DNA of 56,482 nucleotides, filler included, from Dugesia japonica (Eukaryota), in NCBI GenBank assembly GCA_001938525.1. It is 5 parts of 5 records of this genome, joined end to end, with 100 filler letters (N's around TTAATTAATTAA, not from the genome) between each part and the next. Parts side by side here need not be neighbours in the genome. Positions count along the whole stretch, not along the records: positions 1 to 12,003 come from MQRL01343073.1; 4 more parts are not named here. One strand, written 5' to 3'. The notes below the pieces were generated by a model. The model was not told the DNA's origin. It was given only the letters and a program-made list of their open reading frames with translations, and searched no databases. The number at the start of each line of letters is the position of its first letter. Positions within the stretch are counted from its first letter, which is position 1. Below, piece by piece: positions 1 to 56,482 of this stretch. Both the position numbers and the translations under genes were made by a program.

Positions 1-68
<68 letters not shown>
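1..68. repeat. (ATT)n microsatellite
   Basis: Perfect ATT run at window start. Confidence 0.98.
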
Positions 69-69
<1 letters not shown>

Positions 70-113
70 GAAGATAGATATTTGCGTCCTGGCATCGACC
101 CCCTCCTCCCCTC
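69..113 (-). promoter_or_regulatory. Polypurine tract (99-113) and start of 3' LTR (94 downward, cut off by the ATT tract)
   Basis: Minus-strand GAGGGGAGGAGGGGG-TCGA-TGCCAGGAC lies immediately after the end of the long ORF and resembles the 5' LTR start at 11940. Confidence 0.65.
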
Positions 114-119
114 GCCATC

Positions 120-3100
120 AACTTTTTCTGTTGTTTTGATGTTTTTTAATTAATTTTAAATATGTGTTTTTCGCTTGTACTGGTATACTTTGTTTACAAC
201 TTGATTTTGGTTTCATTTTCTCAATTAGTCCTGGTTAACTACCAATTACTGGTAGCAAAGGTTCAATTTTATCCTTAATTATTTCGATAGCTGGTAGTTT
301 GCTCATGTCAAATGTTGCTATCAGTCTACTTCGGTTTATTATTATGAGTGTTTGTTTAATCAAATATGTAATCGCGATTGCAATTCTTGTGGATGATGGA
401 CCTCCTGCAATTAATCCATCTACTGCTTGTTCCATTTAACTTTTCAATATATCTTTTGTTCCTTTCAAAGCAGGTAATTTTTTAATTAATGGTTCCAATA
501 TTCAAGAAATTTGTTCAGAATTTTCCGTTAATTTTGTACTTCCAATCTACATCTTTAATTCTGGATATATTTTTAATAAAATTCAATGTATTCGTTTTTC
601 CGTTGTCGTTTCTTCTGATTCCCTTTGTTCTAACAATTCTTGTGATACATCTGTTAGTTGCTTATTTTGCCTCACGTTTCTCTTTGATACCTTTGAACAA
701 CCAAAAATAGCAAATGCTGCCTTCTTAGAGAAATAAATAGCGTTTAGCTAAATGAAAAGGAACAATAACAGGTCTGTGATGCCCTTAGATGTTTGGGGCC
801 GAACGTGCGCTACAATGGCCGTAACAGCGAGTTTAATTCCTAGCTAAAAATCGCTGGGTAACCTGCTTAATCACTGTCGTGTCAGGAATAATGGATTGAA
901 ATTATTCCACTTGAACGAAGAATTCCTAGTAAGTGCAAGTCACTAGCTTGCGCTGATTACGTCCCTGCCCTTTGTACACACCGTCCGTCGCTACTACCGA
1001 TTGATTGATTTGAAATTCCATTGCTAGTTGATGATCCCCATAAGTTAGATAATCTTTCTCAAAATCTCCTATCCATGAATGTTTCCGCATCTCTTGTCAT
1101 TTATTTTTGAAATTCATTTTCCGTTGATTCTTCTTCAGTTTTTACATTTTGTAATCTTTCTTCTGTCACTACGTCTGATACATTCATTTCATCTACCATT
1201 TCATCTGCAAATGTTTGTAACGCGAGTGATATTGGTAGTTCTTCATCGATATCCACTTCTTTTGAATTTCAATTTAGAGATGCTTCAATCTTTTGACTTC
1301 TCGCTCCTCTTTCTTTTTGACGTTTTACTTGAGTTATCAAGACTTCGTCATTTTCTTGAGTTTCTGTTCCTTTTTCTTCACTCTCTGTACAAGATGAACT
1401 TCCCGATACTCGTATTGCTGTTTTTGCGGAAATTATTGATTGAGTTGTCCAGACCTTGGTGGAACGTTGTTCAGCCGTAAATCTAGGCTTTTCTGCTAAT
1501 ACTTTTGTAGTTGGTTTCTTCTTCAACAATTCTTTACCCACCACTGGATGTATATATATTTTATTTGGATGCCTCACTTGCACATCCAATGTTCCAATCA
1601 TATCTTTATTTAATAATACCTGATTATTAAAAATAAGTGAATATGGCGGATTGAAAAGCAATTTATTCTTTAATTGTTCCACTGTTTCAAAAACCATTAT
1701 TACTACTCTTGTTTATTGACCTCTTGATTCAATTATTCTGAGAGTAAACTTGAGAAGCTTTTCTTCTTCTATCTCTCAATTTAGCTATTTAGAATTTATA
1801 ATTTTAAATTGCTCCGGCCTCAAATTACATTCCTCTTTTAATCTTGATATTTAATAAGTTAATTCTCTTAACTCTTTTATCGATAAATCGCTGCTGATTA
1901 GTTGATCCAATAATTGTTGCAGTTCTGGTTTTGGAACATTTTCTTATTTAATGATGATTGCATATTGTTGTATTAAACTTTGCATGTTTCCAATATTGTG
2001 TTTGTTTCTTGTTGCTGTTGCTGCTATTGATTTACACGGTTGAATTATTATTGGACACAATTCTTCGCTCGATTAATCTTCTGATCTAGATATTAGTTGA
2101 GGTAGTATTACTGCTATCGTTTCTCGTATATTAATATCTAATTCGTCTATATGTATTTGGTACGTGTAGATAAATTTCATCGATATACAACTGAATCGTT
2201 TTTCTATATAATGTTTCTTTTGGTCTTTTCTTGGTATACGGATTTCTTTCTTGATTATCTGCTAAAAACACGTAAACATCCATCATCAATCCTGGCCAAA
2301 TACCTAAATCTTTAACTGAGTTCTCCTCATTTTCCTCAGCGATCTCTTCCCCACAATATATAACGATAACTTCTCTTTGAGTTGCTAATCCAATTGCCTT
2401 TCCTCTTGGCATTTGCTTGTTAATATACTTAAGTATTTCATTTATTAATTTCTCCCATGTTGTAGTGGTTTTAATCTTAAATTCCTTCTCTGATTCATCT
2501 GGGAAATATATTGTAACATTTAATGATTGCTTTGGTATGTTTTTAGTATTTATTCCCACCAATGTATTAACTAATTCACAGAACATTTTTCTTACAATTA
2601 ATTTCAATTGATTTAATTGATTTATTACTTCTTCTATCTTTAAATTTTGCATTTGTTTATAATTTTCCATTATAACCATTCCTACCTTGGTTAATGTCAA
2701 TCTATATGTTGTTTGGTTTCTGGTATTGAAATTGATGTTTGACTGTCATAATTATTATATACCATAACGTTTTTCTTATACTCTCCGTCTAATGATCTCA
2801 TGCTCTGTTTTGTTTTTCGAAGATGTAGATGTGACAGTACTGAGCCTTTAATAAAAACAATCTCTCGCTTTCAAATAATGCCACTTCAGTCGCACCACCA
2901 GGCTTTAATCTATAGATGTAAATGTGCTCGTTTACCGCTTCTTTATTAAGAATTCTAACTGGTGAACAAATTATATAATGTTCAAGTGATTTTGGCCATT
3001 TTAACCTATTCAATGCTTTTACTAATGCTCCCACCATTGTATTCTTTAATGCTAATTTTCGAGGAATATTTCGGTATCCAAATCGATGATTGTATTTAGA

Positions 3101-5910
3101 TATTTGTTCTTCCATCAAATAAACCATATTCATACAATTGTGTGCGGGTTTTATGGCTTCCATCGCACTAAGTCTATAATTCTCCGTAGTTGACACTTCT
3201 AAAATTTCTTTTTCATATTCATCGATAATATACTTCCATTGTAATTTAGTTGTCACATCTATATGTCCTGGCTCTGTTAATTTTACAATATGATTCATTA
3301 TGGACCAATAAGCTTTTCGATCAATCTCATATTTTCCTTTTCTAGTTCTTTTCATTATTGTTTCGATATGTTCCCTCGTTTGTGATTGACATTTTATTGA
3401 TTTATTCATCGTGTCGTTTGTTACAACTTGATTGATCGCCATTTCCGCTCCTTGTTTTGTATTATCATCATTGTTTACTGAATTCTTTGATACTTTTGGT
3501 TTTACATCTTTTTCTGTAGTTACTCTTTTAGGTGGTTTCTTTTGTCTGTTCAATAAAGTTTATGCTCTCATCGTATGCTTAATAGAATTCTTTTTCAAAG
3601 ATTCAATTATTTTATTTATTGTTTAATACTCAAAATGCATGAACGCTGGTTGTTTAGTTTGAAATAGTCTATCACTTTCTAACAACTTTAAAAACTGCGT
3701 TTTTCCTAGTTGATTTCCATGTACCGAAATGTGTTCTTTAAGATTATTCTGATCAATAACTCTTGATGATGAACATAATACATATTCGTGTAATGGTTTC
3801 GGCCATTGCAGTTTATTTATCGCTGTTATCAACTATTCAACTGTTAGTGTTTTAATTTCAATTTTTCTAATTTAAATTTGAAATCCACATGGTATAGATT
3901 TGGTTTCATCATTACTGGTTGCGTATACGTATCTCTTGATTGATGGCCCCGCCACCTTTGGATTGTCTGTAATCAATCTTTTCAACGGCTCCATTATCAT
4001 GATTTTGTAATACTCAGGATTAGTTTCTGTCATCAATTCCACTTCATACTCTTCCGCTTGAGTCTTCCCATTTATTTTGATAACTGAATCTACATCCTTT
4101 GATTCTACGAATTCAATAAATGGATTCATTATTTTCAAATATGTTCTTCGCTTAATTTCATCTCTCAAATCTTCAGCAAGTTCTAGTTTTTCTTCTTTCT
4201 GTCGTCGAATTGCGAGATGATTTTCCAACGACTTATCATCTAAGGTCTTCTTGGAACGTATCATATTAAAATGTCTAGGATTAGAATTCGTCATTCCTCT
4301 TGCTCTCAACCTATCCTGAGCAATTTGTTGTTCTTTCAATTGTTGCTGCAGATACTCTTGCTCTTGTTTCAATATTTCAAACGTTTTTTGCTCCTGATTT
4401 TGAGTATATTGTAACATATTTATTTGATGCTGAGTTTTGGCTCTAATACTATTTATTTCCTGCTTTAATGCTTTATTTTGCTGTCTTATTCTTTCAATTG
4501 CTGGACATAAATTTGATTTAGCATTAAATTAGTATAGTTTGATTTATTACCGTCATTTCTGAAGCTATTTCTACTAATATGTCCCGACTTATTACATATA
4601 TAACATACCGGTGAATTTTCTTGGAAGCAATGTTCTGCACTATGTCGGAGTTTCTGAAAAATTGTGGAATTGTTCATTGTTTTTACTGGCGGTCTAGATT
4701 TGCATAATCTTACTCGATTTCCAATTTTCCCACAATTTTTACAAGACATATTTGTTGATTTCTAGTTCACTTGTTAGTTGTTATTATTATTCGATTGAAA
4801 ATTGTTCGTTTGTAATTTCTTTTTCCCAGGTGATAGTGACTTTAATAATGGCTAGGGTCTTTGTATGAAATCAGATACCTTCAGAGTATCTTTAGTCTGT
4901 TCATTTTGCTCTTCTATTTGAAACACTTTACCAACTTTTGGTTGAGGAACATCAACATTGTGACATACTCTTGCTGAATTTTTAGCCAACTCTACTTTTT
5001 ACGGTTGAGTATAATGCACATGTCTCTTTACATCTGCATTTCTCAACCCTTTTATAAATGCTCCAATTATAACTCCTTCATTAATATTATCTCCCATAGC
5101 TATTTTCCCAGGTCTTTGCATTTCAGCCGCAAATGCTTGAAATGATTCATCTTTATGCTGTCATCTGTTCATAAAATCTTGCTTCTCCTGAACTTGTATA
5201 GCAGGTGCTTTAAAAATATCTAATAACAACGTTTTAGCTCCTTCCTACGTTTTCACTTCTTTATCTTTCTCAGTGGCTTTATCCCAATAAATAGTTTTAT
5301 TACCTCTAACTAAATACAGGGGTTAACGCTCTGCTGCTGTTTCATCGCTCCAGCAACATGTGTTGATATGAATTTCATAGTTTGTGATGAAATCGAGTAT
5401 TTTATTTGGATCTCCGTCATATTTATCACCACTGAAATCAGTTTTCCATTCTTTGAGTTTATCGTCCATATCCAATTCATGTTGTCTACTATTTGATGAC
5501 ATTTTATTTTATTCTTTGATTTCGTCTTGATTGCTTAAATTTTCTGTTTCGCTCTGTGATTCCGATATTGGTAGAAAATGCGATACAGATTCTGGAATAT
5601 TTGCTTTATTGGTTATTAAATTATCACAATATTTGCTATCAGTTATATTTTTTTCTACTATCTGATTTTGATTTTCAATTTTTGACTCTGTTTCTTTATT
5701 TTCTTTTGATTCTGACGATTCCCTTGTTATTGTTGAAGGAAATCAGTTAGGTGATTGATTTGTTTCTGAGGATATTGGCTTTTTAGATGTCCTTGATTCT
5801 TTTCTTGTAAGTGATGATGCTCTTTGTGCTTTTGCTTTGTGCTCTTTTCTACTTCAAACAGTAGATCTCGTATAATATCTGGGCTTTTCTAAATCCTCAA
5901 TGGCTATCGT
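120..5910 (-). pseudogene. gag: Decayed Gag-containing polyprotein (~1800 codons): N-terminal low-complexity region, retrotransposon Gag capsid, 3 CCHC knuckles, coiled coil, duplicated ~170-aa module, 2 ubiquitin-like domains, acidic region, helical C-terminus
   Basis: Manual translation gives capsid DKYDGDPNKILDFITNYEIHINTCCWSDE...QEKQDFMNR*QHKDESFQAFAAEMQR...AFIKGLRN (~5440-5040; candidate ATG at 5502). Knuckles CKNCGKIGNRVRLC / QKLRHSAEHC / CYICNKSGHISRNS (4749-4486). ORFs 4417-3872, 3832-3623 and 3553-2798 share one frame. The reading continues through 2700-2131, 1697-1269 and 435-235 with stops and frameshifts. Confidence 0.8.
721..1011 (+). rRNA. 18S rRNA: 18S rRNA 3'-region fragment (~290 bp pseudogene)
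   Basis: Universal SSU motifs CTTCTTAGAG, AATAACAGGTCTGTGATGCCCTTAGATG, GAATTCCTAGTAAG and GATTACGTCCCTGCCCTTTGTACACACCG(T)CCGTCGCTACTACCGATTGA, with substitutions at conserved positions. Truncated at both ends. Confidence 0.95.
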
Positions 5911-7747
5911 AGTATAACAATTGTATTGTTCTCTTTAATCTGTAATATAATATTATACTGTCCTTTTCCCTAAAATATAAAATAAAAGCCTTTTGGCCTA
6001 TGAATATTAATTAACAATAAATAATCAATTAGCCTTAATCTTAACTTATTTATTTTTACTATCTCCTCTATTCAGTCTTTAATGTTACAATTAATGCTTA
6101 TTTCCTAGTTTTTAAGACGATACTATCTTTTATGTAAAAATCTACTTAACTCTCATAATTACATCCTACACCTATCATTTTATTATTTTTCAAAAATATT
6201 TAATCTATGTTTACATCTTATGTTATCTATTTCCCTAATAAATGCTAAAATGTTTTTAATTTAACTCAATCTTTTTAGCTGGCGCTTATTCAATTTATTA
6301 TACTAAAATTTTATCTATCGTTTTAATTTATTTATTTATTTTCTCATATTTTATATCGCACTCTGATTATTACAAAATTTATTACATTATCTCTATTTTG
6401 TTTTGCTTCTAATTTTACTTTTTATTTGTCAAGATAATATTTCAAAATTTCTATTCTTCTTCTATTATTCTATTATTCTAAAACTTTTGCGGTCAATTAA
6501 GATTCCTCGGATCTCGTTTTGGGAAGATCCCATCCCAGATTTGAGCAGACATTTCTCAAATCTTAAAAACCCTATACGAACTTCGAGCAGTAAATCCGTA
6601 AGGGAGAACTACTTGCAGTCTAATACGCCAACCGAACTGCTTGGATTGTCAGTCCAACAAAAAAAATATCGCCCACTCACTACTGCTGGTGCATATCATT
6701 GTTCACATTACAAACACTTTCTTCCGGCCTCAAAAGATGAATTCGAGAGAATTTCGAGTTCCCACGCTGCTTATGCGCGGCGGCGCAGCTCACAGTAAAA
6801 CTCCAAAGATACACTTACTGTCAAAACAAAAACATTTTTACCTCGAGGTAGCTTTTCATAAGTCTCAATTGTTTCGTCAATCTTCGTCATTAGACAGCCA
6901 TTCCAGCTTTCCTCATAAAAGATGATCAATCTTTAACATGGTTCATGTTGGTGATTCTATAGTTAACATCTTGTATCTCATAGGTCTTACTGTTTCAAAA
7001 TCGCTCCCATCTCCGTTTATTAAATTTACCAGTATTGATAAAATTTATTCTACCTGTGCTGACTGTCCAATACCCTTCCTGTACTACCTGACTAAGTGTG
7101 ATTTCGATAAAACAATAAAATTAAAATCTTCAAAACTAAAATTTCTTCCAATCTTCCGTTTCCTCATCTTTATAAATATTCCAAAAATTCTCTCAAACAA
7201 ACAAAAAAAGAAACTTATGTTTCTTGTAAATACAAAAGCTTCTTCCTGCAGCACCAAACTCTTCTGAAATTTATCTTTTTAAAAACACAGACCTTCTTTA
7301 TCTTTACCATTTAAATTCAAAATTACGCAATTGCTCTACTTAATATATGATTCTAAAACATATTTCTTAAACTAACAATCTTCATTTTTCAAAGTGCAAC
7401 ATTTTTTAAATTCTCAATTATTTTGTAATCTTCAACTTGTTTGCGATACAAAGAAGCTTCTGTTGAATATTCATTTAACTTTTCTAATTTTCTGTTCCTC
7501 AACTTTTTATTTTTATTTCATGATTTTAATTATTTCCCTTTTTTGTTACAATTTTTTATTAGCAAAATTATATATCTTTTATTTATCATTTTTTCTTTAA
7601 GCCAGTATAACCTTTCTTCATATGCCAGAATATTTTCCTTTAATTTACTTATTACTTATTGCTCCACATCACCTCATCATACTATTAAGTTATCAAAGGC
7701 TCATTTTACATTTTTTATAAATAACTCTTATTTTCACGTTTTATTTA

Positions 7748-8630
7748 TTAGGTTGTCACATATGAAATGTTCGATTACGTAATAGACAATAAAATCAATA
7801 AAAGTCCAATAAAATCAAATTTTATTTTATTATAATAATCACCATAGGATTTTACACCTTTTTGCCATCTACAAACTACTTTTAAAATACCATTAGCAAA
7901 AATATTTTTTTCTCTGGAGTCTATCAATTCAAAAATGGCCATTTTGACATTTTCGCGATCAGCAATGATTTTTTAAAAACCAAAAATTATCAAAATGCTT
8001 AAAAAAATGATAATCTGTTGGAGATAAGTCGGGCAAATATGGTGGATGTGGCAAGGTTTCAATTTTTAAGTCTGTATACTTTTGCAAAGTCTTCTTTGCC
8101 ACATGTGGTCGAGCATTATCATGCAAGAGGATGATTCCTTTCTTATTGACCAATGAAGGCTGTTTAATGCATAATGTTTTGTGCATTAATTCAATTTCAG
8201 AATAGTATTTGTCTGAGTTAATAGTTTTACCTTCTTCTAACAAAAACAAATCTATGACTCCAGCTATAGACCACCAAACTGTCAGCATTGTCTTTTCGGG
8301 TGTAAATCCGGTTTAGAACAGTGTAAAGGAGATTGGTCGGCATCTAATTATTGTGCAAGACGTCTACAATTTTGATGAATAACCCGTTTTTGATCACAAG
8401 TGACATTGCGATCTAAAAAAGATTCCAATTTATTTCGATCCAGCAGCATTTGGCAAATTTTAAATCTATGCGATTTTTTGGAATTATTCAATAAATGAGG
8501 AACCCATTGGTCCATCTTTCTTTTCTTTCCAATGCCTTTCAAATGACGGAAAATTGTTTGACGACTAACGTCTAACGTTTTACTAAGTTGTCGTACTGAT
8601 TGACTAGTGTTTAGTTCCACTTTACGTTTT
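7748..8630 (-). mobile_element. 5'-truncated mariner (DD34D, cecropia/Hsmar1-like) transposase pseudogene
   Basis: Motifs WVPHLL, VTCDQKR, HDNARPH and HPPYLPDLSPTDYHFFKH, with 34 residues between the 2nd and 3rd Asp. Right TIR TA-TTAGGTTGTCACATATGAAATG at 7746-7770. Confidence 0.93.
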
Positions 8631-8987
8631 ATATTTATTATATTTATTCTTTTCTTTATGATCTATCCTTTTTGGATTTAATATTAATTTATCTTATTAA
8701 AGCATTTATTCAATTCAAATTTTTTCTATCACCTAAATTAACATTTATTATCAAGTATTTCAAATTCCGCAAATTTAATTTTCCCCAAAAGTTTATCTGT
8801 TCATCAAATAAAAATTGTCATTTTTATCATTTCATTACTTTATTTTTAGAGATTACCGCCGGTCAAATTTTATTATCAAGTCCTAATTATTAATTAAGAT
8901 TTTTCCTAATACTGCTTAAACATTTTATTAAGTTTTAAATATTATTTAAAATCGTCAATTAATAATAATATATTCGAATAAAAATTC

Positions 8988-9492
8988 ATGACGAGTGGCC
9001 TGCTTTTTATCTCATAACCACCTTTTATCTTTCATGATCAAGTGAGTTGAAACTTAGTTATCAAGCAATTCGCCACTTAATATTTTACGAAATTATTTAT
9101 AATAGGTATCCAAAGATATTAACTATTAATAAAAGGTATTCAATGGTGTTTAATATTAATCAAAAGGTATTCAGTTGTCATCGATTAAAATATATTAAAC
9201 TGCAGCGAATTTATGCAGTTTAATTTTAATTGCTGCATAGTCAAATTTATCTTAATCGTTATCAAGATTCTATGTTATCCCTCATTTATTTCTAATTGTT
9301 ATCATTATTTAAGATTCCTCGTAATACCCTCAGTGCTCGACTCAAGTTTCGGTATTATTTTAAAATCCTTTATTAATAATATAAATAAAATATGATCATT
9401 AATTATGACGAGTCACTTGTCTCTTCATCTCATACTAACTTTTGTCTTTTGTGACCAATTAGCCAGGAATTATAAATCAAGTGATTCATCAT
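8988..9492. repeat. Two diverged ~90-bp direct repeats (8988-9080, 9405-9492), each a fold-back hairpin, in the element leader
   Basis: Both start ATGACGAGT and share TCTCATA, CTTTT(A/G)TCTTT and ATCAAG. The arms of each copy are self-complementary. Confidence 0.7.
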
Positions 9493-10031
9493 TAAATGCT
9501 AGGGACTGCATTGATTCTATCAAAATGTATTTCAATTCAAGGTGAACATTCAAAGTTGAAAAATAATTTTATTCTCGTTTTTAATTATGGTTCACCAACC
9601 ATATCTTTACATTTAAGATAAAACAATTTTATTTCAACACTAATCAATTTAAGCTTTGTTAGCCAATAAATAATTTCAATGTAAGTTTAAGCTGAATCGA
9701 TTTTACCAGAAATAAATCTTTATCAATAAACATTACCTTCAACATTATTTCAAAGTTAATTCATTTTCAATAATCAAATATTCTATTATCTATTTTATTT
9801 ATCATTTAACCACAGCTATACCCTCAACATTTATCACTTTCAACAAAAGTTTCATCACTACTTTATTGACAATATAGTTTTGTCAATAAAATTTTCATAC
9901 GAATAAATTTATTAACGTTAATAAAATTTTCAATAATTTTAAAAGATTATTCCACCTTATTTAACTTTTGATTTAAATAATGAACAGCAAAACAACAAAC
10001 AAAATCTTTACGAAGATAATAATCTATCTCT

Positions 10032-10050
10032 ATTCTTGCTGAGCCCCCCA
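10032..10050 (-). promoter_or_regulatory. Primer-binding site, tRNA-Pro-like
   Basis: Minus strand TGGGGGGCTCAGCAAGAAT resembles the tRNA-Pro PBS (TGGGGGCTC...) and lies 3 nt from the LTR end. Confidence 0.65.
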
Positions 10051-10053
10051 AAA

Positions 10054-11940
10054 TACTAGGATTTTAACGAAATTAAAAAGATGTAATTTCTGTAGGTGCA
10101 CCCTCGTGAAAACCACAAGCATTTTAACGTCGTGTGTCCCTTACATGCTCTCGGCTTGGTTCCAGTGACTCCTTTTTACAGGAGAGTTGTAATCGCTCCT
10201 TTAGTTTGGGTCCAGCAGACTAGAGTGTTACTCCATCTTAAATAATTTGGAGTTACAATTTCTTTTATGATACTCTTTATCCTTTAACAATTTTTGAATT
10301 TAGAGTAATTGTGATACTGATTTTTGCAAAAAAATGAGAAAGATAGAACACAGATTATTCTCGATTTTATAATTAATAACTTATTTATTTAATTATTTAT
10401 TTATTTTGACACTCATTATGTTTTACATAAAATTTGAGTTTTATACATCTCATAAAAACCAGTCAAAATGTTCAATGGCGTTGTCTATAATAATGATTTT
10501 ATTTAACCTTAGTTCATCATAGCGTGCAATTCGCAGAAAATTCATTTATTTTTCTTTCTCATTCGTGTGATTTTATTTACTTTTAATTGTTTAGGGTTGA
10601 TTTAAATGCAAAGTCGCTATTTTATGATGCCATGGGGTGTAATTAAGCCGATATATTCCTTTCTAATAAAGTTTTTATATAACAACTGATAATTCATCAA
10701 ACTTTAAAGAAAAACTAGTAAACAACATTTTAATTCAAAATTTATTTACAAATCCAAAATATTTATTTATACACAATTCTATCTTGACATTTTTCGGCTG
10801 CTTTAATAATTTCCTTGGATTTGTTTTCGTTATAAATGTTTTTCTATTATCACTTTTATCGATTTCGGATACACTTTCTACTGTGAGATCATTCGCATTA
10901 ATTACTAGAATTTCATCTTTGACATCAATTAAATCTTTACTTTTCAATTATCATTTTATTTATTAAAGATATTTATAATCGTAATAAAATAATTTAAATA
11001 CATAATATGAAAATCATTACAAATTTGTTGTCGAAAACTGAATTTGTATCGATTTATTCTGATCCTTAGCTTTAATCAAGACATAGAATATAAATTTAAA
11101 TTTTGATTGAATTTTTAATTTTTAATGAGATTTTATCAACTCCCAAGTTAGACAATTTTAATTAATTAATTATTAATCTAATTTTCAATTTACAATAGAA
11201 TAAATACTTCTATCCCTTTCTTTCGTTGATTAATTTTCCTTTTAGTAATAATTTTTTTTTTGATTTAATTTCCACCGACAGAATGTACCCTCTTTTCAAA
11301 ATATATTTCTTTTCATCTTTTTTATTTCCTCAAAATATAATTTTGCAATCAATGGATATCTTTTTTATATTTTCAAAATATAATTTTGTGAATGCATCGC
11401 TCGATTTTATATCGAGTCGATGCTAACACACCGTGCACACCAAAACAAAAAAAACAAACACTGATTGAGGTAATCACGTGGCTTTTTTCCAGGTTATGTC
11501 GAACAAAAATATTATTATTTTGTTTTTTTAATTTTTGCCAAATCTAGACTATGAGAAAACTATCTCATTATTCTAGATGCAGGCCAAGGAGAAACTCGTT
11601 TCAGCAAAAATAAAAAAAATAATTTATTGATTATTATATTTATTTTTATTATATGTTATTGTTGTTTATATATATTATTATAATAAAATGTTATAATTAA
11701 ATCTTATAATAAATTTATATATCTAAATAAAATAAATACAAATCTAAATATTCTTAAAAATAATTATAATAATGATTAAATTACTACTACATGTAATAAT
11801 ATAACTCATCAAACAATTTTTGTTTTTCAAGCTCATTCCAAAACTAATAAATCTGTACAACCATAACTCAAAATCATCACACACTTTCATACCTTTATCT
11901 CCTTGACCTTCTCAATTTAATAAATACTGGTGTTCTAGCA
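10054..11940 (-). repeat. 5' LTR (~1.89 kb) of the large element
   Basis: Short terminal inverted repeat on the + strand TACTAG(10054)...CTAGCA(11940). Bounded by the PBS on one side and (ATT)n on the other. Contains a candidate promoter. Confidence 0.62.
11394..11480 (-). promoter_or_regulatory. Candidate LTR promoter: TATAAAA (11411-11405) in the loop of a hairpin, with upstream CAAT-like motif and CACGTG E-box
   Basis: GCATCGCTCGAT-TTTAT-ATCGAGTCGATGC hairpin; minus-strand CTCAATCAG at 11461-11469; CACGTG at 11475-11480. Orientation matches the element. Confidence 0.4.
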
Positions 11941-11943
11941 CAA

Positions 11944-11944
<1 letters not shown>

Positions 11945-12003
<59 letters not shown>
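11945..12003. repeat. (ATT)n microsatellite
   Basis: Direct read; abuts the 5' LTR in the same contig. Confidence 0.97.
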
Positions 12004-12103
12004 NNNNNNNNNNNNNNNNNNNNNNNNNNNNNNNNNNNNNNNNNNNNTTAATTAATTAANNNNNNNNNNNNNNNNNNNNNNNNNNNNNNNNNNNNNNNNN
12101 NNN
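12004..12103. other. Artificial contig spacer 44N-TTAATTAATTAA-44N (also 24594-24693, 37335-37434, 46775-46874)
   Basis: Identical 100-bp structure four times; TTAATTAATTAA gives stops in all six frames. Confidence 0.95.
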
Positions 12104-12369
12104 TTGGGGTATGAGGATAGGGGTATGGAAAATCTGAAAAAATGATGTTAACGCATAAGGTATGTATGGCTGAGTATAACTGTTAGTACTAATCAACCAT
12201 AATAAGAATAATAAAAAGAATAATTATAAAAGAAATTGTTAGATATAATATTTAAACATATTTGTTTAAATATTATTGATTTATTTAATTTGAATAAACT
12301 TTGAAAATGTCTAATTTTGAAATACAAAATCTAACTGAAATATATAAAATTTTTAAAATATGACATGTT

Positions 12370-15300
12370 TGAAAGCGTTTGGATCCACTGTCTACTAGAT
12401 ACTGACGCAGGAATAAATATCTTAAACGAGAAATGTTTGAAAGAGTTGGGACAAAAACGCATGAATAAGAGTGATTTAAGATTACGCTGCGCAAATAATA
12501 ATTCACTGAAAACGTTAGGGAATGTATCGCTGAAGGTACAATAAGAAAATAGAACAAGACAACTAACCTTAAGAGGTGATGCCAGAAATGATTACGGAGA
12601 TGGAATTTTTAAATAGTTTTGTGTTCAAACCGACCAACAATAACAAGGACGACCAAGAAAAGGAGGAAAACCGTTATGTGTTATTTAGAGACAAGATTTA
12701 AGAGACAAGTGAATTCAGAAGAACCATGGCAGAGAGCAAGCAATACCATTGAGGGGGGAAAAGATAGTCATCCAAAAGAAATATGCAAACAAATGCGGGA
12801 GGCTTTTATGGCGGATAAATATGATATATACCGGACAAATTTAATCAAACATAAGATAAATACAACAGGAGGACCTATCAACGTAAGACCATACAGGCAA
12901 CCGATGAATTTGGAAAAGAAAATAAATGAAACCAAAGAGAATCTTTTTGAAAACGGAATAATTTGAAAATGCAATTCACAGTGGAACACACCATTGGTAT
13001 AAGTGTGGAAAAAGAGAAAAAAGATATCAGGTTATGGGTGGATTTCAGGAGGATAAACGTTATAACGGAAAGACAGGCATTCCCGATGCCAAATATTGAG
13101 GAGATGTTGGACGTGTTGAGCGAAGCGACACTTTTTAGTTCAATTGACTTAGGGAATGCATATTATCAAGTAGAACTCGAGGAAGAATCCCAAGAGAAAA
13201 TAGCTTTTTCAACCNNNNNNNNNNNNNNNNNNNNNNNNNNNNNNNNNNNNNNNNNNNNNNNNNNNNNNNNNNNNNNNNNNNNNNNNNNNNTGAAAGTGAC
13301 AAGAGGAATACAAGAAGCAATAGCATACCTGGACGATATATTGATCTTTTCGAAGTCGAAAGAAGAACACTACGGCATATTAGGAAATATACTAGATTGA
13401 GTGATAGAAGCAAAGCTTAGAATTAACCGGGGAAAAGGCAATTTTATGAAAAGGGAAATAAAGTTTTTAGGACATATAATTGAGAAAAGCAGGATACAAA
13501 CAGATCCAATCAAGATTGAGGCCATTAAAGCGTTTGGCGAACCAAAATGCGTGAAACAATTATGTAGCTTTCTAGGAATATGTAATTATTACAGCAAAGT
13601 CGTCAAGGACTATAAAGCATATGATAAATAGCGATATTGGTAATAATTAAATAGTAAAATTGAAGATCCATTCATAAANAGTAGTCANTAATGAATCATC
13701 ATTCGCAATAACTATTGATTTTGTTAGAGAAAACATTAATAAAAATGATAATAACAACAATCAAAAGATTGAGGCCATTAAAGCGTATGGTTTTAACGTA
13801 GCTTTCTAGAAATAAGTAATTATTACAGAAAATTTATCAAGGACTATTCGTTGAAGGTAAGGAAGCTGGAGTAATTATGCAGTGAGGCAAGGAAAACAAA
13901 GCTGATTTGGTCGGTGGATTTATCGGAAGTTTTTGAAGGGTTAAAGACGGCATTAACATCATCACCAGTGTTAAGATTCCTCGACATGAAATGAGAATTC
14001 ATCGTGGACATAGATGAAAAGTTCAACACAATAGGGGTAGTCTTGTCACAAAAAGATGACAGAGGTAAGGAAAAAGTAATTACATACGAGTTGCATGCAA
14101 TGTCCAGACATGAAACGAGGTATTGCATAACCAGGAAAGAATTATTAGATTTCTATTACTTCTGCGTACACTTCAAACCCTATTTATATGGAAAACGGTT
14201 TACGCTAAGGACAGACCACAAGGCGATCACTTATATGCTTAGCATTAAGAAGCTGATAATGAGCCAATTCCAAACATGGATTAACTTTCTAAGCATTCTG
14301 GATTTCAAATTGGAGTATAGTAAGGGGACACAGAACAGAAACGCGGACACTTTGAGCAGGTTACAGTGTGATAGATGCACCTAATGTTAGATGGAACACG
14401 TAGACTCCAAATCAGAAAATCCTAAAACAAGACTGTTATTAGAACAGGACTATGTGGCGGAAATCAAAACGACTGATAAAACGTGACTAAAGGATGAGGA
14501 GATCGATCAGAAAATCCGGGAGATCCATAAATCTTTGTGCCACACAGAAGCGGAAAAACAGAGGGTTACATAAACGCCAGATTCGCGGAATACAAGTTAA
14601 GAGCAAGGAGAGAAAATTAATAAGAACATGTGTAGGGTACCAGAAAGTAAAAACAGATACGTCGAAGACTAAAGAAGAAACATATTGGTCGGAAAGGTAT
14701 CAACCTTCCGAAGTAGTATTTGTGGACGTTTGTGATTCGTTAAGGGTAACAGAAGGAGGCAAGAAATATATATTGGGAATTATTGACCAGTGTACAAAAT
14801 ACATAAGGCTATTGCTATAAGTAGGCAAGATCAGGTAACAATAAGGGAAAACTTATGGGAGGAGTGGATCCTAAAATTCGGATGTCCAAGAGTGATGAGA
14901 TCGGATTGCAGCAAAGTATTTGAGGCTGAACAGATGAGAGAGTTCGCAAAAAGCTTAGATATAATGTGGAAGATGTCGAGCCCATACCATCACAAAACCA
15001 ATGGACAGATAGAGCGCATATTCCAAACGGTACGAGAACTAATAAAGACTATAATACGAGAGAGAAGAACAGCAAAATGGGCTAAATTGGTGTCAGAAAT
15101 TGAATTTGCATTGAATGCAACTAAACAAAGGACAAAACAAATCAGTCCGACAGAGAAGACATTCGGACGACAGATTAGTAGAGAAGGATGGAGGGGAGAA
15201 AGACAAAAAGACAATACATGGGGGACAAGAGATGATCGGAAAGATAAAGCCAGGATGAGGAGACCATTTGGAGTGGGTGACGAAGTACTCACACAGAAAG

Positions 15301-15610
15301 AAATAAGAGACAAAGGACAAGACCGATTCGAGGGACCATACAAGGTAGGGAGACGAGTGCATGAGAGGCAATATATATTGGTGGGACAGGATGGGCGTAA
15401 AATAACGTGAAACGTGGAGAAACTTAGATCGTTCATAAAGAAAAGGGATGTGAGGAAAAGTTAAAATTTTATCTAAAAATTAACGTTTGTTTTAAACATT
15501 GAAAAATAGAAAAAGTAAGGTGGAAGTAAAATTTAAAAGTTGTAAGTAGTTAAAACTTACTGAATTGTTGAATTACTTAATTTCTTCGATATTTTTATTT
15601 TGAGACATTG
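12370..15610 (+). mobile_element. pol: Ty3/gypsy pol pseudogene (PR-RT-RH-IN) with PPT and start of 3' LTR; gag missing
   Basis: PR LLDTDAGINIL. RT LWVDFRRIN, SSIDLGNAYYQV, AYLDDILIFS. RH RFTLRTDHKA, NADTLSR. IN SSPYHHKTNGQIER, FEGPYKV. PPT AAGAAAAGGGATG then TGAGGAAA at 15451. Confidence 0.92.
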
Positions 15611-15989
15611 TGGACCTGATTGATTTATTTATTTTGTGATAATTATTACTGTTTGAATTCTTGTGTGGAAGCTTGTTATTATCCGTTACGTGAGTATCTT
15701 TTTGGTATTTGTCAATATTGTNTTTTCTATATTAGTTGTGTAATATTGCTTAAATATTTGGAATATAATTATTCTAATTTATTGTTTATTATTGTCTTTA
15801 TTTATTTAGAATTATTAGTTAATTTAAATAATAATAAATTAAATAATAAAGTAATTAGTAAGTGAACTTATATTATTTTAACTTTTCCTTAATATTATAT
15901 TATTATTTTAAATATATCAACATTGCCATTATCCTCTAACAATAGTGATGTTTTTACATATTATGTAATAATAATAAATTACCTACATG

Positions 15990-16308
15990 CCAAATAATAA
16001 TAAATAGGAGTCAGAATAATATTTTTTTAGACATTTAGCCCACTAGGAATCTAACATATACATAATAATAATACTAACCTNNNNNNNNNNNNNNNNNNNN
16101 NNNNNNNNNNNNNNNNNNNNNNNNNNNNNNNNNNNNNNNNATTAATTGTTAATTTATATTTTTACTAAATTATTATTTTATTAACATTTTCATTGGCCAA
16201 TCCTTATCCTAAAAATTCAATTCCTGACGAAGATAAAGTCGAAATATCGAAATCATCTCATAAAACTAAAAAAAAATTCTGATCGAAGCTTTTATTTTAA
16301 ATAAATTC
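15990..16308 (+). mobile_element. Penelope-like element terminal (pLTR) remnant
   Basis: Shares CCCACTA(G/A)GAATCTAACAT, a hammerhead core and GATC(G/A)AAGCTTTTAT with the copies at ~21.0 kb and (core plus last motif) ~47.7 kb. Confidence 0.65.
16218..16254 (+). ncRNA. Minimal type I hammerhead ribozyme motif (degenerate stems)
   Basis: CAATTC-CTGACGA-AGATAAAGTC-GAAA-TATC-GAAATC. Confidence 0.6.
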
Positions 16309-16749
16309 TGTCGGGTGAGCACCACGCGTTGTGTGCATTTTCTTAAAATTATGTGTCGGGTGAGCACTGCACTTTGTGTAGAAGAGCAGACATATGGAGA
16401 AAATCTATGAGACCGATTCAGCATCGGTACTCATATGTATGAAACAATTTTGTGTATGGAATATGAGTTTCATATATAATTCATAAAATATATTACGTAN
16501 NNNNNNNNNNNNNNNNNNNNNNNNNNNNNNNNNNNNNNNNNNNNNNNNNNNNNNNNNNNNNNNNNNNNNNNNNNNNNNNNNNNNNNNNNNNNNNNNNNNN
16601 NNNNNNNNNNNNNNNNNNNNNNNNNNNNNNNNNNNNNNNNNNNNNNNNNNNNNNNNNNNNNNNNNNNNNNNNNNNNNNNNNNNNNNNNNNNNNNNNNNNN
16701 NNNNNNNNNTAATTAAATCATTTGATAAGGAAATAAATTTCCTTAATTA

Positions 16750-16951
16750 TAAGGAAATAATTATGAAGAATTTCAACAAATAGAAATTGGCTAAAATTAT
16801 TTTAATTAATTATTTGTTTCAGTTCGACAATGTTTTATTAAATGTTTTTATTTGTTCATTGTGAATAGTTGTGATTTAAAAATTAAATTATCTTTAGAAG
16901 ATATATCTAACATATTGGCAGCGGTGGGATTCGAACCCACAATCTTTCGAA
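16750..16951 (+). mobile_element. Orphan gypsy LTR (~16750-16912) followed by an extended tRNA-Leu complement (16916-16940+)
   Basis: Ends GATATATCTAACA (sense LTR end of the 56-kb element is GATATACCTAACA) and starts TAAGGAAATAATTAT (cf. TGAGGAAATAATTAT). Followed by TGGCAGCGGTGGGATTCGAACCCAC, the reverse complement of the tRNA-Leu acceptor/T arm. Confidence 0.6.
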
Positions 16952-17439
16952 TTTTTTCTAAATAAAAATTGACGTTTAAGGGTAAATAAATATTGCCTAG
17001 CTTTCTTATTGATAATTATTAAAATTTCAATAATAATCACTCGGGAATAATGGGTAAAAAAGTAAAATAACTGTAAATGAAAAAATATCGAAAAACTAAA
17101 ATTTCATCTGAAAATACTCTATAGAATGATGGATATATATTTCAAGGTTTTCTATTAGATTTATATTAAAATATCCTATAAAAACATTTACTCTATTTTA
17201 ACAGTTTAAATTACGTATCGAATTATTACACTCATACAGCCAAACACTCAAACTGCTAATGTTCATTTTCATATAAAATAATATATTACTGGTTTGTTAG
17301 AGTAGTAAGTAGTTTAAAACTTAATAAAATAGAATAAATATAAAAAATATTATACTATGAATTAAAGTACTTCTTAAAATAGAAATAATATTATTTGCAA
17401 ATAATTAATCAACAAAAATACATTCAATATTTAATTTTT

Positions 17440-20400
17440 TACAAAATGTCATGACATCTAATCATAAATCCTCTGACTACAACATCATCAGAAAACGAAA
17501 GAGGATTTTAAAATCATAAAAAACAAAGAATCATACAAATGTTTAAAGCTTGATTCATTCGGAGTGTGCCAACTGCCAAAACAACCAACGATAAATGTAT
17601 TAAGTTTTACCTTCCAAGTTAGTAGCAGTTTCTGAAGTTTGAGACGAAAACCCACATATTTCTCTAGATTTCTTTTATAAACTGAATTAAAATTTGTTTG
17701 AAAGGCACATTGAGTTTTGATATCTATTAGTTAAAGTTCTTTGAATGGTTTGATTTCAATTTGCAGGTCTACTCGTAGTTAGGTCGACTATAGAGAGCTG
17801 CGCCTGTCTTTCAATAGCAGTCTGTTTGAATGTTCAACACAGTTCTAATTATAACGATTTAAAGGACTGTGTTGTGTCCATTGATTATTGGATCTGTATT
17901 TGCTGGACAATGACACAGAACTTGGCATTGGATTTCAAGAGGTTCGTGAAATTTACGACAGTTCATGTTTTTTACTTTATTATTGAATTGGAATTTTACC
18001 GGCAACATAGTTGTACGCACGTGCGAATAAAATTGGACTTTGATTTGACCAGAATATGAAATTGTTGATTTGATATATTTTATGGAGATGAAGGNNNNNN
18101 NNNNNNNNNNNNNNNNNNNNNNNNNNNNNNNNNNNNNNNNNNNNTTTTCAGTCTCTGAGTCAAATTTGACACAGATTCCCATTTCATTAGTTAAGAAGCA
18201 AATGTTGATATTGCAGACTTTGTACCGATAGGTGATACTGCTGCGGGTTTTAATTCACTTGAAAATTTCCTCTATAGGTTTGGTAGCTTTAGATGTTCTT
18301 TGCGGCTTTTTCAGCGCTGTAAAGAGTTAAGTCTGTTGCAATTTGATCTCCGCAATTCAGGCATATAAAGGTAGCGTAGTTTGATTTGGCTTTTAGTAAA
18401 TTTGAATTTGAGAAAGTAGGTAGAGATTCTCAGATTTTCTTGATAAGTCTTCTAATTTCAGGATCTAAGCCAAGTTTAAATACTAATTACCATGTACTTT
18501 TGGTGTCATGTGTTTTGAATACCCGATTTGTAATATTATAAATCTTAAAGAAGAACATTCAGGCAAAGATGAATGATAATCATGTATGCCTAACTCTTTT
18601 GCCATGGCAGGAGTATTGATTCTCTGAATTCTTTAAAATATTTGATTGATTTTTTGAACAGAGAAACTGGAGTCAGCTTGGGCTTCTTACCAAAAGTGAC
18701 ACCTAGATAATGGTAGGTGTCAAGGTATGAAATGTTTCGAATTTAGATATCATTGATGTGGATATAGTTGCTGCCTATCAAGTGTGTCGTTTGATAGCCA
18801 AATTTAGAAGGATTGAAAGATAAACCACTACAGGATGCCCAGTAGGAAGCAGTGTTTCCCATTAATTGAATTTATTTNTGATTTTCCGAAATCAAAACTA
18901 TGTCGTCAGAATAAATAACAGTCAGGATGCAATGCTGAGCAATTTGGAAACAAGCTCGATTTATTAGATTTCATTGTTTGAGAACAGTGTTGAGAACAAT
19001 GTTGAAAAATAAGAATAAAGAATTGGTACCTCTATCTGACCCGTCTCAAGACTGAAATGAATGCAGTTGTAGCAAATTTGCAGATATAAAGTGAAGAGCA
19101 GTTGTGATAGATTGATTGGAAAAGGTTTGTGGATTGACTGCCCATACCTATTAGATGAAGGAGATCAGTGATGTGAGAAGTTGGTGTATAACCAAAGGTA
19201 TTGAAAATTTCAAGGTAGGCCAGATAAACCTCATTGGCAGAATTGCTTTATAAGTTTTCAAAGAGTGCTAGAAGAATGCTGTTGTGCTTTATACAACCTC
19301 GACTACTTCAGTTTCCTTCTGAAGTAGATGTATGAGCATATTGTCACTGACACATTCATTCTGCTTTGTAAGACAAGCCATAAATGTTTTGTATAGAAAT
19401 AAAAGCAGCGCAATAGGACGCCATACTGAAATCTTAACAAACAAAAAGTCACAATCTACCAATTGCTGAATAATTATTATATGAAAAGACGAAAGAAATA
19501 ATACCAGTTAGGTATATGCAAAAATGTAGAAAAGAAATTCTATAATTCATTTATAACTGCTCAGCTCATGCACTAAATATTCAATTGACTAACTATCAAA
19601 CGAGACTATTAGAAAGCAAAATTCATTAGTTTTCAAGAATTTTCAGAAAAAATCAAAATGGATAATGATGATGAAGAGCTTAATTTGTTTTGTAATTCTT
19701 TAAAACAATAGGATCATTTAAATAACAATATAAACTTGGAGGATTATATCACCGTTAATTAGGAATTAGTTACCAATGGTGTTATACCATTAAAAGAAAT
19801 TTTAGCATCGGTAATCTATTATAAAGATGATAATAGAGAATAAGGTACTGAAGTGCCCAACAAATTCAAACCAACAAAAGTTTTAAATCCAGATGCTTGC
19901 CAAGCCTGTAGTATTGTACGTAGCTATTTGGAAAATAATAAGGATGATTTCACAATGTGAAAATATGCTAAAAAATTGCTGATACCAAAGCATCGTTTAA
20001 AAAATTGAAACGAAAGGTTTATTTGATGACCAGGTTAAATAATTGAATCAAATTTTTTTAAATATAATTATTATGTTCGTTTCTTCGTTAACAAATTTTA
20101 ATTTTTATATTGCAATGATTTACAATTTATTTCGAAACTATATGTTGTTGGATGTGTATTTTTCGCAAAACCATTTATTGTTTAAAGATTTCTAAAACCT
20201 CATTCTTTATGCAAAACTGGCTCTGATATTTTTAACACTCTAAAACTGACCACTCATTTATTAACCCTTCATTTGTTTCATATATTCACCAATTAAACTA
20301 TGGGCCTCTCTTTTAAAGTCTGAAAACCAAACATTGTGTATATAATTACAAAATTTTAATTAAATATGGTCAAATTTCAATATAGCGGCACCCTGAAAAT

Positions 20401-20452
20401 AACTACAAATGGGCCAAATCCACTTGGGTATCGCTATATAGAGGTTTGACTA
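17440..20452 (+). mobile_element. Decayed Tigger/pogo element split by a non-LTR fragment
   Basis: N-terminus RKRKRIL..KQRIIQM (~17490-17540). CENP-B HTH KSHNLPIAE*LLYEKTKEI (~19440). DDE_1-like YNCSAHA..QLTN. Right TIR TCGCTATATAGAGGTTTGACTA-TA at 20431-20454. Confidence 0.62.
17535..19435 (-). mobile_element. Internal fragment of an RLE (R2-superfamily; NeSL/Utopia-like) non-LTR retrotransposon: RT, CCHC, restriction-like endonuclease
   Basis: RT WRPIALLLFLYKTF, CIKHNSILL, VYLAYLEIFNTFG, YLGVTF. Degenerate CCHC/RHN NCRKFHEPLEIQCQVLCHC...INGHNTVL. RLE LRVDLQI..LIDIK..RNLEKY..FIVGCFGSWH..NE. Confidence 0.85.
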
Positions 20453-20869
20453 TATGTTTGTAAATATATAGTGGTGTACTGTATCACCCCTTCCCCCACT
20501 GGCAAAGTGATACAGAATTTCGTTGATACCGTAGCCTGAAATTTAATTGGTCGNCATATTTAAATTGAAAACCTGCGGTGATATGGTATCATGCCATCTG
20601 ATTGGCTGTCAGAATTTTTAGTTTAAATATAAAATGTTTTGGCTAACTACCCCTTAAAAAATTCAAGGGTCCCTAAAGAACCAAACAACTTGGTTAAAAA
20701 TAACAAGTTTGTCTTTAATAATAACAATTTACCCCCCACCCACACCTTGCATTTTACGGCTATAGAATGTAGTTGAATAACTTTCAAAAAATCTAAAATA
20801 TAAACAAAAAAATCTGACGGCTTTATCCGATTGCAGGATACTGTAATATCGAAATTCTTTATAATTTTA

Positions 20870-21270
20870 CCGGCTGGGGAAGTGATGCTCTACAATCCAC
20901 TTATTTTTCTATTTATTAATCATAATAATAAATTAATTAATCACCTACAAGCCCATTATTTTTGGTTCAGATAATTTCATCAATAAAAGTTAGATTTTTT
21001 TCCCACTAAGAATCTAACATTTTAATTTATTTCACTTTATAAATTAATACTTCCATAGTAATGTTTTGAATTGAAAAGTCAATTCCTGACGAAGGCAAGG
21101 TCGAAATATAGAATTGTTATTCAATATCACTAAAAAAACCAAAATTTTGATCAAAGCTTTTATATTAAATGAATTCTATAAAACGATCAATGGTTATGTC
21201 CAAGAATTATTCTCGCAATAATTGCAATTGTAAAAGTTACATCTAGTTAACAAAACAAATATAATTTTGA
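20870..21270 (+). mobile_element. Penelope-like element terminal (pLTR) remnant
   Basis: Homologous to 16.0-16.3 kb, 47.6-47.7 kb and (inverted) 48415-48570; contains an intact hammerhead core. Confidence 0.7.
21080..21116 (+). ncRNA. Minimal type I hammerhead ribozyme
   Basis: CAATTC-CTGACGA-A-GGC(AAG)GTC-GAAA-TATA-GAATTG: perfect 6-bp stem I, 3-bp stem II, palindromic ATAT stem III, UA cleavage site. Confidence 0.8.
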
Positions 21271-21640
21271 AATTANAAAATAAAAATAAATAAATAATAT
21301 CGCAAAAATAATAATAAATAATATACATAAATATACAAAATAATAAATAATAAACGTAAATAATAAATAACATTTATAAATAAACAGTTTTATTTATTAA
21401 CCAAACAAAACCGATTTTGTATAGTCTTGAAGAAAAATCAACAACCAATAATTGCTCTAAACAGCTATTAAACAACAAAATAATCAATAATTTCCACCTG
21501 ACTATGAATTTATATTACAGAACATGTAAATATTAACTATACAATTTTCAAATTAAAATTAATTGTTTTATTAGAAAGAAANNNNNNNNNNNNNNNNNNN
21601 NNNNNNNNNNNNNNNNNNNNNNNNNNNNAAAGAAAGAAGA

Positions 21641-32770: not shown

Positions 32771-35700
32771 AATTAAACTTTATTTGATTGTTTACTTTTC
32801 AAATATTGTCTTTCAAAATTTTTTTTATTTGCAACTAGGTCTTATTATTTATTCTTGTTAATTATTTTTCTTATTAAAGCTATAAATTCTACAATATCTA
32901 AAACTTGATTAATTGAAATTAAACCCTTAAGAATAAAGAAAGATTTGAGTACAAGAAATTGAAAATATTAAAATAATAATAATAAAAACAACATTTAAGT
33001 AAAATGTAAACAGAATTTAGAAAATCGATGGAATAGCAAGATCGAATAAAGAAAATTAATGCAAAAACATCTCGATCGAGTGAATCAGTTCTAAGTGGTT
33101 ACATGAAGTTCTTACAAAAGATGTGTACAGATTGACAATCAAACTGGAATATGCTATATAAATCAATAATAAGTACCTAGCTCGTTACAAATGAAATATA
33201 ATGAAATGGTCGTAGTAAGAAAAGGAAACATAAAGCAGTAACCATAGAGGAAGAATCCCATATGCAAAGCCTTACGAATATTTACCTGCTCTGGAAGACA
33301 ATTGATCGACTCTATTCTGAAAACCCGACCAATGACATTGGATCACAATTCTTGTATTTTTATTAGGATCAAATAACTTCTAGAAACTTGATTAATAAAT
33401 GAAACTTCTACATAATAAACATTTGAAACCAGTCTAGAAAATCGGGCAAATTTCAAGGTTTCCCAGTATAAAAAATCCAAATATAAAATCGAAATGATCA
33501 TAATATTTTCAAGACCCAAGATAGAGAATGTCAAGAATCAAGCATTCAAAATCTGCCATGAGAATGGAAAATGTGTTTTTAAACAATCAGAAACCACAAC
33601 AAATTTAGAATCAACGAGATTCTAAAATAACCGAAGTATTTTAAAATAATTAATGAAGTTATGCTGGGCTAAATTATTTGGTAGTTGTCAGTCCATAGGA
33701 AGCTCTATCCGAATTGTATTGACTATCGATCGATGATGTGGAAAAACCAGAAGAGAAATGTGGGTATTATTCTTGATAAAATTTTCTTAAGTTTTATTTT
33801 GAATAATAAATTAAAGGTGTTACACTTGATATGAAATTATCAAATAATACTTATGAAGAATAAACAAATATTACTTTTGATAAAACTTTCCGGTNNNNNN
33901 NNNNNNNNNNNAAATGTAATTAAATTAGTATAGGTATAATTTTGATGTTTCTTACTGTAATGATATCACCGTACATTGTGCTTATAAGAAAGAATCTACT
34001 TTACATATTATAATGCCTCGGTGCTTGTGATAACGATGACCATATACTGTCTAAAGATGGTAGTCCTTATGTATATCTCATGGTTTTCAGTAATCATGTC
34101 ACTTCATAATCAATTTTGAATAATAACTTAAATGGAATAATTGTGAGTAATAATGAAGTGATTACTTCAAGTAGCAATTAAAAGTAAGAACAGTGACAAA
34201 AGTTCAAGTAATAGATGTACTATGTATATTGGGTAATCGTAAATTCGTCGGTTTAATAGTTGGATTTTCATTCATTTTAGAAACATAAAATGTATGTGTG
34301 TTGTAGCATGGTCAGCCTTCAAGCTCTCAATTATGATCAAGTTTTTAGTTAAATAAAGCCCACAATTAAGAGTAACATAAATGAAGTCTACTAACTGAGG
34401 GTCCCGCCTAAATGTGTAAATCCCTCTCTAAAATAGAAATAAAGGAATTTTTATTTGTCAGTTGTCAGCAGGTGGAAATGAATTCTGAGATTTCGATATA
34501 CAGAAATTAATTTTAAGAAAATTTTTCTTCGTGAACTTTAAAGACAGATTTCTTGGGTGTCTTAATTAAACTATTATCTTATGTAAATTTTTTTTTAGAA
34601 TACAATTTATAAGAAAAAATCTGTTAATTTTTTTACTTTATTGATTATTTAAATATTATGGACAATATTGATTTTTTTNAATATTTCGATTTGTTTGATT
34701 TATCTCTTATAATTTCTAGAGAATTATTACAGAATTAAATTTTTTTTCTGGATCGATTCAAGTATGATGTTTATAACTGAAATAATTAGACATTCAGTGA
34801 GAAATTTCTTTCTTGAATTTATAGAATCTCCTAGATGTTAAATTAGATTAATTGCATGAAATAAAATTTTTAGAAATATGAAAAGATTAATTAATTTAAT
34901 TTTTAATATTTATAAATTTCTTTTGTAGCTTTTATAAAATACATTTCATAAAATATAACTTTATATTTTGAAGTTTTGATTAATTCTCCGTAACTTTTCT
35001 TAAGCAAATTAGAATAGGAATTTAGGTCTGTATAAATCACCACTAATGATAAGGTTAGCTGAAAGTGGTCGATGAGGTTAAACGTTTAACAAAGTAAAGA
35101 AATCTAAATATAATACAATGTTAATAACAACTAAATTATAGATGAAACCATTTCACAGTGGACATCTATTGCCTTGGAGTAAAAAATTGGTATAATTAAA
35201 GGTGAAAAAATCAGAGTTGAGAGACAGATAAATGAAATGATTTCTTAGAAGTTGCTAAAATAATTAATAGCTAGGTAACAGCTATCGAAATAAAATGATA
35301 TCAGAAAATCTATTTTCTAATATAAAATTTAAAAACATCAAACAAAAAACCAATACAGTAATATAATTAACTTTTATTGATGAGAAATATAGGAAATTCA
35401 TGCAGAATATAATACATAAATCAAAACTCAAAGTCAATTCGCGAATAAGATAAATTTCCGACAATAATCTTCTTCATGGAATCACTTTTTAAATTAAAAC
35501 AAATATAAATAATTCTAGAGTTTGTATCAAGCAAGAAATTAAAAAAAANNNNNNNNNNNNNNNNNNNNNNNNNNNNNNNNNNNNNNNNNNNNNNNNNNNN
35601 NNNNNATTATTCTAGTAATAAATTAACTAAATTCTAGTAATAGTGTAACTCCATAAAACTCTCTTAATTTAGCAACTCGGTTAGTTATCCTGAATAATTG

Positions 35701-37270
35701 TTTAAAACATTTGTTTAATAAAACCCTAAATATAGATTTAGAGAAATGAAATTGTTTTGTACTATTGTTTATGGTTATAATTTAAACAAACTTAATTAGA
35801 AAAATTTTGTTTTTAACACAAATAATTTATACTGGATAATAACATAGTAAATATCAGAACCAGTGATTAAAATTTACAATTTTTGTTGTAAGCACTTGAG
35901 TAAACTTCAGGAGTAAATTGATTTTAATATCCAGAAATCTGGGAATTAACAGTACTTTCTAAAACTACCAGCAACTACAAGTGTTTATCTGTAATGTTTG
36001 AAGAAATCGAAAGCAAAAAAATAGGTACTAGTACTATCCGATAATGAATCAACACAGAATAATTTCGTGTGATTGTAATAGATTTGTGTTTAATTATAAC
36101 AAAATTATTTTATAAATAAAATTCAAAAAACATATTTTTTGATCTTACAAATAAACTTCTACTATCAAACAGAAAAAATAAAAAATTTTTTTTTTCTTTT
36201 GATGAAAATCGGAATAATTTTTCGAAGAATTTCTTTCAAATATTTTTTCAAAATTATCCTTTGAAAATTAATTTACTCATTAATTAAAATTTAATTAAAT
36301 CTTGTTATCATTAAATAACTATTTATTTTTCATTTTACAAATTCAATGTTAATCGATAAATAGCTGCTTGTGTGTGTGCAAAAAAAATTTCAATTTAAAA
36401 ATATATTTAAGAAAAACATAAAATAAAAGTGCTCAAATAAAGCTAAATTATAAATAAATTTCAATATTTAAGAACGTTTTATTTTTATAAAAATCTCAAC
36501 ACCAACAAACATGTTGCATACATTTATTGAATCGAAAATAAAGGTCAAATTGAAAATTTTTAATAATTTAACAGAACACATATTTAAAAACAGATGATAA
36601 CTTTTATAATTCCTAACGCTGTCAGAGACGGCTTGTCTCACTTGAACCAATTATCGTCTTATATAAACAATAAACAAAGAAATGAGTCATTATTGTATAG
36701 TTTACTTACATAATCCACAGTCTCTATTGTTGATAATATTGATGTCAAACTCTACCACCCGATGGAAATCATTGTAAACAATAACCTGCTTTCAATAAGT
36801 TGGTTATTGCAAAATTAGGAAATGAATATCGTTCATTTCAAGCTGTGACCCGAAATTCTTTAGTTTTATATTTAATCGATAGAAATTGTATTATATCATT
36901 TCACAGAAGTCATTATAATAATTATTTCTAATTATTAATTAAAAATTGTTAATTATATAATAGTTATTTCTATTAAGCTTTTTTGTTAAAGATTTCTGCA
37001 TTTAAGAACGAAGGATTTTGTTTAATGATCGAGTACTCATTCCTTGTTCATCTACAATTTTTGAATCTTTTAGTTAAGAATGTGGAAATTTCATTTCTTG
37101 GTATCAGCAAAACAGTTTTTGCGATTGTATTGCTTTTCAACCAATTCCATGCTATTATTTAATTTTTAAACCATAGACAAACTAGATAAATTATAGCCAA
37201 ACATTGTTTCATGTGCATTTCAAGCTCATTAAAATCCCAAAATGTGAAATTTCCAAAAATAACCTCATTA

Positions 37271-37274
<4 letters not shown>

Positions 37275-37334
<60 letters not shown>
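37275..37334. repeat. (ATT)n microsatellite
   Basis: Direct read. Confidence 0.97.
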
Positions 37335-37434
37335 NNNNNNNNNNNNNNNNNNNNNNNNNNNNNNNNNNNNNNNNNNNNTTAATTAATTAANNNNNNNNNN
37401 NNNNNNNNNNNNNNNNNNNNNNNNNNNNNNNNNN

Positions 37435-37800
37435 CTGCAGATGAAGATAGAAGAAAAGATTGGAGTAACAGGATACCAGAGATTGAATACATGATGAATG
37501 CGACAAGGCAAAAGACATGGGAGATATCACCAGCAGAATTAGTATTTGCTAGGAGAATTCACAGAGAACAATGGTTTGACAGCAAAAAAGATAACAAGGA
37601 GTTAATGGAAAAAACACCTATAAAAAGACAATTTCAAGTGGAAGACGAAATATTGATTAAACTACAAACTAGAACAAAAGACAATGAAAGATACGCTGCT
37701 CCATACAAGATCACGGATAAGGTACATGAGAGAAGATATCGTATACGAGATACAAAGGGGAAAGAGCTAGAAAAAAACGTAGAAAAGCTTAAAAAATTTA
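37435..37800 (+). mobile_element. Ty3/gypsy integrase C-terminal fragment
   Basis: IPEIEYMMNATRQKTWEISPAELVFAR..RYAAPYKITDKVHERRY..KNVEKLKKF, homologous to 15100-15430. Confidence 0.85.
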
Positions 37801-39438
37801 GCCACCATTTTGAATGGGCTGGTAGCATTTTCATAAAAAATGAAAGTTTGCATTCCTATTTTACTTTTTAAATTTCCATATAAATCTGAAAACACTATTT
37901 TCATACTACTTGATCAGCGGGGTGAGAGAACTTATTTGAACATATGCAAACATATTTTCGATGAAACAATGTATACGCAGTTTTTGATGCTGATTTCAAT
38001 GGCGCTAATATATTTTAGTATAAATTATTATTTCATTATAATTATAGTAATCCAGTACACTACATCTCTACCTGTGAGAACAAAGTATTTTAAGAAATAG
38101 ATTATTTAAACACTGTATAGGCAGTTCTTAATTTCCGGAGGAATGGTATCAATTTCGAATTAATCCGATCAAAAATGGAAGCAGGGCAAATTTTTAGTCT
38201 TACATCTTTAATAACTTTTACTATCACGTTTGACTGGACTGAAGACTGCATCATGAGATCTTTCATGTTATTTCGAATCCAACAATACCATGAGGATAAA
38301 GTCAAATAAATTATCAAATTTGAACCTATAACAACCGTGTATATTTAGCCTCAATAAGCAAGCTCATTTGTCACACTAAATAAATTTTATTCAATAAGTA
38401 AACAAACAAAGAATTTCATTAATAGAATCTATTAGAAAACTTTTGGTGCGTCAAAATCGAAAAAGGTTTGGGAAACACTGATTACGTGAATTAAAAAGTA
38501 AGTTTAAAATGTTTGTATAAATATTAAAAAAATATGAATATACCACCTCATATAATGTAATCCTTCTTTATAAATATGGCACAATGGGCACTTTCTCAAT
38601 TTAGGAATATTGGCTTCATCCTCATTGTTATGGATAACTTTGAATTCATTTGTTGAATTTGCTAAAATATACTAATTATAAAAAGGAGTTTTTTACAAAT
38701 ATTTAATTTACATTTAGATATTTCATTTAGTTTTAACACAAATTTTGTCTGGGAGCACATAAAATAATTATACACGACGTCTAACTGTAATATAATATTG
38801 AAATTAAAAAGAATTGTTAAAATATTACGAATGAGATACGATCAGAGATTTTGAATTAGTGCATAAATAACGATTTGTTCATTTTGTAACATTTGCCTAA
38901 AAGATTATCAATTTCTCAGAAGTAAGCAGTAAGTTTAAGAAGTGAGTAGAATAATTTTTATTGAGAAGTTCTTCTAATAAAATATTTTTGGAATTTACCT
39001 TTTATAAGAGAAGCATAAAAAATTAGTATTTTAACACATTAAATTTTAACACATTATTATTTTTATTATTATTAAAATGTTTTTATAGATATGAACTTTC
39101 ACATCCTTATACAAACAATACAATTTAATAACCGTAGGAATTTTATTGGCATTATCTTTGATATTGTTATTGAAATGTTTTATATAAGGTGTGAAAGTCT
39201 GAGCCCGTGTGGACACTCAAGTATTGTCGTACATGTTGTTTATTATAATTCATTTTTCTATAAACACTTCATATAAATAACTAATATTATTATCGATTCA
39301 AAGATAATTTATGTCTCTACACAATAAGAATATATCAGTTATTCACGATGTAATAGAATTTATTCTATATGTGCTTTAAAGTATTATGAAAAATCGGCAA
39401 GGACTTTTAGATCAATGCGATACATTTATTTAACAATA

Positions 39439-41114
39439 CTAGAGTGCCCCATAAGTTGATTAGACTCTTTAATGACAACATTTAAAAAATCAAAAAATAT
39501 AAACATAACTAATATTCAAAAAACAATTCATTATGGTCTTTTGCCATCTTTCACTCAATTCTTAAATTCTGCGCCGATACCACATGGCTTCTTTAGAAAC
39601 GAAAAGTTCTCAAACCTCAGTTAAAACCTGCTGAATAATCTTGAAATGTCGGCTTTGAAAGAAATGCGCTATGAATCTGATCAAATAGTAATAAAAAGGT
39701 GCTAGGTTCGTGCTGAAGCCTGGATTGGGTAGAAGTTCAATGCCATCAAAGACTTAAACGTTTTGACGAGTGGTTCCAGCGACGAGTAGTGGTTTGTTGT
39801 TTTTCTACAGAAGAACTTGTCCATAGTTGACTAGAGAAGTGTAGCGTTCGGAGATAATTGCATTTATTTTTTCTAGTTCATCAGAGTAAAACTTTTCCGT
39901 AGTTCGTGTCCATCGGTGTGAGCAGTTTTGATAAGTAAGTTGAAATTTTTGTGCGATTGGTGATCTTATTTTTAAAATCTTTTGTTTAAAAGAGAGATTT
40001 AAATTATTGATGAAAAATTTAAATAAAGTATAAATTAAAATTATTGAATAATAAAGTTTAACTATTTAATAAATAAAATGTTTTCAAGTGGATCAAATTA
40101 ATTTTAATAAATAAAATTTTAAAAGCAGTTGAAATTTAGTTGTATATTTTTAAATGGAAATTAATGAAATAATTAAAATTTTAAAAGCAGTTAAAATTCA
40201 GTCGGAAATTTTTAAATGAAAATTAATGAAATAAATAAAATGTTAAAATTAATTTTAATAAATAAAAGTTTAAATTTTGTAAAAAAGATCACCAATTAAA
40301 ACACATGATTTTAATTTGTTTGATTATCAAATAATGTTGGTTATAGTTTTGATTTTAATAAATTGTTGTAATGAATTAGAATTTTGATATTGATGATACG
40401 ACGAGTTTTCCAAACTCAACTAACAATCTGGAACTCATTTAAATTGCAGGAAACCATCATAATTCCACACAGCACATAAAATAGATTTTTGATTAAACCA
40501 TTTCTGTTTAAAGACAGTTTTGTTAACTAACCATGGTCAAAAAACTACCTTCTTACATCAGAATTGTGATATACAATCCATTTTTCATTGCAGATGACAA
40601 TTTATTTGAGAAAACAGTCACCATAGAGATTTGTAAGAAGTTTTCAACACACCTTCACACCATGTTGTGCTAACGCAGGAATCAAATCATGGGATACAAC
40701 TCGACAACTACTGTTCGCTTTCACGAGGAAGATGAGATGACGTTATATGGATAATTTTGAAACCTTTAATTCATTTGTAATTGATATGTTCTAGTTCTCG
40801 GATTGACCTATACGGACTTGTGTAGGACTTCTGATTTCAGGGTTTTAGTCTTCCTGAAAGTGATTTATCACCAAGATTAATGTATCTGCTATTAAGCGTT
40901 TGAAACATATTGATACCGTAGCATGGGCAATAATTCTCTCGCCTTCTACGGCACAATTTTTGACGGCTGTTGCTCTTGAACTTAGTTCCTTTCTCCAAAG
41001 AGAACTAATTGAGTCTTAAAAAGCAATTTTTCTCTCTATTAGATTGATGAAAAACGTTTGAATACAAACATACATTTATTTATTAAGTGTCAACGAACTT
41101 ATGGGACATCCTAT
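39439..41114 (-). mobile_element. Full-length but decayed mariner-type element with both TIRs and TA TSD, interrupted by a MITE
   Basis: TIRs CTAGAGTGCCCCATAAGTT and (rc) ATAGGATGTCCCATAAGTT, each flanked by TA. Motifs VSHDL, IVICNEKWIVYHN, ILCAVWNYDG, ELSERWQK. About 1.3 kb once the insert is removed. Confidence 0.8.
39940..40315. mobile_element. AT-rich MITE-like insertion with inverted ends and a ~61-bp internal tandem repeat
   Basis: ATTGGTGATCTT ... AAGATCACCAAT ends; AAAATTTTAAAAGCAGTT...AAATTAATGAAATAA repeated at ~40110-40250. Confidence 0.6.
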
Positions 41115-41854
41115 TATTTTTGTATCTACTGACTTCAAATCATGTAGATTCTGCAATTTTAAGTTATGTGTCATGCAAGGAACATGAACAAAAATATGTC
41201 TTTCTAACTGCAAGATATACTTCGTGCATTATCAGTTACTGTGTCTTGAATTCATTTCCATAAAATTACAATTTAAAGTAAATAGTTCATATACTTAGGC
41301 AATATTACTTAAATAATGCCGTCTAGCAACATAAACAAAAATACAATTGGTATCAACACAGTGACTACAGATACCACTGTAAAGATATTTTATACTTATT
41401 ATAAATAATTATAAAAGTCATATGTTGCATAAGTAATATTTGATTGTGAGTTCAAATATATAGTAAGTTTTTTTAACAGGTCAATGTTTGTTTGTTGATT
41501 GAGGTATGTTGATTGCTCAAGTTACACATATATATTTATTCTTTCTTTTCTAGATTTTTTGTGAAAATATATTATTATGTTTAACAGTCTTTTAACCTGA
41601 CAATCACCTAAGAACATTTGCTTAATTCGTTTGTTCCCACTTCAAAAACATACGATCTTGGAGCAAATCTAGAAGAATATTTAGTAGAAATAGCAAGATT
41701 TTATGAACTAACAATGACACAAAGTTCTATTTAAAGAACATTTATCAAGCCATTTCTTAAGTCAGATGCGGTGAAAAAATATGAATCCGTGAATGATGAT
41801 ATACCAAAGCTTGAAGAACGAATGAACTTGTATTCTTTGAATAAGTCTCTTACT

Positions 41855-42665
41855 TACAAAAGATATTGTTGATGATGTTTTCCTTATTTTTGATAATTGT
41901 GAATATGTTTTGCTTTTCCAGAGTTTTATGAATTCGTTACATACTAATATTAAATTTACTGTAGAGGAGGAAATAAATGGTATTTTTCCTTTTTTGGATA
42001 TTTTAATTGAAAGAAAATCAACACATTATAAGACTGAAATCTACAGAAATAAAAGTGATACCCCAAATATTTTTTGTTATCCTGCTTATAAATGAAACAT
42101 GAGAAAGAGTTTAGTATTTCGTTCTTGGTCGTTTTCTTCAACTTATTCAAAATCCATTAAAAGTATGGAACGTTTATTAAAGTTACTGCAAGCAAATGGA
42201 TTTAAAAAATTATTTTTAAATTCATTGACTTTGCAAACAATTTTCAAAATATGTGTTGGTAATAATATTGATTTTGATAAAAAGACTGAAACTGTATTGA
42301 ATAATCCTGAACCTGATAACACTTTATCAAACTGTAATTTCAATTTTTAATATTTCATATCTAAAATTAAAATGTTTGAAAAAGCATCTTTGATTCTATA
42401 GGTAATAGTAATTTTAATAAAATATTATTAGATAAATTAATTTTTTTGAAAACAGTTGTTAAAAATTTAAGAATTAAGAATTAATAATAAAGAATTATAG
42501 TTTTTTATATTCATTATAATAGCATTAATCTTTGTTTAAATAATACAAACTGAATAAACTCAATTTTTTTATTTTTGTCTAATGATGACGGTTGATCCGT
42601 CAAAATATATAACAATAAAGTTTTATTTTAAATGGCGTTATTTATTTTTTATTAAATTTGCCACC
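41855..42665 (+). mobile_element. Penelope-like element fragment (RT C-terminal half plus pLTR)
   Basis: IVDDVFLIF..FMNSLHTNIKFTVEEEINGIFPFLDILI..TEIYRNKSDT..LLQANGF are PLE RT motifs; a hammerhead relic lies downstream. Confidence 0.85.
42575..42615 (+). ncRNA. Inactivated hammerhead ribozyme relic
   Basis: TTGT-CTAATGA-T-GACGG(TTGAT)CCGTC-AAAA-TATATA-ACAA: stems intact, but both core G residues read A (CTGA->CTAA, GAAA->AAAA). Confidence 0.6.
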
Positions 42666-45059
42666 GTTTATTGCATATTTACCTGATTTAATTGTTGATA
42701 ATAAAAGTATCTTTGTAAATAATAATAATTATAATTATAATAATAATAATTTCTCTGCTATTAATAATATATAAGTAAAGTTATAGCAAATATAATAGTC
42801 AGCTTATAATAAATTTAAAAATTAATGATATTGTTACATCATGATTTTTTTGATACTGGAGCTAAAATCAGTGCTATTAAATGTGAATTATTTAAAAGAA
42901 TAGGAAACTTTTCAATAACTAATTCTGATATAAATGTCAAATGTGAAAATAATAGTTCTTTAAAAATTGTAGGAAAATTATATTTAGATGTAAAGCTTAA
43001 TAAAAAAATCGAGAACATTTGTTTTTATGTTGCTAAAGAAAATTACTCGCCTGTTATTTTTGGAATACACCTATTGAATACATTTAATATAAAACTCACC
43101 ATCATTGAAATATATAATGAAGAATCTGTTAATTTAATTAAATTTAAACCCAAAATATTAGAAATTGAAAATATTAAAGATGAAATGAAATTGATAATTT
43201 TAAAAAAAATATGAAAGCATTATAATGAAACATAAATAGTATATTGGGAAAACTAACATTGGTAAACATGAAAAAATAACTAATAGTAAACCAATTGCAA
43301 TTAATCTTAGGCGCCNGCTTTATAATTTAATATATAAGATTGAGTAAAATATTAAAGAAATGAAAATAAATTGGATTATAAGTAAATGTAACTCACCTTG
43401 GAATGCTTTTCTGGTTTCGTAAAAAATGAAACAATAATAAAATAAAACTTCTTAGATTATAGGTTGCTAAATGAAGTTACAGAAAGACCAATTTGTCCTA
43501 TTCCAAACACTGATGAAATGATATGGGTATTTTATATGGAGTCAAATATTTTACCTGCATATCATGGTAATACGTACTATCAAGTAGAATTAACAGATGA
43601 TTCAAAATGTAAAACTGCTTTTTCGACAAAAGGTGCACAATATTATTTTAACAGATTGCTATTTGGAATTGCAGCTGCTCCTGCTATTTTTCAGAAATTG
43701 ATGAATACGGTTTTAGGTCGCCTAAACAAGATGATATTTTACCTAGTTGATATTTTAATTTTTTCCGAAACTATTAAATAACACTATAAGGGAATTGATG
43801 ATACTAAAAAACGTATAAAAGAAGCCCGTTTAAAAATAAGTTCATCTAAATGTCATTTCATGGGAAACGAGATAAAATTTCTAGATAATATTATTAATTC
43901 AAATTGAATTCATTCTAATAACGAAAAAATTGAAGCAATATTTTATTTTGAAACCCGAAAATGTGTTAAAATGTTAATTATTTTATGAAATTTATAAAAG
44001 ATTACACAAAGTATTCAAAATGTTTAGAAAAATATACTGGACAGATTAGTGCCAAAGTTCCTTTCACAATTTGAAGGCTAAACTAACAAAAGCTCCAGTT
44101 TTAGCCTTTCTGAATTTTTCTAAAAAATTAATATTGAATACTAATGTCAGCTTTGATAGTATAGGTGCAGTTTTAAGTCAAATTGATAACGATGGTAAAA
44201 AAAGATATTTTGCTTTTGGATCTAAAGCCATAAGTAAACACGAGCTGGATTATTACATAAGAAATTCCATTCATACAATATTACAAGATAAAACGAATAA
44301 AGATTAAATCCACGTTTGTTTCACAATTTATCAATTTTTTCTATAAGTATTCAAACTTTATTTTACTTTCAAGTTCTTAAATTTCTTTATTTTTGGTTTC
44401 CTTGACAGTTCATGTTTTAATATCATTAGTTTTCATGAAAGTTTGAGGTTTTACTTCTTTTGTATATATCTTGTAAATCTGAATTTAGGTCTTTCATTTG
44501 TAATTTAAACGTTGGAGTTGATATTTCACTTGAGATTTCTTTATCGAGTTCTGAACATTTGCCTTATTTATTCAGTAATTGAAACTCTTGTGATAATTCA
44601 ATTTACTTAATCACTTTATTAATCCTACATTAATAATCACTTTTTAAATATTTTCACACATTTGCATTGTCTTTATGATTCATTCATGATTTAAGTATTT
44701 TACAATCATTAGTAAATGTTGGAGATGATAACCGTTTATTATTATGATTTGAAAGTTTTTCATATCATAATCCTTACAAAATAATTTTCTTAATTTTCAT
44801 TATTTCAACACATTAATAGGCTACAAGAAAATAAACTTCGTCTAAGGAATTGTTTCTTAACGTGAGCGATAGAACGATCCAGGGAAGCGTGATCGATGTT
44901 GAGTCAAATTTAGAGGCGGTTAACACATAATGAAGATACGAGGATATTGATAACCCTTTCTTGCATATTTTATCTGTTAAGTAACCTTTTAAAACCCTAT
45001 TATAAAAATTAATGGACAAAATGCTTGTTCTAATCTATCGACAATCTATTCCGCCTACC

Positions 45060-45590
45060 AGGTCTTAAAAATTATGTATTGAAAACGATGAAGATTTTAA
45101 TAGATTGTTGCTTCATATAGAAAAGCATTGGTTGTCAAAAGGTGCTTGTTTAAATCGATTTCATAAACTCTTTAACTCAGTTCTTGAATTCCTAAAAAAT
45201 GGAACTAGTGGTTTGCGAGAAATATAAATTGAATCCAAAAATGATATAGCTTACTTGACAGACTTGTTTAATAGATTTAATGAAACAAATCTGAACCTTC
45301 AAGGAGATTACCTTAATTTAATAAAAACTAAAGCCGTCTTTTCTGCATTTGTAGCAAAAATGTTTCTATGCAAACAAAATTTTTGACGAAAGAAATTCAG
45401 CCAGTTTCCAAATTTACCAAGACTAGAAAAAAGTGATAATGACTTACTTATTTTCAGTAGTTGAATGTTCTCTATTCAGACTTAAGCCAATGATTTGAAA
45501 ATATTTTTAATATGAACATACATGATTAAGGTTTGAATCCGTTTTCGAGTGTTAACACGACAGAATTTTTAAAATTACAAGAATTAATGG
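45060..45590 (+). mobile_element. hAT Buster/Charlie-type transposase remnant
   Basis: ENDEDFNRLLLHIEKHWLSKGACLNRFHKLFNSVLEFL..DIAYLTDLFNRFNETNLNLQG..FSQFPNL. Confidence 0.85.
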
Positions 45591-46874
45591 AAGTTAAAAT
45601 ATTTTAACTAATTTGTTTTGATATATTAAATTTATCGTTAAAAAATTGTTGATGTCAATTTATCTTGAACACCATTCTCCAACCTTGTAACAATTGTCAA
45701 ACTTCTTCAAGCTCCCCCCATTTTGTTGACATAATATTAGTGCAATCAGAAATAATTAAACTAAACATTAACACATTAATACTTTATGCAATTAGAAAGA
45801 TTTAGAAATGGATTAATAATACATCTTCTTCACGATGTGAACTAGCCGAATTTTTATTTTTATCTATTTAATCCCGTAAAAGTAGATTTTTTTAAAAATT
45901 AAACAATAAAACAATTTATCTAAATAAAAATTAAATTTATTAAATCCATTTTTTTATGGGATGAAGTAAGTATTTAATTAAGCATAATTTCTTTTATAAG
46001 AGTTGGACATATAATACAACTTCAATTTAAAGAACATTGTATAGTTAACAATGATAATTACTATTTCCTCAATCATATGGATAATTTATTTAATTTCAAT
46101 GTTAAAATAAATGTTTTTATAAAGAATAAAGATATGAAAAATATTTTCAACGACATGTGTTTAAACTTCAAAAATTAAAATTAAAAAAATTTGAATAAAG
46201 TAAGGATAAATTTAATAAAATTAATAAATTTATTTTTATTGGCCATAAAAAATTTATATTTGATCAAGTAATTAAAATGTTTGTTAAAATGGAAGGAAAG
46301 AAATTATCGTCAGTAAAATTTCTTTTTAAAACTTAATGCATCATTCTTATAATTTCAAAATTTTTAACACATAATTATAAGATGTTATATTATAATTAGG
46401 GTAAAATTTGGCAACTTTTGCTACTTTGGATTTTACAATTGCAAAATTCATGAAATAAATGCAACTTTTACCGTAGGCGCCACTTTTTTATGATACTGCA
46501 ACTTTTCAGTTATTTAAATAATACTTAGCAATAGCTCATTGTCAATAACGTATAATTTATAAATTATCACGTTTGAAAAATTTTTTTATTAAATTTATTT
46601 AAATGCCCAAATTACCATCATAAATGACTTGAAAAGCTAGGAGTTACATAGCACAGTATCCAAAAGAATTTAAATTATCGCCATCCAACTATTTTTATTG
46701 TTTTATTTGTGTAAGTAGTTTCCTCAGAATCTTTTATTTTGTTATTCGTTTCCATAAAAATTAACACTTGAGTTNNNNNNNNNNNNNNNNNNNNNNNNNN
46801 NNNNNNNNNNNNNNNNNNTTAATTAATTAANNNNNNNNNNNNNNNNNNNNNNNNNNNNNNNNNNNNNNNNNNNN

Positions 46875-47737
46875 TAAAGGTAAAAGAATTCGAGCTGAGA
46901 GACTATCTTCAAATGAAGAAATGAAATTGATCTCTCTCAAGTTGATAACAAATAATTTTTTAAATAATGGCTATCCAATTAAAATTATATCGAAATATTT
47001 ATCTTTAAATTCAAAACCAAATAAAATCAAACCAGAAACAAACACAGTTATTAAATGACCTTTCATTAATTAGAAATGTAGTCAAATCATGTAGAATTTT
47101 ATAAAAAATACTAAACTCAAACACAATCCAAGAATTATTTTCTAAGCGCAAGCATCTATGGGCATCCAATTACAGAAATTAAGACAAAGTTTTTGTTGTC
47201 TCAAATGCATTTGTGATGGTAAAAATATATGCNNNNNNNNNNNNNNNNNNNNNNNNNNNNNNNNNNNNNNNNNNNNNNNNNNNNNNNNNNNNNNNNNNNN
47301 NNNNNNNNNNNNNNNNNNNNNNNNNNNNNNNNNNNNNNNNNNNNNNNNNNNNNNNNNNNNNNNNNNNNNNNNNNNNNNNNNNNNNNNNNNNNNNNNNNNN
47401 NNNNNNNNNNNNNNNNNNNNNNNNNNNNNNNNNNNNNNNNNNNNNNNNNNNNNNNNNNNNNNNNNNNNNNNNNNNNNNNNNNNNNNNNNNNNNNNNNNNN
47501 NNNNNNNNNNNNNNNNNNATAATTAAATTAAATAATTAAATTTAAAATAAGAATTAAAATTAACCAATTAAAATTTAATAAAAACAAATTATATCAAAAG
47601 TTATAACTATTATTAACATAAATCTTGAATAAATAAAAAAAGTAAATTCCTGACGAAGACAAGGTCGAAATATAGAATTGTTATAAAATATCAATAAAAA
47701 AAACCAAAATTTTGATCAAAGCTTTTATATTAAATGA
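46875..47737 (+). mobile_element. Penelope-like element 3' portion (thumb/linker, start of GIY-YIG, pLTR)
   Basis: LNNGYPIKII..PFIN..KCICDGKNIC before the gap; pLTR with hammerhead after the gap. Confidence 0.65.
47645..47679 (+). ncRNA. Minimal type I hammerhead ribozyme
   Basis: AATTC-CTGACGA-A-GAC(AAG)GTC-GAAA-TATA-GAATT. Confidence 0.8.
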
Positions 47738-47739
47738 AA

Positions 47740-47970
47740 ATATACCATATATCAGATGAAATTCAGAAGTTGCAAGTTTTAGCGAGTATGATGGATGTAG
47801 TAGTATTCTGATCCCACCAAAATTGTTGATACTTTCAGTTGATTTTCGTGAAATTTGTAGTCTAGCATTGTTTGTCTTAAAAAAAAGTTTCTTTCTATTG
47901 ATACAATTAGAATATTTTGCTTTCATGAATTCATTAAGTCTTTACAATTGTGTTGAATAATTATCTGGTT
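47740..47970 (-). mobile_element. Mariner catalytic-domain remnant
   Basis: TNNARLQ..ILLHPSYSLKLATSEFHL is a degenerate HDNARPH..HPPYSPDLAPSDFHL. Confidence 0.7.
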
Positions 47971-48414
47971 TCTACTTTAACCACTTGATAGACAAACAAT
48001 ACATTATCACAATCTAAATTCAGTGGTAAAAAGGTTTGTGGAGGAAAATAAAGGAATGAATTGCAAAGAATGTGTTTTCCTGAGACATAATTGTTAGTCT
48101 ATTAAAGAGCAGGAGTCAATGAAGGCTAAAGGCATAAAATTGTAAGATAATTGTAAATTGTAGTAAATTGTAAGGTAACATTAAGCATCAGTCGTACTTT
48201 AATTATTATTAAAACAGTCAACTTATATCAGTGAAATAATTTAGAATAGTAGCGAAAAACCAGGAGTTGTACATATTTTTATTTCCAAAATTGCATTAAC
48301 CAATAATGATGACAAAAGTGTGTAGACTGACAAAAATATAAGCGTACCATATGAGCATTATTCTATCTCCTAATAAATAAGACTTGGATGAAAAGAAATA
48401 CATGTACCGATAAA

Positions 48415-48570
48415 TTATTTTGTTATTTTAAATTAATAACTTTTACTTTCGATTGCAATAATTGCGAGAATAATTGTTAGATGGAACCATTGATCATTTT
48501 TAAGAATCCATTTAAAATAAAAGCCTTTATCAAAATTCGTTTTTTTGGTTTTGGATAATAATTCTATATT
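48415..48570 (-). repeat. Inverted copy of the Penelope pLTR segment downstream of the hammerhead
   Basis: Reverse complement aligns with 21105-21270 (AAATATAGAATT..GCTTTTAT..GATCAATGGTT..ATTATTCTCGCAATAATTGCAAT). Confidence 0.8.
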
Positions 48571-48679
48571 TTTGATATAATATAAAAATGAAGTGTTTAA
48601 ATATTCGGATTTTAGAAGAGAATAATTTTAGCCTGTTTTATTTGAACAAATATTATTTTAGTAATTTATCATTAACATT

Positions 48680-50350
48680 AAGAATGACGCCCAGAACAGA
48701 ATTAAGTATATTTTTATTAAATTTATTCAAAATAGTTCAGAAGCTGCCATGNTTTCATACTGTAGATGATGCCTCAAAACACTTTCAGGAACTTAAGAAC
48801 TACATTCTTAATTTTAAGATCGAATATGGTAATGAAAAAATTATATATTTTATTAATTTCTTATATCAAGATACCCAATATAAATTATTTTCCTTACTAG
48901 ATTATCAGAATGTTAAGGATGATTTTAGTTTGTTAAGTAATAAATTTGTAGAATTATACAAAGTTAAAGATTCGAGGATTTCTCTTAATACCAAACATTT
49001 ACAGATTAAGCAAAATAGCCTCTTTTTAAGAGAATTCATTACAAAATTGAAAGTTTATTTATTTAAAAATCAACCAGAATTGAACAGATAGGACAAAGAA
49101 AATACATTAATATTCGCCTTTTTATTTTGATTGAACGATAAAAAAGTGTCAGCAGCAGTTCAATTTCTTATGCCAGAATATTTAGACGAAGCAAAAAAAG
49201 ATAATAAAAACTAATTGTTACACATAAGAAGTTATGAATTCAGCTGAATACATCAATGGACAAGTAGCCATACCAAAGTTTAAAAAATAAAACAAAACCA
49301 CTGATTTCAGAGATCCACTCAGAGTTCGCTCAAAATAAGCTATTGGTCCAAGCGAGAATACAACTTAAATGGGTAGCGAAACTTATAGAGAGTGAGGCAG
49401 AATAAAATGTAACGGAATATAATTTATTATGTGAAGTGAGAAAAAGTAAAAAACAGATTCAATTTTTCAATAGAACAGAAAGAATGCACTGTGCAAACGG
49501 ATTGTCTATGAAACTCGTTGGGTTGCAAAACTTGAACTATTAATTGGAGAAAAATAATTATCATTGGAATTAAAACTATGAAAACATACAGAATTCAAAT
49601 TGTGCCACATGATGACTGTATATATATATATCAGGAATTAAGCTATACCATTTGTATCAAATTTTTGTGATGAAGGAGCGGAAAACTAACAAGCACTAAT
49701 CTTATGAGTACCACTTCAGGTGATATAAAAAACGAGACTCAATATTGATATTTGCGCACCATTTTGGACAAAACTGTACTTTAAGAAAAGCACAAAGAAT
49801 ATTTACTAAGTGGATCAGTTGAATGTGATGAATTCAAAATAAAAAAAAGGAATCTTTGCAGGTTATAAAGATAAACTTGCAAATTTAGGTATCTTGTCAG
49901 CTAATTCGATAGTGTCTGTTGACAAATACGGAAATTTTTTATAAGACTTTAAAATTTATCAGATTCCGAAAGAAAAATGTATAAAGGGACAAGAATGAAG
50001 GGACAATTAATAGTTGAGAAATCTGGGAAGAAAGAAGCGAGTTCAAAAAAGACGAATACTAATAAGACTTTAGGATAAAGTTAATAATTTAGTTGCAGAT
50101 TTATTAAAAAAAGAGATAATCAAGAAAAGTGAAAGCCCGTGGAATGCACTTTTAATGTTTATCACTGAAGCCAATTGTAATAAAATATTATGTGTAGATT
50201 AACGGCATTTAAATTTTGTCACAATCAGACCAATATATACAATTCTAAAAACTCTCAACTTCTTGATGCATTAAGTAGAACTACAGTAATATTTCAACAA
50301 CTTATGCTTCTGATATTGCAGAATAAAAATTAGGAACAATGTCTTATTTA
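48680..50350 (+). mobile_element. Decayed Ty3/gypsy gag-pol fragment
   Basis: Gag-like KLP.FHTVDDASKHFQEL..QIKQNSLFLREFITKL; RT start DLLKKEIIKKSESPWNA..LCVD*RHLNFVT. Confidence 0.7.
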
Positions 50351-51829
50351 TTTGGACGATGTTTTGAAATTTGGAAACTCGTATGAAAAACATCTCAGTC
50401 AATNNNNNNNNNNNNNNNNNNNNNNNNNNNNNNNNNNNNNNNNNNNNNNNNNNNNNNNNNNNNNNNNNNNNNNNNNNNNNNNNNNNNNNNNNNNNNNNNN
50501 NNNNNNNNNNNNNNNNNNNNNNNNNNNNNNNNNNNNNNNNNNNNNNNNNNNNNNNNNNNNNNNNNNNNNNNNNNNNNNNNNNNNNNNNNNNNNNNCTATT
50601 GTGGAAAGTTTTGACGGCAAAGCGCGGAAAACGTTTGGCGCTCATAATTTTAAACATTCTGACATTAAAAATAAACCATCCACTATAACTCTAACAATTC
50701 AAGCCACAGAAATGTAACAAAAAAACGTTACTTTCACAATCAACTGACACAATTTTTGATAATTACAATTTATTATAAGACTCATTTTAATTGGTTTATC
50801 TTTTTTTTTAGAAGAAATAACACTTAAATAATATAATAATATTATATAAATTACACTTTTATCAGACTGTATTCTGTGCGCAGTAATTATTTTTTTACGT
50901 GGAAGCTTTCCGAAATTTCCACTGTCACACGTGCACACAACTTAGCGAAAACATTGCTTCTTAGGAACCTAACTATGACCATGTTACTAACAGGAATTCA
51001 TATTCATTTCCTACTAATTCATGTCTTACTAAATTGGCATGTGAATTGATTATTATTCATGAATCTACTGGTTATCTGTGTATTTTTCATTTTCCATTTT
51101 CCCATTTGTGATGTTGCTGCACTCACTGTTTCTTTCGATATTTTCTATTATAAGATTATAACATTGTTCTGCACAAACAGAAATAAAATAATTCATCTCA
51201 ATGACCTGGTTACAATTAATTATTTATAGTTGAATTATTTAAATTATAAACTTTATAATAAAATTTATAATTTTATGTACAATTTTATTTATATTTAATT
51301 TATTAATGTTAAATGTTGAAAGCAATAACAACGTGATGAATTTTGAAAGATAATATTATATAATTTTTCAAATTTCATTTCAGATGAATTTGTTTTCAAT
51401 GAGCAAACAATAAATCGGAATTATTCATTCCTAAAGTTAAGTAAACAATTAGAAGTAATTAAATTCATTAAAATTAATTAAAACTAATTACCATTCACAG
51501 AACGAAAGAGTTAAAATATCAACGTTTAATCGGTATGGCTATCTTCTTGAAATCTTGGAAATTATGAGTAAAAATAAATTGTGTTCAACAGAAATGAAAA
51601 ATAATCAGTAAAGTATATTTATNNNNNNNNNNNNNNNNNNNNNNNNNNNNNNNNNNNNNNNNNNNNNNNNNNNNNNNNNNNNNNNNNNNNNNNNNNNNNN
51701 NNNNNNNNNNNNNNNNNNNNNNNNNNNNNNNNNNNNNNNNNNNNNNNNNNNNNNNNNNNNNNNNNNNNNNNNNNNNNNNNNNNNNNNNNNNNNNNNNNNN
51801 NNNNNNNNNNNNNNNNNNNNNNNNNNNNN

Positions 51830-51830
<1 letters not shown>

Positions 51831-51881
<51 letters not shown>
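51831..51881. repeat. (AAT)n microsatellite
   Basis: Direct read; flanks the LTR. Confidence 0.97.
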
Positions 51882-52072
51882 TGTTATGTACATTTTCCAT
51901 TGTTAATCCATTTTGCAAATCATAATTCATATTGTTAGACATTTTTTATTTTAATACTACAAACTATAATTTAATATGAGAATAGATTATTGAATAGTAT
52001 CTTCAAAATCTTTGCCCAGAATTAACTCAATTTCTATTGGCTCAAAATTATTAAATAATAATTATTTCCTCA
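51882..52072 (-). repeat. 3' LTR
   Basis: Direct repeat of 56221-56411, adjacent to the PPT. Confidence 0.95.
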
Positions 52073-55000
52073 TATCCCCCTTCTTAAGAATCTTTCTTAG
52101 TTTTTCCACATTTTTCTAATCAATGTCCATTTCCTCCTTTTTCCGCATAGCGTCTTTCGTGAATTTCTGAATTATTTGATAAGGTCCTTCAAATCTGTCT
52201 TAACTTTTATTTTTTGTTTCTACCTTTATAAGTACAGTATCGTACACTTTGAATTCTCTTTTAATAATGACGTTTGAAGAGTTTTCTTTAGTTCTTTCTG
52301 AAACGTCTGACTAATACCACTTTTTTTCTGTTTATTTTCTATCCAAAAACTATCTTAGCCGGGCTCTTTCCAGTTGTCTTCTGCTTTGTTTTGTTCATTG
52401 TAAATTCTATTTCTGGTTAAAGATCTGCCCAATCTGTTGAATTTCTTTCCTGAAGGTTTGCATTAATCAAATGTTGAATTGTCCTGAACTGTCTTTCAAT
52501 TTGTCCGTTAGCATTATGATGATATGGACTTGAAAAGCAAAGTTTAATATCTAGCTTCTGTGCAAACTCTCTCATAACTCTGGATTCAAACGCTTTTCCG
52601 CAATCTAATCTTATTTCTCTTGGACATCCAAGCCTCAGTATTTACTTTTCAAAAAATCTTTTCGTATCGTTTCCTCGTTTTGTCTAGGCATTGCAATAAG
52701 GATCAGATATTTACTGTAATGTTCAATTATTCCAAGAATGTATTTTCCCGTCCACTTGTTTCTCGCATAGGCCCACATATATCTGTGAATATCACTTCAA
52801 ATAAATTGGTAGTTTCTAAACTCTTTGTCTTCTCTTTAGTTGTTGTTGTCACTATTTTGGTCTTCTGACAACTTTCACAACTTCGAACTATCTTCTGTAT
52901 TTGACTTCACAAATTCTTTGCAATATATTTGTTTTTCATATATTCGTACACCTTTTCAACTCCTGCATGACATAATAATTTATGTATTTCTTCTATTTTT
53001 TCACGTAGTTTGTCATCCGGAAGTTTCATTTTCTTGATTAAATCTGTTTTCTTAGAACTGTTTAAATTATCTTCTTTTTCCTTTTCAATTATATTTAGTA
53101 TTCTCGTTTTAATCTTCTATTTCTTGACCTCTTCATGTGACATTTGACATTATACACACACCTCACATCTTAGTCTAGATAACGTACCTGCATTAGCATG
53201 TGGAATTCTTTTTCTATATTCCAAAACCATGTCTAAACTGATCAGATAATTATTCCATGCCTGGAATTGCAATGTAATTGGTTTCTTCGTCATCATCATG
53301 AAAGATAGAGCTTTGTGATCGGTACTTAGAGTAAATCTTCTACCATACAAGTAATGTTTGAAATGGATACAGAAATAATAAACAGCCAATAACTCATTTC
53401 GTGTAATGCAGTATCCCTTTTCATGAGTTGTCATTGAGTGTGATCCATAGGCAACAACTCTTTCTCTTTCTTCTTTATCTCTCTGTGACAATACTGCTCC
53501 AATCGTATCAAAACTGGCATATGTATCTAATATAAATTCTTTGTTTATGTCCATGAAACACAATATTGGTGCAGTCATGAAAGAATTTTTTAGACCCTTA
53601 AAAGTATCGTTTATTTCATCTGTCCATTTTAATAACTTGTTGCTTGGTCCGCTACACAACTGCTCTAATATCTTTGATTTTCTAGCATAGTTTTCTATAA
53701 ATTTTCTGAAATAATTACAAATTCCCAAGAAACTTCGTAACTTCTTCACACAGTTAGGTTTGCCAAATGTTCTTATAGCTTCTATTTTAGACGGATCAGT
53801 TGTATTTAACACTTACACCATCCCTGCTAATTATGTGTCCAAGAACTTGATTTAACTTTGAAGAAACTGACACTTTTCCGGATTAATTATTAGACCAGCC
53901 TTCATTATTTCCGTCAATAATCTTTCAATTACTTCAAAGTTTGTATATTTATTGTTCGTAAATATCAGTATGTCATCAAGATAAACCATGGCTCCATTGA
54001 TTCTGCTTACTAATTTTGTCATTATCTCTTCAAATGTCCCTGTTGCCGCTGCGATGCCAAATGGCATTCTATTAAAACAATATTGTCAGTGCTTCTTTAA
54101 AAACGTCGTTTTTTCTTGAGATTCAACTTCGAGCTCTACCTGATATTATGCATGTCCCAAATCTATTGAACTGAAATATTTGGCTCAATCTAACTTGTCA
54201 AGCATATTATCAATATTAGGCATAAGAAAGGCTTGTCTTTTCGTTACTGCATTCAATTGTCTAAAATCCAAGCATATTCCTATGTCTTTATTTTAATTTT
54301 TCCAAACACATATCATTTGTGGTATTCCGTGGAGAGTTGCATTTCCTGATAAAACTATTTTTGAAAAGGGTTTGGATAGCTTCTTCAATTTCAGATTCTA
54401 AGTTTAATGGTTGTCTATACGGTTTTACATTGATTAGTTCACTACTTAAGATTATTTTGTTTCTTGTCAGATGTGTGCGTCCTACATACCATTTATATGT
54501 CATAAAAGTATCTTCTTTACTTTCAATTATTTTCAATAACCGCTGATCTTCTTTAATCTAAAAAATATTTAAAGTTCTTGTCAATTGCTCTCCTTTTTTA
54601 ATTTGTCTTCCGAATTTTGCTTCAATATTGCAAATGTAATTTTCGACTTTTTCATTCGTTTTGCTATTGACCTTTTGCATAAGCTGATATCCAAAAATCT
54701 TCTGCATTTCTATTCCTCTTATCAGATCTAGTGTTACTCTTTAAGCAACTAAGAAAGTAATCTCTTTGCAAACTTCATCAATTATCACTCCAATTTTAAC
54801 TTTTCTAACAATCTCAAGTGTATTATTATTTGCACAACGCAATCTTTCATCACTCATTTCTAAATTTACTTCTCGTAGTTAATTAAAACAACTCAAACTC
54901 ATCACGTTAATTCCATTCCCTGCATCTAATAGACATTCTACTTTATTTTCTTGTAACTTAATTTCCCGGTAACACTTGGTCTGCCTATGAATTTATAGTA

Positions 55001-56220
55001 CGAAATATTTGTTTTTTTTCTGCTTCTACTGTTCCAACCCATTCTACTTTTCTATCATCTGCAAAATTTTCTCTTTTTAAGAACCTGTATAATTTTTCTG
55101 TAACTTTTCTTTTACCATCCTACTTTTTAACCCCTTGAGGATAATTGATAACTTCATTTAACAATGCATGGCTCAAACTAACTCTTCTACTGGTGGAGCC
55201 CTGGCATTTGAGTACTGCCTTTTGGAATCACTTTCATATGCTTCTTCATATCCATCGTTTGAACTGGCATCTTTAAATTCAATCGCATGTACTCGATTAT
55301 ATCGGTTTCTTGATCTTTCTGCTGTCATAAATTTCTCACTTGTTCTTTTCACTTTCAAATTTGTGTAACACTCGTCTGCTCTATGACCACCATTACCACA
55401 TCGTTTACACTTTACTTCTTGACATAACCTTCTAATATGACCAACCTTTCCACAACCAAAACATTTAATTGGTTTTTCATTTAGTTAATCTCGACTTATA
55501 TGTCCTGTTTTTTGACAACTCCAGCACTGTACCACTTTTTATCGGAGAATTTGCTTTAGTATGATCGATCTTATGATATAGCCAACATTCGGTATTTTCT
55601 TTTCCTTTCTTTGCTCCACGTGTATATTCACTGTATGATTTACAGGTTTCTGATAATTTTGATTTGTAACTCTTGCGTAACTTCTAACTGCATCAACTCG
55701 ATCTCTGTTTTTNTCTACTCGATCTACCAACGTCATTGTTTCTTCAATTTCTTCTATATTTTCTCTTTTTCGCAAAGTCACTTCTTCTTCAACTTTATTG
55801 TTATCTGAACATTAAACTAGCATTTTGCTACCATTTTTTTTTACAGTAAACTCCTTATTTGTAAAACATTGTTTTAATAACTCTTTGAAATTTTTAAAAT
55901 AAACTTGAATCTCTTCATTTTCACGCCTGTAGTTAATCAAATTTTGAAAATCTTTGATAACATCTTTCTCTTTCTCAAATACCATGCGTAAACGAGCCTG
56001 AAAACCTTCAGCTTTTTTTCAACGTCTTTGCATATTCTTCCAACAAATCTTCATTTAACAAACACGATACTAATCTCTCCTGTTTTTTCAAATTGTTAAT
56101 GTTTTTAACTTCGAAATACGATTCACACTGCTTGATGAATTTCTCAATATCATCTCCTCTGCAAAACACATTTGGCAAAAAACCTCTCTGTAATAGAATT
56201 GGTACTTTCCGCTGCCACCA

Positions 56221-56411
56221 TGTTAGGTATATCTTTAATTGTTAATCCATTTTGCAAATCAGAATTCATATTGTTAGACATTTTTTCTTGTACTACATCA
56301 AACTATAATTTAATATGAGAAATGATTGTTGAATAGTATCTTCAAAATCTTTGTCCAGAATTAACTGAATTTATTTTGACTCAAAATTATTAACTAATAA
56401 ATTTTTCCTCA
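56221..56411 (-). repeat. 5' LTR
   Basis: Direct repeat of 51882-52072, adjacent to the tRNA-Leu PBS. Confidence 0.95.
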
Positions 56412-56433
56412 TAATAATAATAATAATAATATA

Positions 56434-56482
<49 letters not shown>
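56412..56482. repeat. (AAT)n microsatellite
   Basis: Direct read. Confidence 0.97.

What the first reader, a model, noticed from the sequence alone, without database searches (positions are those of the whole stretch)
69..11940. Large pol-less LTR element whose Gag is fused to a long accessory polyprotein with ubiquitin-like domains
Seen in sequence: all cis elements of an LTR retrotransposon (1.9-kb LTR, PBS, PPT, start of a second LTR) bracket one decayed ~1800-codon reading. It starts with a gypsy capsid and three Zn knuckles. Where PR-RT-RH-IN should be, it instead has a coiled coil, a duplicated ~170-aa module and two Ubl-like domains, and it stops just before the PPT. I found no DTG, YxDD, RNase H or integrase motif. 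Established: Gag-only non-autonomous LTR elements exist in plants (TR-GAG), and giant gypsy elements with accessory domains (Burro) exist in Schmidtea. Inference: this is either a non-autonomous family that makes its own capsid carrying host-interacting domains and borrows Pol in trans, or a pol-deleted derivative of a giant element. I do not recognise this domain combination.
Basis: partly seen in the sequence, partly recalled or inferred. Interest (0 to 1): 0.88.

Follow-up and report, generated by a model that had tools for sequence, protein, structure and literature searches.

The report
Pol-less remnant of giant Burro-like retroelement
An old, broken jumping gene, likely from a planarian, keeps its capsid and ubiquitin-like cargo but none of the copying enzymes, and looks like the front part of the already described giant Burro elements, though whether such enzyme-less copies form their own family is untested.

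Summary
The observation largely holds. On the minus strand there is a 1.9-kb LTR-like block, a PBS-like site and a decayed 1,870-codon reading (28 stops, about 158 expected by chance). A G-rich PPT and the first 26 nt of a second LTR follow (15/21 identity, 24 of 20,000 shuffles). No PR, RT, RNase H or integrase is present, while control elements in the window score strongly.

The domain set is not new. PMC6431247 describes planarian Burro ORF1 as Gag, three CCHC knuckles, Smc, SUMO-like PF11976, BCL2, then env and pol. I get the same PF11976 hit (E 1.8e-4). By eye the last 200 codons resemble BCL2; tools neither confirmed nor excluded this. So this is likely the front ~40% of a Burro-like polyprotein, ending where env and pol would start. 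The gap lies just before the PPT, not at 720-1012, which is an antisense 18S rRNA insert.

No second copy could be examined, so family versus one-off deletion is open. The clean end at a domain border mildly favours a helper-dependent family.

The parts
10054..11940 (-). 5' LTR-like block, about 1.9 kb
   Evidence: TG start and imperfect inverted end next to the PBS-like site; start matches 94-69; 3' boundary inferred
10033..10050 (-). PBS-like site starting TGG; resembles a tRNA-Pro PBS (recalled, not tested)
   Evidence: no tRNA gene in the window to compare
5911..10032 (-). 4.1-kb leader with a weak ~105-nt internal duplication (9353-9458 / 8940-9041)
   Evidence: no Pfam family except the mariner piece
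7959..8662 (-). Decayed mariner/Tc1 transposase fragment, a secondary insertion; ends not found
   Evidence: Transposase_1 E 4.5e-13 and HTH hits; no clear TIR
4486..5910 (-). Gag: low-complexity N-terminus, capsid region (~5505-4960), three degenerate CCHC positions (~4750-4560)
   Evidence: Retrotrans_gag E 0.04; zf-CCHC E 1.6e-5, two stretches
4130..4528 (-). Q/E/K-rich, coiled-coil-like segment (position of Smc in Burro)
   Evidence: composition and crude heptad count; no Pfam hit
3602..4120 (-). Duplicated module, copy A; family unknown
   Evidence: 28% over 156 aa to copy B, E 1e-20
2798..3290 (-). Duplicated module, copy B; the C-terminal half looks ubiquitin-like by eye only
   Evidence: no hit in Pfam, PDB profile or Atlas
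2251..2550 (-). Ubl-1, SUMO-like
   Evidence: PF11976 E 1.8e-4 over the full model, below cut-off
1500..1790 (-). Ubl-2, weak
   Evidence: UBL_UBAC1 E 0.021
1014..1499 (-). Basic, then acidic, linker
   Evidence: sequence
720..1012 (+). 18S rRNA 3' fragment, antisense to the element; likely a later insertion; no target duplication seen
   Evidence: Rfam RF01960 91.8 bits, E 2.8e-23; flanks
118..717 (-). Last domain, BCL2-like by eye (BH1-like Arg at 387, hydrophobic helix after it, BH2-like Gly at 243), then 41 codons to a stop at 118-120
   Evidence: Pfam, PDB and fold searches gave no support
99..113 (-). Polypurine tract, 15 nt
69..94 (-). First 26 nt of the 3' LTR, cut off by an AAT array and the end of the assembly piece
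1..68 (.). AAT microsatellite at the start of the assembly piece
11945..12003 (.). AAT microsatellite outside the 5' LTR, then an assembly linker at 12004

Best explanation
This is a dead LTR retroelement copy with capsid and ubiquitin-like cargo but no protease, reverse transcriptase, RNase H or integrase, likely derived from a giant Burro-like gypsy element by loss of env and pol, and likely last copied with enzymes borrowed from an intact relative. SHOWN: the cis signals, the decayed Gag-to-PPT reading, and the absence of pol. INFERRED: (1) kinship with Burro, from the shared order Gag, 3 CCHC, coiled coil, SUMO-like, BCL2-like (about 0.8 on its own); (2) the missing block lay between the BCL2-like domain and the PPT; (3) its RNA would have been primed at the PBS and PPT and packaged with helper Pol, and the helper protease would have cut the polyprotein into capsid, Ubl and BCL2-like products; (4) after insertion at an AAT array it decayed by about 10% and took in mariner and 18S fragments.
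For: Domain order and the same Pfam family (PF11976) as published Burro ORF1. No pol family in 12 of 12 frames scanned, while three control frames give RT, RNase H and integrase at E 3e-27 to 2e-5. Eight pol/gag pieces from neighbouring elements give 0 hits in this piece at E<=1, against 17 cross-hits elsewhere plus 8 self-hits. No env-like anchor: the best hydropathy window is 1.4. The reading ends 41 codons after the BH2-like motif, with its stop 5 nt before the PPT and no env or pol remnant; a random deletion would rarely be this clean, though the locus was picked for lacking pol. A cleavage-like motif [IV][NTFHS]Q[IVL] occurs 4 times, all between domains (23 of 2,000 shuffles; pattern chosen after looking). 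Decay of the ORF (~0.10 per site) fits the LTR mismatch (6 of 21, P 0.2).
Against: No second copy was seen. No Burro sequence was available, so kinship rests on domain order, not alignment. The BCL2 call has no tool support. The Gag and Ubl hits are below Pfam cut-offs. MATH, BIR and ankyrin, reported for Burro, were not found, and the duplicated module is not among Burro's listed domains. Two looser versions of the cleavage motif were not enriched (221 and 1,674 of 2,000). No TSD or full second LTR can be read.
Confidence: 0.45

Rival explanations
1. One-off deletion. An autonomous Burro-like copy lost env and pol in a single event, during reverse transcription or later in the chromosome, and no pol-less family ever spread.
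For: Burro elements occur in thousands of copies, and decayed fragments are reported in a related species, so internally deleted copies are expected. The copy is old and took two later insertions. The locus was chosen for lacking pol. Cleavage-like motifs point to a parent with its own protease.
Against: The break falls within about 125 nt between a domain end and the PPT, with a stop 5 nt before the PPT and no remnant of env, PR or integrase.
Confidence: 0.35
2. An independent Gag-only gypsy lineage, unrelated to Burro, that gathered Ubl domains by itself.
For: No sequence link to Burro was tested. MATH, BIR and ankyrin were not found and the duplicated module is unlisted for Burro. BCL2 is unconfirmed.
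Against: It shares the Gag, three-knuckle, coiled-coil and PF11976 order with Burro in a genome that looks triclad (inference from AT content, AAT arrays and recalled 18S type). The last domain looks BCL2-like at the expected place.
Confidence: 0.12
3. Assembly chimera. Two Burro-like copies were joined near the PPT, which makes pol appear absent.
For: The window is five assembly pieces joined by linkers; this piece ends in microsatellites on both sides.
Against: The piece has no N gap. A 10%-decayed copy is close to unique sequence and easy to assemble. LTR mismatch and ORF decay agree.
Confidence: 0.08

Closest known systems
Burro / GYPSM1 giant gypsy-like elements of planarians (Jurka 2007 and Grohme 2018, neither seen; known here through PMC6431247 section 7)
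   Same: One long polyprotein starting retrotrans_gag plus three CCHC knuckles, then an Smc-like coiled coil, Ubi2/SUMO-like PF11976 and (here by eye) BCL2-like; long LTR and long leader
   Different: About 12 kb instead of over 30 kb; about 1,870 instead of 4,873-5,140 codons; no env, PR, dUTPase, RT, RH or IN; MATH, BIR and ankyrin not found; has a duplicated ~160-aa module and a second weak Ubl; dead
TR-GAG non-autonomous LTR elements of plants (PMC4350172, abstract and outline seen)
   Same: LTR cis signals around a Gag-encoding frame with no pol; would depend on helper enzymes
   Different: TR-GAGs are under 4 kb, encode only Gag, are multi-copy and active; this carries ~1,400 extra codons of cargo, is likely animal, and is known from one decayed copy
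Gag-retaining, pol-less or pol-deleted LTR derivatives of animals such as MaLR and IAP deletion types (recalled, no call)
   Same: Pol-less LTR element in an animal genome
   Different: No ubiquitin-like or BCL2-like cargo known to me in those

Membership tests
Burro/GYPSM1 | N-terminal retrotrans_gag followed by two or three CCHC knuckles | tested here: met
   Retrotrans_gag E 0.04 (below cut-off); zf-CCHC E 1.6e-5, two stretches; third position degenerate
Burro/GYPSM1 | Ubi2/SUMO-like PF11976 inside the same polyprotein | tested here: met
   E 1.8e-4, model positions 1-72 of 72, 21.7 bits against cut-off 23.8
Burro/GYPSM1 | Smc-like coiled coil after Gag | tested here: inconclusive
   coiled-coil-like composition; no Pfam hit
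Burro/GYPSM1 | BCL2-like domain after the SUMO-like domain | tested here: inconclusive
   motifs and spacing by eye (motif names from PMC8998228 passages); no Pfam or PDB hit; model pLDDT 41, fold search uninformative
Burro/GYPSM1 | MATH, BIR, ankyrin motifs (variable among Burro relatives) | tested here: inconclusive
   no hit; decay lowers sensitivity
Burro/GYPSM1 | env, PR, RT, RNase H and integrase in ORF1 | tested here: not met
   with positive controls for pol; no hydrophobic anchor
Burro/GYPSM1 | Giant size (over 30 kb) | tested here: not met
   LTR start to PPT is 11.8 kb
Burro/GYPSM1 | Sequence homology or phylogenetic placement with Burro | not testable with these tools
   no Burro sequence in any library searched; no genome held
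TR-GAG-type non-autonomous family | Gag frame without pol between LTR signals | tested here: met
TR-GAG-type non-autonomous family | Short (under 4 kb), Gag only | tested here: not met
   about 12 kb, ~1,870 codons
TR-GAG-type non-autonomous family | Several independent copies with paired LTRs and TSDs sharing the structure | not testable with these tools
   no genome; no reads or contigs laid; flanks end at assembly breaks

The most novel reading that the evidence does not exclude
A true satellite family of the giant Burro elements. It shed env and pol exactly at a domain border, spread as many copies on helper enzymes, and kept a 1,900-residue capsid, ubiquitin-like and BCL2-like polyprotein under selection. 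That would show the host-manipulating cargo, not the enzymes, is what such an element gains by keeping.
Probability: 0.3. Interest if true: 0.62.

Novelty: new variant of a known kind. Interest (0 to 1): 0.33.

Why it matters
The role of Burro's ubiquitin- and apoptosis-related domains is an open question that PMC6431247 calls worthy of experimental confirmation. If pol-less copies form a family whose cargo stayed under purifying selection, they would be a natural deletion experiment showing which domains act in cis for the element's own RNA or cell. If this is a single deleted, decayed copy, it is ordinary repeat debris. I found no description of a pol-less Burro form, but Grohme 2018, its supplements and Repbase were not available and may already list one.

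Tried and rejected
Homologue searches found nothing: module B against longer proteins, 0 of 900 candidates; Gag, 0 of 356; last domain, 0 of 103 at E<=10; the 577-aa middle piece against 1.84 billion representatives, 0. These blanks probably mean the host's repeats are not in the libraries; they do not show novelty.

Related loci: viral contigs, 0 of 6 pattern matches confirmed. Metagenomes, 1 of 66 (L001, 24 aa), rejected as a chance match in an overlapping frame of an unrelated contig.

Sequencing runs: 6 of 24 listed rows held a small share (0.05-0.19), and no RNA holder was listed. None was laid, so this is no evidence on copies or expression.

Structure: the single-sequence model of the last domain had pLDDT 40.7. 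The fold search gave only generic helical bundles (best Z 7.1) and BCL2 was not listed, which excludes nothing. Atlas on module B: best score 0.80, chance level; the sub-range request did not complete. PDB sequence searches for Ubl-1, Ubl-2, the module profile and the last domain: nothing under E 0.1.

The first shuffle test was mis-specified (p 0.09) and was redone. The idea that the 18S piece is a reverse-transcription template switch marking the pol deletion was rejected because it is antisense to the element. A MATH-type upstream ORF in the leader was looked for and not found. Earlier-finding look-ups gave nothing for this genome or look-alikes. Grohme 2018 is not held.
Full report
Setting. 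No genome is held for this window. The window is five assembly pieces joined by 100-nt linkers at 12004, 24594, 37335 and 46775. The finding fills piece 1 (1-12003), which has no N gap and ends in AAT arrays on both sides. Flanks and target-site duplication therefore cannot be read. The host is likely a triclad flatworm. This is an inference from low GC, AAT arrays and my recollection of triclad 18S; no call names the organism.

Cis elements. On the minus strand a block starts with TG at 11940 and ends at about 10054 in an imperfect inverted copy of its start. A TGG-starting PBS-like site follows; it resembles a tRNA-Pro site from recall only. At the far end a 15-nt polypurine tract (113-99) is the most G-rich of 11 tracts examined. 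Four bases later the sequence matches the LTR start in register: 15 of 21 identical, the best of 1,884 positions in the LTR, reached by 24 of 20,000 shuffles (the first shuffle was mis-specified). Five of 6 mismatches are transitions. After 26 nt the AAT array and the piece end cut it off.

The reading. Five single-frame pieces run from 5910 to 118: 1,868 codons with 28 internal stops, against about 158 by chance. This implies roughly 0.10 substitutions per site. Two LTRs each that old would differ by about 19%, which fits 6 of 21 (P 0.2). In order: a capsid region (Retrotrans_gag E 0.04), knuckles (zf-CCHC E 1.6e-5, two stretches; three degenerate positions by eye) and a coiled-coil-like segment. 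Then come a duplicated module (28% over 156 aa, E 1e-20), a SUMO-like domain (PF11976 E 1.8e-4, whole model, just under cut-off), a weak second Ubl (E 0.021), an acidic linker and a last 200-codon piece. The stop at 118-120 lies 5 nt before the PPT. An 18S rRNA fragment (RF01960, E 2.8e-23) interrupts the reading at about 720-1012, antisense to the element. A mariner fragment (E 4.5e-13) sits in the leader. Both are best read as later insertions. A template switch between co-packaged RNAs would give the same sense, so the 18S piece is unlikely to be the scar of pol loss (inference).

Pol is absent. Twelve frames covering 69-718 and 1014-11941 gave no PR, RT, RNase H or integrase family. Three frames of an ordinary gypsy at 52052-55701 gave RT_RNaseH, RVT_1, Integrase_H2C2 and rve. 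The control frames were shorter, and zf-CCHC was lost in the long frames, so that scan is less sensitive. As a second test, eight pol and gag pieces of neighbouring elements gave no hit in piece 1 at E<=1, against 25 hits elsewhere, 8 of them self-hits. Catalytic motif patterns were not found in the reading. No segment reaches transmembrane hydropathy (best 1.4), so no env anchor is seen.

What it is. PMC6431247 (section 7 read whole; passages) describes planarian Burro/GYPSM1 ORF1 (4,873 aa). It has retrotrans_gag, three CCHC knuckles, Smc, MATH, Ubi2/SUMO-like PF11976 placed before BCL-2, then env, PR, dUTPase, RT, RH and IN, and the paper proposes these elements are integrated proviruses. 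The window shows that order up to BCL2. The last piece has, by eye, a BH1-like Arg at 387 followed by the most hydrophobic helix of the whole reading, and a BH2-like Gly 48 codons later. The order BH1 then BH2 and the NWGR and GGW motifs come from PMC8998228 (passages); a spacing of about 47 in human proteins is recalled. A stop falls inside the BH2-like motif. No tool confirmed BCL2: Pfam and PDB were blank, and the model was too poor to test it (pLDDT 41). MATH, BIR and ankyrin were not found, and the duplicated module has no match. So this is at most a Burro-like lineage, not shown to be Burro-1. With size and pol tested and not met, I do not file it as a Burro member; it looks like a derivative. 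I put kinship at about 0.8.

How it would work. Shown: cis signals, Gag and cargo frame, no enzymes. Inferred: a transcript from the 5' LTR made its own capsid polyprotein; a helper supplied protease, RT and integrase; priming used the PBS and PPT. A motif [IV][NTFHS]Q[IVL] occurs four times, each between domains (23 of 2,000 shuffles), as expected for protease sites. The pattern was chosen after looking, and two looser patterns were not enriched. An earlier AI note on a Burro element in another genome reports a recurring border motif (e1-7879936); its letters were withheld, so I could not compare them. The Ubl and BCL2-like products would act on host ubiquitin/SUMO pathways and cell death, as proposed but not shown for Burro. 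The present copy is dead.

Family or accident. Only 41 codons separate the BH2-like Gly from the stop, with no env or pol remnant. That neatness favours a selected, helper-dependent form (0.45) over a one-off deletion (0.35). The margin is small, because the locus was chosen for lacking pol and deleted copies are common in large families. An unrelated lineage gets 0.12 and a chimera 0.08. No second copy was obtained. Protein libraries were blank, contig scans gave one chance match, and no reads or contigs were laid, so copy structure and expression are untested.

Novelty. The domain combination is published. A pol-less form was not found in paper searches. Grohme 2018 and its supplements were not held and Repbase was not available; either could already list one. 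Other papers seen, passages only: PMC8532177 (BURRO1 is expressed on smedwi-2 knock-down), PMC11410931, PMC13238120. TR-GAG: PMC4350172, abstract and outline. Verdict: a real feature, a new variant of a known kind, interest 0.33. It would rise to about 0.62 if independent copies share the junction and show selection on the cargo.

Noticed in passing
window 720-1012: 18S rRNA 3' fragment inside the element, antisense to it, with no visible target duplication; looks decayed itself.
   Followed up: partly
window 7959-8662: Decayed mariner/Tc1 transposase fragment in the element's leader; terminal repeats not found.
   Followed up: partly
window 6367-7267, + strand: GC-richer, stop-poor frames antisense to the element (222 codons with one internal stop at 6602-7267; 143 codons at 6367-6798), no Pfam family. 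Possibly an accessory ORF on either strand.
   Followed up: partly
window 51882-56413: Ordinary ~4.5-kb decayed gypsy element with 193-nt LTRs (89% identical), set in AAT arrays on both sides; suggests that gypsy elements here favour or seed AAT tracts. Used as positive control.
   Followed up: partly
window 12386-15460, 37440-37871, 42819-44271: Further decayed pol fragments of the same small gypsy group, on other assembly pieces; not linked to the finding.
   Followed up: partly
window 12004, 24594, 37335, 46775: 100-nt linkers (44 N, a 12-nt all-frame stop, 44 N): the window is a concatenation of five assembly pieces, so adjacency across them means nothing.
   Followed up: yes
window 25912-26070 and 30859-31017: 159-nt inverted repeat, 96% complementary, 4.8 kb apart, with a mariner-like frame at 29890-30288 inside; possibly a DNA transposon.
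   Followed up: no
window 2798-3100 and 3602-3901: The C-terminal half of each duplicated module has a ubiquitin-like look by eye; if real, the polyprotein holds four Ubl domains.
   Followed up: partly

Follow-up and report, generated by a model that had tools for sequence, protein, structure and literature searches.

A predicted ubiquitin/SUMO-like domain without diglycine in a decayed, likely Burro-type LTR retrotransposon of Dugesia japonica

In a 56,482-nucleotide stretch of Dugesia japonica DNA (the window, five joined parts of assembly GCA_001938525.1), we identified a predicted ubiquitin/SUMO-like (beta-grasp) domain of about 87 aa at positions 2263..2523 on the minus strand. The domain (Ubl) has no diGly and is encoded by a decayed LTR retrotransposon of high copy number, likely a Burro-type element. 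We favour, with moderate confidence, the reading that it is an accessory module of the element's polyprotein and that it probably offers a docking or decoy surface to the ubiquitin/SUMO system of the host. The fold prediction draws on a sub-threshold match to Pfam family PF11976, an AlphaFold2 (AF2) model, a structural comparison by VIA-align and the ESM Atlas. Retroelement polyproteins rarely contain Ubl domains, and the stop-free 87-aa sequence is a ready construct for structure determination and pull-down.

The Ubl lies in a stop-to-stop frame of 204 aa (2131..2745, minus strand), a remnant of a longer coding region that has decayed. The first-pass annotation had seen the ubiquitin beta-grasp pattern in a peptide that corresponds to minus-strand positions 2523-2263, read in frame 2745-2131. 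Pfam PF11976 (Rad60-SLD) aligns with residues 1-85 of the 87 and covers positions 1-72 of the 72 in the profile (E 1.1e-4, 22.4 bits). The curated cut-off of this family is 23.8 bits, and all scores fall below it (22.4 and 21.8 bits for the domain, 19.6 for the whole frame). By score the Ubl is not a PF11976 member, and PF11976 is its nearest profile only. Weaker matches over the same residues were to RA_2 (E 0.032) and PI3K_rbd (E 0.16), which we take to be beta-grasp families. As a control, we considered the 89 stop-free, N-free pieces of the window that are at least 66 aa long and lie beyond position 1100. A ubiquitin-type family was matched at E<=0.01 in one of the 89, namely the Ubl. The same set yielded an apparently spurious match to ICAM_N at E 2.5e-4, and thus Pfam scores of this size can be due to chance.

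Among 1.84 billion representative proteins, two matched the Ubl at E<=0.001. The best is a poly-ubiquitin-like protein with 17 ubiquitin-type stretches (E 2.1e-6); the second, an RCC1/Ig protein (E 3.8e-4), was taken as a chance match. A home-built profile of 16 units of the poly-ubiquitin-like protein gave the Ubl only 3.4 bits (E 9.5, 2256 tiles) and picked out neither it nor a candidate second Ubl at 1553-1772. A phmmer search of the Ubl against the PDB returned no match at E<=10, and a homologue search with the enclosing frame returned none at E<=0.01 (58 candidates).

AF2 was run on a single 98-aa sequence with no alignment and gave a mean pLDDT of 58. The model has strands at residues 8-14 and 20-26, a helix at 31-45, and strands at 49-57, 60-67 and 89-95, an order of elements that is ubiquitin-like, in a low-confidence model. 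The last strand is preceded by an acidic insertion, which forms a loop (residues 68-88) with pLDDT under 50. VIA-align compared the model with 48,161 chains, of which 542 reached Z>=2 (best Z 5.1, rmsd 2.7, 67 residues aligned). Because a Z under 8 may mean merely a common arrangement, and the best here is only 5.1, the weight rests on the uniformity of the matches rather than on the height of Z. Beta-grasp folds account for 47-48 of the best 50 of the 542 (by title or known fold), with 2 undecidable from the title; the types among these 50 include Ubl, SUMO, UBX, PB1, FERM-F0, BILBO and superantigen beta-grasp. In the ESM Atlas, Ubl-named and PF11976 clusters were found at 0.88-0.90, sharing 136-149 of 256 features, where 170 is typical of same-family matches.

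These modest scores could instead reflect an amphipathic beta/alpha stretch of unrelated fold that resembles ubiquitin by chance. The sub-threshold Pfam score, the negative phmmer and poly-ubiquitin-unit searches, the low Z and the Atlas counts below 170 would all be consistent with this. We consider it very improbable, however, as profile, language-model features, predicted element order and fold search agree on one fold, and PMC6431247, in its available part, reports a PF11976 motif at the corresponding position of Burro elements. On balance, the segment 2263-2523 very probably adopts a beta-grasp fold, a prediction with moderate support.

The two checks that the first-pass annotation had proposed and that were run, a Pfam search and an AlphaFold2 prediction, returned a sub-threshold Ubl-type profile match and a beta-grasp prediction, respectively. 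Its beta-grasp Ubl at 2263..2523 is borne out by the PF11976 match over the whole profile, by the AF2 element order and by structural matches dominated by beta-grasp folds. The likeness to ubiquitin that it described is supported for the predicted fold, and the best-matching profile is not ubiquitin but the SUMO-like Rad60-SLD. It had also reported that the C-terminal diGly is missing, and we found no GG in the Ubl or, in this copy, in any of the three frames over about 40 codons after the domain. Its view of an integral, non-conjugatable Ubl is likewise supported for the polyprotein region of an LTR retrotransposon. The role in proteasome, ESCRT or DUB interaction that it offered as inference would still be hypothetical.

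On the minus strand the order of features is gag, zinc knuckles, coil, two repeats, Ubl, candidate second Ubl, acidic stretch, 18S rRNA fragment and a BCL2-looking piece. The Gag capsid-like region (4996..5538, minus strand), translated with X at its several in-frame stops, matches PF03732 (Retrotrans_gag) at E 0.038 and 14.7 bits, short of the 24.1-bit cut-off. Two zinc-knuckle motifs follow (4564..4743, minus strand; zf-CCHC, PF00098, E 7.3e-6 over two stretches); in this copy one ligand of each motif has changed. A Q/E/K-rich predicted coiled coil (4200..4500, minus strand) was recognised by eye, and coiled-coil-type Pfam matches to it are only weak (E>=0.12). Next come, in tandem, repeat unit 1 (3623..4177, minus strand, about 180 aa, with stops) and repeat unit 2 (2861..3355, minus strand, 165 aa), both of no known family. 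Beyond the Ubl, the candidate second Ubl (1553..1772, minus strand) has one in-frame stop and matches UBL_UBAC1 (PF23326) at E 0.013 over 31 residues only. An acidic low-complexity stretch noted by eye (1100..1420, minus strand) continues the same decayed frame with low stop density.

The last piece (130..680, minus strand) is helical, interrupted by several stops and BCL2-like by eye, on the strength of motifs that look like BH1 and BH2. Its position fits the Burro order; it matched no Pfam family at E<=10 and gave no meaningful match in PDB sequences. Between it and the acidic stretch, at about 720-1050 on the plus strand and thus antisense inside the element, sits a diverged eukaryotic fragment of the 3' part of 18S rRNA (RF01960, 91.8 bits). 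Pfam found no MATH, BCL2, Env or Pol match in this element within the window, and downstream of the Ubl, where the window extends for another 2.2 kb, there is no protease. Perfect ATT microsatellites occupy positions 1-68 and 11945-12003, the first of which truncates the element at the edge of the window. Upstream of gag, the stretch 6300-7300 (minus strand) is GC-richer and non-coding and may be the 5' LTR plus leader; it occurs only once in the window, and 5800-8000 gave no Rfam match.

A coding-like frame can be traced on the minus strand between 5742 and 1100; its 1528 codons include 20 stops, where 8.6% would be expected (frames picked for fewest stops, 2850-2746 left out). It changes near 4525, 2850 and 2710, between Gag and Ubl, and again near 2255, after the Ubl. 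The Ubl thus lies about 2 kb beyond the zinc knuckles, with three frame changes and many stops in between. It is outside Gag proper and belongs to the accessory portion of a long coding region; in this copy it is not joined to Gag. The earlier placement inside a Gag polyprotein is supported for the polyprotein region of an LTR retrotransposon and not for Gag itself, to which no open frame leads in this copy. The copy is dead and cannot make a polyprotein.

The element is a high-copy repeat. In public run X1, 940 contigs match 1100-5900 at 80% identity or more (82 at >=99%, 178 at 95-99%, 381 at 90-95% and 299 below 90%), and all 30 of 30 bins are covered. Summed word depth is about 2,000-12,000, compared with 5-10 for near-identical contigs, a depth that is not a true copy number. 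Run X6, which is labelled as another organism, also covers 30/30 bins, with a version that is about 10% different. Near two of the three points where the frame shifts between Gag and Ubl, the length of other copies is different, on contigs none of which spans the stretch singly. These differences suggest that the family has one long ORF that has decayed here, which we favour but do not regard as proven. Raw RNA reads on the stretch (90 of 13.6 million in X9, 7 of 11.6 million in X12) are too few to speak of expression or strand; none is at >=99% identity, and almost none falls on the Ubl.

This layout resembles that of Burro/GYPSM1, giant Ty3/gypsy elements of Dugesiidae planarians that exceed 25 kb and occur in thousands of copies, as described in the available part of PMC6431247. 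According to that text, Burro ORF1 is one frame of 4,873-5,140 aa with retrotrans_gag, two or three CCHC knuckles, an Smc coil and MATH, and with a Ubi2/SUMO-like (PF11976) motif that precedes a BCL2-like motif and so lies between Gag and BCL2 (PMC6431247, 2019). Downstream are Env and then Pol (PR, dUTPase, RT, RH, IN), with LTRs. MATH_TRAF_C precedes the Ubl in Schmidtea mediterranea and is absent from ORF1 in D. tigrina, and decaying Burro fragments are reported in D. japonica (PMC6431247, same sections).

Our element shares with Burro a Retrotrans_gag region (weak here, E 0.038) followed by CCHC knuckles, two in number as in D. tigrina, then a coiled coil and a PF11976-type Ubl downstream of Gag. 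It likewise has a very high copy number and the kind of decay, by stops and frameshifts, that is described for D. japonica copies. The piece after the Ubl would be a candidate counterpart of the Burro BCL2-like motif, by eye only. No MATH domain was detected between knuckles and Ubl, and the giant ORF1 that is continuous in Burro is broken in this copy. The two repeats of about 170 aa and the candidate second Ubl go unmentioned in section 7 of PMC6431247, as available. The comparison is one of layout; Env, Pol and LTRs would lie beyond the left edge of the window. PF11976 in the same position, together with an AT-rich eukaryotic sequence (window GC 18-34%) carrying ATT microsatellites, makes Burro the best reading, and we regard a Burro-type element as likely. 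The type of Ubl and its place in Burro-type elements are already in print, in one sentence, and the layout is known. In the available text of PMC6431247 the Burro Ubl appears as a passing annotation only, one deemed worth experimental work. The literature searched treats it further nowhere else, and ubiquitin, SUMO and Burro have no mention in the accessible part of PMC13524379.

In intact copies, the Ubl would be translated within a long Gag-accessory-Env-Pol polyprotein, if the single polyprotein with Env and Pol downstream follows the Burro layout given in the available part of PMC6431247. It might then stay with Gag or be freed by the element's protease. Conjugation is closed to a Ubl that has no diGly, which would therefore work through binding, as a surface rather than as a tag. 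The most likely role for such a surface would be that of a docking or decoy site for host proteins that bind ubiquitin or SUMO. This role is favoured by the Burro cargo of MATH, BCL2-like and BIR modules, some of which can be separate accessory ORFs (PMC6431247, available part), because these point at ubiquitin and apoptosis pathways. BURRO1 is transcribed once PIWI silencing is lost, as stated in the available part of PMC8532177, which would make the role of the Ubl testable in planarians.

The main rival keeps the fold and the element and makes the Ubl an internal scaffold or folding module that would bind nucleocapsid or RNA of the element itself, or the domains next to it, with no partner in the host ubiquitin system. 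Coronavirus nsp3 Ubl1, an integral viral Ubl that binds nucleocapsid, is a precedent (title of PDB 7wzo, rank 36 in VIA-align), and the Ubl is acidic (15 D/E to 10 K/R) and downstream of the knuckles. Judged by eye, the surface that corresponds to I44 of ubiquitin also has several changed residues. VIA-align, however, shows no preference for viral Ubls, and the MATH, BCL2-like and BIR modules of Burro ORF1 point to host pathways (PMC6431247, available part), so we hold a scaffold role to be unlikely. A further possibility leaves docking or scaffolding aside and concerns the coding unit: the Ubl could belong to a separate accessory ORF starting near 2676-2660, downstream of gag and outside the Gag polyprotein. 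Here it does occupy a 204-codon frame of its own, in which Met codons lie close to the beginning, and separate accessory ORFs are described for some Burro modules. The frame is nevertheless flanked on both sides by sequence of coding-like low stop density, other copies show length differences close to two of the three frame changes, and the Burro PF11976 motif is placed within ORF1 (PMC6431247, available part). We consider a separate ORF improbable.

The predicted docking or decoy Ubl can be compared with other integral Ubls. Rad60/NIP45 SUMO-like domains (PF11976), UBX, PB1 and the Ddi2 UBL are like it in that they have a beta-grasp fold (predicted here), no diGly and a place within a larger protein. 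Identity to these type II structures is only 4-21% in the VIA-align matches, and in contrast to them our Ubl has an acidic insertion, is encoded by a mobile element and scores below the PF11976 cut-off. Coronavirus nsp3 Ubl1/Ubl2 are similarly non-conjugated modules of a viral polyprotein, but nsp3 (7wzo) aligns at Z 3.9 with 8% identity, belongs to an unrelated virus class and has no neighbours in common. Ddi1/Ddi2, which combine a UBL with a retropepsin, also tie a Ubl fold to retroviral-type machinery, and the Ddi2 UBL ranks fourth in VIA-align. Ddi is a host gene, however, and here the 2.2 kb downstream hold no protease.

The two repeats are related to each other (30% identical; local score 208 versus 31.5+-5.2 when shuffled, reached in 0 of 1000 shuffles). 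Repeat unit 2 matched no Pfam family, its best Atlas value was 0.85, and its AF2 model (pLDDT 42) is unusable. PDB sequence searches with the repeats were empty or meaningless, and homologue searches returned nothing at E<=0.01, either with 2801-3559 against longer proteins (900 candidates) or with the two-repeat alignment (270 candidates). The Ubl shows no likeness to the candidate second Ubl (an equal or higher score in 791 of 1000 shuffles) and none above shuffles to the two repeats. The C-terminal halves of both repeats have a helix-then-strands pattern and could be further beta-grasp modules. A more speculative and rather doubtful extension is that up to four such modules (2263-2523, 1772-1553 and both C-terminal halves) stand beside a BCL2 mimic as a poly-ubiquitin/SUMO decoy. 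If true, this decoy array would let an enveloped flatworm retroelement titrate the ubiquitin- or SUMO-dependent silencing and cell-death pathways of host stem cells.

Other mobile elements occur in the window. A decayed mariner-type transposase lies at 7962-8662 on the minus strand (Transposase_1, E 4.5e-13). Decayed gypsy pol fragments at 12335-15407, 37383-37868 and 42819-44304 (plus strand) and at 52420-55484 (minus strand) encode protease, RT, RNase H and integrase and are mutually 33-66% identical (blastp); a zinc knuckle accompanies them at 55176-55484. Those at 12.3-15.4, 42.8-44.3 and 52.4-55.5 kb were rejected as the pol of the Ubl-bearing element, given their other positions or strand beyond gaps. 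After an N gap, a short frame at 21575-21907 (plus strand) has two hydrophobic stretches that look membrane-spanning and is possibly a host exon.
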